Under the pieces are notes generated by a model that was given only the letters and a program-made list of their open reading frames with translations, was not told the origin of the DNA and did not search any database. A stretch of DNA of 64,000 bases. Source: a virus. The stretch is from IMG/VR virus record IMGVR_UViG_3300017725_001848. The stretch is one strand, 5' to 3'. This document shows, one piece after another, positions 1-64,000 of the stretch (its first letter is position 1; every line of letters begins with the position of its first letter). The translations under genes and the position numbers were made by a program.

Positions 1-1
1 T

Positions 2-241
2 GCATTCCGTGAATGTACAAAACTGTCAAGTAATATTATTGACCACAATAAACAAGTTGATGACGCATACAGGCTTGAGGTGTGGTGTACACGTGGAGAC
101 AATAGAAGGTATGGCGAATATGCTTTACTAGGCGCTCAGCAAGGTAAAGACTTTGGAGAGCATTATAAAAATAATACAGAAGCATTAAGAAAAATTAATG
201 ACTGGAAATGGTTAAAGGAGAAATTTAATGAAGTTATCTGA
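2..241 (+). CDS. Partial ORF (5' end outside window), conserved phage protein, possibly glycosyltransferase-like
   Basis: Own translation of frame 2: AFRECTKLSS...RLEVWCTRG...INDWKWLKEKFNEVI*. The stop at 239-241 overlaps the next ATG at 228. The family guess is from memory only. Confidence 0.45.
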   Translation, partial: AFRECTKLSSNIIDHNKQVDDAYRLEVWCTRGDNRRYGEYALLGAQQGKDFGEHYKNNTEALRKINDWKWLKEKFNEVI

Positions 242-1208
242 GTTTAAAGAACAGTATCACTGGATGAATGGATTAAGTGAATACTTTGAGTTCAATGGTA
301 CAGGTAGTAGATGGGAGAACGTTCATAAAGCTCTCTATCATGATAATTGGTATAGAAAACGTGATGTTATGATTGACCTAGCTAATATGCCTAATTCAAA
401 TCCTGCACACGTAAAGGCTTGGATGAATGTATTACTACACGAACAATTAGATGACGTAGAAATTAAACCACAGTTAGTTGCAACACTATTTAGAAAATAT
501 ATGTTTGAAGATCCTTTCTTAGTAAACATATGTAAGTTTATTAACTATTGGGCAGATGGCGATAAGGCCGCAGAGATGCCAGATATGAATGACTTCTTAA
601 GTAGAGGACAAGTAAAAAGTAAACTATGGCTAGTAAGTGAACTAGCAAAAGTAGTTGATGGTCCTATAGGTAACGTAGTATTCTATGGAGGCTGGTATAA
701 CTTTATCGCTCATATGTTATTCTCACAATTTGATGTTTCTAAAATATGGAGTTTAGACTTAGATCAAAATGTAATTGAACCAAGTAAAAGATTATATCCT
801 AATGAAGTTAAAGAAGAAAAGTTTACTCCTATAACAACAGATGTAAACAAGATTAGATGGACTAATAAGAATATGTTAACTTATAGTGCTGATTTAGAAG
901 CAAAGCATAAAGAAGCAGGCAAGTTACTTCCACAAGATATATATGATAATAGTTTTATTGATAGAGGTAAAGTACATCTAGTAATTAATACAAGTTGTGA
1001 ACATATGGATAATACTTGGTATGAAAATTTACCAGCAGGTACATTTGTATTGTTGCATCAAAATGATTATTTCAGCAATGAGCAACACGTTAATTGTTGC
1101 AAAGATATAGAAGACGTTAAAAAGAAATATCCTATGCAAAGTATTTTATATGAGGGTGAGTTAGATACTCATTTATACAATAGGTTTATGTTAATTGGAA
1201 TTAAATAG
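228..1208 (+). CDS. Class I SAM-dependent methyltransferase-like protein with N-terminal extension
   Basis: Rossmann-type pattern: VVFYGGWYN (motif I-like), WSLDLD (acidic end of beta2), LVINTSCEH. Confidence 0.55.
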   Translation: MKLSEFKEQYHWMNGLSEYFEFNGTGSRWENVHKALYHDNWYRKRDVMIDLANMPNSNPAHVKAWMNVLLHEQLDDVEIKPQLVATLFRKYMFEDPFLVNICKFINYWADGDKAAEMPDMNDFLSRGQVKSKLWLVSELAKVVDGPIGNVVFYGGWYNFIAHMLFSQFDVSKIWSLDLDQNVIEPSKRLYPNEVKEEKFTPITTDVNKIRWTNKNMLTYSADLEAKHKEAGKLLPQDIYDNSFIDRGKVHLVINTSCEHMDNTWYENLPAGTFVLLHQNDYFSNEQHVNCCKDIEDVKKKYPMQSILYEGELDTHLYNRFMLIGIK

Positions 1209-1457
1209 ATGGATGCAGTATATATAGAATTTGTAATGGGTGAAGACATTGAACATATTGGAGAACAAGATGCTTGTTGTAAAATAGCATCAGAGCTAGG
1301 TGCTAAAGGATTAGTATATGGAACAGACTTTTGGTTTCATGATATAATCAGAAATGTAAAAGCAAAAGAAGTAGCAATAAGATTTGGATTTAGTGATAGA
1401 CACGAAGCGATGTTACTAAAGTTATCTGGAGTACCTGGAGCAGTAAGTTTACATTGA
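1209..1457 (+). CDS. Small hypothetical protein (paralog of 1454-1693)
   Basis: Intact ORF; shares KG(L/F)xYG..D(F/Y)W and FSDxxxAMxxxL with the next ORF. Confidence 0.7.
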   Translation: MDAVYIEFVMGEDIEHIGEQDACCKIASELGAKGLVYGTDFWFHDIIRNVKAKEVAIRFGFSDRHEAMLLKLSGVPGAVSLH

Positions 1458-1693
1458 TGAAAGCAGAAATAAAATACTATACAGAAGACTTTACAAAACT
1501 TAAAGAACATTTTTCTACTTTAGATGCAGTAGCAAACATATCATCTTTGTTGACTGTTAAGGGATTTGAGTATGGTAAAGAAAATGATTATTGGTTGCAA
1601 GAAGTACACTTTGATAAAAGTGGAAGACAAGTATTAACTTTTAGATTCAGTGATCCGCAAAAAGCTATGATAGAAAGATTAAGAGGAATTTAA
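1454..1693 (+). CDS. Small hypothetical protein (paralog of 1209-1457)
   Basis: Overlaps the previous stop; same motifs. Confidence 0.7.
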   Translation: MMKAEIKYYTEDFTKLKEHFSTLDAVANISSLLTVKGFEYGKENDYWLQEVHFDKSGRQVLTFRFSDPQKAMIERLRGI

Positions 1694-1962
1694 TGGAAGA
1701 CGATGAAGTTTGGGAACTTACAGTTGCAGAATTTGATAAACATCTAGATACATTAAAAACAAGAGAATTACAACGAGAAGCCGCACGAGCAATAAGTACA
1801 ATGCCTGCAGATAATAAGTCAATTCATAAGTTTAACAAAGATGCACATCATAATAGTTGGATGTGGTATAAAGCAGTAATAAAACATTATGTATATGAGT
1901 ATGGCGGTATGCCAAGTGAAGTAGGACCAGGAAAAGATGTTAAATTTGTATTGGACGAATAA
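1693..1962 (+). CDS. Hypothetical protein
   Basis: TAATG coupling to the upstream gene; plausible composition. Confidence 0.65.
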   Translation: MEDDEVWELTVAEFDKHLDTLKTRELQREAARAISTMPADNKSIHKFNKDAHHNSWMWYKAVIKHYVYEYGGMPSEVGPGKDVKFVLDE

Positions 1963-2571
1963 ATGAAATCAGAAGAAGTATCATTAGTAAATATTGTTTA
2001 TCAATATGGAGCAGGCGGACAGTTTTTGAGTTACTTAATTTCCAGTAATTGTATTCCATGTATGGATAAAACAAAACTCAAACCATCAGTAACAACCGAA
2101 GACAATGAGTATCTTTACACTACATATCATCCATTTTTAAGTAGAACACACCCACAAAACATTAAAGATTATGAAAAATTGACACAGAATAAAATAATTG
2201 TTGTTACTTGTGATGATGACGAATCTAAGTATTGCAGTGACCTTGGGTTCTTTAAACACGACAAAACTATAATGAATGTTAGAAAACAAAAGCAAAACCA
2301 CGCATTTTCTGCAGAACGAAAGCAAGATATTGATAATTTTTTAAAAACTTTGTACCCGCATCATAAGTATATAACTGTAAGCTATGGTGGGTTGTTTCTT
2401 AGACAAGACAAAGCAATAATTAAAAAGATGTTTAGTTTTTGTTGTATGGATCTAACACAAGAAACTTTAAACACAGTAGCAGAAAATATACGAGTATATA
2501 CAGAAACAAACAAAAGAAAATTGGTAGAATTTGGAATTAATCTTAGTAAATATAACATACGTAGCTTATAG
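1963..2571 (+). CDS. P-loop/sulfotransferase-fold-like protein
   Basis: N-terminal beta-strand plus Gly-rich loop and helix (VNIVYQYGAGGQFLSYLI), typical of the sulfotransferase-like fold start. Confidence 0.4.
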   Translation: MKSEEVSLVNIVYQYGAGGQFLSYLISSNCIPCMDKTKLKPSVTTEDNEYLYTTYHPFLSRTHPQNIKDYEKLTQNKIIVVTCDDDESKYCSDLGFFKHDKTIMNVRKQKQNHAFSAERKQDIDNFLKTLYPHHKYITVSYGGLFLRQDKAIIKKMFSFCCMDLTQETLNTVAENIRVYTETNKRKLVEFGINLSKYNIRSL

Positions 2572-2605
2572 GCTAATAGTAACAGCTCACATCATTAAGT
2601 TTTTA

Positions 2606-2881
2606 ATGAAGTTTATGCCATATAGTATTGCAGTACTAATTGGTGCTCAAGTAAGTTTCATATACGATAGTGGTTTATTTTCTGTATTATTTGGAGCGGA
2701 ACAGTTTCCTCCAATAATGGAATGGGTATATGCCAATGCCGCATATACCGCAAGAGTAGGAATAGCCTGGGGTTTTATTAAGTGGTTATGGATGAAAACT
2801 GATAGATTCTATTTGTCAGTATTCATAGGCGCTGAAGCCACATTTATAGTTGATTATTTTATATTTGACAATCTTTATTAA
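2606..2881 (+). CDS. Small membrane protein (about 3 TM segments)
   Basis: Hydrophobic segments. The track starts it at TTG 2531 inside the upstream gene; ATG 2606 is more plausible. Confidence 0.6.
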   Translation: MKFMPYSIAVLIGAQVSFIYDSGLFSVLFGAEQFPPIMEWVYANAAYTARVGIAWGFIKWLWMKTDRFYLSVFIGAEATFIVDYFIFDNLY

Positions 2882-2882
2882 A

Positions 2883-2889
2883 ATAAATA
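2883..2889 (+). promoter_or_regulatory. Putative late promoter ATAAATA
   Basis: In the short intergenic gap, 17 nt before the radical SAM start; resembles the T4 late consensus TATAAATA. The motif is short and AT-rich. Confidence 0.45.
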
Positions 2890-2905
2890 CTAAGAGAGAT
2901 ATCCT

Positions 2906-4000
2906 ATGTACAATTACAAATCCATAAACGAAGTTCACCTCGAAGTGACCCAACGGTGTAATGCATCATGCCCTATGTGTGATCGTAATGTTAATGGTGG
3001 AGAAGTAAATCCACACATCAAAGGCAAAGAAGCAGAACTTACATTAGATCATTGTATTGATATATTCCCACACGATTTTATATCTCAATTACACACGATG
3101 TATATGTGTGGTAACTTGGGCGATCCTATTAGTGCTAGAGATACATTAGAAATATTTCAATGGTTCCGTGATTGTAATCCTAATATGTGGTTAAGTATGA
3201 ATACTAATGCAGGTGCTAAGAAACCTGAATGGTGGGCAGAAGTAGCTAAAGTTATAGGCAAAAAAGGTTGTGTAATCTTTAGTGTGGATGGACTAGAAGA
3301 AACTAATCATTTATATAGACAAGGTGTTAAGTGGGAACACGTTGAACGTAATATGAAAGCATTTATTAATGCAGGTGGTAGAGCTAGATGGGATTATTTA
3401 ATATTTGAACATAGCGAATGTGATGTAGAACGTGCAGAACAGTTAGCCAAAGAATGGGGCGTTGAAAAGTTTATTAAAAAGAAAACAGGCAGGTTCATTA
3501 CTCAAGCAAGTAAACCAAAAGAAATGCATCAAGCACGTAATAGAAAAGGCGAACAGACAACAGTTTTAGCAAAGCCACAAAAGAAAGAACATCAAAATCT
3601 TGCTCTACTAAAACAAAAAGAGATAGAGAAAAGTTATGGTGGTATGATGAACTACTATAACCAAGCAAAAATAAAATGTAAAGTTGCTAGTGGAGATAAG
3701 AATAGTATCTTTGTCACGGCTGAAGGACTAATAATGCCTTGTTGTTGGACTGCAGGTCGTATGTACAAATGGTGGCATGAAGATCCTAAAGTAGAACAGA
3801 TATGGGATTTTATAGATAGAGCTGGTGGCAAGGATGGAATCAATGCAAAGATACACGGCATTGAAGGAGTATTTGGTAGTGGCATTATGAATGATATACA
3901 ACGTAGTTGGAAACTAGATAGTATTAAGAATGGTAAACTAGGAGTTTGCTCAATGAAGTGTGGCACAGAATTTGATCCATATGCGGAGCAATTTAAATAA
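2906..4000 (+). CDS. Radical SAM protein with C-terminal SPASM/twitch domain
   Basis: CNASCPMC, GNLGDP, FSVDG; C-terminal KC...PCCW...CSMKC. Confidence 0.9.
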   Translation: MYNYKSINEVHLEVTQRCNASCPMCDRNVNGGEVNPHIKGKEAELTLDHCIDIFPHDFISQLHTMYMCGNLGDPISARDTLEIFQWFRDCNPNMWLSMNTNAGAKKPEWWAEVAKVIGKKGCVIFSVDGLEETNHLYRQGVKWEHVERNMKAFINAGGRARWDYLIFEHSECDVERAEQLAKEWGVEKFIKKKTGRFITQASKPKEMHQARNRKGEQTTVLAKPQKKEHQNLALLKQKEIEKSYGGMMNYYNQAKIKCKVASGDKNSIFVTAEGLIMPCCWTAGRMYKWWHEDPKVEQIWDFIDRAGGKDGINAKIHGIEGVFGSGIMNDIQRSWKLDSIKNGKLGVCSMKCGTEFDPYAEQFK

Positions 4001-5142
4001 TGAATAGACCGTCTTGTATAGCACCTTGGGTAACAACATATGACCATACAGGTGGAGGCATACAAGTATGTTGTGAAGCAAATAAAATATTAATTCCTAA
4101 TAAAGAAAAAAGACATATGTCTTTTGAAGAACGCTTTTCTCATCCAGAAATGGAAAAGTTTAAAAAGATTATGTTGAATTCAGATACACTTCCTCCTATG
4201 TGTAATAATTGTGTATCACAAGAACAAAAAGGTTCTAAATCATTAAGGCAAGAATTCAATGAAGATTATTTAGATGATACATGGCAAGAAGATAAATTTG
4301 TATTAAGGTATTTAGATTATAGAGAAAGTAACTTGTGTAATTTTAGTTGCAAAATGTGTGGTAGTTATTTAAGTAGTACTCATGCAAAAATAGAAGGTAA
4401 GCATGGTAAGACTGGAGTACTTAATAATGTACATCAATTACAACAATGTTTAGATAATTTACATACTGTAGAACACGTATCATTTGCAGGCGGAGAGCCA
4501 TTAATGACTAAATCTTTCTTTGATATATGTAAAAAGATTAAACAATTAGGCAGAGAAAAAGACATCAGTATAAGCATGGTAACCAATGGAAGTGTACTGA
4601 ACAGGCACGGTGAGAATGTGTTAGAAACAATTGATGGATTTGCTGATGTAGGATTATCAATTAGTATAGATTGTGTAGGTGAACAACATGATTACTGGAG
4701 ACACAAAGGTACTTGGAATAAAGTTCTTTCTAACTTAAAAGAGTTTCATAAATTTAAATTATCTAATCCAAAGTCAGTACGTACAAAAATAAGAACAGCC
4801 ATAAGTTGGCCAAATGCATATGGTGCTAGATACGTGTTTGATGACTTAGCTCAATATGTTGATAAGATGAGACATAACTTTGTTACCAACCCATATGGTT
4901 TGAGTATTGATTGTTTACCAAAAGAACACCTAGACAAACTAATAGAGCATTGGAAAGATTACCCAGAAGTACAAGTAGCATTTAAAAATGTTGTACCAAA
5001 AGATGTATATCTATACCCAACAAAATTTATGCTTGAAAGACATGATAGATATCACGGTAACTCATTTGAAAAAGCATTTCCAGAGTTTGCCGACTTCTAT
5101 AAAAAAATAATACCAATAGAAGGCTTGACAAAGAACTTATAG
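4000..5142 (+). CDS. Radical SAM protein with N-terminal twitch-like Cys domain
   Basis: CIAPW..VCC..CNNC, then CNFSCKMC, FAGGEPL, VTNG, ISIDC. Confidence 0.9.
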   Translation: MNRPSCIAPWVTTYDHTGGGIQVCCEANKILIPNKEKRHMSFEERFSHPEMEKFKKIMLNSDTLPPMCNNCVSQEQKGSKSLRQEFNEDYLDDTWQEDKFVLRYLDYRESNLCNFSCKMCGSYLSSTHAKIEGKHGKTGVLNNVHQLQQCLDNLHTVEHVSFAGGEPLMTKSFFDICKKIKQLGREKDISISMVTNGSVLNRHGENVLETIDGFADVGLSISIDCVGEQHDYWRHKGTWNKVLSNLKEFHKFKLSNPKSVRTKIRTAISWPNAYGARYVFDDLAQYVDKMRHNFVTNPYGLSIDCLPKEHLDKLIEHWKDYPEVQVAFKNVVPKDVYLYPTKFMLERHDRYHGNSFEKAFPEFADFYKKIIPIEGLTKNL

Positions 5143-5153
5143 TGTGTTACAAT
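5125..5153 (+). promoter_or_regulatory. sigma70-type promoter TTGACA-N17-TACAAT
   Basis: -35 at 5125-5130 (inside the end of the upstream CDS), -10 at 5148-5153, ahead of the exonuclease. Confidence 0.8.
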
Positions 5154-5187
5154 ACACTTTAAACTGAAACTTTGAACATGGATTAAT

Positions 5188-5727
5188 ATGACTACTCACG
5201 CGATGATAGACTTAGAAACATTGGGCACAGGTCCTGATTGTGTAGTTCTAACTATAGGAGGTGTAAAGTTCAATCCTAATGAAATAAGTGATACCCACAA
5301 TGAATTCTACTATCGATTTGATGTAGATGAACAATTAGCAAAAGGAAGAACAACATTAGACAGCACTATAGAGTGGTGGGGTAGGCAAGAAAAAAGTGTT
5401 AGAGATGAAGCACTTGGTGACGAAGGAAGAACGTCTGTACTAGAAGTCCTACAACATCTAAATAAATGGTGTGTTGGTGTTGATGTTATATGGTGTCAAG
5501 GACCTGCATTTGATATAGTTATACTAGAAAATATGTATCATCAGTACAAACATCATATACCTTGGGCATTTTGGAAAATAAGAGATAGTAGAACACTATT
5601 CAGTATTATGCCAAGTGATCCAAGAAAAGAAATAGAATTTGCGGCTCATAATGCTTTAGAAGACTGTAAAGTACAGGCATTATGTGTTCAAAAATCTATT
5701 GGTAAACTAAAACTTAAATTAAAATAG
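5188..5727 (+). CDS. DEDDh 3'-5' exonuclease/exoribonuclease (Rv2179c-like)
   Basis: MIDLETLG (ExoI), QGPAFD (ExoII), HNALED (ExoIII). Confidence 0.85.
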   Translation: MTTHAMIDLETLGTGPDCVVLTIGGVKFNPNEISDTHNEFYYRFDVDEQLAKGRTTLDSTIEWWGRQEKSVRDEALGDEGRTSVLEVLQHLNKWCVGVDVIWCQGPAFDIVILENMYHQYKHHIPWAFWKIRDSRTLFSIMPSDPRKEIEFAAHNALEDCKVQALCVQKSIGKLKLKLK

Positions 5728-5746
5728 GTATAAGTCAATGTTTTTG

Positions 5747-5775
5747 TTGACATTTTCTAAATACTATTGTAATAT
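5747..5775 (+). promoter_or_regulatory. sigma70-type promoter TTGACA-N17-TAATAT with a CTAAATA late-type motif in the spacer
   Basis: -35 at 5747-5752, -10 at 5770-5775, CTAAATA at 5757-5763; upstream of the clamp-TGT genes. Confidence 0.65.
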
Positions 5776-5808
5776 GTTTATATTAATAACTCAAACAGGA
5801 GAAACTAA

Positions 5809-6561
5809 ATGAGTCAGACTCGTGATATAGTGCAAGACATTGTTAAGCACACAGCCGGCTTAGGCTTTATTACTTCAGTGAAAGTAACAGGCACAGATGA
5901 ATCAACTACATTAGATGCTATGGATGCTGATCGTACAGTAATCTTACAAGCAACAATGCATAATGCAGTTGATGAATTTAACGGCGAATTTGGTCTTGGA
6001 AACCTTGGATTTTTATCTGGTGTTACAGGACTACCTAACTATCAAACAGATGATGCTACAGTTGATGTAGTAACTCGTGAACGTAATGGAGTAACAGTTC
6101 CAGATCACTTATTGTTTAAAGACAAAGAAGGCAATACAGATCAATACAGATTTATGAGTAAAGAAATTATTGAACAGACCTTACAAACTGTTAAGTTCAA
6201 AGGCGTTGAGTGGGATGTAACATTTGCACCTACAAAAGCTAAAGTAAGTGAGCTTCAAGCAGTTGCAGGAATCTATGGTGGAATTGAACCTAACTTTACT
6301 GTTAAAACAGACAACGGTGATTTAATTCTTACAGTAGGTGCCGCTGATGGATCTTTTACAGGTAAACGTACATTTGCAAACAATGTAAATGGAGAAATTA
6401 CAGAAGGTTATGCATGGCCATTAAACCAAGTGTTAGCAATTCTAAGACTAGGTATGAGTGGAACGTGTGTAATGAACATCAGTAAAAAAGGTGCATTAAT
6501 GATTTCAGTTGATTCAGGCTTAGGCAAATACGACTACATCTTACCAGCATTAACTGTATAA
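5809..6561 (+). CDS. Putative DNA polymerase sliding clamp (gp45/PCNA-like)
   Basis: 250 aa with an alternating beta-alpha-beta pattern in two similar halves, and a LDAMDADRTVIL segment like the PCNA N-terminal domain. No catalytic motifs. Inference. Confidence 0.55.
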   Translation: MSQTRDIVQDIVKHTAGLGFITSVKVTGTDESTTLDAMDADRTVILQATMHNAVDEFNGEFGLGNLGFLSGVTGLPNYQTDDATVDVVTRERNGVTVPDHLLFKDKEGNTDQYRFMSKEIIEQTLQTVKFKGVEWDVTFAPTKAKVSELQAVAGIYGGIEPNFTVKTDNGDLILTVGAADGSFTGKRTFANNVNGEITEGYAWPLNQVLAILRLGMSGTCVMNISKKGALMISVDSGLGKYDYILPALTV

Positions 6562-6587
6562 CTTTAACCTTATATAAAGGATAGTAA

Positions 6588-8096
6588 ATGGCAAGTAACA
6601 AAAACCTTACAGAAAGTAATAAAGACTACTCAGTATTCTTGCCGAGCATTAGTAGTTTTTATTCTAAGTTTATTAGACAAGCACAGAAAAGACCAGACTT
6701 TGTTAAACCAGAGAGAATGCCTAAGGGCTTTGAGTTTGGCATAGACGGCTTTGATTTTCTAAAACCTAAAGACAATTATTATAGTTACAAGTGGGGTTTA
6801 TACTCTGCAGGTCATGCCACTCGAGATCCAGTCAAAAGTGATGAGCAAGAACCTATGATTCAAAAACGTGATAGAGAACATAGTTTTATACTTGGTGATA
6901 GTGGTGGGTTTCAGATTGCTACAGGTGTAATCAAATGTGATTGGCCTAATTTTAAAACTGATGATGATCTACGTAAAACAATTTTAAATTGGTTAGAGCA
7001 TACTGCAGATTATAGTATGGTATTAGATATTCCTACATTAGCGGCGGCTCCACCATTGAATGCTAAAACAGGATTGAAAGATTGGGTTGATTGTTTAGAA
7101 TACACAATGTTTAATAACGATTACTTTGTACGTAATAGACAAGGTAAAACTAAATTCTTAAATGTATTACAAGGTAACAATGAGCAACAAGCTGATGATT
7201 GGTTTAGTGCAGTTAAACATTATCCATTTGAAGGTTGGGCAATGGCTGGTTACAATATGAAACAGTTGCATCTTGCTCTACGTAGACTTATTGTAATGCG
7301 AGATGAGAAACTGTTAGATCCAGGCAGAGATCTAATTCACTACTTGGGTACAAGTAAACTTAATTGGTCTTGTATCTTTACTGCAATACAACGTAACATT
7401 AGAGAAACTATTAATCCTAATATGATGGTTACGTATGATGCCGCTAGTCCTTTTATTACAACGGCTAAAGGACAAGCATACAGTCAACACGTTCATCGTA
7501 ACGATAAGTTTAGTTATGTAATGGAACAAGCAGTTGACGATAAGAAATTTCAACATAGCAATATACCGTTTCCATTTAACAGTCCTATTGGCGAACGTAT
7601 GACAATGGGTGACTTATGTTATATGGGTCCTGGTATGTTAAATAAAATTGGCAAAGAAGGCAAGACAAGTTGGGATAGTTTCTCATACTTCTTGTTAATG
7701 GCACACAATGTATATCAACACATTGAAGCTTGTCAACGTGCTAATACTCTAGCAGATATAGCCTGTACTAGATACAAGCCAAGTCACTTGGAATGGCGTA
7801 AAGTAAAACCTAAGCAAGAAGAATTTGACTTATGGGTTCCAAGAGATGTGATATATGTAACCGAGTTTATTGATAAGCTATTCAAAAGTGAAACACCAAT
7901 GCAATTATTAGAAGAAGCAGAATCAATGCTTACACACTTTAGTGGTATGAAGTCTATCAAAACTTCACAGAGTGCATTTGATAGTTTATTTGATTCTGGA
8001 GATGATTTACAAGACGTTGATGACGGCGAGTATACTAGTGAACAGGTAGAGGCCGCAGAAGACTTCTTGAATAACTTGGAGGAAACAAATGGCTGA
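6588..8096 (+). CDS. dpdA: Guanine transglycosylase family protein (DpdA-like; predicted to insert 7-deazaguanine into DNA)
   Basis: TGT motifs GDSGGFQ, VLDIPT, LNVLQG, IHYLGT, YDAASP. LDIPT and the DxAS motif match archaeal TGT/DpdA. No canonical CxCxxC Zn motif. folE, T-fold and queE genes are nearby. Confidence 0.75.
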   Translation: MASNKNLTESNKDYSVFLPSISSFYSKFIRQAQKRPDFVKPERMPKGFEFGIDGFDFLKPKDNYYSYKWGLYSAGHATRDPVKSDEQEPMIQKRDREHSFILGDSGGFQIATGVIKCDWPNFKTDDDLRKTILNWLEHTADYSMVLDIPTLAAAPPLNAKTGLKDWVDCLEYTMFNNDYFVRNRQGKTKFLNVLQGNNEQQADDWFSAVKHYPFEGWAMAGYNMKQLHLALRRLIVMRDEKLLDPGRDLIHYLGTSKLNWSCIFTAIQRNIRETINPNMMVTYDAASPFITTAKGQAYSQHVHRNDKFSYVMEQAVDDKKFQHSNIPFPFNSPIGERMTMGDLCYMGPGMLNKIGKEGKTSWDSFSYFLLMAHNVYQHIEACQRANTLADIACTRYKPSHLEWRKVKPKQEEFDLWVPRDVIYVTEFIDKLFKSETPMQLLEEAESMLTHFSGMKSIKTSQSAFDSLFDSGDDLQDVDDGEYTSEQVEAAEDFLNNLEETNG

Positions 8097-8268
8097 TAAA
8101 GCAACATATCTAAATACATTAAAAAAGAAACATAGAGAACTTGACAAAAAAATTAATACATTATATAATCAGTATGTTAATGAAGATGTATTAAAAGAGT
8201 TAAAGTATCAAAAACTTGATTTGAAAATGCAAATTACAAGATTAGAAACACAATTAGCAGAGGCTTAA
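8089..8268 (+). CDS. Small coiled-coil protein, DUF465/YdcH-like (not in ORF track)
   Basis: Own translation: MADKATYLNTLKKEHRELDKKINTLYNQYVNEDVLKELKYQKLDLKMQITRLETQLAEA*. HxxLDxxI...LKxxKLxLKxxI pattern; GGAGG RBS. Confidence 0.7.
   Translation: MADKATYLNTLKKKHRELDKKINTLYNQYVNEDVLKELKYQKLDLKMQITRLETQLAEA
8141..8169 (+). promoter_or_regulatory. Perfect sigma70 promoter TTGACA-N17-TATAAT inside the DUF465-like ORF
   Basis: -35 at 8141-8146, -10 at 8164-8169. Confidence 0.75.
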
Positions 8269-8271
8269 TAA

Positions 8272-8820
8272 ATGAAAAGAGACTATCACTCAAGCAACAA
8301 AAAAACTAACATACAAGAAGGTATAACATACTTTCAAGGTGTTGAAATTGAACATACACCTGCTTATGGCATGGATACTTTATTTGTTGTTGGTATGCAA
8401 GACCCTGAAGAAGTAAAAGGAATTGCAACAAGGAAAAACGTACAACATATATATCTAGGAGCAAATCAAAGTTTTGATTTATCTGATAACGAAGATATAT
8501 TAAAAGAGGAAGAAGAAGCTTGGGATAATTTAGTTAAGACACTTTGCGAAGAAGGTTTTTGGGTAACATTAGATTTTGAACATGAATATTTAGAATGGAT
8601 TCAAGAAGCAGGTTACACAGAACATAATAAATTTATACCAATGATTAGTGTTAAGGTTCCATACATTGAACAGTTGGGGTATAATGCTTGTATTAAAATT
8701 GACGATAAAGATTTTAATGCAACAAACAAAGGAGTATGGACTCACAAGGTTCATGACTTAATGGATCGCGATAGATTCACACAATGGGACCAATATAAAT
8801 CAGATAAGATAATTGAATAG
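8272..8820 (+). CDS. Hypothetical protein in the deazaguanine module
   Basis: Alpha/beta globular-looking sequence (EIEHTPAYGMDTLFVVG, HIYLGANQSF, WVTLD, IKIDD); no family recognised. Confidence 0.7.
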   Translation: MKRDYHSSNKKTNIQEGITYFQGVEIEHTPAYGMDTLFVVGMQDPEEVKGIATRKNVQHIYLGANQSFDLSDNEDILKEEEEAWDNLVKTLCEEGFWVTLDFEHEYLEWIQEAGYTEHNKFIPMISVKVPYIEQLGYNACIKIDDKDFNATNKGVWTHKVHDLMDRDRFTQWDQYKSDKIIE

Positions 8821-8829
8821 GAGAATCTT

Positions 8830-9027
8830 ATGACAAAGAAAATACGTTTAATGGATGAAGAAGCGAAAGCTACTGAACCAGGAACTGTAAATCCAGATGC
8901 ACCAGTTGATGAGGCTGTAGCAGATGATGTTTACAAAAAGCAATTAATGAAGTATCTAGAAGCAATTGACTGGAAACTTTGGGAAATGCTAAAATTAATG
9001 AAGGCAGACAGAGAAGAGAAAGAATAG
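8830..9027 (+). CDS. Hypothetical protein
   Basis: AGGAG RBS; short ORF within the operon. Confidence 0.6.
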   Translation: MTKKIRLMDEEAKATEPGTVNPDAPVDEAVADDVYKKQLMKYLEAIDWKLWEMLKLMKADREEKE

Positions 9028-9028
9028 T

Positions 9029-9430
9029 ATGGCACTAGATGTGACGACAAGGCAAATTTGGGTAACATTTCAAAAGGAAGGTGTACATTTGTATCCTGCC
9101 GCAAAAGATGACCCAGCATTAGCAACAGGTGATGAATATGATGTTAGCTTTTTAGGCTATGCACACAGACATATTTTTCACTTTAGAGTGGCAATTGATG
9201 TATTCCATGATGACAGAGATATTGAATTTATTCAATTCAAACGTTGGTTGGAATCATTATATGCTAAAGATGGAGTCCTAGAACTTAATCACAGAAGTTG
9301 TGAAATGATTGGTGAAGAATTAGCTAATCAGATTCATAATAGGTATCCAAATAGATCAATAACAATAAGTGTTGCAGAAGATAATGAAAATGGTGCAACA
9401 ATGACTTTTAACCCTGTAACTAAAGGATAG
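9029..9430 (+). CDS. T-fold protein, QueD/6-pyruvoyl-tetrahydropterin synthase paralog (DpdL-like)
   Basis: LGYAHRHIF replaces the QueD CxxxHGH motif; SCEMI and VAEDNENGA T-fold motifs. LxxxHRHxF is, from memory, the signature of the predicted CDG decarboxylase DpdL. Confidence 0.7.
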   Translation: MALDVTTRQIWVTFQKEGVHLYPAAKDDPALATGDEYDVSFLGYAHRHIFHFRVAIDVFHDDRDIEFIQFKRWLESLYAKDGVLELNHRSCEMIGEELANQIHNRYPNRSITISVAEDNENGATMTFNPVTKG

Positions 9431-9433
9431 ACA

Positions 9434-9856
9434 ATGTCTACAGATAATAAAAACGTTGAAGTGAAGAAAGACTTCGTAAAACGTGAACGCAAAGAAGAAA
9501 GTGTTGCGGTTCGTTACTTTAGAATGAGTGGGTTCTATAATATCAATGATATTAAATATGACCTACTTAAGATTATACAACCATATGATGGTTATATGTA
9601 TAATGAAAAAGAAACTAATCAATTGATTAGTGTATTCAACTCCTACTTGGGAGATCTACGAGAAGCTAGGAAGATTTTTAGTTTTGAAATTGTTCCTACT
9701 GAAAAAGAGAATGCAATTACATTTGACATTCAAATTAAAATGCAGAGAGATCGCAGTCCTAAAAAACTTAAGATCCACGTAGGTAAACTTTGGATTCAAC
9801 CAGAGCATGAAGCTTCAAATGATAATGAAGCGGAGGAGGCGAAAGCTGATGCGTAA
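9434..9856 (+). CDS. Hypothetical protein
   Basis: AAGGA RBS; intact ORF within the operon. Confidence 0.65.
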   Translation: MSTDNKNVEVKKDFVKRERKEESVAVRYFRMSGFYNINDIKYDLLKIIQPYDGYMYNEKETNQLISVFNSYLGDLREARKIFSFEIVPTEKENAITFDIQIKMQRDRSPKKLKIHVGKLWIQPEHEASNDNEAEEAKADA

Positions 9857-11066
9857 ATTATTTTATATGGGTTTAGAACCGTATGAAGGAAGATACACTC
9901 TACAATTACAAGAGTGGAGTGAAAGAGTATTTAAAAAGAACAATATAGATTATGTAATTGTTCCTGGTACTACTATTGATAATACAAAGTCTATTAGTGT
10001 TGGTCAAGTGTTAGATGCACACGGTAGAAGTTATTTTGGTATGAGCCAGCTTATGAATCTAGTACAGATGATGCGTAATGGAGAAGTGACAGCAGAAGAT
10101 GCAGTTTTCTTTGAAGATATGTTTCAACCAGGTATTGAAAGTTTGCCATATATTATGTGTCAAATTCCAGAAGCACAACGACCTAAGATCTTCTTACGTT
10201 GTTTAGCACAGGCTGTTGATCCAGATGACTTTGTTCATGTATGGGGTATGGGCAAATGGATGGGCTTGTATGAAAAAATGTGTAATGAAATTCCTAACGT
10301 TCATATACTAGCAACAAATGAAGAAATGGTTGCTCATATGAGAATTGCAGGTTGGGAGGCACCAATTTATAATATATCAGGTTTAAGTTTTGGTAAAGAA
10401 GAAGTACTAGAAAGAGTAAACAATAAAGTTAAGCCATGGGCAGAACGTAGTAATAGAGTTGTATTTGCGGCAAGGTTTGATCAAGAGAAACAACCAGATT
10501 TCTTTATGGATGTCATTGAAATGGTCCATGAAAAAACTAGAAACTTTGATAGAGAAACGTTAACAGATAGAATTGATCCTGTAGAATTTGCAGTATTAAG
10601 TGGAGGTCCATTAAGAAGCAACAATGAAAAGTATTTGAAACGTGCTTTAGAAATGGAAGAAAAAGGTCAATTAAAAATATATAAAGACTTGCAAAAAAAC
10701 GATTATTATAATATAGTAAATGATAGTAAAGTTTTATTTAATTGTGCATTACAAGATTGGGTAAGCAATACAGTAAGTGAAGCAGACACATTAGGTTGTA
10801 ACGTAGTGTATCCTGCTTATAGAAGCTTTCCTGAAACGTTTGCAAATGATTATAGTAGGCTTTATACTCCTTGGAGTAAAGAAGATGCAGTTGCTAAGAT
10901 TATGGCTGGATTAGAAAAGCCAAGTGAGGATATGGGTAAATTAAGTGATTGGACTAATGGAACTATTGACCGTATGATTCATATTATGCAAGGTGATTAT
11001 AGAGCTAATAAGTGGTTACGTAGTGGAAATAGATATAGAGATCACGTAGCGGAGGCAAAGTATTAA
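9849..11066 (+). CDS. GT-B fold glycosyltransferase (GT4-like)
   Basis: VVFAARFDQEKQP and the C-terminal donor-binding motif QDWVSNTVSEADTLGCNVV. Start moved from the track's 9807 to ATG 9849. Confidence 0.7.
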   Translation: MRKLFYMGLEPYEGRYTLQLQEWSERVFKKNNIDYVIVPGTTIDNTKSISVGQVLDAHGRSYFGMSQLMNLVQMMRNGEVTAEDAVFFEDMFQPGIESLPYIMCQIPEAQRPKIFLRCLAQAVDPDDFVHVWGMGKWMGLYEKMCNEIPNVHILATNEEMVAHMRIAGWEAPIYNISGLSFGKEEVLERVNNKVKPWAERSNRVVFAARFDQEKQPDFFMDVIEMVHEKTRNFDRETLTDRIDPVEFAVLSGGPLRSNNEKYLKRALEMEEKGQLKIYKDLQKNDYYNIVNDSKVLFNCALQDWVSNTVSEADTLGCNVVYPAYRSFPETFANDYSRLYTPWSKEDAVAKIMAGLEKPSEDMGKLSDWTNGTIDRMIHIMQGDYRANKWLRSGNRYRDHVAEAKY

Positions 11067-12062
11067 ATGGCAAAAGTATTAGTAACAGGAGCAAATGGTT
11101 ATATAGGTGCTCAAACTTGTAAACAATTAACAAAAGATAATCATCACGTAGTAGCAGTTGATCGTAATCCTATAAGACATGAATACTATAATGATTTCTT
11201 TGAAGGTAGTTATACAGATCCTGCTATTCTAGCATTTTTAAAAGGTGTAGATTGTGTAGTACATATTGGTGCAACAAGTTTAGTTGGACCTAGTGTACTT
11301 GATCCTGCATCTTATTATTTTAATAATGTAACTGGTACTCTAGTATTACTAGATGCTTGTAAAACTGTAGGTATTAACAGATTTGTATTTGCAAGTAGTG
11401 CGGCAGTTTATGGAGAACCAGAAGAAGAATATTGTACAGAAACAGATGAAGTAAAACCAGTTAATCCATATGGCTGGAGTAAACGTATGACAGAAGTTAT
11501 GTTAAAAGACTTTGCTAGAGCTTATAGTTTATCTAGTGTAAGTTTACGTTTCTTTAATGTAGCTGGTGCAGATAGTGATTGTGAGTTAGGACAAGAAAAA
11601 GATGGAACTCATATAATTGCTAAACTTATGGAAATGACTATGGACGGCAAAGATTTTACACTTAATGGTGATGACTTTAAAACACCAGATGGAACTTGCA
11701 TAAGAGATTATGTTCATGTAGAAGATGTTGCTAGTGGAATAGTAAAAGCAGTAGAATTTACAAAGAGCAATATAGGTGCTCATGTATTTAATTTAGGTGA
11801 TGGTAAAGGTTACAGTAATAAAGAAATTGTAAAAGCAGTAGAAGATAATACTCCTTTAAAACCTAACGTAAAGTTTGGACCAGCAAGAGCAGGAGACCCT
11901 GCCAAGCTAGTAGCAAATGATTTTATTACCAGTAGTGTGTTAGGTTGGAAACCTGAATATGATTTAAATCATATTGTAAAGACTGCATACGATTGGTATC
12001 AAAAAAAAGAGGTCAAGCACTCAGCAGACATCCTCGTCTTTAACTCGGAGAAAAAGAAATGA
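11067..12062 (+). CDS. galE: UDP-glucose 4-epimerase
   Basis: TGANGYIG, FASSAAVYG, YGWSK, LRFFNVAG, DGTCIRDYVHV, RAGDP. Confidence 0.9.
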   Translation: MAKVLVTGANGYIGAQTCKQLTKDNHHVVAVDRNPIRHEYYNDFFEGSYTDPAILAFLKGVDCVVHIGATSLVGPSVLDPASYYFNNVTGTLVLLDACKTVGINRFVFASSAAVYGEPEEEYCTETDEVKPVNPYGWSKRMTEVMLKDFARAYSLSSVSLRFFNVAGADSDCELGQEKDGTHIIAKLMEMTMDGKDFTLNGDDFKTPDGTCIRDYVHVEDVASGIVKAVEFTKSNIGAHVFNLGDGKGYSNKEIVKAVEDNTPLKPNVKFGPARAGDPAKLVANDFITSSVLGWKPEYDLNHIVKTAYDWYQKKEVKHSADILVFNSEKKK

Positions 12063-12748
12063 CAATAAGAGACACAATTAAAAAACGACTAGAAGAAAAC
12101 AATGTTAGATATTGGGCTAATGATAATATTAGCAAATACATTGATGCAGATGAAAAACAACAATTAATTGATGAAGCAGTACCTGCTTTTGAAAATGTAC
12201 TACAAAGTTTATTGATAGATACAAAAACAGATCCTAACAGTATGGATACCGCAAGGCGTATGGCTAAGATGTATATCAATGAGATTATGTCTGGCAGATA
12301 TAATGAAATGCCTAATCCTAGTGCTTTTCCTAACTACATTGAAAATGGTTATGAAGGTATGCTAGTTGTGAGAAGTGAACTTACAAGTCTATGTTCGCAT
12401 CACCATCAAACAGTAAAAGGTGTAGCATATATTGGTATCCTTGCAGGACCTAAACTATTAGGGTTATCTAAATATACACGTATCGCTCAATGGTGTGCAA
12501 GACGTGGAACACTACAAGAAGATCTAAATGTTATGATTGCAAACACTATTCAGGAAACAACAGGTAGTGATGATGTAGGTGTTTATGTACAAGCAACACA
12601 TGGTTGTTGTGAGAACAGAGGTATCCAAGCACATAGCAGTTTAACACAAACTACAGTATTACGTGGTGTATTCAAAACAGATCCTAACGTTAAAAAAGAA
12701 TTTATTGATAACGTAAAATTACAACAACAATTTGCACAAGGAAAATAG
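12059..12748 (+). CDS. folE: GTP cyclohydrolase I
   Basis: SLCSHHH, LGLSKYTR, LQEDL, HGCCENRG. Confidence 0.92.
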   Translation: MTIRDTIKKRLEENNVRYWANDNISKYIDADEKQQLIDEAVPAFENVLQSLLIDTKTDPNSMDTARRMAKMYINEIMSGRYNEMPNPSAFPNYIENGYEGMLVVRSELTSLCSHHHQTVKGVAYIGILAGPKLLGLSKYTRIAQWCARRGTLQEDLNVMIANTIQETTGSDDVGVYVQATHGCCENRGIQAHSSLTQTTVLRGVFKTDPNVKKEFIDNVKLQQQFAQGK

Positions 12749-12752
12749 ACTC

Positions 12753-13235
12753 ATGATTGATAAGGTTTATTATACTTGGAAAGATATTGAGCATATGATT
12801 GTTACTATTAACAATCTTATGTTTGCAGATAATTGGCGACCTGATTATATTGTAGGCATGACCCGTGGTGGTTTAGTACCGGCAGTTATGATGTCTAATT
12901 CAACAGGCATAAAAATGTATGCTCTTGATGTTAGATTCAGAGATGTTACTAAAGACAACAATCCTGAAAGCAATAAGAAAATGGCCGCAGATGCTTATGC
13001 TGGCAAAAACATTCTAATACTTGATGATATAAATGATAGTGGTCGCACATTTCAATGGATAAAAGATGATTGGAATATTAAGTGGGGTACTAACGTAAGA
13101 ACTGCCGCTCTAGTTGATAATGGATCTAGCAATTTTGGAGAAGTAGATTACACAGCCTTGGAAATTAACAAGATGGAAAAAGACGTCTGGGTTGTATTTC
13201 CTTGGGAAGGAGAAAGGGACTATGGCAACATATGA
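12753..13235 (+). CDS. Type I phosphoribosyltransferase (xanthine/guanine PRTase-like)
   Basis: IVGMTRGGLVPA, PRPP motif ILILDDINDSGRT, C-terminal WVVFPWE as in Gpt. Confidence 0.85.
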   Translation: MIDKVYYTWKDIEHMIVTINNLMFADNWRPDYIVGMTRGGLVPAVMMSNSTGIKMYALDVRFRDVTKDNNPESNKKMAADAYAGKNILILDDINDSGRTFQWIKDDWNIKWGTNVRTAALVDNGSSNFGEVDYTALEINKMEKDVWVVFPWEGERDYGNI

Positions 13236-13764
13236 TATTGAAGTTACTGGTTCTGGCGGTGAGATTACAATAGGAAGTATATCCCAAGAATCATACGAGT
13301 ATTGGGAATCGCAAACAGACGAAGCATTAACTTCTCATTTATTTGACAGTTCAAGTGATATTCCCGAAGACGATGAAAGATATATAGGAAACTTTGAAGA
13401 TAGTGGAGATATAGTTCATACTTATGGAGTAAACTTAGATGATTGTAAAATTGTAGTAAAAGATGAAGATGGACAAGAAATATATACTACATTAACTCCA
13501 ACAATAACAAGAAATCACATTGTTGATCATAATACATTAGACCCAGGATTCTACTTAAAATCACTTACATATGAAAAAGGTATGTTTTTTCAAGCTGAAA
13601 TAGACACTGACAAATTTAACAAAGATCTACTTAAATTCTATGCTAAAAGCATAGATAATGATGCTATAATTTATGGCATAGAGTATGATAATAAAGAGCT
13701 AGAAACTGACACAGGAACTACAAAAGTACGACAAACAGGGCAAAGTTTGTACGAAATTTTATAA
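13222..13764 (+). CDS. Acidic hypothetical protein
   Basis: Intact ORF; ATG 13222 is preferred over the track's 13192. Confidence 0.65.
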   Translation: MATYDIEVTGSGGEITIGSISQESYEYWESQTDEALTSHLFDSSSDIPEDDERYIGNFEDSGDIVHTYGVNLDDCKIVVKDEDGQEIYTTLTPTITRNHIVDHNTLDPGFYLKSLTYEKGMFFQAEIDTDKFNKDLLKFYAKSIDNDAIIYGIEYDNKELETDTGTTKVRQTGQSLYEIL

Positions 13765-13804
13765 AACCCTTGATTTTATTAGACTTTTAACCAAGACATT
13801 TCGG

Positions 13805-13833
13805 TTGACATTCTTGGTATTCTTTGTTATTAT
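13805..13833 (+). promoter_or_regulatory. sigma70 promoter TTGACA-N17-TATTAT with extended -10 TG
   Basis: -35 at 13805-13810, TG at 13825-13826, -10 at 13828-13833. CCAAGA (13791) and TCTTGG (13812) form an inverted repeat flanking the -35. Confidence 0.75.
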
Positions 13834-13870
13834 ATATGTATTGATAAACTAAAACAGTCAGGAGACTATA

Positions 13871-16558
13871 ATGAAAAAGCTAATTGCAGTTGCATTACTA
13901 GTAGTAGGATTAACTACTTCAGCAAATGCGTCATCTTTTAAAAGTTATTACGATTATGCATCAGGCCTAAATAGCGGATTGCAGATCAGTTTTTCCACTT
14001 CAATGATTAAGGCCTATGAACGAAGTAACAAAACATATGGCAATTTAATTACAAAATACGATCATATGTTTGGAAAATATTCTTGGTTCCAAAATATGAA
14101 ATCAAGGTACAAATTTCAACAAGCAGAAATAGTTAAGTATCAAGCCTTAATTAATAATAAAGAAGCATTAGTTACTCTAGTTAAAACTGAAACTAAAGTT
14201 ACTAATGGTGTTATTGTTACTAAAGGTGATACTATAGTTGCAAGTGAAAGTTCAGCAGTAGTAGAAGAAAGAACAGGTAATACTGTTAAAGAGTATGCAG
14301 TTGTTACTAAGATATATTCTACTCCTGTTAAAAAACAACACTGGCAAAATACACAAACTATTAAACATTACAGTGACGGATCAATGGGTTCTACTAGTGA
14401 TGTTAAAACAATCAAAATTGACAATACTACTGAAACTGAAACAAAAGTTGAAAAAGAACTTATCAGAGAATATGCAGTAGTAATAGAACAACCAATAGAA
14501 GATACAGTAGTTGTTACTCTAACTGAAGCTGAATATCTTGCTAGAGATGATGTATCTTTATATGATACACAAACTTACAAAGATGCAGTTTGGAATATGA
14601 ATAGCAGAATTAACGAATGGTATACTACTGAAATTCTTTCTAAGAACTATGGTAACCATTTAGAAGTAATTGGTGCACCGGCGGCGTGGAGTAGAGGATA
14701 TACAGGTAAAGATAGTATTATTGCTATTCTTGATACTGGTATTGATTTAGACCATAGCGAGTTTGAAAATAAAATTATAGATGCAAAATGTTTTACAAGT
14801 ACTTGTAAAGCAGGACACGAAACTATACAAGATGAAAATAGATACTCGCACGGAACACACGTTGCAGGTATTGCGGCCGCTAATTTAGATGGCAATGGTA
14901 CTACAGGTGTTGCTCCTGATGCAAGTTTATTAATTGCTAAAACAGCCTGGAATTTTGGTATGTTTGATTTTAGTACTGCCGACGAAGCTATTGCTTGGTC
15001 AGTACAAAATGGTGCTGATGTAATCAATATAAGTGCAAACTATAACTTTGATAGAACTTATATGAACAGTACTACAGAAGTATCGCCAGGTATGTATTTT
15101 GCAAATGATACACGAGGTAGAAATGGTATTACATATGACAAGTATGGATATGCGGCCTTATACAGTAGTGATATATATTACAAAAATATTGTAGAAGCTA
15201 TGAAAGGACATGAAGCAGTTCTTGTATTAGCGGCTGGTAATCAAAATGCTGACTATGCCGGACAGCCTAGTAAACTTGCATTTGAAGATGGTGTAGGTGA
15301 CAGGGTAATGATTGTTGGTTCATGGGATACACGAACTAATAAAATGGCACATGGTAGTAACAGAGCAGGTACTATATGTTATGACTTTAACTCAATTACA
15401 AATACTTGTAATTCAGATGATAAAGTTAGTGATCACTATTTGATCGCTCCTGGTAGATATATTGCGGCTCCTGATGCTAATGGTGAATATAGAACTAATA
15501 GTGGTACATCGATGGCGGCTCCTCAGGTTAGTGGTGCAGTTGCTATCATACATCAAATGTGGCCACATATGAAAGGTTCTAATATTAAGAAACTATTGCT
15601 AACGACAGCAGATAAAACAATAGCAAACTATGATGTAAATGTTCACGGACAAGGATTGTTAGATCTAGATGCGGCAACACTTCCACAAGGTGTTGTAGGA
15701 ATTCCTACAACAGGTAGAGCAGATGGAAATACAGTAAGTGTTGATGGAACTATTGCATTTAGTGGCGGTGCTAATATTTCAGCTTTTAATGAAATTATGG
15801 TATTAGACGAGTACGATAGAGATTATTATTTCAACGGAAATAATGTCGTACAAGTAAATGATACTAGAACTACTAGTGCTATATTGAATACTAAAGCAGG
15901 ATTTAACACAAACTATTATGCAGGTTATACTGGCGGACACTTTTTACCAGTTGCACATAATACAATGTTAAGTGTAAATGAAAATGCTAGTCAATATGGA
16001 ATTGCTACAAACATAAATAAGTTTACAATAGGTTATATTACAGAAGATAAAAGCTTCTTAGGTAATATTGCTGATAGTCCTCTTATGAGAGTTAACGGTT
16101 CACAAACTACATACTTAGGTTATAACAATAATCTTGATGTCGGAAATGGCGTTAACGTGTTTGGTAGTGCAACAGTAGGTTTCACTAATCTAAACGTTGA
16201 TAAAAGCTCAATGCTTAAAAGTGCAGATATGATGTTATCAAATAGTGCTACAATAGGTGTTAAACGTACAATAGACACCCATAGCTTCGGGTTTACAACA
16301 AGTATGCCAGTTGCTATAGTAGATGGCGATGCCAAGTTTAATATGCCTTCTACAGTAAGTGCTAATGGTGATATTGAGAATAGCGACATAAACAGTTCGT
16401 TAAAATCACAAAATAGAGAGATAGACTTTGGTGTGTTCTACAATGTAGGACTTACTGAAAATAGTACAATCTCAAGTTTTGCAGAAATGAGAACAAACTA
16501 TGCAGGTACCGAAGACGATACTGTTGAACTAGGTATTAACTATAGGATTACATTTTAA
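13871..16558 (+). CDS. Secreted S8 subtilisin-like serine protease with C-terminal outer-membrane beta-barrel-like (autotransporter-like) domain
   Basis: Signal peptide MKKLIAVALLVVGLTTSANA; triad ILDTGID / SHGTHVAG / SGTSMAAP; amphipathic beta-rich C-terminus ending in Phe (INYRITF). Confidence 0.85.
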   Translation: MKKLIAVALLVVGLTTSANASSFKSYYDYASGLNSGLQISFSTSMIKAYERSNKTYGNLITKYDHMFGKYSWFQNMKSRYKFQQAEIVKYQALINNKEALVTLVKTETKVTNGVIVTKGDTIVASESSAVVEERTGNTVKEYAVVTKIYSTPVKKQHWQNTQTIKHYSDGSMGSTSDVKTIKIDNTTETETKVEKELIREYAVVIEQPIEDTVVVTLTEAEYLARDDVSLYDTQTYKDAVWNMNSRINEWYTTEILSKNYGNHLEVIGAPAAWSRGYTGKDSIIAILDTGIDLDHSEFENKIIDAKCFTSTCKAGHETIQDENRYSHGTHVAGIAAANLDGNGTTGVAPDASLLIAKTAWNFGMFDFSTADEAIAWSVQNGADVINISANYNFDRTYMNSTTEVSPGMYFANDTRGRNGITYDKYGYAALYSSDIYYKNIVEAMKGHEAVLVLAAGNQNADYAGQPSKLAFEDGVGDRVMIVGSWDTRTNKMAHGSNRAGTICYDFNSITNTCNSDDKVSDHYLIAPGRYIAAPDANGEYRTNSGTSMAAPQVSGAVAIIHQMWPHMKGSNIKKLLLTTADKTIANYDVNVHGQGLLDLDAATLPQGVVGIPTTGRADGNTVSVDGTIAFSGGANISAFNEIMVLDEYDRDYYFNGNNVVQVNDTRTTSAILNTKAGFNTNYYAGYTGGHFLPVAHNTMLSVNENASQYGIATNINKFTIGYITEDKSFLGNIADSPLMRVNGSQTTYLGYNNNLDVGNGVNVFGSATVGFTNLNVDKSSMLKSADMMLSNSATIGVKRTIDTHSFGFTTSMPVAIVDGDAKFNMPSTVSANGDIENSDINSSLKSQNREIDFGVFYNVGLTENSTISSFAEMRTNYAGTEDDTVELGINYRITF

Positions 16559-17133
16559 TGTCAGTTAAACCATACAAAAGAGGCAAACTAGAGGTCATCG
16601 CAGGCCCTATGTTTGCCGGTAAGAGCAGTGAGCTTCTAAAGCGATTGCTCTTTATTGAACACGGTGGACACAAAGTATTAGTGCTAAAGCCTGTTATTGA
16701 TGATAGATATGATAGCAATTTTATTGTTACACACAATCAACTAAAACATCCAGCAGTAGCAGTTATAGATTTGGAGTTAGTCAAAGATAACTATACAATT
16801 AAACCTTATAACTTTCATACAGTATTCATTGACGAAGTACAGTTTTTTGATACGGCAGAAACTATGTGGTTTATTGAAGAAGGATTAAGAGAAGGTGTTA
16901 ACTTTGTATGTGCAGGATTAGATCAAGACAGTAGAGGTGTTCCTTTTGAAACTACATCAAGATGCTTGGCACTAGCAGATGAAGTTATTAAGATCAAAGC
17001 ATTCTGTACTATATGTGGTTTAGATGCTGGTAAAACTCAAAGACTAAGAGCCACTAAACTTTCTGATAGAGTAAAAGTAGGTGGTGCAGAAACTTATGAA
17101 CCAAGGTGCAACGAACATTGGGAGGCAAAGTAA
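16558..17133 (+). CDS. tdk: Thymidine kinase
   Basis: GPMFAGKS, FIDEVQF, AGLDQD, CTIC, VGGAETYEPRC. Confidence 0.95.
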   Translation: MSVKPYKRGKLEVIAGPMFAGKSSELLKRLLFIEHGGHKVLVLKPVIDDRYDSNFIVTHNQLKHPAVAVIDLELVKDNYTIKPYNFHTVFIDEVQFFDTAETMWFIEEGLREGVNFVCAGLDQDSRGVPFETTSRCLALADEVIKIKAFCTICGLDAGKTQRLRATKLSDRVKVGGAETYEPRCNEHWEAK

Positions 17134-17328
17134 ATGGCAAAGCAATATGCAATAAAAGTTGAACTTGCTCCTAACGATTGGATTTACATAACAAAAAGCG
17201 ATAGCAAACATTGTTGGGATCTTGTTCCAGAAACTTATAAGTCTAAATTAGATGCAGAAAAAGCCGCAGGTATATGGCGTAAAAAATCAACTAGAAACAA
17301 TGTAAAGGTAGTGAACTATGAAAATTAA
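17134..17328 (+). CDS. Hypothetical protein
   Basis: Short ORF coupled to its neighbours. Confidence 0.55.
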   Translation: MAKQYAIKVELAPNDWIYITKSDSKHCWDLVPETYKSKLDAEKAAGIWRKKSTRNNVKVVNYEN

Positions 17329-17767
17329 TATTGGAACTCATCCTAACCCATATAGTATTCTTTACAAGATGGGTATTAATACTGAGCAAAAGATATCTGT
17401 AAAGATTAACAAATGGGATACTTGGAATATGGATGTAACACTAGCACATATTATTCATCCTATGCTAGTTCAATTAAAAGAAACAAAAAATACACATCCA
17501 CCAAAGTTAACAGAACAAGAATGGGATAGTATATTAGATGATATGATATTTGCTTTTAAATCTAAAACTATTGATTGGGAAAGTGAGTTTACTTCAGGTG
17601 AATGGGATATGAAATTAGTTGATAAGATTGAACCAGGACTTGCAGAATTAACAGAAGGTCCTAATCATACATATAAAGTTGATACAAAAGGAATGAAAAA
17701 TTATCAAAAAAGAATAGCAAAAGGCTTTACACTATTTGGAAAATACTATAACCATCTATGGGATTAA
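17318..17767 (+). CDS. Hypothetical phage protein
   Basis: Intact ORF overlapping the previous stop. Confidence 0.65.
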   Translation: MKINIGTHPNPYSILYKMGINTEQKISVKINKWDTWNMDVTLAHIIHPMLVQLKETKNTHPPKLTEQEWDSILDDMIFAFKSKTIDWESEFTSGEWDMKLVDKIEPGLAELTEGPNHTYKVDTKGMKNYQKRIAKGFTLFGKYYNHLWD

Positions 17768-17786
17768 TTAGAAGAGGAACAATGAA

Positions 17787-18203
17787 TTGGCAGATTACAG
17801 TGAACCAGAAAGATATTATGATTGGATGCTATGGAAAATGCGACAAGAAGAAAGTATTGCCAACAAGTATCCAGATGGATATAGCACAGACTGGAGACAA
17901 TACGAAATGAAATTTGAAGAACAAGTAGTTAAATCAGATCTAAATAAAGAGAAAGAACTATTTTGCATAACCGCAGAAGAATGTGGTGAGTTAGTTCAAG
18001 TATGTATGAAAATTGCTAGATGGGGTGTAGATAAGAAAAAGATGCAGGACCTTATTGAAGAAGTTGGCGATGTTGCTTTAATGCTTGACTTGATAGTAGA
18101 TGCAGGGTTTATTACTAAAGATGAAATTAATGCACGTAAACAAGTTAAAAAACTTAAATTAAAAAAGTACAGTAGTTTACACGGATACAAGTATGAAGGA
18201 TAA
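17787..18203 (+). CDS. MazG-like nucleotide pyrophosphohydrolase
   Basis: AEECGEL ... IEEVGDV acidic motifs of all-alpha NTP pyrophosphatases. Confidence 0.7.
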   Translation: MADYSEPERYYDWMLWKMRQEESIANKYPDGYSTDWRQYEMKFEEQVVKSDLNKEKELFCITAEECGELVQVCMKIARWGVDKKKMQDLIEEVGDVALMLDLIVDAGFITKDEINARKQVKKLKLKKYSSLHGYKYEG

Positions 18204-18945
18204 AAAGTTATTTTTAGTTTGGCATGATTCGGGTTGGCCCGGCACTTGGTTGTTATGGTTTATCAATCAACATACAAACTTTCCTAAATTTAAAGGAAGG
18301 TATCTATATAGTCCAGTCGCCGGCGCCGCAGGATCAAAGTACGAATTTGATTTGCCATTACATTATAGTTGTGATGGAGTAAGTTGGCATCTAGAAACTA
18401 AAATGCCAACTGATCGTAATTTTTTACCTCCAAAAGTAAAAGACAAATTTAATAATAAGACTGTAACATTAGAACAACATAGAAAATACTTTATGACAGA
18501 TAAGCATGATGAATCTTTTACAAGCATTGCATTAAAACTATCAGCACAACATAATCCACACAAAGCTCGTACTTGGCAAATTAATTCAGACATCGCAAAA
18601 GAATGTAAAGTATATAAAAATATTATGATGATCTCAGGAGATTACGAATGGTTAATTGGTAGAAGAATGTATGACTTAACTTTAGATGATAGTGCAAAAG
18701 TAAGAAGAGAAAAATTAAAATCAACTTATGTTAAGATGATTGATATGAAAAATGTTACTACAAACTTTCCATATCTAGCAGAAAATGCTCCAAACTATAT
18801 TGTGAACATAGGCAGGCTATTAAACGAAAGTCAAGGTGAGTACGACAATCTAGTAAGAGCATTAGAAACTGAACCAAGAGAAGATTGGAAAAAGCTAGTA
18901 AAAACTGGAACAGTAACATTTCAAAAATATTTAAAGGATAGATAA
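18193..18945 (+). CDS. Hypothetical protein, possibly P-loop/sulfotransferase-fold-like
   Basis: N-terminal LFLVWHDSGWPGTWLLWFIN resembles the strand-loop-helix of 1963-2571. Confidence 0.35.
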   Translation: MKDKKLFLVWHDSGWPGTWLLWFINQHTNFPKFKGRYLYSPVAGAAGSKYEFDLPLHYSCDGVSWHLETKMPTDRNFLPPKVKDKFNNKTVTLEQHRKYFMTDKHDESFTSIALKLSAQHNPHKARTWQINSDIAKECKVYKNIMMISGDYEWLIGRRMYDLTLDDSAKVRREKLKSTYVKMIDMKNVTTNFPYLAENAPNYIVNIGRLLNESQGEYDNLVRALETEPREDWKKLVKTGTVTFQKYLKDR

Positions 18946-19740
18946 TTGAAGACATATAAGATAGCAGTATTTGGTTGTGGGTTTGTAGGAGGAACAGTTG
19001 CTGACTTTTTAGAGCAAGGCGGAGTAGAAGTAACTAGAGTTGATCCTAAACTATACCCAGACACAGATCCAACAGAAGCAATAATGAATACAGATGGTAT
19101 AATTATTTGTGTACCAACTCCAAGTATGGAAAATGGTTCATGTGATGATAAACATATTAAAGAAGTATTGGAACTATGTGATTACAGAACTAAAGTATTA
19201 TTAAAGAGTACAGTAACATCAGACTTATTAAGTAGCTATGTACCTAACGTAGTATATAATCCAGAGTTTTTACGAGAAGCAAGTGCTAAAGAAGATTTTG
19301 CAAATCAACACACACAAATATTTGGCCATCATAACAATGCATATGATGATGCCGTTTGGTGGGCAGATTTGTTTAATGAAATTCATTCTAAACCTATTGC
19401 TACAGAATTTACCAATAGAGAGACAGCTAGTATGATAAAATATGTCCATAATGCTTGGTTAGCCACAAAAGTAGCATGGTTTCATGAACTATATGATACA
19501 ATGCAACCTGAGGTAAACTATGGCACTTTATCTAGTGTACTAGGTAAATTTTCTACTATAGGATCGACACATATGCTTGTGCCAAACTCTCAAGGAACCC
19601 TAGGATATAGTGGGTCTTGTTTTCCTAAAGATCTAAAAGCATTGACAAATATCCTAAATCATAGTATAATAAAGAACGTTGTTAAGGTAAATGAAACCCT
19701 ATTAATCAAGGAGGTTACAAATGGGAAAAACAATAACTAG
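18946..19740 (+). CDS. UDP-glucose/GDP-mannose 6-dehydrogenase family protein lacking the C-terminal UDP-binding domain
   Basis: GCGFVG, ICVPTP, LKSTV, YNPEFLRE, IKYVHN, GYSGSCFPKD; only 264 aa. Confidence 0.8.
   Translation: MKTYKIAVFGCGFVGGTVADFLEQGGVEVTRVDPKLYPDTDPTEAIMNTDGIIICVPTPSMENGSCDDKHIKEVLELCDYRTKVLLKSTVTSDLLSSYVPNVVYNPEFLREASAKEDFANQHTQIFGHHNNAYDDAVWWADLFNEIHSKPIATEFTNRETASMIKYVHNAWLATKVAWFHELYDTMQPEVNYGTLSSVLGKFSTIGSTHMLVPNSQGTLGYSGSCFPKDLKALTNILNHSIIKNVVKVNETLLIKEVTNGKNNN
19642..19670 (+). promoter_or_regulatory. Perfect sigma70 promoter TTGACA-N17-TATAAT inside the 3' end of the dehydrogenase gene
   Basis: -35 at 19642-19647, -10 at 19665-19670; upstream of the glycine-zipper gene. 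Confidence 0.75.
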
Positions 19741-20230
19741 TATTGTAACATTAACAGTTGCAATAATTTTAACATATGCTTCAACTGCTAGTGCAGGTGG
19801 ATTTACATCTGATCCTGTAAAAACAGATAGGGCATACATCAAAGATCATTATATCACTAAAACAATTAGAACACCTAATCCATCTACACAAACTTGTAGA
19901 GAAGTTGATGTTCCAATATATGGAAACACAGGTGGTAATACAGATGGTGCAGAAATACTAGGTGCTATCATTGGTGGAGTAATTGGATCTAAAATTGGAA
20001 GTGGCGATGGTAGTAAAGTTGCAACAGGTGTTGGTGCTATAATTGGTTCTAAGATTGGTAAAAATAATGCTCAAACTAATAACAATAATATTGTTGGTTA
20101 TAAGAGACAAACAATCTGTGAAACTAATACAACATATAACACAGTTCAACAAAACGTATATAGCCACAGTACAATTAGATTTACTGATCAAAACGGTAAA
20201 GTTTTTGAACTTACATTTCAAAGACAATAA
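19721..20230 (+). CDS. Secreted glycine-zipper 2TM protein
   Basis: Signal peptide ending TASA; GAIIGGVIGSKIGSGDGSKVATGVGAIIGSKIG. Confidence 0.8.
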   Translation: MGKTITSIVTLTVAIILTYASTASAGGFTSDPVKTDRAYIKDHYITKTIRTPNPSTQTCREVDVPIYGNTGGNTDGAEILGAIIGGVIGSKIGSGDGSKVATGVGAIIGSKIGKNNAQTNNNNIVGYKRQTICETNTTYNTVQQNVYSHSTIRFTDQNGKVFELTFQRQ

Positions 20231-20243
20231 CTCAAAATTTATA

Positions 20244-20278
20244 AAAAGATCCGTGGTGCCTACAATTACGGATCTTTT
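20244..20278 (+). terminator. Stem-loop, probable intrinsic terminator
   Basis: AAAAGATCCGT (20244-20254) pairs with ACGGATCTTTT (20268-20278), right after the glycine-zipper stop. Confidence 0.65.
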
Positions 20279-20310
20279 CTTAGTATTTAAACAGAAGGAA
20301 TATAAATAGT

Positions 20311-21207
20311 ATGGAAGAGAAAAAGTATTACTACTCAGAAATATTTCATTCTATACAAGGTGAAGGACATTATACAGGAGTACCAACTGCCTGGATAAGA
20401 TTCTTTTTATGTAACTTACAATGTAGTGGGTTTGGGCAGATTGATCCTACAAATCCTGAAACATATGATTTACCATTTGAAGACTTTGATGTATCAAGTG
20501 TAAAGAGAGTTGAAGACTTGCCTGTATGGGAAAAAGGTTGTGATAGTAGTTACACGTGGGCCAAGAAGTTTAAAAGTCTTATGGGTCAAGAAACTCCTTC
20601 TGTATTAGCAAATAAAATTGTAGACATAATGAAAAATGAAAGTAACCCTGATGGATTGTTTTTACATCCTGTTACAGGGCAAAGACAGCATTTATGTATT
20701 ACAGGCGGAGAGCCATTAATGGCAACAGGGCAAATGGCTACAGTAGGAATATATGAAGAACTTGAAAGACAAAATAACTTACCAGAGTCAATGACATTTG
20801 AAACAAATGGTACACAAAAACTCAGAGAACCATTTATGGAATGGGTTAAGAGAATTGATACAGAAATATTTTTTAGTTGTAGTCCTAAACTATTTACAGT
20901 ATCAGGAGAAGCTCCTGGTAAAGCAATTAAGCCTGAAGTAGTTGCAGAGTACAGAAAACTATCTAGTAAAGGGCAATTAAAATTTGTAGTAGGTCCTAAA
21001 GATAGAGAGTGGGATGAGATGGAATCAGTAATTAAACAGTTTAAAGATGCAGGTGTTGACTGGCCCGTATGGGTTATGCCAACAGGTGCTAGAGAAGAAG
21101 AGCAGACTGCAGGTGCAGGTAAAGTTGCAGAAAAAGCATTTAAACGTGGGTACAATGTTGCGGCAAGAGTACACGTTTACTTGTTTGGTAATGCTATAGG
21201 AACATAA
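20311..21207 (+). CDS. queE: 7-carboxy-7-deazaguanine synthase (radical SAM) with an insertion in the cluster-binding loop
   Basis: EIFHSIQGEG, WIRFFLCNLQC..(38 aa)..CDS, ITGGEP, FETNG, SCSPK, LKFVV, RVHVYL. Confidence 0.88.
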   Translation: MEEKKYYYSEIFHSIQGEGHYTGVPTAWIRFFLCNLQCSGFGQIDPTNPETYDLPFEDFDVSSVKRVEDLPVWEKGCDSSYTWAKKFKSLMGQETPSVLANKIVDIMKNESNPDGLFLHPVTGQRQHLCITGGEPLMATGQMATVGIYEELERQNNLPESMTFETNGTQKLREPFMEWVKRIDTEIFFSCSPKLFTVSGEAPGKAIKPEVVAEYRKLSSKGQLKFVVGPKDREWDEMESVIKQFKDAGVDWPVWVMPTGAREEEQTAGAGKVAEKAFKRGYNVAARVHVYLFGNAIGT

Positions 21208-21518
21208 TGGAATATAAAAAGAAATTGGATGACAAGATAAAAGAACTTAACTCTACAAGGGTATTTAAAAAAGTTACACCAAAGGGTGATTTATCTTGGT
21301 ATGTAAAATGGACAGCAAGTATATTAATTCTTTTTGCAACCGTTGCTAGAGCAACAGGTACTGTACCACAAGTTGATTTATGGTTTGGATTATTTGGAAC
21401 TATGGGTTGGTTTTGGGTTGGAATGCTTTGGCATGATAGGGCTCTTATCATGCTTAATGGGGTATTAGTAACATTAATTATAATGGGACTTGTGAAATAT
21501 TATTTTGGAGTAGCATAA
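21207..21518 (+). CDS. Small membrane protein (3 TM)
   Basis: Hydrophobic segments after SWYVKW; coupled to queE and iscU. Confidence 0.7.
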   Translation: MEYKKKLDDKIKELNSTRVFKKVTPKGDLSWYVKWTASILILFATVARATGTVPQVDLWFGLFGTMGWFWVGMLWHDRALIMLNGVLVTLIIMGLVKYYFGVA

Positions 21519-21904
21519 TGGCTTACAGTAAAAAAGTTATGGATCATTACAATAATCCACGTAATGTAGGTAAGATGGATAAAGAAGATCCTAAGGTAGG
21601 AACAGGAATGGTAGGTGCTCCTGCTTGTGGTGATGTAATGCAGTTACAAATTAAAGTAGAAGGCGAAGTTATAGAAGATGCTTGTTTTAAAACATACGGT
21701 TGTGGAAGTGCGATTGCTAGTAGCAGTCTTGTAACAGAAATGATTAAAGGTATGACACTAGGAGAAGCAAAGGCAGTTAAAAATATGGACATAGTAGATG
21801 AACTATCATTACCTCCAGTTAAAATTCATTGTAGTGTATTGGCGGAAGATGCTATTAAGTCAGCAGTAAAGAATTATCAGAACAAAAATAGAATGCATAG
21901 ATAA
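21518..21904 (+). CDS. iscU: Fe-S cluster scaffold protein
   Basis: YSKKVMDHYNNPRNVG, VGAPACGDVM, KTYGCGSAIASSS, LPPVKIHCSVLAEDA. Confidence 0.97.
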   Translation: MAYSKKVMDHYNNPRNVGKMDKEDPKVGTGMVGAPACGDVMQLQIKVEGEVIEDACFKTYGCGSAIASSSLVTEMIKGMTLGEAKAVKNMDIVDELSLPPVKIHCSVLAEDAIKSAVKNYQNKNRMHR

Positions 21905-22302
21905 TGGCAAGTATATCAGAATGGGCAGAGAACTTAGATCTCTTAGAAGATGGTACAGAAAAACTAACGTATCTAGTTGAGTTAGCTAGAAAAGAAACTA
22001 GCCTACCACTAGAACTAAGAACAAAAGATCGTTTAATAGGTGGATGTATGTCAAAGATATGGGTTGATGTAGGAATTGTAGAAGATAAAGTAAAAGTTTA
22101 CTACGACAGTGATGCAATGATCACTAAAGGAATAACAAGTATTGTATGTGATTGTTTTTCAGATAAAACAGTTGCTGATGCTAAGAAAATTAAACTAGAA
22201 GACTTTGAAAAGTTAAACATTCAACAGTTGTTAACACCACAAAGAAGAAATGGGTTAGGTAGTTTAATTGGGACAATAATAAAAAGGATAGAATCGATAT
22301 GA
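21904..22302 (+). CDS. sufE: Sulfur-acceptor protein SufE/CsdE
   Basis: IGGCMSKIWV, DSDAMITKG, LLTPQRRNGL. Confidence 0.9.
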   Translation: MASISEWAENLDLLEDGTEKLTYLVELARKETSLPLELRTKDRLIGGCMSKIWVDVGIVEDKVKVYYDSDAMITKGITSIVCDCFSDKTVADAKKIKLEDFEKLNIQQLLTPQRRNGLGSLIGTIIKRIESI

Positions 22303-23387
22303 CAAAGATAGGTAATTACGTATTCACTAGCGAAAGTGTTAGTGACGGGCACCCAGACAAAGTAGCAGATCAAATTAGTGATGCTCTAGTTGATGCGGGT
22401 CTAAAGAATGGCGATGATACCACAAGAGTAGCAGTTGAAACTCTTGTAACAACAAATCTTGTAACCGTTGCAGGTGAAGTTAAAAACTTTAATGTAACAA
22501 AAGAAGAAGTAGAACAAATTGTAAGAAACAAAGTAAAAGAAATAGGCTATGAACAAGATGGATTTCATTGGGATAAATTAAAAGTCTACAATGAAATACA
22601 TTCACAGAGTGCAGATATTGGATTAGGTACAGACGACTTTGGTGCAGGAGATCAAGGTATTATGTTTGGTTATGCTTGTAATGAGAATGAATCATACTTA
22701 CCAGCACCAATACATTATTCACACGAGATTCTTAAACAATTAAAAACACAAAGACAACACGTATTAGGTCCTGATAGTAAATCACAAGTAAGTATTGAAT
22801 ACGTAGGTGGTATACCCAAAAGAGTAGATCAAGTTATTATCAGTAGTCAACATGGCGAAGGACAAATTCAACAAGCAAGAAATATATGTAAGTTAGCAGG
22901 AATGACAGTATTGGAAGGTTTATATGATGAAAATACTACATGGCATCTTAATCCAACCGGTAACTTTGTTATCGGCGGTCCTGACGGTGATACTGGCCTT
23001 ACAGGCAGAAAGATTATCGTTGATACATATGGGGGCTTTGCTCCTCACGGTGGTGGCGCTTTTAGCGGAAAGGACCCTACGAAAGTAGATAGAAGTGCGG
23101 CATATATGGCACGTTGGTTAGCAAAAAACGTTGTAGCAGACAATATGGCTGATTGGTGTAGTATCCAATTAAGTTATGCTATTGGTATTAAAGAACCAAC
23201 AAGTATATACGTTGATAGTAATGGACATAACAAAAGTATTGAAAAGTTTATTAAAGAAAATATTGACCTAACACCAAAAGGAATCATTGACAAATTCGAT
23301 TTATTCAAGTATTATATGTATAGTAAGAATTGTACATTTGGACATTTTGGAAATAAAGATGTACCGTGGGAGAAAATAGGATGGTAA
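22299..23387 (+). CDS. metK: S-adenosylmethionine synthetase
   Basis: SESVSDGHPDK, GAGDQG, GGPDGDTGLTGRKIIVDTYGG, GGGAFSGKDPTKVDRS. Confidence 0.97.
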   Translation: MTKIGNYVFTSESVSDGHPDKVADQISDALVDAGLKNGDDTTRVAVETLVTTNLVTVAGEVKNFNVTKEEVEQIVRNKVKEIGYEQDGFHWDKLKVYNEIHSQSADIGLGTDDFGAGDQGIMFGYACNENESYLPAPIHYSHEILKQLKTQRQHVLGPDSKSQVSIEYVGGIPKRVDQVIISSQHGEGQIQQARNICKLAGMTVLEGLYDENTTWHLNPTGNFVIGGPDGDTGLTGRKIIVDTYGGFAPHGGGAFSGKDPTKVDRSAAYMARWLAKNVVADNMADWCSIQLSYAIGIKEPTSIYVDSNGHNKSIEKFIKENIDLTPKGIIDKFDLFKYYMYSKNCTFGHFGNKDVPWEKIGW

Positions 23388-23812
23388 AAGTAAATATATT
23401 ATGGGCGTCAATGTTTGGAACCGCAGAAGATGTTGCAATTGACGTACACGAAAAAGTAAAAGATAAAGGCGTAGAAATATTTGAAATGAATGATGTTTCA
23501 ATGGAAGACTTCCAAGCAATGGAAAACGTTGTATTTGTTTCTAGTAGCACAGGACAAGGTGATGTACCTACTAATGGTGAAAACTTTTATAGTGAACTAG
23601 AAAAAGCAGAACTTGATCTAAGTAAAACAAAATATGCAGTATGTGCATTAGGTGATAGTTCTCATACAAATTTCTGTGGTGCAGGTAAAAAGATAGATGC
23701 ACGAATGGAAGCACTCGGAGCAACACGAATAGCAGATAGGCTTGAGTGTGATGGCGACGATGAAGGTGCTAGAGAATATTCAGAAGATTCAATAGCAAAA
23801 CTTATAGGATGA
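23381..23812 (+). CDS. Flavodoxin (MioC/CysJ-N-like short chain)
   Basis: WASMFGTAE, SSTGQGDVP, ALGDSSHTNFCGAG, ECDGD. Start moved to ATG 23381. Confidence 0.9.
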   Translation: MVKVNILWASMFGTAEDVAIDVHEKVKDKGVEIFEMNDVSMEDFQAMENVVFVSSSTGQGDVPTNGENFYSELEKAELDLSKTKYAVCALGDSSHTNFCGAGKKIDARMEALGATRIADRLECDGDDEGAREYSEDSIAKLIG

Positions 23813-23815
23813 TAA

Positions 23816-24100
23816 ATGTTTAAAAAACTAAAAAATCTAATGTCAGGTAGTAGCAATAGACAGCAAATAATGTCTGACAAAGAAAAAGCAACAGCCGAAG
23901 GCAAACCTTTTGTAAAAGTAATTGATGTTAAGTTTGATGAAAAGAATCCAGGAGATGGATACTTTGAGTTAGAATGGAACAAACACTTTGTAACTAAATT
24001 AGAAGAAGCAGGTTATAGTGGCAAAGATGAAAATGAAACAGTCGATGCATGGTTTACTACACTATGCAGAGGAATTGCAGAAGATGAATCTACGTCGTAG
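23816..24100 (+). CDS. Hypothetical protein
   Basis: Intact ORF within the operon. Confidence 0.65.
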   Translation: MFKKLKNLMSGSSNRQQIMSDKEKATAEGKPFVKVIDVKFDEKNPGDGYFELEWNKHFVTKLEEAGYSGKDENETVDAWFTTLCRGIAEDESTS

Positions 24101-24130
24101 ATTCTATAAACTTAAATTATAAGGAATAAA

Positions 24131-25129
24131 ATGTTGAGTTATATTTTAGTTGATGCCGCTAATATGTTTTTTAGAGCAAGGCACGTTGTAAGAGGAAGTG
24201 ATATGAAAACTAAGATTGGTATGTCATATCATATTATTTTTAATAGTATTAACAAGGTGTGGCGTGAGCAACAAGGCACACACGTTGTATTATGCTTAGA
24301 AGGACGTAGCTGGCGTAAAGACGCATACGAGCCTTATAAACGTAACAGAGCTGAAGCAAGGTCTGCTTTAACAGATCAAGAGAAAACTGAAGACGAAGAG
24401 TTTTGGCAAGCATTTGATGAACTGCAACAGTTCTTTAAAGACAAAACAAATTGTACAGTATTACAAAACAAAGAGTGCGAAGCAGATGACTTTATTGCAC
24501 GTTGGATTCACAATCACCCTAATGATAAACATTGTATAGTAAGTAGCGATAGTGACTTCTATCAGCTTATTAAAGAGAATGTAACACAATACAATGGTAT
24601 CATGGGACAATTAATTACTATAGATGGCATATTTGATGATAGTGGTAAAGCTATTATTGATAAGAAAACTAAAGAACCTAAGTTACTAGGAGACCCAGAA
24701 TACTTATTATTTGAGAAGTGTATACGAGGTGATACTAGTGATAATATCTTTAGTGCATTTCCTGGTGCTCGTAAAAAAGGTACTAAGAATAAAGTAGGTA
24801 TGCTAGAAGCCTTTGCTGATAAAGGTGCAAAAGGCTTTAATTGGAATAACTTTATGTTACAACGATGGGTTGATCATGAGAATGTAGAACACAGAGTACT
24901 TGATGACTATCAACGTAATTTACAGTTAATTGATCTTAATGCACAACCAGATGAGATTAAACAAAAGCTAGATGGTGCTATTGTTGAACAAGTGCAGAAG
25001 CAACCTAAGTCACAAGTAGGTATTCATTTTATGAAGTTCTGTGGCAAATGGGATATGCAAAGAGTATCTGAAAAAGCACAGGATCATTCACAATATTTAA
25101 ATTCAAGTTATGGGAGTGCAAATGCCTAG
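24131..25129 (+). CDS. rnh: RNase H / 5'-3' flap exonuclease (T4 rnh-like)
   Basis: LVDAAN, YKRNR, CEADDFI, SSDSDFYQL, GDTSDNI. Confidence 0.88.
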   Translation: MLSYILVDAANMFFRARHVVRGSDMKTKIGMSYHIIFNSINKVWREQQGTHVVLCLEGRSWRKDAYEPYKRNRAEARSALTDQEKTEDEEFWQAFDELQQFFKDKTNCTVLQNKECEADDFIARWIHNHPNDKHCIVSSDSDFYQLIKENVTQYNGIMGQLITIDGIFDDSGKAIIDKKTKEPKLLGDPEYLLFEKCIRGDTSDNIFSAFPGARKKGTKNKVGMLEAFADKGAKGFNWNNFMLQRWVDHENVEHRVLDDYQRNLQLIDLNAQPDEIKQKLDGAIVEQVQKQPKSQVGIHFMKFCGKWDMQRVSEKAQDHSQYLNSSYGSANA

Positions 25130-25871
25130 AGCATATATTTTTGATGTAGACGGAACATTAACACCTAGTAGAACTTTAATGGATCCAGAGTTTTCAAAAT
25201 TCTTTTATGAATTTTGTACTAACAATAATGTTTATATAGTAACTGGTAGTGACAAATATAAAACAGTTGAACAATTAGGTGAAGCAAACTATAGTATGGC
25301 TAAGAAAGCATATCAATGTAGTGGCAATGATGTATACGAAGGTGACAAAAGCATATACTCAAATGATTGGAAAATTAGTGAAGAGATAAGAACATTCTTA
25401 GAAGAGATGTTAGATGAATCAGATTTTAAAAAACGAATAGGTAAACACATTGATGAACGAATAGGCTTATGTAATTTTAGTATACTAGGTAGAGGAACAG
25501 AGTCTGCTAAAGAAGACAGAGAGCAGTATGATAACGATAGATCAGAATATCAAGAGTTTGATAAGAAAACCAATGAAAGAGAATACATCTGTAAAAAGTT
25601 TAATAGACAATTTGAATCTAAAGGTGTAAGGGCTCAAGTAGCAGGATCAACTGGTGTAGATATAATGCAAGTAGGAGCAGACAAAGGACAAATTATAAAT
25701 GACTTTGACAATATGAACATATACTTTTTTGGTGATATGATGCAACCAGGCGGTAATGACGAACCTCTTAAAAATGCTATAATCAAACGTAATAATAATA
25801 ACGATAAGTGTTATCAAGTAAATGGGTGGGAACAAACATTTAGTTTATTAAAGGCAATGAATGACAGCTGA
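25122..25871 (+). CDS. HAD IIB hydrolase, phosphomannomutase-like
   Basis: FDVDGTLT, VTGSD, NFSILGR, DKGQ, FFGD..PGGND. Confidence 0.8.
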   Translation: MPRAYIFDVDGTLTPSRTLMDPEFSKFFYEFCTNNNVYIVTGSDKYKTVEQLGEANYSMAKKAYQCSGNDVYEGDKSIYSNDWKISEEIRTFLEEMLDESDFKKRIGKHIDERIGLCNFSILGRGTESAKEDREQYDNDRSEYQEFDKKTNEREYICKKFNRQFESKGVRAQVAGSTGVDIMQVGADKGQIINDFDNMNIYFFGDMMQPGGNDEPLKNAIIKRNNNNDKCYQVNGWEQTFSLLKAMNDS

Positions 25872-26025
25872 GTTCGGAATACTTATGGGAGTAGGTGGAA
25901 CATTAATATCAATCCTAGGATTCTTTATTGCATTTAAAATAGCAACATACGAAAAAACTGATAAAGAAGAACCTGATAATCCAATAACTGAATTTTGGAA
26001 AGACTTTCCAGGTAATAAAAAATAA
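25861..26025 (+). CDS. Small single-TM protein (not in ORF track)
   Basis: Own translation: MTAEFGILMGVGGTLISILGFFIAFKIATYEKTDKEEPDNPITEFWKDFPGNKK*. It fills the gap and is coupled at both ends. Confidence 0.6.
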   Translation: MTAEFGILMGVGGTLISILGFFIAFKIATYEKTDKEEPDNPITEFWKDFPGNKK

Positions 26026-26345
26026 TGGAATTTGTAATTAACAGAGTGGAGAAATTAAAAATAATGGAAAATATAGAAATAGAATCAATTAGACAAGACT
26101 TGACAGAACGTTTGAAACAAGGTAAACTAGTTGTAAAGTTTAATAAATTAAATGGTGACTATAGAGAAATGACTTGTACATTGCAAGAAGATATATTACC
26201 TCCAGCTAAAAAAGAAGATCCATTAAGTCAAAAGAAAGTTAGAAATATCAATCCAGAAGTATTAAGTGTATGGGATACTAAAGCCAATGGATGGCGTGGA
26301 TTTAGAATAGACAGGATTATTGAAGTTGAAGATGTTAAAGATTAA
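26025..26345 (+). CDS. WYL-like/SH3-barrel phage protein (DUF2693-like)
   Basis: FNKLNGDYREMTCTL ... VWDTKANGWRGFRIDRI. Confidence 0.6.
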   Translation: MEFVINRVEKLKIMENIEIESIRQDLTERLKQGKLVVKFNKLNGDYREMTCTLQEDILPPAKKEDPLSQKKVRNINPEVLSVWDTKANGWRGFRIDRIIEVEDVKD

Positions 26346-26775
26346 ACAAATAATCAAAGACAAATATTGGATAGTTGAAAGTGGCTACGGTAAAGTAGGT
26401 ACAGTAAGAAAACTTGACAATGGATTTGAATATTTTAATCAAGACGATAATACAAAAGAATTACTTCCAAATTTAGATAGGTTTAAAGAAACAGTAGTAT
26501 TACAGACTACTAATGAAAACCAAGAGTACAAAGGATTTCCAACAAATACTCCTATATTATTTGAAGTAGAAGATGAATCTAGAGCTTTATTTAAAAAAGC
26601 TAAAGATGGGAAAACAATATTTGTTGCAGGCTATTATATTTTAAAGTATGATGGTATGGGGTGGCAACACGCATTTTGTCCTAAATTAGAAACATTGGAC
26701 AAATATGAACACCGAGGCCCCTATCTCACAGAGTGGGATATGAATTTAAACTTAAAAAAGGCTAAAAAAGAATGA
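26332..26775 (+). CDS. Hypothetical phage protein
   Basis: Intact ORF. Confidence 0.65.
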   Translation: MLKIKQIIKDKYWIVESGYGKVGTVRKLDNGFEYFNQDDNTKELLPNLDRFKETVVLQTTNENQEYKGFPTNTPILFEVEDESRALFKKAKDGKTIFVAGYYILKYDGMGWQHAFCPKLETLDKYEHRGPYLTEWDMNLNLKKAKKE

Positions 26776-27257
26776 GAAACTTAATATTATCTTTGTTAGT
26801 ACTGTTTACTATTGCAAACGTGACATATGCACAAACAGTTAGTCCAGACAGTTTATTGGATGGCTCACCGCCAGATATGTCAAATTCTACTCCTAAACAG
26901 GAAAAGAAACAGGTAGAGAAAGATCCAGAAAAACAGTTGCCAGCTCAGTCGTGGGATGAAACAGGGTGGATCCAACATAATAGATCCTTACAATGTCATA
27001 CTATAGACAATGTTAGAGCATTTACAATGGCACGTGGACAGCAAATAATATTATCTGGGTTTAAAGCACCTCAATATGTACCCGCTGATCCGTTTGAAGG
27101 ATTAATTATAACACAGAATCTTACAACAGGTGAGTATACATTGATGCTAGTTCAAGTATCTACTGGTCTAACTTGTATCGTACAAATGGGTACGGCTATA
27201 CAATCAACATTAGACGTTATTAAACAGTTGGAACAAGACCAAAGCACAGAAAAATAA
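26772..27257 (+). CDS. Secreted hypothetical protein
   Basis: Signal peptide MRNLILSLLVLFTIANVTYA. Confidence 0.65.
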   Translation: MRNLILSLLVLFTIANVTYAQTVSPDSLLDGSPPDMSNSTPKQEKKQVEKDPEKQLPAQSWDETGWIQHNRSLQCHTIDNVRAFTMARGQQIILSGFKAPQYVPADPFEGLIITQNLTTGEYTLMLVQVSTGLTCIVQMGTAIQSTLDVIKQLEQDQSTEK

Positions 27258-27319
27258 GCCATTAACTGATGTTTTTTCTTACAAGTATGCTAAATACAAG
27301 TAATAAGGAGAAACATTTA

Positions 27320-27622
27320 ATGGCTAGACCAAAACCTACAATTATACTTGACTCAGTTGATAAGTCATATAATAGTGAACAAATACTTAATGCCGTTGCA
27401 ATATATGCGGTGTATTATGAAAACAAACCTATCAATCTAAGGACTATGAATACGTTAGTAAACTATCCAGGTCCAAAGTATAAAAAGGTTAGTTTCTCAA
27501 ATAGCGGTCATGCTTTTAATTTAGCAGATAGGCTGAATAAAAAGTTTAATACAGATAAGTTTAGTGTGGTAAAACTAGTTGATGGACAAACGATCAGTAG
27601 AGATGCAAAAGGTTCAGATTAA
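27320..27622 (+). CDS. Hypothetical basic protein
   Basis: AAGGAG RBS before ATG 27320; CTAAATA at 27290-27296 upstream. Confidence 0.65.
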   Translation: MARPKPTIILDSVDKSYNSEQILNAVAIYAVYYENKPINLRTMNTLVNYPGPKYKKVSFSNSGHAFNLADRLNKKFNTDKFSVVKLVDGQTISRDAKGSD

Positions 27623-27908
27623 GATTCTGAAACTTATTACTGACGATAAAAATATATCCATCAAAACAGTTTTTAAAAATACACAGACCTTAAGATTGAC
27701 AAAAACAGGTTTGAGACTATTAGGAAAGCAATATGATAAATGGACAGTAGACCCGCCAGTTCTTAGTGCAGGTAACTTAATCCAATTATTAAGAAAAATG
27801 AGATATCCTTATTATATAGATAAAAAGAAAATGGTTTTATTCACAGAACAAGATGCATTTCTTGCTAAACTAGCAGGAACCCAAGGTTGGTTAGATGGCA
27901 AAGATTAA
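27603..27908 (+). CDS. Hypothetical protein
   Basis: Intact ORF coupled to its neighbours. Confidence 0.6.
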   Translation: MQKVQIKILKLITDDKNISIKTVFKNTQTLRLTKTGLRLLGKQYDKWTVDPPVLSAGNLIQLLRKMRYPYYIDKKKMVLFTEQDAFLAKLAGTQGWLDGKD

Positions 27909-28101
27909 TAACTTTGATTTACCAGATAAGATAGAAGTCAGATGTACAGACAATGACGAAACTTATCAAGTAGATTACATATCAAACACACAACATTCAA
28001 TTAAAACTGCCTTACACGGAGTCCCTTTAAATTTCGTTCATTTAAAACGTAATCTTTACATAGCCAATTGGCGTGGTAAAGAGTTTGTTATGTCATTATG
28101 A
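27895..28101 (+). CDS. Hypothetical protein
   Basis: Short coupled ORF. Confidence 0.55.
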   Translation: MAKINNFDLPDKIEVRCTDNDETYQVDYISNTQHSIKTALHGVPLNFVHLKRNLYIANWRGKEFVMSL

Positions 28102-28412
28102 TAAAATTAGATTTACACGGATACACAATACACAATGCCTGGAAAGAATTTACCAGACACGTTAATGAGTGTTACTATAATGAAATTAAAGAAACTGAAA
28201 TTATCACAGGACACGGTGCAATAGCAGAAGAAATAATTGCTTGGGTACATTCCAATGTAAACTGTAAAACTATTATCAGAAATCCAAAAAATACAGGAGC
28301 ATTTTTAATTAAAATAAAGAAAAAGAAATTATCTCACAAGGTTACTATAGGTGAAGTAAAAAAACCAACGTTAGATCTTTCTAAACTAATTAAAAAATTT
28401 AACGATCATTAG
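28098..28412 (+). CDS. Stand-alone Smr (small MutS-related) domain protein
   Basis: KLDLHG, IITGHG, NTGAFLI. Confidence 0.8.
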   Translation: MIKLDLHGYTIHNAWKEFTRHVNECYYNEIKETEIITGHGAIAEEIIAWVHSNVNCKTIIRNPKNTGAFLIKIKKKKLSHKVTIGEVKKPTLDLSKLIKKFNDH

Positions 28413-28429
28413 ATAAAGAAAGTAAATTT

Positions 28430-28882
28430 ATGGAATCTGAATTTAGTCAATTTGTAAGACAATTAGAAAAGATAGAAATGGAAACAAAAATTAAAAAGAT
28501 AAAAATAAATCCAAAAGAGAATGCCAAGTGGTGGTATAATTTAAGTCTTGAGGATAAACAAAAAGCATTCTATGCAGTAATAAGCAGAATGCATAAAGCA
28601 GAAATACAAGAAAAAAATAACTATAGAGATTCTCTATATAACGTATTTAAATTTGGTGCAGATATGTACGATGCAGGTATTGAATGTGGATATAGAGAAT
28701 TACAAGAAAAGTTAGAAGAAGATGATACATTAAGTAACTTATCTAATTTACAGATATCTGATGCTAATGGTATCTTTAATGTAGATGTTAACGTTGACCA
28801 GATGGAAATAGAAACAGAAGATAGTCACGGTGGTGGCAAAACCTTAAAAATAAAAGTACTAAATACTGAAGAAGAGGAATAG
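28430..28882 (+). CDS. Hypothetical protein
   Basis: Intact ORF. Confidence 0.65.
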   Translation: MESEFSQFVRQLEKIEMETKIKKIKINPKENAKWWYNLSLEDKQKAFYAVISRMHKAEIQEKNNYRDSLYNVFKFGADMYDAGIECGYRELQEKLEEDDTLSNLSNLQISDANGIFNVDVNVDQMEIETEDSHGGGKTLKIKVLNTEEEE

Positions 28883-28886
28883 TAAA

Positions 28887-29585
28887 ATGCAAGTACGTTT
28901 GGTCAGTTATAGCAAACCAACAGAACATTTTGAGGCTGAAGGGCTAAACAATGCTCAAGACCTCATAGCCTATTGTGCTAAAGTAAGCAATCCTAATGCA
29001 CAAATTAATAAGAAGACTAGCAGTAAATTAATATCATACCTAATTAAACATAAGCACTGGTCACCATTAGAGATGGTTAGTGCTTGTTTAGAAATTGAAA
29101 CAACCAGAGATATAGCTAGACAATTACTAAGGCATCGTAGTTTTAGTTTTCAAGAGTTTAGTCAACGTTATGCTGATGTTAACGAGCAAGGTATGCAGTT
29201 TAAGATTAGAGAAACACGTAAACAAGATCTTACTAATAGACAAAACTCAATTGAAATTGAGAACAACCCAGAATTACAATTAAATGTAAAAGATCAAGAA
29301 CTAATTACTAATTGGCAAAGAAAGCAACACGGAGTAATAAATAATTGTAAGGAAGTATATAATTGGGCTATTGAAAATGGCATTGCTAAAGAACAAGCAA
29401 GAGCAGTACTGCCAGAAGGACTTACGTCAAGTAGACTATATGCAAATGGCACATTAAGAAGTTGGGTTCATTATATAGAATTACGTGGAGCAAATGGCAC
29501 ACAAAAAGAGCATATGGAAATAGCTCGTGCCTGTGCAGACGTTATTGCAGAAATATTTCCATTAATTAGAGAATTAAAAATATGA
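28887..29585 (+). CDS. thyX: Flavin-dependent thymidylate synthase
   Basis: HWSPLE, RQLLRHRSFSFQEFSQRY, AKEQARAVLP, RSWVHYIELR, QKEH. Confidence 0.95.
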   Translation: MQVRLVSYSKPTEHFEAEGLNNAQDLIAYCAKVSNPNAQINKKTSSKLISYLIKHKHWSPLEMVSACLEIETTRDIARQLLRHRSFSFQEFSQRYADVNEQGMQFKIRETRKQDLTNRQNSIEIENNPELQLNVKDQELITNWQRKQHGVINNCKEVYNWAIENGIAKEQARAVLPEGLTSSRLYANGTLRSWVHYIELRGANGTQKEHMEIARACADVIAEIFPLIRELKI

Positions 29586-30334
29586 GAATGAATAAAAAAG
29601 TATTGCAGGATCTAGCAAAATTTATACAAATGAGGTATAATATAGATGTAACAAAGCATAATGAAAAGACTCCAGAGCTTTTTAAAAATTTTATGAGAAT
29701 GCAATACTGGCTAGACGAAATAATACTAGAAAGATATTTTGGTCCTAATGATAATCCGGAAGAAGAAGGAACATATTGGACTCAGCAGTTAAAATGGAAT
29801 ACACGTAGAACAGGACAAAAGCTATTAGAATATATTAATACTATACAAGACCAAAGTCCACAAGTTCCATTAAAGATACTTGATGTAGGATGTGGCGAAA
29901 ACGAATGGAAATCAAAATTAGGTGGAAGGTTATTAGGCATAGACCCTTTCCATCCTAATGCAGATATTAGAATGGGTATAAATGAATTTGCTAGTTTAAA
30001 AGAACATCAAAACAAATACGATATTGTACTAGCACTAGGAAGTATAAATTTTGGAGATCAAGTAGAAATAAGCAAACAGGTCAGTAATGTTGTTAACTTA
30101 ACAAAACCTGGAGGAAAGATATTCTGGAGATGCAATCCTGGTATCACACACGACAACGAACACGCCAAGTGGGTTGATTTCTTTAACTGGTCAGAAGAAT
30201 ACATTATGGATATTTCAGAAAAGGTTAACTGTACAGTTAACGAAATAAGTTGGGACCATGATGAGACTGACGAAGATGTAAGATGGGGGAATCGCTATTA
30301 CAGTGAGTGGACCAAGCAGGCTTTTAAGACATAA
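29582..30334 (+). CDS. Class I SAM-dependent methyltransferase
   Basis: ILDVGCG, LGIDP, YDIVLALGSINF, KPGGKIF. Confidence 0.8.
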   Translation: MRMNKKVLQDLAKFIQMRYNIDVTKHNEKTPELFKNFMRMQYWLDEIILERYFGPNDNPEEEGTYWTQQLKWNTRRTGQKLLEYINTIQDQSPQVPLKILDVGCGENEWKSKLGGRLLGIDPFHPNADIRMGINEFASLKEHQNKYDIVLALGSINFGDQVEISKQVSNVVNLTKPGGKIFWRCNPGITHDNEHAKWVDFFNWSEEYIMDISEKVNCTVNEISWDHDETDEDVRWGNRYYSEWTKQAFKT

Positions 30335-30342
30335 AGTTTTAG

Positions 30343-30349
30343 CTAAATA
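30343..30349 (+). promoter_or_regulatory. Putative late promoter CTAAATA
   Basis: Intergenic, about 28 nt before the HtrA start. Confidence 0.45.
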
Positions 30350-30376
30350 CATATATAGAAAAGGTAATAAAACTTT

Positions 30377-31615
30377 ATGTTGAAGAAACTAGTAAACCAA
30401 GTTCTAGGTAACGTAGCCAGGCTACTTATCGTTGTGTCTATAACAGTTATAGTCACTTCTCACTACCGTCCAATACAAGAAACCATACATAACGGAATAG
30501 GTTACATATACGACCAAAATAAAATAGTTGGTGAAGCATTATATGATGTGAATGGATTTTTATTGAATGGTAAACATTTTGATCTAGAACGCAGTCAAAA
30601 ATTTACAATATATGAAAACTATACTCGTATTGTTATTATTAATATAGTTAACGAAAAAGAACCAGAGAATACTTCATTTAATGGTAGAGGTACAGGATTC
30701 TTTATTAAAGTAACAGACACAGAAGGTTATATCATTACAAACCATCATGTTATATCAAGAGCAATAGAAAACGAAGATATAAAAATAAATGTTTTAACAG
30801 CCGAAGATTATTGGACCTATAATGCAGAAATAGTAGGTTATGATGCAGTATCAGATATTGGCGTTATCAAAATTAATAAACAAGACGATGAACATTGGAA
30901 AACTTTAAAGTTTGCTGATACTGATGATTACAATACTGGTGATCCTGTAGTTATTATAGGACACGGAATGGGTATGCCTTGGACAACAACACAAGGACAT
31001 ATTACACATTCACAACGATATGGTTTAAGACCATATGCATTAATGATTCAAACTGATGCAGTAATTAATCAAGGAAATAGTGGCGGACCTATATTAAATT
31101 TAGAAGGTAATATAGTTGGTGTAGCACAGGCTATATACAGTCCAGGTAGACAAATCCCTGGTTGGGATGGAGTAGGAGTAGCAATATCCGCAGATCAAGC
31201 ATTAAGATCATACGAATATATAATGAGCCCTCATTATAAATCTAAAGGATATGTACCTTATGCAGAGCTTCCTTTTAGTATGGGCACTTTTGAAATACAA
31301 GATGTTAAAGATATACCAAAAGACGAAAGACACATGGCGTACATAAATTATCCTGAAGTAGAAGAAGGTAAAGAAGCACCAAAGAAAACAGTAGGTGAAT
31401 TGGCTGGATTACTACAAGGTGATATTTTGATAGAAATAAATGGTAAAAGAATAGAGAATAGTTTCGGAGTTATGAAACTTACTTTACAAGCATTTCCAGG
31501 TGACGTATGGGATGTAACAGTTAAACGAGGAGAAGAGCTAATTTCACTAAAAATTGCACTAACCGAGTTTGATCACTCAAAAATCGTTAAATCAATCGCA
31601 CAAATAGCACGATAA
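30377..31615 (+). CDS. HtrA/DegP-family serine protease with N-terminal anchor and one PDZ domain
   Basis: GTGF, TNHHV, SDIGV, GNSGGP; PDZ-like AGLLQGDILIEING. Confidence 0.9.
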   Translation: MLKKLVNQVLGNVARLLIVVSITVIVTSHYRPIQETIHNGIGYIYDQNKIVGEALYDVNGFLLNGKHFDLERSQKFTIYENYTRIVIINIVNEKEPENTSFNGRGTGFFIKVTDTEGYIITNHHVISRAIENEDIKINVLTAEDYWTYNAEIVGYDAVSDIGVIKINKQDDEHWKTLKFADTDDYNTGDPVVIIGHGMGMPWTTTQGHITHSQRYGLRPYALMIQTDAVINQGNSGGPILNLEGNIVGVAQAIYSPGRQIPGWDGVGVAISADQALRSYEYIMSPHYKSKGYVPYAELPFSMGTFEIQDVKDIPKDERHMAYINYPEVEEGKEAPKKTVGELAGLLQGDILIEINGKRIENSFGVMKLTLQAFPGDVWDVTVKRGEELISLKIALTEFDHSKIVKSIAQIAR

Positions 31616-31621
31616 TATTCA

Positions 31622-31650
31622 TTGACAAATTAGCCAAGATATCTTATAAT
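31622..31650 (+). promoter_or_regulatory. Perfect sigma70 promoter TTGACA-N17-TATAAT with palindrome AAGATATCTT
   Basis: -35 at 31622-31627, -10 at 31645-31650, palindrome at 31636-31645. Confidence 0.8.
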
Positions 31651-31687
31651 ATACTTATTATTAATGATAATAAACGGAGAAAATATT

Positions 31688-33049
31688 ATGGATCAAATTA
31701 TTAAATGGCACAAGGATCTATCTGAGTCAGTTAGAAAAAAATTAGGTATGTCACATTATGCTATCTATTGGGTATCCTTCTTTAAAGGTATTCTTTTTAT
31801 ACTACTTGTATTAGCACTAGTAGGTTGTAGTACATCAGCTAAAGCAAATGATATAGCTATTCCAAAATATTTCTTTGCAAATGAACTTACAAAAGAAACT
31901 TGTTCACTAGAAGGTGTGCATGGTTATGGAAGTTGGGGCAAAACCCATTGGGAAATGGATCTTGCTATAACACACGTGAGCAAGTCAAAAAATCCTGAAC
32001 TTCAAGGTAATAACTATGATCACCTAATGAAACTTACTGAGTATGATTGGAACAAAGATCATGAACTAAGATCAAATAGTATATATGTTAATCACGAAAA
32101 ACATACTAATAGATTAGCACTATTACACGGAACTATTGTTTATGCAATCGTAAACAACAAAATGGAAGAACATGGTCCAATTATTGCTGAAGTTATGGTA
32201 GCCTGGGCAGAAGCAGGTGTGATGTTAAGTATTTTAACTTCCGAAGAAATTAGAAAATTAAAAGACCAAGGCAAAGTTGATAATCTATGTTATGGAAATG
32301 GTAAAGGTGACGGTAGTAAACCTTGTATTTCTCATAGACCACACGAAGCTCAGATATTTGGAGCCACTTATATGCAACAAGCATATTTAATGAAAGATCA
32401 ATTTACAGAAGAACAATTTAAAATTGTTGATGAGTATATTGAAACCTTATACAAAAAATATGTTAAACCAATGGCTATTAGTTCTTTGAAGTTAAATAAA
32501 CATACCAGAGGTTTTATACAGTTAGCTGATGGAACTATTGGAATACTATCATATTTGGCTTGGAAAGATAAACCAGAACAAGTAGTAAAGTGGATTGAAA
32601 AAGGAATTGCTAAAGCTGATCATGTTTTATACAAAGATGGATATATTCATAACAACAGTTTCAGAGGTGTTAGAGATGTATGGTATCATTCACAAGGTGT
32701 AAACAATTTGCTAGGACTATATGCCATAGCTGAACTATGGGGTTATAAGCAGTTTCCAAAAGATTTAAAGAAAAGAATAGACAAAAGTGTAGATATACTT
32801 AACTTGGGTCTTACAGACGTTAAAACTTACAGAAAACGTAAGGATCCATCAGGAATGAAGAATCATACAAAAGACAAATCTCATTCAGCATACCACGTAC
32901 ACCAAATGGCTATATCACTAGACTGGTTAATTGAGAATTATACAGATAGAGATCATACTATAGTTGCAGATGATGGAATGTGGAAATCTAAAAAATCAGC
33001 TTATTTTGTAGACAGAAACTTTGGATTTGAGCCAAAGTGTATGAATTAA
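31688..33049 (+). CDS. Putative lipoprotein with alginate-lyase-like (alpha/alpha toroid) domain
   Basis: Hydrophobic segment ending in lipobox LVGC; DG...RGVRDVWYH...LYAIAE resembles the RG..L.YH..L..AE motif of alginate lyases. The lyase call is inference. Confidence 0.45.
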   Translation: MDQIIKWHKDLSESVRKKLGMSHYAIYWVSFFKGILFILLVLALVGCSTSAKANDIAIPKYFFANELTKETCSLEGVHGYGSWGKTHWEMDLAITHVSKSKNPELQGNNYDHLMKLTEYDWNKDHELRSNSIYVNHEKHTNRLALLHGTIVYAIVNNKMEEHGPIIAEVMVAWAEAGVMLSILTSEEIRKLKDQGKVDNLCYGNGKGDGSKPCISHRPHEAQIFGATYMQQAYLMKDQFTEEQFKIVDEYIETLYKKYVKPMAISSLKLNKHTRGFIQLADGTIGILSYLAWKDKPEQVVKWIEKGIAKADHVLYKDGYIHNNSFRGVRDVWYHSQGVNNLLGLYAIAELWGYKQFPKDLKKRIDKSVDILNLGLTDVKTYRKRKDPSGMKNHTKDKSHSAYHVHQMAISLDWLIENYTDRDHTIVADDGMWKSKKSAYFVDRNFGFEPKCMN

Positions 33050-33073
33050 TACAAAAATAATTTAAATTAATTT

Positions 33074-33102
33074 AAAAACCCTTGTAATATAAGGGTTTTT
33101 TT
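33074..33102. terminator. Stem-loop, probable (bidirectional) intrinsic terminator
   Basis: AAAAACCCTT (33074-33083) / AAGGGTTTTT (33091-33100), then TT. Confidence 0.65.
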
Positions 33103-33125
33103 ATGATCTTTTTTTGTATAAAAGG

Positions 33126-33154
33126 TTGACAATCAAGACGTCTTACTGTATTAT
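33126..33154 (+). promoter_or_regulatory. sigma70 promoter TTGACA-N17-TATTAT with palindrome AAGACGTCTT
   Basis: -35 at 33126-33131, -10 at 33149-33154, palindrome at 33135-33144. Confidence 0.75.
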
Positions 33155-33187
33155 AATAGTATAGTTAGAAACAAAGGAGAAATATAA

Positions 33188-33361
33188 ATGATTAGAATAA
33201 CACTTTCAATTTTATGTTTAATTTTAGCAGTAGGTTGTATTGACGGTCCAACAGGTTACGAATCAAATAACTGGTTAGGATGTTTTCTTTTTGCAATCAC
33301 TGGAATCGTGCTAGGTATCTGGGCACTTATGACAGATAAAACTTTAACAGAAAATAATTAA
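33188..33361 (+). CDS. Small two-TM protein (not in ORF track)
   Basis: AAGGAG RBS; MIRITLSILCLILAVGCIDGPTGYESNNWLGCFLFAITGIVLGIWALMTDKTLTENN*. Confidence 0.7.
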   Translation: MIRITLSILCLILAVGCIDGPTGYESNNWLGCFLFAITGIVLGIWALMTDKTLTENN

Positions 33362-33369
33362 TTTATAGG

Positions 33370-33398
33370 TTGACAAAATAAGTAAGATATCTTATTAT
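33370..33398 (+). promoter_or_regulatory. sigma70 promoter TTGACA-N17-TATTAT with palindrome TAAGATATCTTA
   Basis: -35 at 33370-33375, -10 at 33393-33398, palindrome at 33383-33394. Confidence 0.75.
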
Positions 33399-33442
33399 AA
33401 TATTATATGCCAAAGAAAGCAAACTTAGAAGAAGGACAAAAA

Positions 33443-34567
33443 ATGCAAACTGCGATATCAGATACAAGAACTGTAAAAATTAGCGAAGCCACTACTTTGA
33501 TTACTAGGGCTTTTAAAAAGAAGAGACCTGTATTTTTATGGGGTCCTCCAGGAATTGGTAAATCAGAATTAATCCAAGGTATTGGTGATTCTGGTGCATT
33601 AGGTAAGACTCACGTTGTTGATATGAGACTTGCTTTATTTGAGCCAACTGACCTTAGAGGTTACCCAGCTCCAGATCTTAAAAATGGTAAAATGGTTTGG
33701 TTACCACCAGCTGATTTACCTTCAGAAGAATTTGCGAAACAGTTTGATACTGTTATCGTTTTCTTAGACGAAATGAACTCTGCCGCTCCTAGTGTACAGG
33801 CCGCAGGTTATCAGTTAATTCTTAATAGACGAATTGGTCAATATGTATTACCAGACAATGTAGTTTTAATTGCCGCTGGTAATAGAGAGACTGACAAAGG
33901 TGTTACTTATAGAATGCCTAAGCCACTTGAGAATAGATTCGTACACTTTGAACTACGTGTTGATTTTACAGATTGGTTAAATTGGGCAGTTCATAATAAT
34001 GTTAACCCAGATGTAGTTGGATACCTTTCATTTGCCAAAGGTGATCTTTATAACTTTGATCCACAATCAAGTTCACGTGGATTTGCTACACCAAGGGCTT
34101 GGACATTTACTTCAGAATTACTAGAAGATGGTGATGAACTTTCTGAAAGTCTACAAACAGATATGGTTGCAGGTTGTGTAGGAGAAGGTGTTGCTGTCAA
34201 GTTTATGGCTCATAGAAAAATTGCAGGTGACCTTCCTGTTCCAGAAGATGTACTAGATGCTAAAGTTAAGAAAGTTGATAATACTGAAGTATCAGCTATG
34301 TATGCTCTTGCTACATCACTATGTTATGAGTTGAGAGATAGTTTTATTGCTGGTGAAAAAGCTGGTGCTAAATCTAAGGAGATGGACAAATACCATAAAA
34401 GGTTCTCAAACTTCATCAGCTTTATGATGGATAACTTTGAAACTGAAATGGTTGTTATGGCTTCTAGGATTGCAATGCAACAGTACAAGCTAGTACCTAA
34501 GCAACAAAAGATAGAGAGGTTTGATGAGTACTTTAACCGATATGGTAGACTCGTACTTGACGCCTAA
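33443..34567 (+). CDS. MoxR-like AAA+ ATPase
   Basis: Walker A GPPGIGKS, Walker B VFLDEMN, AAGNR, PLENRF, TPRAW. Start moved to ATG 33443 (GAAGGA RBS). Confidence 0.9.
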   Translation: MQTAISDTRTVKISEATTLITRAFKKKRPVFLWGPPGIGKSELIQGIGDSGALGKTHVVDMRLALFEPTDLRGYPAPDLKNGKMVWLPPADLPSEEFAKQFDTVIVFLDEMNSAAPSVQAAGYQLILNRRIGQYVLPDNVVLIAAGNRETDKGVTYRMPKPLENRFVHFELRVDFTDWLNWAVHNNVNPDVVGYLSFAKGDLYNFDPQSSSRGFATPRAWTFTSELLEDGDELSESLQTDMVAGCVGEGVAVKFMAHRKIAGDLPVPEDVLDAKVKKVDNTEVSAMYALATSLCYELRDSFIAGEKAGAKSKEMDKYHKRFSNFISFMMDNFETEMVVMASRIAMQQYKLVPKQQKIERFDEYFNRYGRLVLDA

Positions 34568-34862
34568 ATTAAAAGAGGGAGAGACAGTTGATCTCTCCCA
34601 ATTTACCCCAAGACAGAGAACTAACATTAGATTATATGGTTTGGGATTCAAAGATTATACTGCTAGTGATATTAGTAAATACAAGCAAGAGTGGATGAAA
34701 AACTGTGAAATTATTCCATTATACAGTAAAGGACATAAGACTTGGATAACTAAATTTTGTAGAAAACACTTTTATCACCAAGATTTTCATATTGAAATTG
34801 ATAAAGTTTTCTTTAAAAACCAACCAGATGCAATGGTATTTAAATTGTCATATAAAGGTTGA
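34521..34862 (+). CDS. Hypothetical protein with C-terminal FxNxxxAMxFKL motif
   Basis: Intact ORF between the AAA and vWA genes; exact start uncertain. Confidence 0.55.
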   Translation: MMSTLTDMVDSYLTPKLKEGETVDLSQFTPRQRTNIRLYGLGFKDYTASDISKYKQEWMKNCEIIPLYSKGHKTWITKFCRKHFYHQDFHIEIDKVFFKNQPDAMVFKLSYKG

Positions 34863-34887
34863 CATATGTTGGTAAAGATAGTATTAT
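34859..34887 (+). promoter_or_regulatory. sigma70 promoter TTGACA-N17-TATTAT
   Basis: -35 at 34859-34864 overlapping the upstream stop, -10 at 34882-34887; AAGATA half-site in the spacer. Confidence 0.7.
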
Positions 34888-34917
34888 ATAGTTATAAGTT
34901 AGATAAGGGACATAAAG

Positions 34918-36084
34918 ATGAATAAAACTGCTGAAGAAAGAATTACACAATCTAGAGTTAGGTTGCTATTAACTAAACCGTTTTTTGGGCAATTGGCTGT
35001 TAGATTAAAAATTGAAGAAGCTGACTATTTGCCTACTGCGGCAACAGATGGTAGAAAGTTTCTTTTTAATCGTGATTTTGTAAACAGTTTAACAGATCCT
35101 ATGTTAGACTTTTTAGTGGGACATGAAGTATTGCATTGTGTATTTGATCATATGCAGGCAAGAGGAGATCGTGAACCGCAATTATATAATGCGGCCGCTG
35201 ATTATAATATTAATATGACACTAGTTGAACAAAACGTAGGTGAACCAATTACAGAAGATAAACTAGGTGGTGGCAAAATTTGTCTTGATTGGAAATATCA
35301 AGGTTGGAATAGTTTTGAAATTTATGATCATCTTAAAGCAAATAAAAAAGATGCTAAAGGTATGGATGTACACTTAGAAGAAATTAAGCCAGGTGACAAA
35401 GATGGCAAAGGTATAGGTGCTGAATTAAGTGAAGAAGAAAAGAAAGCACTAGCAGACGAAATTAAACAAGCGGCAATCCAAGCGGCACAAAATGCTGGTA
35501 TGGATGTGCCTGAATCCGTTAAGAGAATGATTAATGAATTAATTGCTCCTAAAATGGATTGGAGAGATATTCTTAGAACACAATTAGAAAGTTCTCTTAA
35601 AAACGATTTTACTTTTATGCGTCCAAGTAAAAGGTCAGGAGAAGTTATTTTTCCTGGTATGAATAAGGACGAGCAATTGAATATAGCGATTGCATTAGAT
35701 ACTTCAGGAAGTATAAGTCAAGATATGCTTCGTGACTTCCTATCTGAAGTACAGGGTATTATGGATCAGTATAATAGCTATAAAGTTACTATTATGCAAT
35801 TTGACACTAAGGTTTATGGTGTTGAAGAATTCCATAGTGATGATGGACGAACTATGAACGACTACCAACTTGAAGGTGGTGGTGGAACTGACTTTGATGC
35901 AGTTTATAACTATATGGAATTGAACGACATCAATCCAGATCAGTTAGTCATGTTCACAGACGGATACCCTTGGGAAAGTTGGGGTAACCCAGACTACTGT
36001 GATTCATTATTTGTAATCCATAGTGATAAGCAAAAAAGAATTAAAGCACCATTTGGTGTCACAGTACATTACGAAGCAACATAA
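34918..36084 (+). CDS. Metallopeptidase-like (HExxH) plus vWA domain protein (DUF2201-like), partner of the MoxR ATPase
   Basis: AATDG, HEVLH, AADY; MIDAS LDTSGS, GGGTDF, MFTDG. Confidence 0.88.
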   Translation: MNKTAEERITQSRVRLLLTKPFFGQLAVRLKIEEADYLPTAATDGRKFLFNRDFVNSLTDPMLDFLVGHEVLHCVFDHMQARGDREPQLYNAAADYNINMTLVEQNVGEPITEDKLGGGKICLDWKYQGWNSFEIYDHLKANKKDAKGMDVHLEEIKPGDKDGKGIGAELSEEEKKALADEIKQAAIQAAQNAGMDVPESVKRMINELIAPKMDWRDILRTQLESSLKNDFTFMRPSKRSGEVIFPGMNKDEQLNIAIALDTSGSISQDMLRDFLSEVQGIMDQYNSYKVTIMQFDTKVYGVEEFHSDDGRTMNDYQLEGGGGTDFDAVYNYMELNDINPDQLVMFTDGYPWESWGNPDYCDSLFVIHSDKQKRIKAPFGVTVHYEAT

Positions 36085-36097
36085 AGAAAAGGAAAAT

Positions 36098-36304
36098 ATG
36101 AGTAAAATAGGTAAAGTAAAATGGTTTAATGGAACTAAAGGTTTTGGTTTTATTGCCGTTGACGGCGACGAGAAGGATATCTTTGTACATATTTCAGCAG
36201 TAAAGGATTCAGGAATTGATTCACTTGTAGAAGGTGATACTATTGAATTTGAAGTTGAAGATGGTAACAAAGGACCAGTGGCTGTTCAGTTAAAGAAACA
36301 GTAG
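36098..36304 (+). CDS. cspA: Cold-shock domain protein
   Basis: GKVKWFN, KGFGFI (RNP1), DIFVHISA (RNP2). True start is ATG 36098. Confidence 0.93.
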   Translation: MSKIGKVKWFNGTKGFGFIAVDGDEKDIFVHISAVKDSGIDSLVEGDTIEFEVEDGNKGPVAVQLKKQ

Positions 36305-36316
36305 TACGGTACTAAT

Positions 36317-36646
36317 ATGGGATTAGTTAATAAACAAGCTAAGACTAAAGATAAAATAAGGTTAGTATCAAATGGTAACAGTTTAAGTAATTCTGATATG
36401 GAGTTACTCAAAGGTACTCTATTGCTAGAAAAGATGGTTAGGAATAGAGTAGTAATTGTTACCAACAATGAAGATATATCCTGGAAGTCATTAGTTGATA
36501 ATATTTCTGGGTTGTATCACATTAAACCTTTAGATAAGGTAAAACATATATACCAACTATGGTTTGAGCTACCCAAAGATATTGAACAGTTCAAAAAGAA
36601 CCTTTATGTTAGCAAATTAGCAGATACCGCACACGAGCCGGCATAA
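36317..36646 (+). CDS. Hypothetical protein
   Basis: Intact ORF. Confidence 0.6.
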   Translation: MGLVNKQAKTKDKIRLVSNGNSLSNSDMELLKGTLLLEKMVRNRVVIVTNNEDISWKSLVDNISGLYHIKPLDKVKHIYQLWFELPKDIEQFKKNLYVSKLADTAHEPA

Positions 36647-36682
36647 ATAAACATAGTAGTTAATTAATCAAAGGAGATTAAA

Positions 36683-36919
36683 ATGGCAGAAGAAAATAAA
36701 AATGCTGAAGCAGTAACATTGTCTATTCAGGACATTGTTCTTTCAGCTAATATTATTGACCTTGCTACACAACGTGGCGCATTTAAAGCCGCTGAAGCAG
36801 GTCAAGTAGGAAAATGTTTTGAAAAGCTAGTAGCTTTTATTAAAGCAAATACACCGGAACAACCTGAAGATGCAAAAGTTGAAACTGATGCAAAAGCAGA
36901 AACTCCGGCAAAGGAGTAA
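36683..36919 (+). CDS. Hypothetical protein
   Basis: AAGGAG RBS; ATAAATA at 36643-36649 upstream. Confidence 0.7.
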   Translation: MAEENKNAEAVTLSIQDIVLSANIIDLATQRGAFKAAEAGQVGKCFEKLVAFIKANTPEQPEDAKVETDAKAETPAKE

Positions 36920-36923
36920 TAAT

Positions 36924-37550
36924 ATGAGAAATACAAAACACGTTGGTAAATTGGCCAACACGCAGAAAAAAGTTGTAGTTGTATTCAGAGAATTACCAGA
37001 TGATCCAAAAAGTTGTTTGGTTGTAGATACTGATGCACTAGCAGACTGGATGCATGATGATGTAATCAATGCAGTAGAAGCACCAGGTGCTCAAGCGAGT
37101 CCTAACTTCTACGAGTATGCAGAGAGAACTGTAATGGCAGACGGTACTAATATGCTTCAAACACTTCACAAGACAGGAAGACTTATGAAACAGTCTACTG
37201 ATAATGTGTTAATGACACCTAATGCAGAAATTGCAGTAGGCTTAACTGAAATTAATAACATTGTTCGTGAAGAAACTAAAGGTGCACCTATTGTAGCACC
37301 ACCAACGGATGAGACTCCAATGGCGGGTAAAGAAGTTAAAGCTGACCAAGCCGCTCCTGCACCAGTTGCAGAAACTGCTACACCAGGTGAGACTCTTGAT
37401 GATACACAGATGGCAAAGAACTTATTAGCTCAAGCTAAATCGTTTGAGTCAGAAGCTAAAAACTTAAAAGCTCAGGCATATGAATTGGCACCAGGTTTAA
37501 AACCAGGACCAAAGAAGACTGATGCTAAAGTTACTGAACCAGCTGAATAA
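36924..37550 (+). CDS. Hypothetical phage protein with Ala/Pro-rich C-terminal half
   Basis: AAGGAG RBS before ATG 36924. Confidence 0.7.
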   Translation: MRNTKHVGKLANTQKKVVVVFRELPDDPKSCLVVDTDALADWMHDDVINAVEAPGAQASPNFYEYAERTVMADGTNMLQTLHKTGRLMKQSTDNVLMTPNAEIAVGLTEINNIVREETKGAPIVAPPTDETPMAGKEVKADQAAPAPVAETATPGETLDDTQMAKNLLAQAKSFESEAKNLKAQAYELAPGLKPGPKKTDAKVTEPAE

Positions 37551-37575
37551 TTAAAAACAAGAAGGCGGGCAAAAA

Positions 37576-37872
37576 ATGCCAATTGAAAGAAAAGATAGAT
37601 CTTTTGATCTGATCTTTGATCAAGTATCTATGGACCATATACCAGCAGAGTATATTAAAGAGGTCCAAATAAACCTAGCTACTGGTGAGAAGGTTGTACT
37701 GACTCAAGAAGATCTAAAAAAGATAAAAGAAGAATCTCCAAAAGATGATATCTTAAAAGCATTAACAGTAGACTCTATGTCAAAAATTAATCTTAAATTA
37801 GATTATGACGCAATTAAATCAGACGTGATGAATGGCGTTACAGGATTTTTAGGAAAACACTTTGACAAATAA
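37576..37872 (+). CDS. Hypothetical protein
   Basis: Intact ORF. Confidence 0.6.
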   Translation: MPIERKDRSFDLIFDQVSMDHIPAEYIKEVQINLATGEKVVLTQEDLKKIKEESPKDDILKALTVDSMSKINLKLDYDAIKSDVMNGVTGFLGKHFDK

Positions 37873-38533
37873 TATTAATGTATGGCTATGCGGTATACCA
37901 GGATCTAGGTGGAGCGGAATTGATATACAATTACGTTCTATCTTAACCTGTGATCGTACAGACGAAACTCCAGAAAGAACTCAATATCATAGACCTAAAA
38001 CACCAGGTGATGTTAACAATGGACATCGTGGTAGTTATTGGGGTCCAGGAATGGGCTGTGGTGAAGATTGGATAGACTTTAATTTTCTTACACCTAATAA
38101 ACTACAGGATGATATTAATGATGTATTCTCTGGAGAGGGATATCGTATTATTAAAGGTCATGTGTTTGCTAGGCATTTTAATTTAGATTACATATGGAAT
38201 CACTTTCCAGGTGATAAGATTATGTTAGTTTATAGAGAACCTCAAAAGAGCTTTGCTTGGTGGAGTGAAGTTATGTGTTTTGATGAGGATCATTATCCAG
38301 ATTATAGACCTGGATATAAAAACTATGATAGAATGTGGGAACTGTTATGGCAAGAAAGTAGTAGTATTACAGACTTTGCAGTTCGTAAAGGACTAGAATT
38401 CAAACCGTGGAGTACAGAACTATTTAAAAACTGGAATTCATTTAACCTAGATAAATCTTTGGAGTATGTAGAGGTAAATAAACATAAGCATTCAGATGTT
38501 TATATTGCATCAGCAACAATTCCGGAGAGATAG
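37862..38533 (+). CDS. Sulfotransferase-fold-like protein
   Basis: VWLCGIPGSRWSG (PSB-loop-like), IIKGH, MLVYREP..SFAWW (PB-like). Confidence 0.5.
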   Translation: MTNNINVWLCGIPGSRWSGIDIQLRSILTCDRTDETPERTQYHRPKTPGDVNNGHRGSYWGPGMGCGEDWIDFNFLTPNKLQDDINDVFSGEGYRIIKGHVFARHFNLDYIWNHFPGDKIMLVYREPQKSFAWWSEVMCFDEDHYPDYRPGYKNYDRMWELLWQESSSITDFAVRKGLEFKPWSTELFKNWNSFNLDKSLEYVEVNKHKHSDVYIASATIPER

Positions 38534-38534
38534 A

Positions 38535-39239
38535 ATGGGATCACCTTTTAAAAGTCCTTGGCACTTTGACAAGTTTAGAGAAGACCAAGAAGGCGAATAT
38601 GTAAAAATAGTAGGTCGTTTTATAGGCGACTGGACTGATGAAATAGAATTAGCTAGATCAAAGGGTGTACAAAATCAAGCATACAACGAGCAAAGATACG
38701 AACACGCGGCTAATAAAAAAAGCGAAAATCACGTAGAAGAAGATAAAGAGAACCCAGATGGCAAACCAGAAGCCGTTATGTTCCGTAAGGTAAACTTTGA
38801 CAAATATCCAGACGAGTTCCCTCAATTTACCAAAATCACAGAATTTTTAAAATTTAACAAAGACGATAAACTAACTTGTAAGTTTAACGATCAATACCCT
38901 AATGATCAGCTTATGTGGCATATAGATAACTTACCAGGTAATCCACGTGGTGAACGGGTAATAGATAATCCAGATTTCCAATATCAAAACAGTAACAAAA
39001 TAAGATTCCTCATTCCTATGGAAGATTGGGAGCCAGGACAGATATTTCAATTTGGTAATCGTGTATATACACAATGGAAAGCAGGTACTATATTCACGTG
39101 GGAGTGGAGTACATTACCTCATTTAACTTGGAATGGAAGTTGGCGTAAACGCCCTTGTTTGCAGTTAACAGGCAATGCTACAGAAGAAACGTGGAATATA
39201 GTAAACAATGGATCAGCAGATAAAACATATACAATCTAA
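38535..39239 (+). CDS. Fe(II)/2-oxoglutarate oxygenase-like cupin
   Basis: WHID (HxD), distal PHLTWNG, R..LQLTG. Confidence 0.65.
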   Translation: MGSPFKSPWHFDKFREDQEGEYVKIVGRFIGDWTDEIELARSKGVQNQAYNEQRYEHAANKKSENHVEEDKENPDGKPEAVMFRKVNFDKYPDEFPQFTKITEFLKFNKDDKLTCKFNDQYPNDQLMWHIDNLPGNPRGERVIDNPDFQYQNSNKIRFLIPMEDWEPGQIFQFGNRVYTQWKAGTIFTWEWSTLPHLTWNGSWRKRPCLQLTGNATEETWNIVNNGSADKTYTI

Positions 39240-39251
39240 CATATGCTAATG

Positions 39252-39258
39252 ATAAATA
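39252..39258 (+). promoter_or_regulatory. Putative late promoter ATAAATA
   Basis: Intergenic, 41 nt before the radical SAM start, followed by a small hairpin (GTGCAG/TTGCAC, 39268-39285). Confidence 0.45.
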
Positions 39259-39298
39259 CACAGTACGGTGCAGACGAACTTGCACATAAGGAAAAATA

Positions 39299-40729
39299 AT
39301 GTCAGATAACAAATTACCTTCGGATACATTTTGTATCCTACCATGGATTCATTTATCAACAAGACCAGACGGAAGTATGAGAGTATGTTGTACCGCAAAT
39401 GCAAGTTCAGTAGGTGCTACAAACGACAAAGAGCACGGTGGTCGTGTTGGAGTTTTGAAACTAGAAGATGGCAGACCTGCCAACTTAAATAATTCAGATT
39501 TAGATAGTAGCTGGAATAATTCTTATATGCGAAGTGTACGTAAGATGATGATGAACGGCGAAAAACCGGCAAGTTGTTTAAAGTGCTACAAGGAAGAAGC
39601 CGCAGGACATAGAAGTAAGCGACAATGGGAAACGGACTACTGGATTAAAGATGGAATTGACATAGAACAATTAAAAAAAGAAACATACGAAGATGGAAGT
39701 ACTGACAGTAAACTTCGTTACATCGATATACGTATGGGAACCAAATGTCAATTAGCCTGTGTTATGTGTAGCCCACATGACTCGAGTGGTTGGGTTAAAG
39801 ACTGGAAAGCATTACACCCACAGATTGAAAATAAAACACTCAAAGATACTATGGTATGGGAGAAAAAAGGTAGAGAATTTGATGCAAGTTATAATTGGCA
39901 CAAAGATAATCCAATGTTTTGGGATCAGTTTTGGAAACAAATACCGTACATAAGACAATTATATTTTGCAGGTGGTGAGTCTACAGTTATTGAAGAACAT
40001 TATGAAATCTTAGATAAAGTTATTGAAATGGGTTACGCACACCAAATTGAAGTGCGTTACAATTCAAACTGTATTGAGTTACCAGATAGGTTACTTGAGC
40101 AATGGAAACACTTTCAAAAAGTTCGTATGCATTATAGTGTAGATAGCATTGGTGCTATGAATGATTATATAAGATATCCAAGTGAGTGGGAACATAATTT
40201 AAGACAGTTCAAACGTTTGGATACAATGACATCAAACAATGTAGAAGTAACTATTGCCTGTGCAGTTAATGCCTTAAACATTCATTATATTCCAGATTTC
40301 CTTAAATGGAAACTTCAGGAAAGCGGACTAAAGAAAACTAATATGTGGCCATTTGGTGCAGGTGGTATTAACTATCACTTTGTATATTGGCCTGGACACT
40401 TGAATGTTAAAGTATTACCAAGAGAGTTTTTAGATAAGACTGAAGCCAAGTATGAAGAGTTTATTGAATGGTGGAAAGAAAATTGGGAACTAGGTGTTCC
40501 TAGCTGGCATAAAGGTAAAGTACCATATGAAAAGTGGGAAGAAGCTAGTTATGGAATCAAAAGACTTAGAGGAATGATTAAGTTTGCTAAGAGTGAAGAC
40601 TGGACTCGTAGACTTCCTGAATTTAGAGAATACATTAACAAGTTAGATAAACTTCGTGGCACAGATTTCCGTGCAACATTTCCTGAGATGGCTTACTTAC
40701 TAGATGAGCCAAAAGATGGAAAAGAATAA
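39299..40729 (+). CDS. Radical SAM protein with N-terminal twitch-like domain
   Basis: FCILPW..VCC..CLKC; CQLACVMC; FAGGES; YSVDS. Confidence 0.92.
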   Translation: MSDNKLPSDTFCILPWIHLSTRPDGSMRVCCTANASSVGATNDKEHGGRVGVLKLEDGRPANLNNSDLDSSWNNSYMRSVRKMMMNGEKPASCLKCYKEEAAGHRSKRQWETDYWIKDGIDIEQLKKETYEDGSTDSKLRYIDIRMGTKCQLACVMCSPHDSSGWVKDWKALHPQIENKTLKDTMVWEKKGREFDASYNWHKDNPMFWDQFWKQIPYIRQLYFAGGESTVIEEHYEILDKVIEMGYAHQIEVRYNSNCIELPDRLLEQWKHFQKVRMHYSVDSIGAMNDYIRYPSEWEHNLRQFKRLDTMTSNNVEVTIACAVNALNIHYIPDFLKWKLQESGLKKTNMWPFGAGGINYHFVYWPGHLNVKVLPREFLDKTEAKYEEFIEWWKENWELGVPSWHKGKVPYEKWEEASYGIKRLRGMIKFAKSEDWTRRLPEFREYINKLDKLRGTDFRATFPEMAYLLDEPKDGKE

Positions 40730-41975
40730 CCAACCACCAACTATTAGATCTAGGCTAGAAGATTTACCTACATCAAGTTATTGTTCATATCTTTGGGCAG
40801 GCGCCGCAGTTGGCCCTGATGGGCTTGTTATGCCATGTTGCAGATTTTTTGGTCCTAGGACAAAAAACGATCCAGCTCCTCATATTAGAGACGGAATAAA
40901 AAAAGCCAGAGAAGGTGAATACTTTACTAGTATAAGAAAACAAATGATTGAAGGGAAGAGACCATATCAATGTGGAAAATGTTGGGGTATGGAAGACTCT
41001 TTGTTAAAAGCAGAAGATGCTGGCGACAAATTAGTTAGAGGAAGTCTTCCTAGATTAAACATTGATGAAAAAACAGATAAAACAAGACAAACTACAACAG
41101 GCCCTGCAAAAATAAAATATTTAGAAACAGGTATAAGCAGTCTTTGTAATATGGCTTGTGTTATGTGTGGCCCTTATGCTAGTAGTACAATCTACAGTAT
41201 TAAATTTCCTAAAAAGAAAATACCAAGAGGCTTTCATGAATCTAATGATAACATAGATGATGACTTATCTGAATTACGTTATTTAAAATTTGTAGGTGGT
41301 GAACCTATGCTAGAACACAAACATGATGACTTATTAGAAAAAGTTATTCAGCTTAATGATACTCCAGAAAAACTAGCAATAGAATATCATACTAATGCTA
41401 GTCATTTTCCTAGTAGAAGAGTTATTGAATGTTGGAAAAAGATTAAAAAAATTCATATTATTTTTAGTCTTGATGGGGTAAAAGAAAATGCTACATTACA
41501 ACGGCCAGGCAAATATACTTGGCAAATGATAGAAGATACTGTAAACAAGTATAGAGAACTATCAAACGAAGTTAATATACAATTTGCTAGTAATACTGTT
41601 ATGACAGCATTAAACATAGGACAAATAACTGATATAGCAGATTGGTTATATAGTAAAGTTGGAGATAAAGAATTAGACTGGTTTAATGTTAATCCAATTA
41701 CACCAGGACATGATGACTATATAGATTTTAGAAATCTTAGTAAGGAAACAAAAGATAGAATTAAAAAGAAATGGAACGATTGGGAAAATAGCAATCCACC
41801 AGCAAGAAAAAGTCCTATAGGCAGAATGCTTGATGTAGCTAGATTTCATATAGATGAAACTGGAAATTTAGATCAGCATTTAACAAAAGAATTGATGTTA
41901 GCGAAACATCGACTAAATCAGAACTGGAAACATTTTGGTGAAGATTTAACAAATTTAGATATTGAGGAAAAATAA
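40704..41975 (+). CDS. Radical SAM protein with N-terminal twitch-like domain
   Basis: YCSYLW..PCC..CGKC; CNMACVMC; FVGGEP; FSLDG. Confidence 0.9.
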   Translation: MSQKMEKNNQPPTIRSRLEDLPTSSYCSYLWAGAAVGPDGLVMPCCRFFGPRTKNDPAPHIRDGIKKAREGEYFTSIRKQMIEGKRPYQCGKCWGMEDSLLKAEDAGDKLVRGSLPRLNIDEKTDKTRQTTTGPAKIKYLETGISSLCNMACVMCGPYASSTIYSIKFPKKKIPRGFHESNDNIDDDLSELRYLKFVGGEPMLEHKHDDLLEKVIQLNDTPEKLAIEYHTNASHFPSRRVIECWKKIKKIHIIFSLDGVKENATLQRPGKYTWQMIEDTVNKYRELSNEVNIQFASNTVMTALNIGQITDIADWLYSKVGDKELDWFNVNPITPGHDDYIDFRNLSKETKDRIKKKWNDWENSNPPARKSPIGRMLDVARFHIDETGNLDQHLTKELMLAKHRLNQNWKHFGEDLTNLDIEEK

Positions 41976-42514
41976 TGAAGTATGTATTAGTAGCTCTGAA
42001 AGGTGAACTTCCAGAGCATAATCTAAATCCAGAAGAATATAAAGTCTGGTATCATGGAGTCGGAAAAGTAAATGCTACAATGTTTGCTACTATGGCTTGT
42101 ATACAATCTGATTGCGAAGCAGTAATTAATTATGGAACTGCTGGTGCATTAAATACAGAACTAGCAGAACAATTAGTTCAGGTTGGACTTGTTAAACAAC
42201 GTGATATGGATACAAGACCACAAGCTGGGTTAGGTATAACTCCTTTTGAAGAAACTGGATTTGCAGGAGATATTAGAATATCAAATAGTGCATGGAGTTG
42301 TAGTAGTGGTGATAATTTTGTACAAGCACCACCAGAACTTGAAAGTGATATAGTTGATATGGAATCGTATGGTATAGCAAAAGTTTGTAAACATTTTAAC
42401 AAGCCTTTTATTTGCTATAAATATGTAACAGATTTTGCTGATGAGAATGCGGCAGATAGTTGGAAAAATAATCAAGCAAAAGGCGCAGGTGCCTTTTTGG
42501 AGATGTGTAAATAA
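41975..42514 (+). CDS. mtnN: 5'-methylthioadenosine/S-adenosylhomocysteine nucleosidase (Pfs/MTAN family)
   Basis: GVGKVNA, NYGTAG, SGDNF, VDMES, YVTDFAD. Confidence 0.85.
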   Translation: MKYVLVALKGELPEHNLNPEEYKVWYHGVGKVNATMFATMACIQSDCEAVINYGTAGALNTELAEQLVQVGLVKQRDMDTRPQAGLGITPFEETGFAGDIRISNSAWSCSSGDNFVQAPPELESDIVDMESYGIAKVCKHFNKPFICYKYVTDFADENAADSWKNNQAKGAGAFLEMCK

Positions 42515-42515
42515 T

Positions 42516-43775
42516 ATGAGCGGATTTTGTTCGTTACCATTTGTTCAATATAGTACATATAACGGTGGACGTTATAGACTATGTTGTATGGCCAAAGAAC
42601 CTAAAAAACTAGTTAATCAAGAAGAACTAGGTATAGAAGGTACTTGGAATCATGACTACGTAAAAGAAGTAAGACGTAAAATGACTGCAGGCGAATGGTT
42701 ACCCGAATGTGGCGAATGTCAACACTTAGAACGTAATGGCATTATGAGTTCAAGACAATGGGAAAATGAACAATGGAAAGATGTAATTGATGATGTAGTA
42801 GCTGATGCTTCAGCTAATGATTGGGAAGTTGAACAACCTTTACAATTTGATTTTAGACTAGGAAATCTATGTAATTTACAATGTCAAATGTGTAACAAAG
42901 AAGCATCACATTTGGTAAGTATAGAACGTGCAAAGATGATAGACCAAGGACTTGGGTTAGATCACAAGGATTGGAAAGGCATGATTGCAGAAAAGAAAAA
43001 AGCATTACTTCAGCCAGGAATAGAATGGGAAAGTTTTACTCCTATGTTAAAGTATGCTCGTAAAATAAAATTAATTGGAGGCGAACCAACAGTAGCCAAA
43101 GATATGTTTAAACTATTAGATCTTGCAGTAGAAAGTGGACACGCAGAACATATTGAGTTAAGTTTTTATACAAACATTACTAATATGCAAGACAAATGGT
43201 TAGAACAATTAAGTAAGTTTGAACGTGTAATAGTTAACTGCTCATTAGAAGGTATGGAAGAAATGAACGATTATTTAAGACCGCCATCTAAATGGGATAG
43301 TGTTTGGAAGAACTTTGATAAGTTAGTTAAGTTTGCAGATACTAAAGCAGGTAAACGTATTAAGGTAAGAGTTACTACAGTTAACCAGATGACTAATGCA
43401 CTTCACATTACAAAGTTTTGGAAGTTTATGCATGACTACCGAATGACTAGTAATAGAGGAATTGGAATGAGTACTAATCAACTTATTGAACCTCAATATT
43501 ATAGTATGGCTCATGCTCCAGAATGGTTGAAAGAGAGACAACGTGAACAAATATTGGAATTTCTTAAGAGTATCGGAAATAGCCCACACTTTAAACAATA
43601 CGAAGAGCCACTTATGGAAGTGGTTAATTTTAGTCTTGATAGTAAGCATAAGTATAATGCTGACATCATGCGTCAATACGTCAAAGTCACAGAAAACTAT
43701 GACAGATTCAGACAACACGTGGTTACCAAAGTGTCGCCCGAGTTTGAACGAATTAGATCAGAAGTCACTAAATAA
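42516..43775 (+). CDS. Radical SAM protein with N-terminal twitch-like domain
   Basis: FCSLPF..LCC..CGEC; CNLQCQMC; LIGGEP; CSLEG. Start moved to ATG 42516. Confidence 0.9.
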   Translation: MSGFCSLPFVQYSTYNGGRYRLCCMAKEPKKLVNQEELGIEGTWNHDYVKEVRRKMTAGEWLPECGECQHLERNGIMSSRQWENEQWKDVIDDVVADASANDWEVEQPLQFDFRLGNLCNLQCQMCNKEASHLVSIERAKMIDQGLGLDHKDWKGMIAEKKKALLQPGIEWESFTPMLKYARKIKLIGGEPTVAKDMFKLLDLAVESGHAEHIELSFYTNITNMQDKWLEQLSKFERVIVNCSLEGMEEMNDYLRPPSKWDSVWKNFDKLVKFADTKAGKRIKVRVTTVNQMTNALHITKFWKFMHDYRMTSNRGIGMSTNQLIEPQYYSMAHAPEWLKERQREQILEFLKSIGNSPHFKQYEEPLMEVVNFSLDSKHKYNADIMRQYVKVTENYDRFRQHVVTKVSPEFERIRSEVTK

Positions 43776-43841
43776 CATTAACGAACATATTCACTGGCAT
43801 TGCAAGTGGTCATTTTGGTTTAATGGAGGAGCAAAAAAGTA

Positions 43842-45074
43842 ATGAATAATTTTGGATTTAAAAGTTATAATAGTTGGGATAAACTAACAAAGGTAATGGT
43901 GGGAAATGTATTTCCTGAAGGCTTCTTTGAAGACTATCATGATAAAAAAGTAGCAGATGTCATGACGAAAGTAAATGAAGAAACCAGAGAAGACTTGGAT
44001 TATTTTTGTAAAGTATTAACAGAAAGTTATGGTGTAAAAGTTTACAGAATGCCAGATACTTGTGTAACTGATAATAAAAGATACGAAAGTGTAACAGAAT
44101 TTGTAGAAGAAGAAGGATACATACCAAGACCATTTAATACACCTAGAGATGATCAAATTATATTTGGTGAAAAATTATTAACAGGCAAACGTGATAGTAT
44201 TTTTAGAAAATGGAATAAAACAATGCTTGATAACCATAATATCTTTACTGAAGATGAATATGCACCTTGGGCAGGTTGTGATGATTTTTTAGATCTAGGA
44301 GATGAGAATCAAGAATTAAACATAATAAAAGAAGCAACGGCACTAAACCCAGGCAAAGGATTTGCTATTTCTTGGCCTAGTATTATGAGAACTGGTAGAG
44401 ATATTATGATTGACTTACATGACTTTAATGGCCCTACTAAAGTATTAGTTGAATGGTTTAAAAAGTTTAATGAAAAGTATGGGTACAATTTTAGAATCAA
44501 TACTACAGTTATGGGTGGTCATACAGATGCAGTATTAGCTCTAGTGAGACCAGGATTGCTTATTAGTCATACTAATGTAAACAAATATGAAGAAACATAT
44601 CCAGGTTGGGATGTTATTAAAATAGATAGAAAGCATAATGATCATACTACTGCTTGGCAAGATTATAGAGTAACAGTAAAAGATGACTGGAGATTAAACA
44701 AGAAAAGACCAGTAGCAGATTATTGGATAGCAGGCGAAGAACAAAACGAAGCATTACATAAATTTATTGATTTATATATGCACCCTAGTGTAGGTGCTTG
44801 TTGGGAGACTAATTTTGATGTAAATTGTTTGAGTGTTAATGAGAATACAGTAATTGCTAGTGGCCCTGCTAAAGAACTTGAAGATAAATTAGGTGAACAT
44901 AAAGTAGATGTAGTTACTTGTAATATGAGACACAGATTCTTCTGGGACGGTGGATTACATTGTGCTACAAGTGATCTAGAACGTGAAGGTGATTGTGAAG
45001 ACTATTTTCCAGAACGTGGAGATCAGGGAATTGAGTTTGGTAGATTATGGGGTAATAACGAGCTACGAAGATAA
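43842..45074 (+). CDS. Amidinotransferase (glycine/inosamine amidinotransferase, pentein fold)
   Basis: SYNSWDKL, PRDD, GGHTD, catalytic Cys in FWDGGLHCAT. CTAAATA at 43768-43774 upstream. Confidence 0.8.
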   Translation: MNNFGFKSYNSWDKLTKVMVGNVFPEGFFEDYHDKKVADVMTKVNEETREDLDYFCKVLTESYGVKVYRMPDTCVTDNKRYESVTEFVEEEGYIPRPFNTPRDDQIIFGEKLLTGKRDSIFRKWNKTMLDNHNIFTEDEYAPWAGCDDFLDLGDENQELNIIKEATALNPGKGFAISWPSIMRTGRDIMIDLHDFNGPTKVLVEWFKKFNEKYGYNFRINTTVMGGHTDAVLALVRPGLLISHTNVNKYEETYPGWDVIKIDRKHNDHTTAWQDYRVTVKDDWRLNKKRPVADYWIAGEEQNEALHKFIDLYMHPSVGACWETNFDVNCLSVNENTVIASGPAKELEDKLGEHKVDVVTCNMRHRFFWDGGLHCATSDLEREGDCEDYFPERGDQGIEFGRLWGNNELRR

Positions 45075-45151
45075 ATAAAACGATAACAAATTAATCAGAT
45101 TTTTTTTTGGCTATCAAATATTTTTTTTTGAACAATGAAAAGGAAAAAGAA

Positions 45152-45979
45152 ATGACACAGTTAATATCCCCACAAAAATTTACAGACGCAGTTGGCCTTT
45201 TAAGGTCATTTTTTTTGGCTAAAGGTTTCCAAGAAGTCCATACCCAAAACAGATTATCAATACTTGCCGCTTGTGAAGATCCATTTAATGTAGCAACATA
45301 CAATTATGCAGGTCAAGTATGGCCACTTCCACAAACAGGTCAAATGTGGCTTGAACACGAATTACTTACAGACCCTAATGCAAAAGGTTTCTTTTGTGTA
45401 AGTACCAGCTATAGACAAGAGCCAAATGCTATTCCAGGTAGACACGATATAATATTCCCAATGTTTGAATTTGAAATGCCAGGTAACATTGACAATTTAA
45501 AAGAAATGGAATACGAACTAGTAGATTACTTAGGCTTTGAAAAACCATACGAAATGACATATGCTGATTGGCAAAGTCATTATGGTGTTGAAGGTGAGCT
45601 AAAGGCAGAACATGAAACTAAAATGTACGAAGACTTTAAAACTGCAATGATTACAGACTTTCCAGAATTCACAAGTCCTTTTTGGAATATGAGTAGATAT
45701 CCTGGTGACACAGAATCAAAGAAGATTGATGTAATACTAGGTGGAATGGAAACAATAGGAAGTGCAGAACGTTCATGTGATGTAGAACAAATGCGAGATA
45801 CATTTCATACTATTACAGAAGGTGCATATAGTGAACTATTATTTAAACTATTTGGTAAAGAACGAGTACAAGCAGAACTAGAAGAGTTCTTAAAGTTTGA
45901 CTTCTTCCCACGTGTAGGCGGTGGTATAGGCATGACAAGAATGATTAGTGCTTTAGATAAACAAAATACTGTAACTTAA
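45152..45979 (+). CDS. Class II aminoacyl-tRNA synthetase paralog without anticodon-binding domain (AsnA-like or EpmA-like ligase)
   Basis: Motif 2 SYRQEP...RHD..F.MFEFE, GMETIGSAER, motif 3 VGGGIGMTRM; about 275 aa, catalytic core only. Confidence 0.75.
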   Translation: MTQLISPQKFTDAVGLLRSFFLAKGFQEVHTQNRLSILAACEDPFNVATYNYAGQVWPLPQTGQMWLEHELLTDPNAKGFFCVSTSYRQEPNAIPGRHDIIFPMFEFEMPGNIDNLKEMEYELVDYLGFEKPYEMTYADWQSHYGVEGELKAEHETKMYEDFKTAMITDFPEFTSPFWNMSRYPGDTESKKIDVILGGMETIGSAERSCDVEQMRDTFHTITEGAYSELLFKLFGKERVQAELEEFLKFDFFPRVGGGIGMTRMISALDKQNTVT

Positions 45980-45992
45980 TTATTACCAATAT

Positions 45993-46003
45993 CTAAATAA
46001 ATA
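45993..46003 (+). promoter_or_regulatory. Putative late promoter (overlapping CTAAATA and ATAAATA)
   Basis: Intergenic, upstream of the virion-like protein. Confidence 0.5.
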
Positions 46004-46047
46004 CTAGAATAGTTAGAGAAGTAACTGTAATACTTTAGGAGATTATC

Positions 46048-46359
46048 ATGGCACAAAAAGCATTTATGGCAGATGCTGGCGTTCGTTTAGGCGAATGGAG
46101 CATTGTTGAATTAGCAAACGGCGACCTGCAAGTTTCTAATATGCATACTATATCAGGTTCACAAAAGATGTTCAGAGTTGACAAAGGTTTACGTATGGGA
46201 GACTGGAGAATGACAGTTGACGGTAATGGAGATATGAATCTATCTGAAACTGCAATAACAGGATCACAAAGACCTTTTATAGCAGACGGCGGAGTTAGAG
46301 TTGGTGCGTGGACATTACGTCCAACAGAAGATGGTGATTTGTATGCAGAAAAAGATGCC
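46048..46359 (+). repeat. Three tandem protein repeats of about 35 aa
   Basis: AQKAFMADAGVRLGEW..NGDL / SQKMFRVDKGLRMGDW..NGDM / SQRPFIADGGVRVGAW..DGDL. Confidence 0.85.
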
Positions 46360-47493
46360 GAATTTTTAAGCTATAGTTTATCGTGCGATTATTCAACAGT
46401 TAATGAAGGTGGCTCAGTTACAATATCTCTAGCAACAACAGCCGTAGCTGACGGAACTACATTGCCATATACAATCTCTGGAGTTTCTAGTGCAGATATT
46501 GATAATGCTAGTCTTACAGGAAACTTTGTTGTTGGAACAACAGATTCAATAACTTTAAATATTACTGCTGATTCTACTACAGAAGGAACAGAAACTTTAC
46601 AAATATCGTTAGACAATGGTAATTCAAATATTAAGTATGTTACAATAAACGATACATCAACAACACCAGCTACTCAAGACGCTTCTGATTTTAATTGGAG
46701 CGTAGCAACAACGATTGATATTGCTAGTCCGGTTACGTATGGTACTCTTGCCTCAGGTGCAACCGACTATGGAGTTCATAGTTCAAATTATGATGACGGT
46801 GCTTATCAGGCACAATTAGAAGAAGGTGATACTATGACATGGACAGCAACAACCAATGCACCAGACGGAATACAAGTTTACTATACTTGTGTATCAACAT
46901 ATTATGGTTCATACCAATCAGGTAGTGATCCAAACTGGAATGACGTATCAGGTAATCCTTCAACAAGTGGATGGCTAACAGTTTCAAATGGACAAGTTAG
47001 TGCTACTATAACTGCGATAGATGATAGTGTCACAGAAGATGGCGAAATTAGACAAGTTTGGTTGATGAAACAAGCAGGTGATTATAGTAATATACTCGCA
47101 GAATCACAATGGTTCCATATTGCTGATCCATCACAAACCTGGACTGCTCCATCGTCTGGTGAAACATTCACAGGTGGTGAATACTATAGCGATTCAGGTT
47201 CATCACAGACACAATGGTACACAGCGGCTGACAGTTCAACTGGAAACGCACAAATGCGTGTTAGAATGAATGAAGGCAAGGACCATGACTTACGTAGAAA
47301 TATTAACTATGTTCTAGATAACTTATCAACAGGTGATACATTCTATGTTGGTACAACATCAGGAACTTCAATGACAGTAACAGGTAATATTACTAAGACT
47401 CAAATCAGTGGCGATTACTATGATTATTACTTTGATGTAAGTGTAGCACCAGCAAGTACAACATACTTGTACGAATATACAGTAGTAGCATAA
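46048..47493 (+). CDS. Virion structural/fibre-like protein with three N-terminal repeats and Calx-beta/Ig-like domains
   Basis: S/T/D/G/Y-rich; two VNEG/LEEG...ADSTTEG/DDSVTEDG Calx-beta-like units; no enzyme motifs. Confidence 0.6.
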   Translation: MAQKAFMADAGVRLGEWSIVELANGDLQVSNMHTISGSQKMFRVDKGLRMGDWRMTVDGNGDMNLSETAITGSQRPFIADGGVRVGAWTLRPTEDGDLYAEKDAEFLSYSLSCDYSTVNEGGSVTISLATTAVADGTTLPYTISGVSSADIDNASLTGNFVVGTTDSITLNITADSTTEGTETLQISLDNGNSNIKYVTINDTSTTPATQDASDFNWSVATTIDIASPVTYGTLASGATDYGVHSSNYDDGAYQAQLEEGDTMTWTATTNAPDGIQVYYTCVSTYYGSYQSGSDPNWNDVSGNPSTSGWLTVSNGQVSATITAIDDSVTEDGEIRQVWLMKQAGDYSNILAESQWFHIADPSQTWTAPSSGETFTGGEYYSDSGSSQTQWYTAADSSTGNAQMRVRMNEGKDHDLRRNINYVLDNLSTGDTFYVGTTSGTSMTVTGNITKTQISGDYYDYYFDVSVAPASTTYLYEYTVVA

Positions 47494-47518
47494 TAAATAG
47501 TATAAAGGAGCAAGTATT

Positions 47519-48202
47519 ATGAGTGATTTTAAATACGAAAAGTGGGAAGATATTATATCTAACAGATGGACAACATTTAGTTGGACTGATGAATTAGTTC
47601 CTGCTGAAGTTATGGAAGAAGTTGCTAGAGAAGTACACAAATATTGCCCTAGTAAAAATAGAAGAATGCCATACGTTATTGATATAATTAGAGGACCAAC
47701 AGATGAAGAAACTAGAAAAGAATTTCATTTAAATAGTCATAGAAATACAGATAAGTCTATTGAAGAAGATAGAGGTAATCCTCAAATACTTGCACCAACA
47801 TTAATTGTATTCAGTAAACGTAATGTACACAAAGCAGAAACTTTATATCAACAAATAGAACATAGAGTTCCTGAAGGAGTAGCTAATACTGATAACATTG
47901 AACTTGGTATGGTTGCTCTTTCTTTTATTCATGCACTCACTGCTAGAGGATGGCATACTGGTTTATGTCAATGCTTAAGAAGTAGAGGTGAAGCGGCAAG
48001 AATATTAGGAACTCATGGAAAAGCAGATTTAATAATTGGCGTTGGTAGAGAGAGTAGAACAGATTCAGTTACTGGAAAAGAAACTGACTATCCAAGATAT
48101 AAAGATCCTAGAACAGGCTTACACAGAACTATTCCATATCCATATGATTATCGACCTTATGCAGAACCTAAGTTTGAAGATGTATATAAATTAAAACTAT
48201 AA
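47519..48202 (+). CDS. Nitroreductase-fold (FMN) protein
   Basis: IISNRWTTFSW, CPSKNRRMP, ARGWHTGLC, IIGVG. ATAAATA at 47493-47499 upstream. Confidence 0.7.
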   Translation: MSDFKYEKWEDIISNRWTTFSWTDELVPAEVMEEVAREVHKYCPSKNRRMPYVIDIIRGPTDEETRKEFHLNSHRNTDKSIEEDRGNPQILAPTLIVFSKRNVHKAETLYQQIEHRVPEGVANTDNIELGMVALSFIHALTARGWHTGLCQCLRSRGEAARILGTHGKADLIIGVGRESRTDSVTGKETDYPRYKDPRTGLHRTIPYPYDYRPYAEPKFEDVYKLKL

Positions 48203-49027
48203 GTTTTTAATACGTTCAGCCATACATAGTTCAGGATAGATTAAACTATCATTTAAAATGTCAGCTTCAAAACATTGTAGTTTTGTTCCATATACTATTT
48301 GATGTGTAATCCATTGTGCATTAAAAAACCAAATGTCGCCTGGATTAAAAGTAATATAATGTAATGGGTGATGAAATTGATCCCATTTCTTATCATTCCA
48401 TACACAACGATTTCTCATTTCACTTATAAATTTGTGTACATTATTTTTATCTATATCTCTTAAATTAAATTCCCAATAATATTTTTGATACAGTTGTTCT
48501 AAGTCAGGACCAAATGTAAGTACTCTGGGACGTTTTTTATCTAGTTGTACAAACATACGTATCTGTTGCTCGTTACCTGTATGTTGCTCATCTAGTTCAT
48601 CTAAGTGTAGTTTATTTTCAACTAGTGTATTGTATCTATGACTGAGCATACGTTCTGTAGTATTGTATTTTGGAAACATTTTATCAAATAGTTCATTCCA
48701 AGCATTATTTGCCTGCTTATGTTTCTTGTGGAATACGTCAATTTGTTCCTCAGACCAATTACGTTCTTCACGTAATCTATCACGGTTTTTTATATGGCTG
48801 TTATACCAAGGCATAATCCACTTGTTATCCTTAATAGTCCAATCCTCTAGATCATCATAATACTTGTAATCTAGCCCTTCTATGGGTAAATTTTGAATAA
48901 CCACAGGCCAACCGCTCTCAAATGCGGCATATAACTCATCGGTATTGAATATTTTATCTTTATTATAATCAAATATGTTGACTATGAAGTCATCCTTTGC
49001 TATAATATCTTTAGCGATTCTTGTCAT
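48197..49027 (-). CDS. Kdo-hydroxylase-family Fe(II) oxygenase; the only credible minus-strand gene
   Basis: MFPKY, LHLDE, IRMFVQLD..RPRV..G, FNPGDIW.F..Q...HQ..G follow the KdoO-family pattern; GGAG RBS on the minus strand. Confidence 0.6.
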   Translation of the reverse strand: MTRIAKDIIAKDDFIVNIFDYNKDKIFNTDELYAAFESGWPVVIQNLPIEGLDYKYYDDLEDWTIKDNKWIMPWYNSHIKNRDRLREERNWSEEQIDVFHKKHKQANNAWNELFDKMFPKYNTTERMLSHRYNTLVENKLHLDELDEQHTGNEQQIRMFVQLDKKRPRVLTFGPDLEQLYQKYYWEFNLRDIDKNNVHKFISEMRNRCVWNDKKWDQFHHPLHYITFNPGDIWFFNAQWITHQIVYGTKLQCFEADILNDSLIYPELCMAERIKNL

Positions 49028-49059
49028 GATTTTTGCTCCATTGCATATATTATATACGG

Positions 49060-49073
49060 ATAAATATATTTAT
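49060..49073. promoter_or_regulatory. Palindromic back-to-back late-type motifs ATAAATATATTTAT
   Basis: Perfect 14-bp palindrome with ATAAATA on both strands, at the only divergent gene junction. Confidence 0.6.
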
Positions 49074-49128
49074 GCAACAGAAATCTACCAACAAGCATAA
49101 TTAAGTAGAAAACTACCAAAGGAACATA

Positions 49129-50193
49129 ATGAAATCAGTTAATGTATGGAGCGAGTTTCAACCGCTCAAACGGGTTATATTAGGTGCTCCGTTTCCTCCA
49201 GAAACATTTGAATGGCATAAGGACGAAGAGACCAGAACTGTCATGGAACAAATATTCAGAGAAACTGCCGAAGATTTAACCATACTAGAAAATATATTAA
49301 AAAGCAAAGGTGTTGAGGTCGTAAGGCCAAAAGACATATTTACAATCACCGGTGGCGAGCAAATTCAGCTACCTTGGATGCATTGTAGATTTCCTAATCA
49401 TCCATTAATGCCACGTGATACATTAATGCCTTACGGTAATACAATATTTGAAATTTATACAGGTAGTGATAATAGATATTTTGAGAATCTAGCATACTAC
49501 GACCATTGTAGTAAATGGTTTCGTGAAGGTGCTGATTGGGTTAGTATGCCAGGAGCAATGATTGAGAGTGGTAAAAAATACGACTACTTTGTAGAGAATC
49601 ATCGCTTACTTTATCATGCGGCTAACATGATAAAGTGTGGGGACCGCGTGTTGTTTAGCCAACCCTATGAGGGAGACAATAAGCGAGGTAAAGGTACGGA
49701 ACTGGGCCGTGAGTGGATTCAACGTGAAATAAAGTTGCGATATCCTAAGACACAATTTTTGGACATACCAGTCGGAGGACATATCGATGGCAAAATTGCA
49801 TTGCTGAAACCTGGTGTACTAATGACCTGGAATAAAAACTGGGTACCAGAAGAAATGAAGAACTGGACTATCATTGAAGTAGCAGATGATTTTGATATGC
49901 CAGAAGATTTTCAAAATACTCGTAAGCAAAGATTTCATACAGAGTATGTAAGCAAATGGCTAGAGCATTGGGTAGGCTGTCCAGACGAAAGTGTATTTGA
50001 TGTTAACGTATTATCGTTAGATGAGAACACAGTAATCTGCACAGGCAAGAACGAAGCCGCCTTTGCTGAAATGGAAGCACATGGTATTGAACCAATTTAC
50101 TGGAATTTTAGACATCAGTATTTTTGGGATGGTGGCATACATTGCTTAACGAGTGATATAGTTAGAGAAGGAGATTGTGAGAGTTATGTATAA
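49129..50193 (+). CDS. Amidinotransferase (second paralog)
   Basis: VNVWSEFQPL, MPRDT, GGHIDG, FWDGGIHCLT. Confidence 0.8.
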   Translation: MKSVNVWSEFQPLKRVILGAPFPPETFEWHKDEETRTVMEQIFRETAEDLTILENILKSKGVEVVRPKDIFTITGGEQIQLPWMHCRFPNHPLMPRDTLMPYGNTIFEIYTGSDNRYFENLAYYDHCSKWFREGADWVSMPGAMIESGKKYDYFVENHRLLYHAANMIKCGDRVLFSQPYEGDNKRGKGTELGREWIQREIKLRYPKTQFLDIPVGGHIDGKIALLKPGVLMTWNKNWVPEEMKNWTIIEVADDFDMPEDFQNTRKQRFHTEYVSKWLEHWVGCPDESVFDVNVLSLDENTVICTGKNEAAFAEMEAHGIEPIYWNFRHQYFWDGGIHCLTSDIVREGDCESYV

Positions 50194-50530
50194 TCATTTA
50201 AAAAATTACATTGGAATATATCTATTAGCAATAGTGTGTTTCCTAATATATGCATCTGAACCAACAGATGAAATACCAGTTTGGATATGGTATCTTTTCA
50301 TTCCAGTAGTTTTATGGAAAACGCCACCATTTAATATTGGTGATTGGTTTTGGGGTAAAGTAGCAAGTTTTTGGATGTGGATATTGAAACCATTTACAAG
50401 ATGGCAAAACACTTGGCCTACATGGGTAAAGTATGTGTTTGGTATCGTACTTATTATATTGTTTGAAGAATATATTTTAAAGCCAGCAGGATACACAATG
50501 TATCCTTGGAGAATGGACTTTAGCGGATAA
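50177..50530 (+). CDS. Trp-rich membrane protein
   Basis: About three hydrophobic segments; coupled to its neighbours. Confidence 0.6.
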   Translation: MRVMYNHLKNYIGIYLLAIVCFLIYASEPTDEIPVWIWYLFIPVVLWKTPPFNIGDWFWGKVASFWMWILKPFTRWQNTWPTWVKYVFGIVLIILFEEYILKPAGYTMYPWRMDFSG

Positions 50531-50533
50531 CAT

Positions 50534-51583
50534 ATGGGAATGAAATGGCAATCAAAGGTACACAAATTTCAGTTTGATGTAACCAGTCATTGTAATGCAA
50601 GATGTGGTGCTTGTGTTAGAAACAAAGATGGTGGAGATACTGAACCAGAATTAGCATTGAATCATTTTGATATAGATTTATGGAAAAGAATATGTACTAA
50701 AGATACTAAAGGTTGGTACATTGGTCAGTTAGCATTAAATGGTAATTGGGGCGATCCTATGATGCATCCAAATTTAGTTGAGATGGTAAGAATATGGATT
50801 GAGAATCACCCAGAAACATTTATAACTATCCATACAAATGGTAGTATGAGAGGTGAAAAGTTTTGGTTTGATTTAGCTAAACAATTAAGAAAGTATCCTG
50901 CTCATCAGGTTAATTTTGCAGTAGATGGATTAGAAGATACACATCACATATATAGAAGAAGAACAGATTTTAAAAAAATTATACAAAATATAAAAAGTTT
51001 TAATGAAGCTGGTGGTAGTGGAAGAATAATAATGACATTGTTTGAACATAACCAGCATCAAGTTGAAGAACTAAAGAATTTGGCAGAAACTTTAAAGTGC
51101 AGACAATTTGTAACAAGAAGCAGTCACCAAGGAGGTGACATAAGAATAAATGATAAAGATGAAAAATACGTAATAAAAAAATCTAATATGAAAGAGCAAG
51201 AATGGTGGTTTGAACAAAATGACGAGTTTACAATAAGCGACCAACCTGATTCAGATTATTGGATGCATATAACAGAAGTATTAAAAGACTCAAAATTTAT
51301 GAATGAAACAAAATGTCCTTGGTACAATGAAGGAGAGATACAAATTGATCCTTTTGGAACTGTATGGCCTTGTTGCCATGTAAGTTTATATGGAGTAAAT
51401 TTATCCAAACAATCTCTTAAAACAAATTGCGATGAAACTATTATTGAAAGAAGAACTGAAAATAGCTTATTCAAATATAGTTTACAAGAAATATTAAGTA
51501 ACGATTGGTACAACCATCACCTTGATACTGTAGTCAAAGAAGCCAAATGGGAAGTATGTAAACGATCGTGTGGAGTATGCTAA
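50534..51583 (+). CDS. Radical SAM protein with C-terminal SPASM/twitch domain (paralog of 2906-4000)
   Basis: CNARCGAC, GNWGDP, FAVDG; KCPW..PCC..CKRSC. Confidence 0.9.
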   Translation: MGMKWQSKVHKFQFDVTSHCNARCGACVRNKDGGDTEPELALNHFDIDLWKRICTKDTKGWYIGQLALNGNWGDPMMHPNLVEMVRIWIENHPETFITIHTNGSMRGEKFWFDLAKQLRKYPAHQVNFAVDGLEDTHHIYRRRTDFKKIIQNIKSFNEAGGSGRIIMTLFEHNQHQVEELKNLAETLKCRQFVTRSSHQGGDIRINDKDEKYVIKKSNMKEQEWWFEQNDEFTISDQPDSDYWMHITEVLKDSKFMNETKCPWYNEGEIQIDPFGTVWPCCHVSLYGVNLSKQSLKTNCDETIIERRTENSLFKYSLQEILSNDWYNHHLDTVVKEAKWEVCKRSCGVC

Positions 51584-52838
51584 TAATATGTATGTAAATC
51601 CAATGTTAAAAGATACTAGGTTTCCTACGTGCCTTGCACCATGGAACGCCTTAACGATTAAGTGGGGAGGTAATGTATTACCAGACATTATCTATCAAGG
51701 AAAATTTGGCAATATTACAAAGCAGACATTACCAGAAATATTAAACAGTAAAGAAGCAGTAGAATTAAGAAAAGCTCATGCAGGTAGAAATATACCGCCA
51801 GCTTGTATAGCTTGTCAAAAGAAAGAACAAAGTGGTAAGAGTCGTAGAATGTATTTTTGGGATAAACTTGATGAAGATGTAAAACGTGGATCAATTAAAA
51901 ATAATGCTACTAGTAAACCTGATATACGTTATTTAGACTTTACAATAAGCAATAAATGTAACCTAGCTTGTTTACATTGTAATCCATTTGTAAGTACAGG
52001 TTGGACCAAAGATGGAAAAAAGCTAAACAAAGAAAAGCCAGATTATTGGGAACAAGCAAAGATAGGATATCATGGAGTAACTGATATGCAGTTTCTTGAT
52101 AACTTGTTTGCAGACCCAGACTACTTTAGAAATTTACAATGGGTAGCATTAAGAGGTGGCGAACCTTTGTATGATGAAAGTTGTAAAGCAATATTACAAT
52201 GGTTTATTGATCAAGGACTAGCAAAGAATATTATGCTAGATATATCAACTAATGCTACAGTATTTGACGAAGACTTTCAAGAGATATTTAAACACTTTAA
52301 GCATATAGAATTGCTTATTAGTATAGAAGCAGTAGATGAATTATATAGTATTATACGTGGTGGAAAATACACGTTTAAAGAATTAGAAAATAATATAGAG
52401 AAATTTTATACATATGATAATATTGAAGTTGTATTTGCAGTAACCGTAATGTCAACTAATATATTTGGGTTAGATAAAGTATGGAAATGGTTTAAAGAAA
52501 AACACGAACATAGAGCAAGTATTAGTATGAGTAATGTTGTAGTTAATCCTAGTTACTTAAACATAGCATACTTGCCAGAAGAATTAAAATATATCATGTA
52601 TGATAAACTTCTACAAATACCAGATAGAAGTATCTGGCCTAAAGGAAGCTATCATGCACAAGAAATACACTACCAAACAGGCATTCATGCAATAAGAGAT
52701 GGATTACAGTTGGAAGGTGTAGATGAAAAAGATCAAGAGAAATATTGGCAATGGTTTATGAGATACACAAAAGACCTTGATCGTTTAAGAGGTACAGATA
52801 CCTTTAAATTTATTAAGGAGTTAAAATATTATGAGTAA
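51570..52838 (+). CDS. Radical SAM protein with degenerate N-terminal twitch-like domain
   Basis: TCLAPW, VLPD in place of the PCC pair, CIAC; CNLACLHC; LRGGEP. Confidence 0.88.
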   Translation: MEYANNMYVNPMLKDTRFPTCLAPWNALTIKWGGNVLPDIIYQGKFGNITKQTLPEILNSKEAVELRKAHAGRNIPPACIACQKKEQSGKSRRMYFWDKLDEDVKRGSIKNNATSKPDIRYLDFTISNKCNLACLHCNPFVSTGWTKDGKKLNKEKPDYWEQAKIGYHGVTDMQFLDNLFADPDYFRNLQWVALRGGEPLYDESCKAILQWFIDQGLAKNIMLDISTNATVFDEDFQEIFKHFKHIELLISIEAVDELYSIIRGGKYTFKELENNIEKFYTYDNIEVVFAVTVMSTNIFGLDKVWKWFKEKHEHRASISMSNVVVNPSYLNIAYLPEELKYIMYDKLLQIPDRSIWPKGSYHAQEIHYQTGIHAIRDGLQLEGVDEKDQEKYWQWFMRYTKDLDRLRGTDTFKFIKELKYYE

Positions 52839-53736
52839 TCCCAATTTTAGTAAAACAGGAAATAGTATATGGCATCAACCATATATGGATTTTCTAGTAA
52901 AAGAATACTTTCCCAATATTGATCCTAGTACAATAACAGATGAAGGAAATATATTGTTAGAGAATTATCCTAAATGGATAGCTAGTAGTAAGTTGAATAG
53001 TTTTACAGGTGTAGAAACATTTAAAAATAGATATGTTACAGATGGTACAATACAATCATTAGCCTGGTGGCATCATTGGACACAGGTGAATGGATATAAC
53101 TTAAAAATGTTTCGTGGAGAGTTTCCATACAATAGAGATGCACAAATTAATCACCCAATGGAGTGGCATGATAGTATTGATGATACTGGAATACAATCTG
53201 GTGATGCAATATTAATAAGTGTGCCATTTAGTGGAACAGGTAGAGTACCTGAACAATACTATGACGTAATAAAACAATGCAATGAAAAAGATGTTCCTGT
53301 ATTAATTGATTGTGCTTGGTTTGGTACTTGTTACGATATTGAAATTAATTTTGTTGAGCCTTGTATTAAAATGGTAGTGTTTAGTACTACCAAAGGATTA
53401 AGTTGTGGTAATTGGAGAACAGGTATAGCTTTCTCAAATATTGACGAAGGAACTGTTCCTGTACAGAATGAATGGAATCATTTAAATCATTTGAACATTG
53501 CTATTGGAAATAGATTAATGAACGAGTTTAGTCCTGATACCCATCCAAACAATTATATGAGCAGTCAGTTAGCAGTATGTGAACACTATGGATTTGAAGC
53601 TACAAACACAGTTCATATTGGACTAGCACCTAAAGGTCCAAAGTGGGACGAGTATCATAGAGATGGATTGTACAACAGAGTTAACATTGGTAAAGAAGTA
53701 AGACAACATAAGAAGAAAGGAAAATTTACTGAGTAA
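52831..53736 (+). CDS. PLP-dependent fold-type I enzyme (aminotransferase-like)
   Basis: LIDCAW (Asp binding the pyridine N), FSTTKG..WRTG (Schiff-base Lys and phosphate Arg). Confidence 0.7.
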   Translation: MSNPNFSKTGNSIWHQPYMDFLVKEYFPNIDPSTITDEGNILLENYPKWIASSKLNSFTGVETFKNRYVTDGTIQSLAWWHHWTQVNGYNLKMFRGEFPYNRDAQINHPMEWHDSIDDTGIQSGDAILISVPFSGTGRVPEQYYDVIKQCNEKDVPVLIDCAWFGTCYDIEINFVEPCIKMVVFSTTKGLSCGNWRTGIAFSNIDEGTVPVQNEWNHLNHLNIAIGNRLMNEFSPDTHPNNYMSSQLAVCEHYGFEATNTVHIGLAPKGPKWDEYHRDGLYNRVNIGKEVRQHKKKGKFTE

Positions 53737-54875
53737 TGGCTAGACTTCCAGAATATGCTTGTGCTTATCCATTTAAGGGTAAGATGCTTATGCATGGTGT
53801 ACCAAATACACCATGTTGTAGATTTCACAATAGATTTCTGGGACCAAATGATCATAATGATTTTGAAGATATTAGAAAACTAATGATGCAAAACAAATGG
53901 CATCCTGGTTGTTACAAATGTAAAATAGACGAAGCTAATAATGGATCAAGTATGAGAACAGAAGCAGATCAATTCTTTAATGACTTTGACGATACTGTAA
54001 GACTTGAGTATCTAGAAATAACTGTAGGTAGATTGTGTAATCTAGCCTGTCTAAGTTGTGGTAGTGAATATAGTCATAATTGGGATAAAGATGAACTAGC
54101 ATTAGGTATCAGTAGTCAAGAAAAGATTACTAAATTAAAAGAAGTACAAGAATATGATTTAGATAATATCAACATTGATGATCTAAAACACGTGAAGTAT
54201 ATTAAAGTAACAGGTGGTGAACCATTTTTACATAAACAATTTTTAAACCTAATTGTAAGATTAGCTGATCATGGAATAGCAGAACAAATACATTTAGAAA
54301 TATTTACAAACTGTACATGGTTTCCAGCAAAATTAGAGCATGACGCATTATTAAAGTTTAAACAAATAGATTTAAGTCCTAGTATTGACGGAGTAGGAAC
54401 TACAAATGAGCTTCTACGTTACCCTAGTAAGTGGGATAAGATAGAAGCAACACTTGACAAGTGGATAGAGTTTAAAGACGCTACAGGACGCTTAAAAATA
54501 GCTACAGCCACCACTTTAAGTGTAATTAATGCTCCACAGTTACACGAATTTATACATTGGGCTAGAGTGCATAAAGGTATTGATGTTATGTTACAAATTG
54601 TAGAAGAACCTCATTATATGAGTATTAGGCATTGGCCTGAATGGTATAAAAAGACACTTGATTTTATGATAGAGTCACAGTACGGTGGCTTTAATAAAAA
54701 TGCAGGTAAGTTTAAAAGTTCTTATAAAATGATTAAAAGACTTATTAATACAGAATCAAACATTGATAATAGTGAGAAGTATATAGCAGAGCTAAACAAA
54801 GTTTTAAAACACAGAGGACAAGATATAAGTATGGCACCAAAGTTTGCCAGTATATTAAAGTATAATGATAGATAA
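53736..54875 (+). CDS. Radical SAM protein with N-terminal twitch-like domain
   Basis: ACAYPF..PCC..CYKC; CNLACLSC; VTGGEP; PSIDG. Confidence 0.9.
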   Translation: MARLPEYACAYPFKGKMLMHGVPNTPCCRFHNRFLGPNDHNDFEDIRKLMMQNKWHPGCYKCKIDEANNGSSMRTEADQFFNDFDDTVRLEYLEITVGRLCNLACLSCGSEYSHNWDKDELALGISSQEKITKLKEVQEYDLDNINIDDLKHVKYIKVTGGEPFLHKQFLNLIVRLADHGIAEQIHLEIFTNCTWFPAKLEHDALLKFKQIDLSPSIDGVGTTNELLRYPSKWDKIEATLDKWIEFKDATGRLKIATATTLSVINAPQLHEFIHWARVHKGIDVMLQIVEEPHYMSIRHWPEWYKKTLDFMIESQYGGFNKNAGKFKSSYKMIKRLINTESNIDNSEKYIAELNKVLKHRGQDISMAPKFASILKYNDR

Positions 54876-56100
54876 AGAGAAATTAAAGAAAAGTAAAACT
54901 TTTTGTATGTTACCATTTATGCACGTCTATGGAAGTGCAGGTGGAGACCTTGTACCTTGTTGTGAAGCACAAGAAATACCTTTAAATGAAAAAGGAGAAA
55001 GTGCAATACAGTCTTGGAATAATAAAAACTATAAAGAACTTAGAAGGGCGTTAGCTAATGGTGAAAGACCTAAACGTTGTGATGTATGTTGGCACAATGA
55101 AGATTCTGGAATTATAAGCAATAGGCTACAATGGGAAAAAGATAATTGGAAAACTTTTTCTGATATAATAGATGTTAATGATGATTATACTGTAAACAAT
55201 AAACCTTATTGGGTGGAATTAAAAGTAAGTAATTTTTGTAATTTAAAATGTATTATGTGCAGTACTCATAGTAGTTATAAACGTGTTGCTGATTTAGATA
55301 TTATTAAAAAGTATACTACAGATGGATATGAAACTAGACTATTGAGACCAACTACACTATTTGAAAGCCTTGGTAAATGGCCTAGTATATGGGATACAGT
55401 TCATACTTTACAATTTACTGGTGGTGAGCCAATAATAAACAAAGAGCATTATGATTTATTAGATAGTATACCAGACGAAGTAAAGAGAAGAATTAAGTTA
55501 CGTTATGCTAGTAATTTAAGTTATATCAAATTTAAAAAATACGATTTAATTGAAATTTGGAATAAGTTTAAAAGTGTTAATATAAAAGTAAGTATGGACG
55601 GTATAGGAGATGTATACAATTATATAAGAAGAGATGGTGATTGGGATACAGTATATGCAAATATGATGATATTGGATTCAGAACCAACAATAGATCTTGC
55701 CGCTGGTATAACAGTACAGGCACACAATATTTTTCATATGCCAGAGTTCTTTAAGTTTTGGAAAGATAGTCCGATTGACTTAAAGTTTATTACGGCAAAC
55801 ATTTTGCAAACACCAAAATACTTGAGACCTAATTTATGGCCAGCTGAATATAGAGAATTAATTTTAAATAAATTAGAAGAAGCTAAAAAAGAATTTCCAG
55901 AAATGAATAAGTTTATAACTTATTTAAAAAACAATGAACCAACTATAAGAGATTATGCAAAGATGAGGAAGTATACCAGAGATATAGAGAATCGTTATTT
56001 GCTTAATGTAGATTTAAAGAAAATGATAAAACAACATCTTGGAGTTAAACTTGAAGGTATGGATATAGTTAATGAAAGGTTAGTAAATGAAAAAGGGTGA
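54865..56100 (+). CDS. Radical SAM protein with N-terminal twitch-like domain
   Basis: FCMLPF..PCC..CDVC; CNLKCIMC; FTGGEP; VSMDG. Confidence 0.92.
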   Translation: MIDKEKLKKSKTFCMLPFMHVYGSAGGDLVPCCEAQEIPLNEKGESAIQSWNNKNYKELRRALANGERPKRCDVCWHNEDSGIISNRLQWEKDNWKTFSDIIDVNDDYTVNNKPYWVELKVSNFCNLKCIMCSTHSSYKRVADLDIIKKYTTDGYETRLLRPTTLFESLGKWPSIWDTVHTLQFTGGEPIINKEHYDLLDSIPDEVKRRIKLRYASNLSYIKFKKYDLIEIWNKFKSVNIKVSMDGIGDVYNYIRRDGDWDTVYANMMILDSEPTIDLAAGITVQAHNIFHMPEFFKFWKDSPIDLKFITANILQTPKYLRPNLWPAEYRELILNKLEEAKKEFPEMNKFITYLKNNEPTIRDYAKMRKYTRDIENRYLLNVDLKKMIKQHLGVKLEGMDIVNERLVNEKG

Positions 56101-57370
56101 TAAAGATTGGGACTATCAATGGATAAGTGATAGCGAGATTGTAAATGTTTTTATTCCTAAAAACACTCATTTGTCTAATTGGGAAGAACTAAAACAAAAA
56201 ATACAGTTGCTACAACAAGTAGAGATTGACAATCATATTAATTCAAGTATAGTAAACTTATACAATGATAGAAACATTGCGTGGGTACAGTCAGTTAGAA
56301 AAATGGGTCATAAGTATGCCGCATTTTGGTTTGATGGATGTTGGCCTAAATCAGATGGGATAGAGAAAAAAATATTACAGTTTATAAAGAATTTGGACAA
56401 AGAATGGATTACGGCAGTACATCCTAATTTTCCAGATAGTCTAATGTTACTTAACATAGACCAGTTCAATGCCTGGCCACCTAAAGCACCTAACTTTGGT
56501 AGTTATGATTTCTGGGCCGAAAGGTGGCTAGGCGAACAAACAGTTGAATTAAATCCAACAATATTAAGAAACATAGTTGTATGTGCTCCAAAGACAGATC
56601 CAGTAAACTTCTTAAATGGACTAATGGGTAAAAAATATACAGACCATACAATAACACGTGGTGCTAGAGTAGTGATTAAACGTAAAAATATACCAACTAG
56701 TCCTATATATTTTGTTAATACTGAGCCAGTTAATTCTGGTATTTCTAGTAGATTAAAACACGAAAATTTCCAACAATATGTAGGCACAACCGCAGGTTTT
56801 AAACTGCTATATTTCGCTTTTAAGTACGGTTTTGATATAGACAGTACAAAGTACATCTGGTTTGATTTCGACGCTTGTAGCCTCAAATTTAAGCGTCTAA
56901 TGGTGGAAAATTGGGACGGATCTAACTATCCAGAGTTCGTAAAACAGTTCTGTAAGGATAATCCAGAAGCTAATACAGATCTATTAAAAAATGTGGACAA
57001 GGAATGGTTAAATATTGTTGAAGCATTTGGTGGTGAACATAGTTGGTTAGATTTTTGGACACAAGTTAAACTATGCAAACATGAATATATAGAAGCTGAT
57101 TTAATAAATGATTACCATAAAATTACTAATGCAGTAGATAACGATAAGAGTGCATTTTTTTGGGCCAGTAACATATACAGTTATGTATTATTAAAAGTAA
57201 GAAGTGAACCATTTACATTAGAAAAGAGTTTTGCTGATTTAATTACAGAATTACAAAGAACAAAAAGATGCTGGTTCTTGGGAACAGATGTAGATGACAA
57301 TGAATTAAATTGTGATGTAAGATCGATAATTGGATTCAGTACGAACGATAGTATAGGGAAAGCAATATAA
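56087..57370 (+). CDS. Two-domain hypothetical protein (paralog of 57370-58752)
   Basis: KYAAFWFDGCWP, IYFVNTE, IWFDF, SNIYSY shared with the next ORF. Confidence 0.7.
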   Translation: MKKGDKDWDYQWISDSEIVNVFIPKNTHLSNWEELKQKIQLLQQVEIDNHINSSIVNLYNDRNIAWVQSVRKMGHKYAAFWFDGCWPKSDGIEKKILQFIKNLDKEWITAVHPNFPDSLMLLNIDQFNAWPPKAPNFGSYDFWAERWLGEQTVELNPTILRNIVVCAPKTDPVNFLNGLMGKKYTDHTITRGARVVIKRKNIPTSPIYFVNTEPVNSGISSRLKHENFQQYVGTTAGFKLLYFAFKYGFDIDSTKYIWFDFDACSLKFKRLMVENWDGSNYPEFVKQFCKDNPEANTDLLKNVDKEWLNIVEAFGGEHSWLDFWTQVKLCKHEYIEADLINDYHKITNAVDNDKSAFFWASNIYSYVLLKVRSEPFTLEKSFADLITELQRTKRCWFLGTDVDDNELNCDVRSIIGFSTNDSIGKAI

Positions 57371-58752
57371 TGAAAATAAAAATAAATGAATATAACGACA
57401 TTCCAGTATGTCATATTTCTTTTGATAAGGCATTAATTAAGTATGATGACGATACAAAAGATTCATATGTGTCTACTTTAAAAAATTGTACTAATGTAAA
57501 TATAAACTTTATGGAAAGTTCTATTATAACTGAAATAGAGGACGATGAAATAATTGCAATATTAAGAAGACTAAAAAAGTTAGATTACAAATATGCAGTA
57601 CTATGGGCAGAAGGCAGTTGGCCTCTTGAACCAGAAATAGACGAAGCTATTCTAAAAGCCTTTCATACATATGATAGATGGCTTGTAGCCGGACATATTT
57701 TAAATTTCAAAAATAAAGATCCTAGATTTCATGAACAATGTATAATTGTTAACTTAAAAGAAATTGATAATATTAAATGGTTAACTAAAGATGAAATACT
57801 TAAAAAGAAATATAGAGTAAGTGAAGAGAATATACACGATGATTACACTCCTTATTGGATAAAACCTATAGAAGGAAATGATGGAAAAATTGAACCAGCT
57901 AATATATTTGATAGGTTTTTATGGGTATCATTAAAAGAAGGTTATACAGTATTAAATCTTGACTTTGATATAAGAAGTAAAAAAGTATGTGTGTATCCTG
58001 AAGATGAGCAACAATGGACTCAACTACACGCAAATTTAAAATATTGGAATTCGTTAACTAAACAAAATCAAATAGAATTTGTATATGATTTAAAAAACAA
58101 CGAAGCAGATAAGAAACCTTTGTTTGAGCTTTTGAATTCATCACATAATATGATATATGTTACAAACACAGAAGACGTACCAAACTATGGTTCAAAAGGT
58201 GTTGAAGTATTAGTATGTCCAGCAAGTGGATTATCTCAATTTAAACATATAGCAAATAACCTAGATACAATGGAACAAGTTATATGGGTTGACTTTAGTA
58301 AACCACAAATGGATTGGTTACAAGGACTTATTCATGATTGGAACGGTATAAACTTTAAGCAGTATTATGAAAATAATAAACCTAGTAATTTAAGTTTAAT
58401 TTATGAAGAAAGTAAAGTAGATGATTTTTTTAATAGTTTTGATAGCGAACAAAAATGGCTAGAAGCTTGGTATAAGATTAAAGAATTAGAACATAGCTTT
58501 ATCATAGCAGATATTATAAACTCATATGATGATATAGTATCTGTAGTAAAACCTAATAAGGTAGTATTTTTACAAGTAAGTAATATATGGAGCTACGAAG
58601 CAAATTATTTTGATAGTGGAATGAATGTATACTTCTCTCTAATTGATTATATTCACAAGATTTTGGGTAAATCAAAAAAAGTATATTTTAGTGGAGATGC
58701 AGGAGGAACACACAAAGACATGATAGACATAGGAAGAAGGACTTGGATATGA
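57370..58752 (+). CDS. Two-domain hypothetical protein (paralog of 56087-57370)
   Basis: KYAVLWAEGSWP, IYVTNTE, VCPASG..IWVDF, SNIWSY. Confidence 0.7.
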   Translation: MKIKINEYNDIPVCHISFDKALIKYDDDTKDSYVSTLKNCTNVNINFMESSIITEIEDDEIIAILRRLKKLDYKYAVLWAEGSWPLEPEIDEAILKAFHTYDRWLVAGHILNFKNKDPRFHEQCIIVNLKEIDNIKWLTKDEILKKKYRVSEENIHDDYTPYWIKPIEGNDGKIEPANIFDRFLWVSLKEGYTVLNLDFDIRSKKVCVYPEDEQQWTQLHANLKYWNSLTKQNQIEFVYDLKNNEADKKPLFELLNSSHNMIYVTNTEDVPNYGSKGVEVLVCPASGLSQFKHIANNLDTMEQVIWVDFSKPQMDWLQGLIHDWNGINFKQYYENNKPSNLSLIYEESKVDDFFNSFDSEQKWLEAWYKIKELEHSFIIADIINSYDDIVSVVKPNKVVFLQVSNIWSYEANYFDSGMNVYFSLIDYIHKILGKSKKVYFSGDAGGTHKDMIDIGRRTWI

Positions 58753-59528
58753 GGAAATTTGATAGATACAGAAGTAAAAAAACTGGTTTTCAAAGTGACT
58801 GGTGGGAAAGAGTTGATGATGAGACTCGAGAGCATTTTGATATATGGGAAAACTTTGATAAAAATCCTGCTTCAGCAGATAAAGTACAATTAGATGCATC
58901 AGACGATATAGACTATATTGGAGATAACACACGAGTTCCTTGGGTAAGATTACATGATATAAATGTGCCATGGGGAGATATTAAAAGAGAAGCATATCAT
59001 TTAATGGAAACTGAATGTTTTACAAATCATAGATCTGCAGGATCAGGAGGTTGGATGAGCCTATGTATACACGGTATGAGTAGTGTACATACAAATTGTC
59101 CAGAAGATTATAATATGCCAGACAGGGCAGAAAAAGATTTAAGTGATTGGACTGATATTGCAAAGTTTGCACCACTTACAAAAGAATGGATGCAAGATGA
59201 AATGTTATACGATGATTTTACAAGAGTAAGATTTATGTGTTTGTTACCAGGTGGTTATATAGCACCGCATAAAGATGTGGATAAAGTACCTGGATTGGGA
59301 GCAACAAACGTTGCTATTAATAATCCAGATGGGTGTTCTTTAGTTATGGAAGAATATGGAACTATGCCTTTTAAACATGGAACAGTTTTTAAAATAAATA
59401 CTGGATATAAACACGCAGTATGGAATCGAAGTGATGAACCAAGAATACATATGATATTTGACGGTGGACCGGGTATTGCATTTAAAAAGAAAGTAAACGA
59501 GAATTATGCCAAAATGTTTAATGTTTAA
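58749..59528 (+). CDS. Aspartyl/asparaginyl beta-hydroxylase-family Fe(II)/2OG oxygenase
   Basis: RVRFMCLLPGGYIAPHKD, KHAVWNRSDEPRIHMI. Confidence 0.85.
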   Translation: MRKFDRYRSKKTGFQSDWWERVDDETREHFDIWENFDKNPASADKVQLDASDDIDYIGDNTRVPWVRLHDINVPWGDIKREAYHLMETECFTNHRSAGSGGWMSLCIHGMSSVHTNCPEDYNMPDRAEKDLSDWTDIAKFAPLTKEWMQDEMLYDDFTRVRFMCLLPGGYIAPHKDVDKVPGLGATNVAINNPDGCSLVMEEYGTMPFKHGTVFKINTGYKHAVWNRSDEPRIHMIFDGGPGIAFKKKVNENYAKMFNV

Positions 59529-60552
59529 ACATGGTATGACAATAGGACCAGTAGGAAACGTACGACCTTGTTGTATGTACATGAATGAAGATATAGATCA
59601 AAGATATAACGAATCTGGCTGGCGAGAAAAATTTGATGAATTATATGATAAAAGTTTAGACAAGTGGTTACCTAACTGCTACGAATGTAAAGCAGAAGAA
59701 GACAGAGGTAATACAAGTTTACGAATGGAAGCTAACGAATGGTTTGAAGGTGCAGAAGGAATTCAATATTGGGATTTAAAATTGCACAATACTTGTAACC
59801 TAACCTGTGTAATGTGTAACCCTACAAGTAGCAGTAAATGGCATAATCTAGTAAATCAAAATCCAAATGAAGAATGGTTAAATGTAGTTAAAAATGAAGC
59901 TAAACTTAAAACTGGGTGGCATAAAGATATACTGCCACAAATGATGGAAAATTTATATGATACAAAGTATTTAAAATTTACAGGTGGTGAACCATTTATG
60001 ATTCCACACGTAAGAAAGATTATTAAAAAGTTATATGAAGATGAAGTATCACCAGCAGTACGTTTAAGTATTATCACTAACGGAACTATACCACTTGACG
60101 ATGAGATGCTAAAAATGTTATTATCATTTAAGCAAGTTGTCTTTTTAGTAAGTATAGATGGAATTGAAGATAGATTTGAATATATTAGAGCAGGTGCTAA
60201 ATGGAAAGAAGTATCTGCAAACTTAAAACATTTTCAGAAAATTGCAATGCACAACGACAATTTTAGTCTAACCATAAACTATTTGCCTATGTCAATAAAT
60301 GCGGCACAAGATAAACTAGCTGAACAATGGGCTAAAAGTGAAGGAATACTATTTTCTAAAAGTGTTGAAATATATAGACCAAGCTACTTAACATATCGTA
60401 GCTTGAATAATAGTTTACGAGAAAGATATGAAATAGAAACAAAATATGAATACAACGAAAATGTATATAACGAATTATTAAAACACATGGCTATAAAAGA
60501 TAAATTAATGGGTACAAATTTTAAACTTGCCTGTCCGGAGTTCTTTGAATGA
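59506..60552 (+). CDS. Radical SAM protein with N-terminal twitch-like domain
   Basis: KCLMF..PCC..CYEC; CNLTCVMC; FTGGEP; VSIDG. Confidence 0.9.
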   Translation: MPKCLMFKHGMTIGPVGNVRPCCMYMNEDIDQRYNESGWREKFDELYDKSLDKWLPNCYECKAEEDRGNTSLRMEANEWFEGAEGIQYWDLKLHNTCNLTCVMCNPTSSSKWHNLVNQNPNEEWLNVVKNEAKLKTGWHKDILPQMMENLYDTKYLKFTGGEPFMIPHVRKIIKKLYEDEVSPAVRLSIITNGTIPLDDEMLKMLLSFKQVVFLVSIDGIEDRFEYIRAGAKWKEVSANLKHFQKIAMHNDNFSLTINYLPMSINAAQDKLAEQWAKSEGILFSKSVEIYRPSYLTYRSLNNSLRERYEIETKYEYNENVYNELLKHMAIKDKLMGTNFKLACPEFFE

Positions 60553-61766
60553 AAAAAATAAGTAAAACATTTTGTGTACTTCCGTTCATGCACGCCGCGG
60601 TTAATCCTGGTGGCGGATTCCGTGTATGTTGTAACAGTAACCCTGCAAACAATAAAGTACTAAAAGATGACGGTAGTGGTAAAGCATACAGAATTTTTAA
60701 AGATGATGTTAACGAAATGTGGAACAGTAAATGGATGCAAAATATACGACAAGAATTTATTGATGGTAAGAGACCAGAAACTTGTCAAAGATGCTTCCGT
60801 GAAGAAGATGCAGGTGTTCGTAGTCCACGTATAGGATACAATGAGAAATGGCTCAAAGATGATGTTAAAATAGAAAAAGAGATACCTTTAGACGTTAGAT
60901 ATGTTGACTTAAGGCTAGGTAACTTGTGCAATCTAAAATGTAGAATGTGTAATCCATGGAGTAGTAGTATGTGGGTTAAAGATTGGAACAAAGTTGTACC
61001 AGGACAAACTGGACTAACACCAAACGAACCTTTAAGTAAAGAGCAATTTGATTATATGGAAGTTATGAAAGAATGGCCAGATAGAAAACAAACTGGAGTT
61101 AACTTTGTTGAAATAGCAGAAACAATAGAAGAGATTTATTTAACAGGTGGTGAACCTACGTTAGCAACAAGTCAATATGCATTGTTTGATTATTGCATAG
61201 AAAAAGGAATAGCAAAGAAAATAAAACTAAAGTATAATACTAACCTTACAAATATTCCACAAAAAATGGTAGACTATTGGCATCACTTTAAAGGCGTTCA
61301 ACTTAATACAAGTATTGACGCAACAGGTTCTAGAGATAGGTATATCAGATATCCTAGTAACTGGGCAAAGGTAGAAGAAAACTTTGATAAACTAAATGCT
61401 ATGCCAAATGTATATATTCAGTTGCATTGTACAGTACAAGCATTAAACATGGTTGCTATGAATGAACTATTTGATTGGGTAGCAACAAAGAACTTACGTT
61501 TAGAAGATCAGGTATATTTAAATATTTTAAATCACCCAGAAAATATGAACATAAGAATATTACCAAAACAGTTAAAAGAATTAGCTGAGAAAAAACTACA
61601 AGACTACTTGCATATACCAAAAGTGCAAGATACAATTAATTATATGTGGGCAGAAGATTGGCACGAAAGACGATGGAAGGAATTTATTGATTTTAATAAA
61701 GTAACTGATGAATTACAAAAAGGAAAACTAATAGATGTATGCCCCGAATTTAAGGAGTATATCTAA
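60549..61766 (+). CDS. Radical SAM protein with N-terminal twitch-like domain
   Basis: FCVLPF..VCC..CQRC; CNLKCRMC; LTGGEP; TSIDA. Confidence 0.92.
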   Translation: MKKISKTFCVLPFMHAAVNPGGGFRVCCNSNPANNKVLKDDGSGKAYRIFKDDVNEMWNSKWMQNIRQEFIDGKRPETCQRCFREEDAGVRSPRIGYNEKWLKDDVKIEKEIPLDVRYVDLRLGNLCNLKCRMCNPWSSSMWVKDWNKVVPGQTGLTPNEPLSKEQFDYMEVMKEWPDRKQTGVNFVEIAETIEEIYLTGGEPTLATSQYALFDYCIEKGIAKKIKLKYNTNLTNIPQKMVDYWHHFKGVQLNTSIDATGSRDRYIRYPSNWAKVEENFDKLNAMPNVYIQLHCTVQALNMVAMNELFDWVATKNLRLEDQVYLNILNHPENMNIRILPKQLKELAEKKLQDYLHIPKVQDTINYMWAEDWHERRWKEFIDFNKVTDELQKGKLIDVCPEFKEYI

Positions 61767-61924
61767 TGAAATATAACAAAAGAAACAATAGGGATCCTAG
61801 AGGGATATTTGCTGGAATGGACGAAGAGTTATTTGAAAAACTTAAAAAGTCAATAGGTGTTGCAAAAGAAGAAAAAAAGTTTATAAAGTATAAACCTAAA
61901 AAGAAACCAGGAAAAAGTAAATGA
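61766..61924 (+). CDS. Small Lys-rich protein (not in ORF track)
   Basis: Own translation: MKYNKRNNRDPRGIFAGMDEELFEKLKKSIGVAKEEKKFIKYKPKKKPGKSK*. TAATG and ATGA coupling at both ends; AAGGAG upstream. Confidence 0.6.
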   Translation: MKYNKRNNRDPRGIFAGMDEELFEKLKKSIGVAKEEKKFIKYKPKKKPGKSK

Positions 61925-62478
61925 GAATAATCTGTACAGGTAATCCAGAATTTGGTGTTGCAAAAGAAATAGCACATCGTTGGCCAGAAACTACATTTGT
62001 AAGTAGAACAGGTTGGGGTTACGATTTAACTGAAAATGGTTATAAAAACAAGTTAGCTGAAAAGGTGCTTAATTATGACGTTTTTATTAACTGTTCCGCA
62101 CTATGGCAGTATCATCAAACTCTGGTACTAGATACAGTCTATAAGAACGCTTTAAAGAACCTAAAACGACTACATATTGTGAGTTTAGGCAGTACAACCG
62201 ACAGGACCAGCAAAGGTTCTGATTGGCAGTATCAGCAAGAAAAGAAAGCATTGCGTTCAACTAGCAACGCATTGGGTTTAAAAAGCATTTGGACAGGCGG
62301 TCCTAAAGTAACATATGTAACATTTGGTACACTAGAAAATAATGCACACAAACACCCAGATAGAAAAGTAATGAAATTATCAGAAGCAGTAGATTGTATA
62401 GAATATGCAGTTAATATGCCTTGGCACTTAAACGTTAATGAATTGAGTGTTGACCCAATACAAAAGGATTGGCCTTAA
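61921..62478 (+). CDS. Short-chain dehydrogenase/reductase (atypical, short)
   Basis: ICTGNPEFGVA, FINCSA, SLGS, YQQEK (YxxxK). Confidence 0.7.
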   Translation: MRIICTGNPEFGVAKEIAHRWPETTFVSRTGWGYDLTENGYKNKLAEKVLNYDVFINCSALWQYHQTLVLDTVYKNALKNLKRLHIVSLGSTTDRTSKGSDWQYQQEKKALRSTSNALGLKSIWTGGPKVTYVTFGTLENNAHKHPDRKVMKLSEAVDCIEYAVNMPWHLNVNELSVDPIQKDWP

Positions 62479-63656
62479 TGAGTAAATTTTGTTATATGCC
62501 TTGGCACGCCGTTACATTGAGTGCTAATGGTGATATTAAACCTTGTTGTCAGTTTACCAATAGAGGTAGGAAACCTAATACAGAACATCCTACTATTATG
62601 GAAAACTATAATAGTGAACGTATGCAACAATTAAGACAAGATTTTAGAGATGGGAAACAACCTGATGCTTGTAAGAGTTGTTGGGAGAGAGAAGATTTAG
62701 TTGGCGAAAGTAGACGTCTTTGGTTTAATAAAAAGTTTATGAAGAACAAAGAAGAATTTAAAAAAGGTATTATACCAGATACAAATATTGTAGAGTTTCC
62801 TAAATTATACCAAGCAGATATTAACTTGTCAAATGTATGTAATTTAAAATGTCGTATGTGTGGAAGTTGGGCAAGTAACAGTTGGTTTAAAGAAGAAATA
62901 GCATTAGCAAAGATTGATAAAAGATATCAAAAAAATATTAACGAAGTTCCGTTGCTACAATATAGTCTAGAAGATTTAAGAAACTTACTACCACACTTAA
63001 AAGATGTTATGAGAATAGACTTCAAAGGTGGCGAGCCTATGATGGCAAAACATCACAATCAATTCCTACAATGGTTAATTGAAGAAGGCATGACAGACAT
63101 AGAATTGTTTTATACAACAAATGGTACAGTACAAAATCCTAAAATTTTAAACTTGCTAAAACAGTTCAAACGTGTTAGTATATGTTTTAGTATAGAAGGT
63201 ACTGGTAAACTTTATTCTTATATAAGAGGTGGCAAATATAATATAGAACAGTTGGAAGAAACATTAGCTGAATATAGCAAGTTGGAAAACGTGCAAATAA
63301 TGTTTAATGTAACATTACAAAACTACAATGTATTCAATCTACCAGAGTTGCATAATTTCCTTAACGAATTAGAAGATAAATACCCAAGAGTAAGTGCTAA
63401 TAATAGTTTTACTACTATTTGTAATCAACCTGCTTATTTGAGTCCAATGAATTTACCAGATAATTTAAGAGACCAGGCAGTAGAAAGATTGTCAATTTAT
63501 GATGATTTTAAAAAATTAGTAAAGAGTATGAACAAAAGAACTTTTAATGAAGAACAATGGGACATCTTTATTAATTACACAAAAGATTTAGATAAACTAC
63601 GTGGAGACAATGTAGTTGAAGCAGTTCCAGAACTAAAGGAATACTTTGTATGCTAG
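62478..63656 (+). CDS. Radical SAM protein with N-terminal twitch-like domain
   Basis: FCYMPW..PCC..CKSC; CNLKCRMC; FKGGEP; FSIEG. Confidence 0.92.
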   Translation: MSKFCYMPWHAVTLSANGDIKPCCQFTNRGRKPNTEHPTIMENYNSERMQQLRQDFRDGKQPDACKSCWEREDLVGESRRLWFNKKFMKNKEEFKKGIIPDTNIVEFPKLYQADINLSNVCNLKCRMCGSWASNSWFKEEIALAKIDKRYQKNINEVPLLQYSLEDLRNLLPHLKDVMRIDFKGGEPMMAKHHNQFLQWLIEEGMTDIELFYTTNGTVQNPKILNLLKQFKRVSICFSIEGTGKLYSYIRGGKYNIEQLEETLAEYSKLENVQIMFNVTLQNYNVFNLPELHNFLNELEDKYPRVSANNSFTTICNQPAYLSPMNLPDNLRDQAVERLSIYDDFKKLVKSMNKRTFNEEQWDIFINYTKDLDKLRGDNVVEAVPELKEYFVC

Positions 63657-64000
63657 TAGGTATTGAAGATAACTTTCCAGCTAAAGATGAACTTTTAAGA
63701 GTTGAGTGGAACATAGGTAAACGTTGTAATTATAATTGTAGTTACTGTGGTAACGAACTACATGATGCTACAAGTGATTCTATGCCTTGGGAAGTATACA
63801 CCTCCACTATAGATAAAATTGTAGAAGCATCAAAAGGTAAAAAAATAAAAATAAGTTTTACAGGCGGTGAGCCATTTGTTAATCCAAGGTTTGTTGATAT
63901 GTTAAAGTATGCTAGAGAAAATGGTGTATACAGATGTAGTGTAACAACCAATGGAAGTCCTCCTCCAAAGATATATAAAAAAGCATTGCCATATTTACAT
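63650..64000 (+). CDS. Radical SAM protein, partial (runs off the window; not in ORF track)
   Basis: Own translation: MLVGIEDNF...VEWNIGKRCNYNCSYC...SFTGGEP...VTTNGS. Confidence 0.88.
   Translation, partial: MLVGIEDNFPAKDELLRVEWNIGKRCNYNCSYCGNELHDATSDSMPWEVYTSTIDKIVEASKGKKIKISFTGGEPFVNPRFVDMLKYARENGVYRCSVTTNGSPPPKIYKKALPYLH

Follow-up and report, generated by a model that had tools for sequence, protein, structure and literature searches.

Among the closest described systems is the DpdA/DpdL system of Cellulophaga phage phiST, whose DNA carries dDG (Hutinet/Cui et al., NAR 2023, PMC10516641). The decarboxylase role of DpdL is a published proposal; Hutinet et al. failed to reconstitute dDG with DpdL and DpdA alone and proposed that further enzymes are needed (PMC10516641). 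The Pseudomonas jumbo phage PA5oct (Wroclawvirus) also has a deazaguanine system, noted by Iyer et al. 2021, and the restriction-resistance pattern of its DNA indicates a modified G, for which the literature searched holds no published chemical structure. Some phage glycosyltransferases acting on 5-hydroxymethylcytosine in DNA depend on an epimerase with which they are paired (bioRxiv 10.1101/2023.12.21.572611).

Here we analyzed a fragment of a marine giant phage that encodes a gene set for replacing DNA guanine by a 7-deazaguanine. The window, 64,000 nucleotides, belongs to a 99.5-kb IMG/VR record (IMGVR_UViG_3300017725_001848). From 6588 to 13235 it holds ten co-directional ORFs, neighbours being separated or overlapping by no more than about 10 bases, except at the nominal start of the glycosyltransferase (GT) gene, which overlaps the upstream ORF by 50 bases. 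Because GT homologues begin at residue 15, the protein probably starts at M15 (window 9849), and this correction reduces the overlap to 8 bases. The compact gene order proposed in an earlier note on this DNA is real, with ORFs that nearly abut after the correction, and its main gene calls were upheld by our tools: DUF465, GT, GalE, FolE and the phosphoribosyltransferase (PRTase) were each matched in profile searches. The genes are as follows.

5809..6561, + strand: sliding-clamp-like protein (context), by ESM Atlas feature matches to PCNA and gp45 clusters (0.93-0.98)
6588..8096, + strand: predicted divergent TGT-fold base-exchange enzyme, DpdA-like, 502 aa (AF2 fold, Asp motifs, hhalign)
8089..8268, + strand: DUF465 small coiled-coil protein (PF04325, 27.4 bits, cut-off 25)
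8272..8820, + strand: conserved 182-aa protein, ACP17 gp122 homologue (BLASTP, HMM)
8830..9027, + strand: small conserved 65-aa protein, with homologues in the same place in relatives L010, L011 and L013
9029..9430, + strand: DpdL by sequence, a T-fold QueD paralogue and proposed 7-carboxy-7-deazaguanine decarboxylase (signature, tblastn, phrog_17812)
9434..9856, + strand: conserved 140-aa protein between DpdL and GT (homologues in relatives)
9849..11066 (ORF opens at 9807), + strand: GT4-type GT-B glycosyltransferase (AF2, Foldseek, profiles)
11067..12062, + strand: GalE, UDP-hexose 4-epimerase (TIGR01179, PF01370)
12059..12748, + strand: FolE, GTP cyclohydrolase I (PF01227, phrog_2197)
12732..13235, + strand: xanthine/guanine-type phosphoribosyltransferase (PF00156)
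20311..21207, + strand, elsewhere in the window: divergent QueE, 7-carboxy-7-deazaguanine synthase (NCBIfam, identity to phage QueE)

For the gene previously called TGT/DpdA-like, searching Pfam, NCBIfam, PHROGs and the PDB by sequence gave no TGT match, and the call is borne out by the fold. The AF2 model (pTM 0.82) had TGT or archaeosine TGT as all 50 of its 50 best Foldseek PDB matches (E 2e-6, probability 1.0). Residues D104 (GDSGGFQ), D147 (VLDIPT) and D284 (YDAASP) were invariant among 25 homologues, and hhalign matched the protein to the DpdA3 group with the Asp motifs aligned (79.5% probability, E 1.5e-5). At the level of predicted fold, a DpdA-like base-exchange enzyme is confirmed. 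It groups with PA5oct gp168, Vibrio phage 2.275.O gp468 and Phosso gp440; in Vibrio phage 2.275.O the family member adjoins QueF, YhhQ, QueC and FolE. In PA5oct (as gp170), in Vibrio phage 2.275.O and in relatives from metagenomes, a sliding-clamp homologue precedes the DpdA-like gene. The clamp was present in 67 of 80 IMG/VR loci, and its place immediately ahead of the gene is a conserved trait of this DpdA subfamily.

The earlier assignment of 9029-9430 as a T-fold gene stands and can be refined. Its LGYAHRHIF motif fits the published DpdL signature LxxxHRHxF, tblastn aligned it with Cellulophaga phiST CGPG_00067 (32%, E 2e-7) and ACP17 gp125 (54%), and it matched phrog_17812 (E 5.5e-33); on these sequence criteria the gene is DpdL. 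FolE was clear (PF01227, 131 bits; phrog_2197, E 5e-43). The 99.5-kb record has a single PF01242 match, QueD, located beyond the window on the same contig (G000:C1:9934-10314). The 20311-21207 product was matched weakly, in its N-terminal part, by each of the five NCBIfam QueE models (E from 2e-10 to 7e-5) and shares 35% identity with the annotated QueE of BUCT-ZZ01 and 27% with that of ACP17. As the earlier note had stated, queC, queF and a canonical queD are missing from the window, and neither QueC, QueF nor a Pfam TGT was found in the whole 99.5-kb record, itself only about 28% complete.

Like phiST, this phage has FolE, QueD and QueE without QueC, a DpdL bearing the LxxxHRHxF signature, and a distant TGT-fold transglycosylase missed by ordinary Pfam searches. 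Unlike it, phiST has no GT, GalE or PRTase, and its DpdA3, at 259 aa, shows only the remote profile similarity given by hhalign to the 502-aa protein. Since phiST, with plain dDG DNA, has DpdL without a GT, the GT is an optional add-on. PA5oct shares the core in gp168-gp167-gp166, a DpdA-like protein (38.5% identity), a clade II GT and DpdL (58%), preceded by the clamp and followed by QueE, but its cluster has neither GalE nor PRTase and its GT, of about 350 aa, comes from a shorter clade. Taken together, these comparisons support a 7-deazaguanine DNA-modification system, in which the FolE/QueD/QueE, DpdL and base-exchange steps are supported at the family level.

Three genes had been described as orphans, and the 182-aa, 65-aa and 140-aa proteins indeed gave no family match in profile searches; however, the 182-aa protein is homologous to gp122 of Acidovorax phage ACP17 (BLASTP 32% identity, HMM E 2e-26) and occurs between DpdA and DpdL in 43 of the 80 IMG/VR loci, and the other two are conserved among relatives, the 140-aa protein in L010, L011, L013 and 31/80 loci. 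In relatives L010-L013, too, the DpdA-like gene is followed by the DUF465 gene. The PRTase (PF00156, 48.8 bits), whose best NCBIfam match was a xanthine PRTase below cut-off, was present in 41 of the 80 loci, and the deazaguanine cluster of Synechococcus phage BUCT-ZZ01 includes a homologue.

We then considered the GT and GalE. The GT passed the Glycos_transf_1 profile narrowly (26.9 bits, cut-off 26.4) and matched GT4 chains in the PDB. Its AF2 model (pLDDT 93, pTM 0.91) found BshA, MshA, PimA, glycogen synthase and SenB as best Foldseek matches. The Arg/Glu/Lys of the RxDxEKQP motif and the D-x7-E motif at the donor site are invariant or nearly so, and from sequence and model the enzyme looks intact there and active. 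GalE is unambiguous by profile (TIGR01179, 304.8 bits, cut-off 262.3; PF01370, E 2.4e-54). As with the 5-hydroxymethylcytosine GT-epimerase pairs and the T4 alpha- and beta-glucosyltransferases, a phage GT sits within a base-modification cluster, and as in the former it is paired with an epimerase, which here would provide the right nucleotide-sugar. However, those GTs act on a pyrimidine hydroxymethyl group, while the partner pathway here makes a purine analogue; their GT-B members resemble T4 beta-GT, whereas this GT is GT4-type and no T4 DNA glucosyltransferase was among its best 50 fold matches. Members of the GT family are acidic, with a pI of about 5-6, and the nearest folds act on small-molecule or lipid acceptors, so a free base would suit the enzyme as acceptor no less than DNA would.

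Glycosylated queuosine in vertebrate tRNA (QTMAN/GTDC1, QTGAL) is a nucleic-acid example of a sugar-bearing 7-deazaguanine derivative. An ESM Atlas feature search with the GT listed QTMAN clusters at 0.97, but the QTMAN_N domain was not found in the GT, the 30 best Swiss-Prot fold matches did not include QTMAN, and the acceptor in that case, the queuosine cyclopentenediol, is beyond the reach of the window pathway. In huimycin/dapiramicin biosynthesis, a possible analogue, the GT4-type HuiG moves GlcNAc from UDP-GlcNAc onto a free base derived from 7-deazaguanine, and in tubercidin biosynthesis a PRTase and a decarboxylase act on CDG. These pathways belong to actinobacterial secondary metabolism, and the absence of a DpdA or TGT is part of their definition. 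We wondered whether this module, too, may yield a free glycosylated pterin or 7-deazapurine (cf. huimycin, biopterin glucoside) that is active in the infected cell and not inserted into DNA. HuiG is a precedent, the acidity of the GT would fit, the pterin glucosyltransferase 5ze7 ranked 25 among the GT fold matches, and the PRTase is reminiscent of the tubercidin and toyocamycin pathways. Such a product is nevertheless improbable: a TGT-fold enzyme is nearly always beside the GT (window-type DpdA in 69 of 80 IMG/VR loci, DpdA3 in ACP17 and BUCT-ZZ01), the cluster is placed among replication genes (clamp, polymerase, primase), and PA5oct DNA resists restriction at G-containing sites.

Whether the GT and galE stay with dpdA in relatives had been named beforehand as a point on which a DNA sugar could be refuted, and linkage was found. 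Cultured phages of six distinct groups have a GT of this family next to DpdL/DpdA, in differing orders: DpdA3-GT-DpdL in ACP17, GT-DpdA-DpdL in Xanthomonas phage X1, DpdA-GT-DpdL in PA5oct, DpdA3-DpdL-GT in BUCT-ZZ01 and DpdL-GT in Phosso, with the GT and these genes within 3 kb in Burkholderia phage BCSR5 and Xanthomonas phage BUDD. BUDD is not a seventh group, because this 199-kb phage is similar to X1. Among 80 IMG/VR loci surveyed, 62 continue for 4 kb or more past DpdL, and the GT was present in 58 of these; the phages are related, and much of the shared gene order reflects common descent and does not count as independent support. Among distant GT representatives (31-36% identity), 5/5 have QueD, QueE, FolE, DpdL or a DpdA-like gene no farther than about 5 kb away, and 4/5 have QueD/QueE within 3 kb. 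Of the 58 GT-bearing loci, 33 have GalE after the GT and 25 lack it; it is also absent from the four cultured-phage clusters surveyed by annotation, those of ACP17, BUCT-ZZ01, PA5oct and X1 (for BUDD and BCSR5 the analysis covered tblastn coordinates only). A galactose-type sugar is therefore not a general feature.

This linkage bears on whether GT and GalE serve a separate, merely syntenic function, such as host surface polysaccharide remodelling, phage protein glycosylation or hydroxymethyl-pyrimidine glycosylation. Glycolipids and polysaccharides are the main GT4 products, family members are labelled 'glycosyltransferase involved in cell wall biosynthesis' in the sources, surface-glycan GT clusters are frequent in jumbo phages and cyanophages, and in Xanthomonas phage PhiXhv-15 a related GT lies beside GlmS and an LmbE-type deacetylase and not next to DpdL. 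Yet the GT repeatedly adjoins DpdL/DpdA in unrelated phages with shuffled order, all five distant representatives are near deazaguanine genes, and neither a ThyA-like hydroxymethylase nor TET was found in the 99 kb searched. Moreover, 7 of the 12 invariant GT columns fall in the N-terminal (acceptor) domain although members are only about 30% identical, arguing for a single shared acceptor. We regard a separate function as unlikely; gene neighborhoods support the GT as part of the 7-deazaguanine module.

We propose the following pathway. FolE, QueD and QueE would convert GTP into 7-carboxy-7-deazaguanine, which DpdL would trim or alter, giving 7-deazaguanine according to the published proposal, and the 502-aa enzyme would swap DNA G for it. 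The GT, a retaining GT4-type enzyme genetically tied to DpdL, may glycosylate the deazaguanine, whether while the base is still free or once it has been inserted into DNA, with GalE probably providing UDP-Gal or UDP-GalNAc in this phage. The PRTase most likely recycles released guanine, or alternatively forms a deazaguanine nucleotide. The expected end product would be hexosyl- or HexNAc-7-deazaguanine in virion DNA, blocking restriction. In agreement with the earlier note, the literature searched contains no report of, or chemical evidence for, glycosylated deazaguanine in DNA. As 7-deazaguanine has no hydroxyl, the acceptor atom is not obvious; the sugar might sit on the N2 amine, the position used in huimycin, on C7, or on a carboxyl if DpdL acts otherwise than proposed.

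The lack of an obvious O-acceptor would also suit DNA with plain 7-deazaguanine or carboxy-deazaguanine, the GT-like protein aiding the making or insertion of the base and leaving no sugar on DNA, perhaps through a transient glycosylated or activated intermediate for DpdL or DpdA. dDG is the sole product chemically shown for a DpdL phage (phiST), vibriophage VP1 shows full dDG substitution, and the failed DpdL-DpdA reconstitution led its authors to suggest more enzymes. But phiST makes dDG without a GT, which is hence unnecessary for it, and sugar-nucleotide enzymes by the GT (GalE here, GlmS and the deacetylase in PhiXhv-15) suggest stoichiometric sugar use, which makes this explanation unlikely. 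To the reading as a whole, a deazaguanine DNA system with a GT-added sugar and a glycosylated base in virion DNA, we assign a probability of roughly 0.5. If true, a sugar-bearing inserted deazaguanine would be an extra step on a known phage system, in many unrelated phages.

The window corresponds to the minus strand of G000:C1:30890-94889, where G000 is the whole IMG/VR virus record, 99.5 kb long, rated 28% complete, with about 33% G+C and nearly all genes on one strand. Marine metagenome contigs carrying its relatives reach 344 kb, which indicates that the record is a piece of a marine jumbo-phage genome. Ten co-directional open reading frames fill 6588-13235 essentially without gaps and form the module, in this order:

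6588-8096: TGT-fold DpdA-like protein, 502 aa
next: DUF465 protein
8272-8820: 182-aa protein
next: 65-aa protein
9029-9430: DpdL, a T-fold paralogue of QueD
next: 140-aa protein
opening at 9807: GT4-type glycosyltransferase (GT)
last three genes: GalE, FolE and a phosphoribosyltransferase (PRTase)

The DUF465, GT, GalE, FolE and PRTase assignments of the earlier note were borne out by profile searches, the GT just above its gathering score. GalE is a UDP-glucose 4-epimerase (TIGR01179 equivalog, 304.8 bits against a cut-off of 262.3). The PRTase fell below the xanthine-guanine equivalog NF006613 (48.2 bits against 138) and passed only the general PF00156 domain. It recurs in Synechococcus phage BUCT-ZZ01 and in 41 of 80 IMG/VR loci, which were retrieved by DpdL alignment and scanned with purpose-built HMMs. 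It may salvage guanine freed by base exchange, or synthesize a deazaguanine nucleotide as in tubercidin biosynthesis. The 182-aa protein had no informative ESM Atlas match, and ACP17 gp122 was its sole homologue among the cultured-phage clusters.

Several neighboring genes were also recorded. A sliding-clamp-like gene (5809-6561) precedes this subfamily of DpdA-like genes here, in PA5oct (gp170), in Vibrio phage 2.275.O (gp465) and in 67 of the 80 IMG/VR loci; the annotation of PA5oct gp170, based on mass spectrometry, is that of a structural protein. Upstream of the clamp lie two twitch-type genes. Homologues 76-80% identical to the first (2906-4000) hold the same position in relatives, and the second (4000-5142) has only a remote match at that position (20% identity, E ~1e-5). 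An Rv2179c-like 3'-5' exonuclease (5188-5727) has a 32%-identical homologue immediately after the GT in BUCT-ZZ01, and may be linked to the module too. The module is followed by an 895-aa S8 subtilase (13871-16558), also present in the 75% identical relative L013 and absent from the more distant relatives L010-L012. In L013, an N6/N4 DNA methyltransferase gene (9002-9907) is inserted immediately upstream of the DpdA-like gene.

For the 502-aa protein, fold comparison and hhalign were the only informative methods. It had no match in Pfam, NCBIfam or PHROGs, and neither phmmer nor a profile of 25 homologues retrieved anything relevant from the PDB. The Pfam TGT domain PF01702 was found neither by hmmscan of the protein nor by a six-frame genome-wide search, and it likewise misses the published DpdA3 proteins and the X1 'queuine tRNA-ribosyltransferase'. 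The AF2 model built from the 25 homologues (pTM 0.82) has the TIM-barrel TGT fold, and its best 50 Foldseek matches in the PDB were all TGT or ArcTGT, with E-values starting at 2e-6, a probability of 1.0 and a TM by target near 0.5. D104 (GDSGGFQ), D147 (VLDIPT) and D284 (YDAASP) are invariant in the 25 homologues, and presumably equivalent to D102, D156 and D280 of Z. mobilis TGT. By hhalign, these motifs align with DSGGLQ, FDEIP and YDSTTH of the DpdA3-type proteins of ACP17, BUCT-ZZ01, X1 and phiST (79.5% probability, E 1.5e-5, 174 columns). The TGT/DpdA-like reading of the first gene is thus upheld by GDSGGFQ, the modeled fold and the aligned aspartate motifs. The canonical TGT zinc motif CxCxxC...H is absent: CxCxxC does not occur in the sequence, and the family alignment has a single invariant cysteine, C169.

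BLASTP found nothing significant between the 502-aa protein and phiST CGPG_00065 or ACP17 gp123, and its relative PA5oct gp168 matched ACP17 gp123 marginally (E 0.005). The 502-aa protein, PA5oct gp168, 2.275.O gp468 and Phosso gp440 are best treated as a subfamily separate from DpdA3. In 2.275.O, the homologue lies two genes from QueF, a YhhQ-type transporter, QueC, an amidotransferase and FolE; in PA5oct, it (38.5% identity) sits with DpdL and QueE. The authors of the PA5oct study concluded that G is modified in a GA and/or GG context, with a structure unknown to them; earlier, Iyer et al. 2021 had credited this phage with a system that synthesizes and incorporates deazaguanine. From the linkage to FolE, QueD, QueE, QueF and QueC and the restriction-resistant G sites of PA5oct, we predict that the 502-aa enzyme swaps G in DNA for a 7-deazaguanine.

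The gene that had been called simply 'T-fold' proved to be DpdL. At residues 42-50 it reads LGYAHRHIF, an exact LxxxHRHxF signature replacing the CxxxHGH of QueD, and in alignment it keeps the metal-binding histidines and anchoring Glu, roles that we assume from T-fold enzymes. The signature defines DpdL, a proposed 7-carboxy-7-deazaguanine (CDG) decarboxylase (Hutinet, Cui et al. 2023, PMC10516641). The archetype, phiST CGPG_00067, is a homologue: tblastn aligned 89% of the query to it at 32% identity (E 2e-7). The relatives L023, L106 and L108 also bear the HRH signature. The absence of queC and queF, noted earlier for the window, holds for the whole 99.5-kb record. A canonical queD is indeed missing from the window as well, and the single PTPS/QueD match of the record is a canonical QueD at locus L009 (G000:C1:8434-11814), outside it. 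A divergent QueE at 20311-21207 matched all five NCBIfam QueE models weakly and shares 35% identity with the QueE annotated in BUCT-ZZ01. Module and record thus share the pattern of FolE, QueD and QueE without QueC that was tied to DpdL and 7-deazaguanine in DNA (dDG) in the 2023 paper (PMC10516641). We consider it very probable that this is a deazaguanine DNA-modification module.

The neighbors of QueD at L009 are a 308-aa radical-SAM protein (MoaA/TrsS-like, not QueE), a 297-aa protein and a SufT-like Fe-S assembly protein. Radical-SAM family matches in the record total 18, and 15 of these exceed the Pfam cut-off; many of the 18 are arranged in tandem in the latter half of the window (about 38000-64000).

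Homologues of the GT begin at residue 15 of the open reading frame, so its true start is probably 9849. The AF2 model (pLDDT 93, pTM 0.91) shows a two-Rossmann GT-B fold, nearest to the retaining GT4 enzymes BshA, MshA, PimA, glycogen synthase and SenB (E 2e-11 to 1e-8), with the pterin glucosyltransferase 5ze7 at rank 25. The Pfam match to PF00534 is marginal (26.9 bits against a gathering score of 26.4), relatives carry PF00534 and PF13692, and a profile of 38 family members matches GT4 chains in the PDB via the donor-binding domain. In these 38 sequences, down to 22% identity, R209, E213 and K214 (RxDxEKQP, aligned with GRLDHNKNP of WlaC) never vary, and conservation is at least 90% at D303 and E311 (D-x7-E). 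With its donor-site residues kept, the enzyme looks catalytically competent. Seven of the 12 invariant columns fall in the N-terminal acceptor domain, which suggests that one acceptor is conserved across the family; genomic linkage points to a deazaguanine as the candidate. The family comprises 820 clusters at 50% identity. Its proteins fall into two clades, one long (about 390-405 aa; the window, L013 and, at 69% identity, BUCT-ZZ01) and one short (about 340-355 aa; the relative L011, PA5oct gp167, ACP17 gp124 and a Phosso 'glycosyltransferase').

Two other readings of the GT were considered. Embedding likeness in the ESM Atlas, and that only, suggested the tRNA-queuosine mannosyltransferase QTMAN; this was rejected on domain and fold, as QTMAN_N (PF12038) had no match in the GT at E up to 10 and QTMAN was not within its best 30 Swiss-Prot fold matches. 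A glycosylated hydroxymethyl-pyrimidine was set aside since the 99.5-kb record has no ThyA-like or TET genes, an absence that carries little weight in a record about 28% complete.

The earlier note would have taken loss of the linkage between the GT and dpdA in relatives as refutation; in several groups of cultured phages the GT stays close to DpdL and a DpdA.

Gene order around the GT in cultured phages
ACP17 (Busanvirus): QueD-FolE-gp122-DpdA3-GT-DpdL-QueE
Xanthomonas X1: FolE-...-GT-DpdA-DpdL-QueE
PA5oct (Wroclawvirus): clamp-DpdA-GT-DpdL-...-QueE
BUCT-ZZ01 (Kyanoviridae): QueE-XGPRT-x-QueD-FolE-x-DpdA3-DpdL-GT-exonuclease
Phosso: DpdL-GT, with 18 bases between; DpdA elsewhere
Burkholderia BCSR5 and Xanthomonas BUDD: DpdL and GT at most 3 kb apart

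The order is shuffled yet proximity is kept, and the partners belong to two DpdA subfamilies, which argues for functional coupling of the GT to the DpdL/DpdA genes rather than mere inherited synteny. Among the 62 IMG/VR loci that extend 4 kb or more downstream from DpdL, 58 had the GT. Sampling from the GT side, we took five representatives of 31-36% identity with retrievable DNA: all lay near deazaguanine genes, four at most 3 kb from QueD/QueE. DpdL occurred at four of the five loci, three of them with the HRH signature; the fifth, L022, is limited to a divergent ORF resembling DpdL and a DpdA of the window type. GalE occurs in 33 of the 58 GT-bearing IMG/VR loci (18/23 in the long clade, 15/35 in the short clade) and is missing from the other 25.

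Phage phiST, whose DNA has chemically proven dDG (PMC10516641), has DpdL and DpdA3 and lacks the GT, and several further DpdL phages had no GT match. DpdL systems therefore carry the GT as an optional extra, dispensable for dDG. The IMG/VR loci L084 and L103 are natural GT-less variants, with window-type DpdA, DpdL and GalE and no GT within 8 kb. In Xanthomonas phage PhiXhv-15 (L024, 105658-108892), a GT of the same family adjoins GlmS and a BshB-like deacetylase of the LmbE type, and DpdL is missing from the vicinity; by analogy, this locus looks like GlcNAc transfer followed by deacetylation, as in bacillithiol or mycothiol synthesis.

We propose the following route. With support at the family level, FolE, QueD and QueE would convert GTP to CDG, DpdL would act on a 2-amino-4-oxo-pyrimidine ligand, and the TGT-fold enzyme would swap G in DNA. 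The GT may move a sugar from a UDP-sugar onto the deazaguanine, the donor in this phage perhaps being UDP-Gal or UDP-GalNAc from GalE. Candidate attachment atoms are N2, as in huimycin, or C7. A precedent for the GT is found in huimycin biosynthesis, where the GT4-type HuiG puts GlcNAc on a free 7-deazapurine base. The GT family is acidic (pI about 5-6) and its fold neighbors use small-molecule acceptors, so we lean slightly toward glycosylation of the free base before insertion. To our knowledge, the phage 7-deazaguanine modifications described so far carry small C7 substituents at most. A precedent for the combination with GalE comes from phage DNA glycosyltransferases that depend for activity on an epimerase encoded with them (bioRxiv 10.1101/2023.12.21.572611).

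In the literature searched, sugars on phage DNA sit on pyrimidines, namely 5-hydroxymethylcytosine and a thymine derivative, with 5-hydroxycytosine apparently a further case; we found no report there of a glycosylated deazaguanine in DNA. The main text of the DpdL paper (PMC10516641) makes no mention of the GT family that we could find, and ACP17 gp124, between gp123 (DpdA3) and gp125 (DpdL), is a member of it. Taken together, the module appears to be a known kind of system with a well-supported extra step, predicted to be sugar transfer. That the GT acts within the deazaguanine module seems to us somewhat better than an even bet. More tentatively, we put at roughly 40% the probability that virion DNA contains a glycosylated 7-deazaguanine made by this widespread phage GT4 family, whose genes are coupled to DpdL.

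If so, a sugar-bearing deazaguanine would represent a new class of DNA hypermodification. The gene pair would account for the failed reconstitution of dDG from ACP17 genes, and it offers a candidate for the G modification of PA5oct, a therapeutic-candidate phage. The idea is directly testable, as several cultured hosts and phages exist. Metagenomes, marine ones among them, contain upward of 7,800 clusters (90% identity) for the GT and likewise for its paired gene family, so the modification could be common in nature. Glycosylated deazaguanine would then be abundant in marine jumbo phages and present in the cultured phages PA5oct, ACP17, Xanthomonas X1 and Synechococcus BUCT-ZZ01, with a bearing on restriction, CRISPR and glycosylase-based defenses, on how such phages are sequenced and on tools for labeling DNA at specific sites.

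Follow-up and report, generated by a model that had tools for sequence, protein, structure and literature searches.

Iron-sulfur (Fe-S) assembly genes have long been known as auxiliary genes of photic-zone viruses, and uncultured, myovirus-like (T4-like) marine viral genomes have been described that encode as many as 12 radical-SAM enzymes alongside an IscU of gammaproteobacterial type and/or A-type carriers (Nishimura et al., 2017; PMC5332604). In that study, the viral Fe-S assembly proteins were proposed to serve virus-encoded Fe-S proteins, radical-SAM enzymes included, and the core idea considered here, viral Fe-S assembly genes serving viral radical-SAM enzymes, is already published (PMC5332604). 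The window that we analysed comprises 64,000 nucleotides of a 99-kb contig from an uncultured marine jumbo phage, and resembles the genomes of Nishimura et al. (2017) in its uncultured marine origin, in the combination of Fe-S assembly genes with many radical-SAM genes, and in an IscU whose nearest cellular relatives are mostly from Gammaproteobacteria (~75% identity). It differs in the addition of SufE, MetK, flavodoxin, and an MTAN-like nucleosidase, in the placement of four functions in one operon behind queE, and in a larger genome class (about 330-340 kb, with 16-22 radical-SAM genes).

When compared with the bacterial ISC and SUF systems (iscRSUA-hscBA-fdx and sufABCDSE), the phage IscU likewise retains every cluster ligand and LPPVK, the motif bound by HscA, the phage SufE likewise has the persulfide-accepting Cys, and an A-type carrier is encoded elsewhere on the same contig, whereas one ISC part is mixed here with one SUF part. 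We know of no cellular operon in which IscU, SufE, MetK, and flavodoxin are found together, and the set would therefore have been put together in phages.

The six-gene run occupies positions 20,311-23,812 of the window, all on the + strand, with the open reading frames placed as in the first-pass annotation. Just 5' of it, the upstream unit ends in a terminator-like hairpin (20,244-20,278, + strand) with a 14-bp stem and a T-rich tail. The run comprises a "type A" QueE-like radical-SAM enzyme of 298 aa (20,311-21,207), a small DUF6552 protein (21,207-21,518; DUF6552 match 8e-19) with three hydrophobic segments (3-TM), the IscU scaffold (21,518-21,904), the SufE sulfur acceptor (21,904-22,302), the SAM synthetase MetK (22,299-23,387), and a short-chain flavodoxin of the MioC/CysJ-domain type (23,366-23,812), which has a GTG start and an alternative ATG start at 23,381. 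Junctions overlap by 1, 1, 1, 4, and 22 nt, confirming the overlapping run of enzyme genes, with a membrane gene between queE and iscU, that had been described at first pass. The DUF6552 family is mostly viral. Exact-match contigs on queE, iscU, sufE, fld, orf94, and FEN were present in two seawater RNA libraries, a finding that is no proof of transcription.

The contig belongs to a lineage of marine jumbo phages whose complete members measure 328-343 kb; a genome of this lineage normally contains 16-22 radical-SAM genes. The queE-like gene is part of the lineage backbone and lies outside the inserted cassette, which opens with DUF6552 and ends with flavodoxin; orf94 (23,816-24,100, + strand), found directly 3' of the queE-like gene in most relatives, and a FEN/RNase H-like 5'-3' exonuclease gene (24,131-25,129, + strand) are also backbone, the latter at the far edge of a hypervariable hotspot that lies between the queE-like gene and orf94/FEN. 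In relatives, the genes housed in this gap are varied and unrelated, a 2OG-Fe(II) oxygenase and an epimerase being examples. The full cassette is missing in 78 of the 80 closest loci, and only one other record (1/80) carries it in the hotspot. Each cassette gene is intact and, taken singly, is a common mobile auxiliary gene of marine phages; only in this phage and one close relative are they fused, 3' of queE, in a single translationally coupled unit. Conserved synteny of the full set was not found in related genomes, where the genes are single, paired, or dispersed, and stepwise variants (queE-MetK, queE-x-SufE-MetK, and Fld-x-x-queE-MetK) are consistent with accretion. The reading that we favour, with about even confidence, is that DUF6552-IscU-SufE-MetK-flavodoxin forms a 2.6-kb cargo cassette, accreted in the queE-like/orf94-FEN hotspot, which facultatively boosts radical-SAM cofactor supply.

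Regarding the Fe-S genes, IscU matched TIGR01999 at 213.9 bits, above the cut-off of 192.4, and C37, D39, C62, H104, C105, and LPPVK are invariant across four phage copies. SufE matched PF02657 (7e-28; 97 bits vs. a cut-off of 27), retains the RRNG motif, and has an invariant persulfide-acceptor Cys48 (GCMSKIW); since the SufE and CsdE equivalogs both scored below cut-off, the subtype is not assigned. Searches of the 99-kb contig found neither a cysteine desulfurase (IscS/SufS) nor a chaperone, a ferredoxin, or SufBCD; the phage parts would have to work with host machinery. Viral IscU loci number at least 589 and lie mostly away from radical-SAM genes; the usual partner of IscU is the A-type carrier and not radical-SAM genes, which occur within three genes in 6/75 loci (8%), and IscU is present in phage records with 0-3 radical-SAM genes. 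For SufE, likewise widespread in viruses and mostly distant from radical-SAM genes, a radical-SAM gene stands within three genes in 19/78 loci (24%), level with the background of 13-21%. Among relatives, SufE follows or sits within radical-SAM clusters in G006, G016, and G011, and in the first two the big cluster ends with SufE and IscU. Altogether, the behaviour of IscU and SufE is that of iron-sulfur genes found in marine phages generally.

MetK matched TIGR01034 at 429.7 bits (cut-off 309.4), with all three Pfam domains found, and belongs to a large viral MetK clade. At least 559 viral MetK loci were counted, widespread and mostly away from radical-SAM genes, and MetK is present in a 172-kb phage (81% complete) without any radical-SAM match. 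MetK directly follows queE in 25/70 (36%) of unbiased type-B loci, the SufE-MetK pair recurs in several arrangements, with queE-x-SufE-MetK in at least 11 loci, and in the complete genome G033 (Fld-x-x-queE-MetK) MetK is directly downstream of queE and flavodoxin two genes upstream. The predicted flavodoxin matched PF00258 (1e-28; 100.7 bits vs. a cut-off of 25) with conserved SMxGxAED and STTGxGDxP motifs (FMN loop), and every NCBIfam flavodoxin equivalog scored below cut-off, the best matches being MioC-like and CysJ-domain models. The MioC flavodoxin works with biotin synthase. Compared with described activation systems of flavodoxin, flavodoxin reductase, and NADPH, the likeness lies in a short-chain flavodoxin beside radical-SAM genes in several phages, and the differences lie in the equivalog scores and in the reductase partner, which was not found on the contig. 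Flavodoxins of this type stand within three genes of a radical-SAM gene or queE in 4/6 distinct contexts, vs. a background of 13-21%, and in other relatives adjoin non-QueE radical-SAM genes; the tie to radical-SAM genes by gene context is suggestive, and weaker than that of the MTAN-like gene.

The count of 14 radical-SAM enzymes in the window stands, as 12 complete PF04055 genes, the QueE-like gene, and one gene truncated where the window ends, and about 19 are present on the 99-kb contig. All on the + strand, two are located at 2,906-4,000 and 4,000-5,142, and three at 39,299-40,729, 40,704-41,975, and 42,435-43,775, the second and third of which directly flank the MTAN-like gene and match NF033640 (N_Twi_rSAM). 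The main cluster (50,534-64,000) has radical-SAM starts at 50,534, 51,570, 53,736, 54,865, 59,506, 60,549, 62,469, and ~63,710 (the last gene being cut by the window end), and includes a PLP enzyme and an Asp/Arg-hydroxylase-like gene. Most radical-SAM genes scanned against NCBIfam matched N_Twi_rSAM above cut-off.

The first-pass annotation had regarded the kit as a coherent supply chain for these enzymes, composed of genes that are not scattered auxiliary genes, and had inferred a demand that host supply cannot cover. The genes are indeed intact and their functions fit radical-SAM needs; in relatives, nevertheless, the set is scattered, optional, and mobile. A complete genome with 22 radical-SAM genes (G011) has, of the kit genes, SufE only, and a near-complete one with 16 (G032, 93% complete) has MetK only, which speaks against an insufficient host supply. 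All five kit genes are present in one complete genome with 17 radical-SAM genes, dispersed over 270 kb, so that among complete or near-complete genomes 22, 17, and 16 radical-SAM genes accompany one, five, and one kit genes, respectively. Other near-complete relatives, with 11-14 radical-SAM genes, have IscU and SufE, and none of the five kit genes was found in G008 and G012 (about 80 kb each, with 14 and 12 radical-SAM genes). Moreover, once record length is corrected for, kit content no longer correlates with the number of radical-SAM genes (partial r 0.13-0.22, p 0.2-0.5, n=30-32). Given this result and the kit-poor, radical-SAM-rich sisters, the expected co-occurrence of kit genes with radical-SAM expansion largely fails in quantitative form. 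The present analysis thereby adds a negative result to the earlier work, the lack of a dose relation between kit content and radical-SAM count. Linkage beyond chance was seen for the MTAN-like gene and not for SufE and IscU, among loci that are phylogenetically non-independent. Related phages show the kit to be an unusual accumulation of helper genes that are common and optional in phages, and not a required supply chain. It would be a facultative booster rather than a requirement; sister phages with equal or larger radical-SAM sets have one or two kit genes. The two methyltransferases mentioned at first pass were not recovered, as no methyltransferase family was matched in ~60 scanned window ORFs.

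As a facultative booster, the cassette would raise the supply of [4Fe-4S] clusters, SAM, and low-potential electrons in infection. IscU would act as scaffold and SufE would stimulate a SufS/CsdA-type desulfurase of the host, with the A-type carrier delivering clusters; since neither desulfurase nor flavodoxin reductase was found on the contig, both would have to come from the host. Served in the first place would be radical-SAM enzymes of the phage itself, namely QueE, in the modification of DNA with 7-deazaguanine, and the twitch-domain enzymes, each of which probably needs two clusters, and the MTAN-like nucleosidase in the radical-SAM cluster would clear 5'-deoxyadenosine (5'-dAdo).

It is possible, though on balance unlikely, that five unrelated general auxiliary genes merely piled up in a recombination hotspot and that the queE/radical-SAM setting is functionally meaningless, the genes serving Fe-S homeostasis at large (host and phage), SAM provision for methylation or polyamines, and electron transfer by flavodoxin under low iron. 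Co-location of the cassette genes may simply reflect the hotspot: the queE-FEN gap accepts many unrelated cargos, IscU, SufE, and MetK are common in phage records poor in radical-SAM genes, the length-corrected correlation is absent, and Fe-S assembly genes are familiar viral auxiliaries (PMC5332604). Against it, four functions suiting one enzyme class are joined by overlapping stops and starts in one unit, SufE and MetK recur as a pair, flavodoxin and the MTAN-like gene are enriched beside radical-SAM genes, and one or more kit genes are present in all of the near-complete, radical-SAM-rich genomes that we examined.

The MTAN reported between radical-SAM genes is borne out in position (41,975-42,514, + strand), as a 179-aa MTAN-like nucleosidase of the PNP_UDP_1 family (PF01048 passed) between two N-terminal-twitch radical-SAM genes. 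All MTAN equivalogs scored below their cut-offs (best model 57 bits vs. 169; TIGR01704 42.5 vs. 73.8), the best match being a short "nucleosidase" model (PRK05634, 75 bits vs. a cut-off of 129); models of futalosine hydrolase and HpnG matched weakly. It shares with MtnN/Pfs the family and the catalytic residues, and its best PDB sequence matches are E. coli and Salmonella MTAN, but it is ~50 residues shorter (179 aa vs. about 230), apparently by loss of an N-terminal beta-hairpin. E11, M129-E130, and D153, invariant in five phage homologues, align with E. coli Glu12, Met173-Glu174, and Asp197, the N-terminal Glu by eye. The gene is tied to radical-SAM genes by gene context: it is directly adjacent to one in 21/75 loci (28%, vs. 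5-8% background), lies inside radical-SAM clusters of at least five different layouts, and the rSAM-MTAN-rSAM order is kept across 51-85% identity. The futalosine route offers a precedent for a different role, in which MTAN/MqnB cleaves adenine from an adenosylated intermediate. The phage protein could likewise be a pathway enzyme that cleaves adenine off an adenosylated intermediate from a neighbouring radical-SAM enzyme, instead of removing waste; the conserved order and arrangements, the shortening, the sub-cut-off scores, and the futalosine hydrolase/HpnG matches point that way. We consider this improbable, since retention of the catalytic Glu, Met-Glu, and Asp makes ordinary 5'-dAdo/MTA/SAH hydrolysis the simplest activity, and distant members also occur in radical-SAM-poor phages, such as one whose complete 190-kb genome has a single radical-SAM gene.

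A more far-reaching possibility, which we regard as doubtful, is that the phage activates its radical-SAM enzymes through a private system, in which the flavodoxin is a reductant matched in specificity to enzymes whose cluster surroundings are altered, these being the N-terminal-twitch family and the QueE-like enzyme with CX3CX38C. If so, the flavodoxin would act with the fused IscU, SufE, and MetK and the cluster-embedded nucleosidase, the phage would be able to operate about 20 oxygen-sensitive radical enzymes in hosts of the iron-poor, oxic surface ocean, and this genome would stand at the furthest point of consolidation in an assembly, still under way, from loose auxiliary genes.

The QueE-like protein had no Pfam match, Radical_SAM included, and its matches to five QueE NCBIfams covered only residues ~6-39 and failed on score (22-40 bits vs. 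cut-offs of 200-300). Full-length similarity was found to phage QueE-like proteins, at 41-46% identity with those of Aeromonas and Vibrio jumbo myophages. An AF2 model (pLDDT 78.5, pTM 0.79) confirmed a predicted QueE fold, its six best PDB matches all being QueE (6nhl, 5th5, 5tgs, 4njg; TM 0.61-0.75 by target). In place of the CX3CX2C or CX14CX2C motifs used for comparison, the putative cluster motif is CX3CX38C, in which CNLQC is followed by a 38-residue insert, modelled at low confidence, and then C. Across 17 sequences drawn from types A and B, two QueE-like types that alternate at this backbone site and are mutually only 34-41% identical, Cys34, Cys38, and Cys77 do not vary; the last of them aligns with the Cys in the CDTxxTW motif of E. 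coli QueE.

The contig resembles phage 7-deazaguanine DNA-modification clusters (FolE-QueD-QueE-(QueC)-DpdA; Vibrio phage nt-1, Campylobacter phage CP220) in its QueE-like gene, a FolE inside the window (PF01227, 3.5e-38), and a PTPS/QueD-like gene outside it (weak match to TIGR03367). It differs in its cluster motif, in the two QueE-like types at one site, and in that no QueC was found on the contig; a candidate DpdA at 6,588-8,096 had no match in Pfam or NCBIfam. QueE is a documented flavodoxin client (YkuN/FldA), is activated in vitro by flavodoxin, flavodoxin reductase, and NADPH, makes 5'-dAdo through shunt cleavage, and uses SAM catalytically, regenerating it (PMC11994313). That the cassette serves 7-deazaguanine modification (FolE, QueD-like, QueE-like, DpdA-like) and not the large cluster, with the flavodoxin as matched reductant for a QueE with a 38-residue insert in its cluster loop, is very unlikely, even though queE heads the operon, MetK and, in G033, flavodoxin neighbour queE elsewhere, FolE and a PTPS/QueD-like gene are present, the QueE fold is combined with a non-canonical motif, and flavodoxin systems activate QueE in vitro: no kit gene stands beside queE in 78/80 type-A and 45/70 type-B loci, QueE regenerates SAM and needs no extra MetK, whose place beside queE therefore calls for another rationale, flavodoxin also adjoins non-QueE radical-SAM genes, and SufE and IscU end the big cluster in two relatives. 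Natural variants such as G011 suggest that deazaguanine modification is unaffected by absence of the cassette.

In the window, taken from the reverse strand of a 99,491-bp IMG/VR record (bases 30890-94889; completeness 28%, CheckV) and carrying almost all of its genes on the + strand, the queE-iscU-sufE-metK-flavodoxin run claimed by the first-pass annotation is indeed present, as six abutting + strand ORFs with successive junction overlaps of 1, 1, 1, 4, and 22 nt. These encode a QueE-like protein (20311-21207), which falls below all QueE NCBIfam cut-offs and is without a Pfam match; DUF6552 (21207-21518), a three-segment hydrophobic protein; IscU (21518-21904; TIGR01999 above cut-off); SufE (21904-22302; PF02657); MetK (22299-23387; TIGR01034 above cut-off); and a short-chain flavodoxin (Fld, 23366-23812; PF00258). 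IscU retains the Cys/Asp/Cys/His-Cys ligands and the LPPVK motif, SufE its acceptor Cys, and the flavodoxin its phosphate-loop and FMN-loop motifs. The DUF6552 family is mostly viral, and a member adjoins kit genes in other phages too, with the order DUF6552-SufE in three loci (L099, L100, L102) and DUF6552-MTAN in the complete genome G033 (L263:8577).

The 14 radical-SAM genes previously counted in the window were recovered: PF04055 matches 13 of them (one truncated at the window end), and the QueE-like gene is the fourteenth; on the whole contig there are 18 such matches plus the QueE-like gene, and most of the contig radical-SAM genes scanned against NCBIfam passed the cut-off of NF033640, the N-terminal-twitch family (N_Twi_rSAM). 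This radical-SAM expansion is a trait of the lineage, which consists of marine jumbo phages; complete relatives with terminal repeats measure 328 and 343 kb. PF04055 matches number 22, 17, and 16 in genomes of 100%, 100%, and 93% completeness, 11-14 in an 87%-complete relative, and up to 20-21 in fragments of 90-170 kb. In this lineage, viewed across G011, G033, G032, G036, G039, and G046, genomes of ~330-340 kb hold 16-22 radical-SAM genes, mostly NF033640, and these genes lie in several clusters, interspersed with PLP enzymes, amidinotransferase-like, and aaRS-like genes.

Since neither a Pfam model nor any QueE NCBIfam cut-off was reached, the identity of the QueE-like protein had to be checked. 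Over its full length it shares 41-46% identity with QueE-like proteins from jumbo myophages of Aeromonas and Vibrio, and when its AF2 model is compared with PDB folds, QueE takes all six top places (6/6). Its unusual cluster motif, CX3CX38C (residues 34-77; window 20410-20545), has three invariant Cys, and the 38-residue insert between the second and third lies near the cluster and is modelled at low confidence (pLDDT 54-70). In other QueE proteins, inserts near the cluster have been associated with reductant specificity. IMG/VR contains 194 close relatives of the protein, and a large protein collection >5,500 homologues. Two QueE-like types, the window's (type A) and a second (type B), share the CX3C, long insert, C motif and occupy one backbone site in different sub-lineages, with only 34-41% mutual identity and no intermediates (e.g., window 20311-21207, L265:8895-9791, L261:11203-12096); their occurrence at the same place before orf94 and the FEN exonuclease gene looks like gene replacement in place. 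QueE is activated by flavodoxin with a reductase and NADPH, and regenerates SAM, yet shunt cleavage still yields 5'-dAdo (PMC11994313). Outside the window, a MoaA/TrsS-like radical-SAM gene adjoins a PTPS/QueD-like gene on the same contig (G000:C1:8763-10461; L266); as a candidate for the "real" QueE it was ruled out by its MoaA/TrsS-like identity. No QueC gene was found on the 99,491-bp contig.

In 78 of the 80 closest loci, the queE-like gene is followed by orf94 (23816-24100 in the window) and the 5'-3' exonuclease gene FEN (24131-25129), directly or past unrelated small ORFs. The gap between queE-like gene and FEN ranges from 0.36 to ~5 kb and holds hypervariable cargo (window 21208-24130; L001-L080, L269-L346), including a 2OG-Fe(II) oxygenase, an NAD-epimerase, many unknowns, and, just before SufE-MetK, a 370-394-aa protein with weak N6/N4-methylase likeness. 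Because this backbone is kept and the gap cargo varies, the DUF6552-IscU-SufE-MetK-Fld block is a hotspot insert. Among the 80 closest loci, the full block is found elsewhere only in virus genome G001; in G002 the sole part present is MetK. Two loci place IscU between orf94 and FEN.

The viral collection was scanned with each kit part as anchor. The MetK clade occupies at least 559 viral loci, with queE-MetK-orf94-FEN a common order; an unbiased scan anchored on type-B queE places MetK in the gap at 25 of 70 loci, and an 81%-complete 172-kb phage without a radical-SAM match has MetK too. Cultured-phage records gave no annotated close MetK relative, only distant matches (47-50% identity), mostly from Streptococcus prophages. 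SufE loci were gathered with an alignment, a single-sequence scan having given four loci only. The order queE-x-SufE-MetK recurs in at least 11 of the 80 loci examined; four loci read radical-SAM cluster, x, SufE, 6-7 genes, IscU; three read DUF6552-SufE...IscU; and three, including the complete genome G011, place SufE between radical-SAM genes. In ~50 loci a radical-SAM or queE gene is absent within three genes, and most of these have none on the fetched locus. Overall, SufE lies within three genes of such a gene in 19/78 loci, against a background of 13-21% (background neighbour rates being taken from two complete genomes), and is therefore not enriched near radical-SAM genes.

Viral loci with IscU number at least 589. 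A broad sample of them (L542-L621), which does not include the known close copies, has one or two A-type carrier genes paired with IscU in ~40/75 loci, a radical-SAM gene within three genes of IscU in 6/75 only, and SufE in none; IscU plus A-type carrier looks like the common viral Fe-S module. IscU-bearing records hold mostly 0-3 radical-SAM genes. Among the genome matches listed, which do not identify the host, the origin of IscU is proteobacterial, mostly gammaproteobacterial ISC-type. The window's own contig also carries an A-type Fe-S carrier (G000:C1:13889-14269; TIGR00049 above cut-off), outside the window and 4 kb beyond the MoaA/TrsS-like/QueD-like pair, carrier and pair being further Fe-S and pterin-related genes; no cysteine desulfurase gene was found on the 99,491-bp contig.

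Flavodoxin of the window's type was met in eight loci only of the viral collection, and in 4 of 6 distinct contexts it lies at most three genes from a radical-SAM or queE gene. A literature search returned nothing specific on IscU plus flavodoxin as phage auxiliary genes. The gene at 41975-42514, earlier called MTAN, does encode a PNP_UDP_1 protein with MTAN catalytic residues, but at 179 aa it is shortened and falls below all equivalog cut-offs. It has 249 viral relatives and stands directly beside a radical-SAM gene in 21/75 loci, against a 5-8% background, in at least five different arrangements. The clade nearest the window's copy (51-85% identity) nearly always shows the order rSAM-MTAN-rSAM, and remoter members are found in radical-SAM-poor phages. 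Judged by its neighbourhoods, the nucleosidase is specifically tied to radical-SAM genes, the flavodoxin more weakly so, and no other kit part; a general-purpose role seems to fit IscU, SufE, the A-type carrier, and MetK.

At least one kit gene is present in every near-complete radical-SAM-rich genome examined, and kit content does not follow radical-SAM load. With 22 radical-SAM genes, G011 has SufE only; G033, with 17, has IscU, SufE, MetK, Fld, a full-length PNP/MTAN, and two A-type carriers, dispersed along ~270 kb; G032, with 16, has MetK only; and G016, with 11-14, has IscU and SufE. In 32 records anchored on queE, radical-SAM count rises with the number of kit families (rho about 0.5), owing to record length; given that length, the correlation falls to a partial r of 0.13-0.22 (p = 0.2-0.5). 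Since neither the near-complete genomes nor the length-corrected correlation show tracking, a radical-SAM chemistry beyond host supply is unsupported as a general rule. Nor is the companion claim supported, of a coherent supply chain rather than scattered genes: in relatives the parts occur single, paired, or dispersed, and the consolidated operon is neither a conserved system nor a necessity.

The cassette is best read as a facultative booster, accreted from common mobile auxiliary genes in the hotspot behind queE, which would plausibly supply clusters, SAM, and electrons to the phage's own radical-SAM enzymes. Genomes of marine T4-like viruses that combine up to 12 radical-SAM genes with IscU or A-type carriers have been described, with the proposal that the viral assembly proteins act on Fe-S proteins which the viruses themselves encode (Nishimura et al. 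2017, PMC5332604). The consolidated operon form is new, and the auxiliary-gene set is of an already known sort. For ocean biology, the existing idea that the Fe-S assembly genes brought by viruses serve the viruses' own Fe-S enzymes is refined by separating radical-SAM-linked parts (nucleosidase, flavodoxin) from general ones (IscU, SufE, A-type carrier, MetK). If the cassette truly feeds the phage radical-SAM enzymes, its matched flavodoxin, scaffold, sulfur relay, and 5'-dAdo nucleosidase would be ready partners for in vitro reconstitution of N_Twi_rSAM, a large uncharacterised family of which a very abundant lineage of marine jumbo phages has 16-22 copies per genome. The comparison shows stepwise operon assembly from auxiliary genes at a recombination hotspot, and warns that a functionally tidy set on a single phage need not mean a conserved system.

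The unit before the queE-like gene closes with a terminator-like hairpin (20244-20278; 14-bp stem), and no further + strand terminator-like site follows up to 27000. A sigma-70 promoter scan stayed at chance level (47 found vs 44 expected). The word TATAAATA has two copies in 64 kb, both strands counted, against 15 +/- 3.6 expected, a depletion which suggests a signal word. The copies, both on the + strand, precede the ATG of the queE-like gene by 2 nt (20301-20308) and the TTG with which the radical-SAM gene at 42435 begins by 11 nt (42416-42423). As a late promoter common to operon and cluster, TATAAATA was rejected, its distance to the start codons being too short for a T4-type late start that leaves room for a ribosome-binding site, and these distances therefore allow no inference on timing.

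Exact matches to the window come from contigs of two seawater metatranscriptome libraries, each from a different study; they fall on queE-like, iscU, sufE, fld, orf94, and FEN, with single pieces bridging hairpin-queE, fld-orf94, and orf94-FEN. These matches place the phage in RNA libraries and prove neither transcription nor its timing. One contig (19700-20363) runs from a glycine-zipper gene across the hairpin into the queE-like gene, reflecting either incomplete termination or phage DNA in the library. Also noted between operon and radical-SAM cluster were genes for ThyX (28887-29585), for thymidine kinase (16558-17133), and for an AAA ATPase with a DUF2201/VWA partner (33407-36084), the first two being ordinary nucleotide-metabolism genes and the last a CobS/CobT-like pair of large marine myophages.
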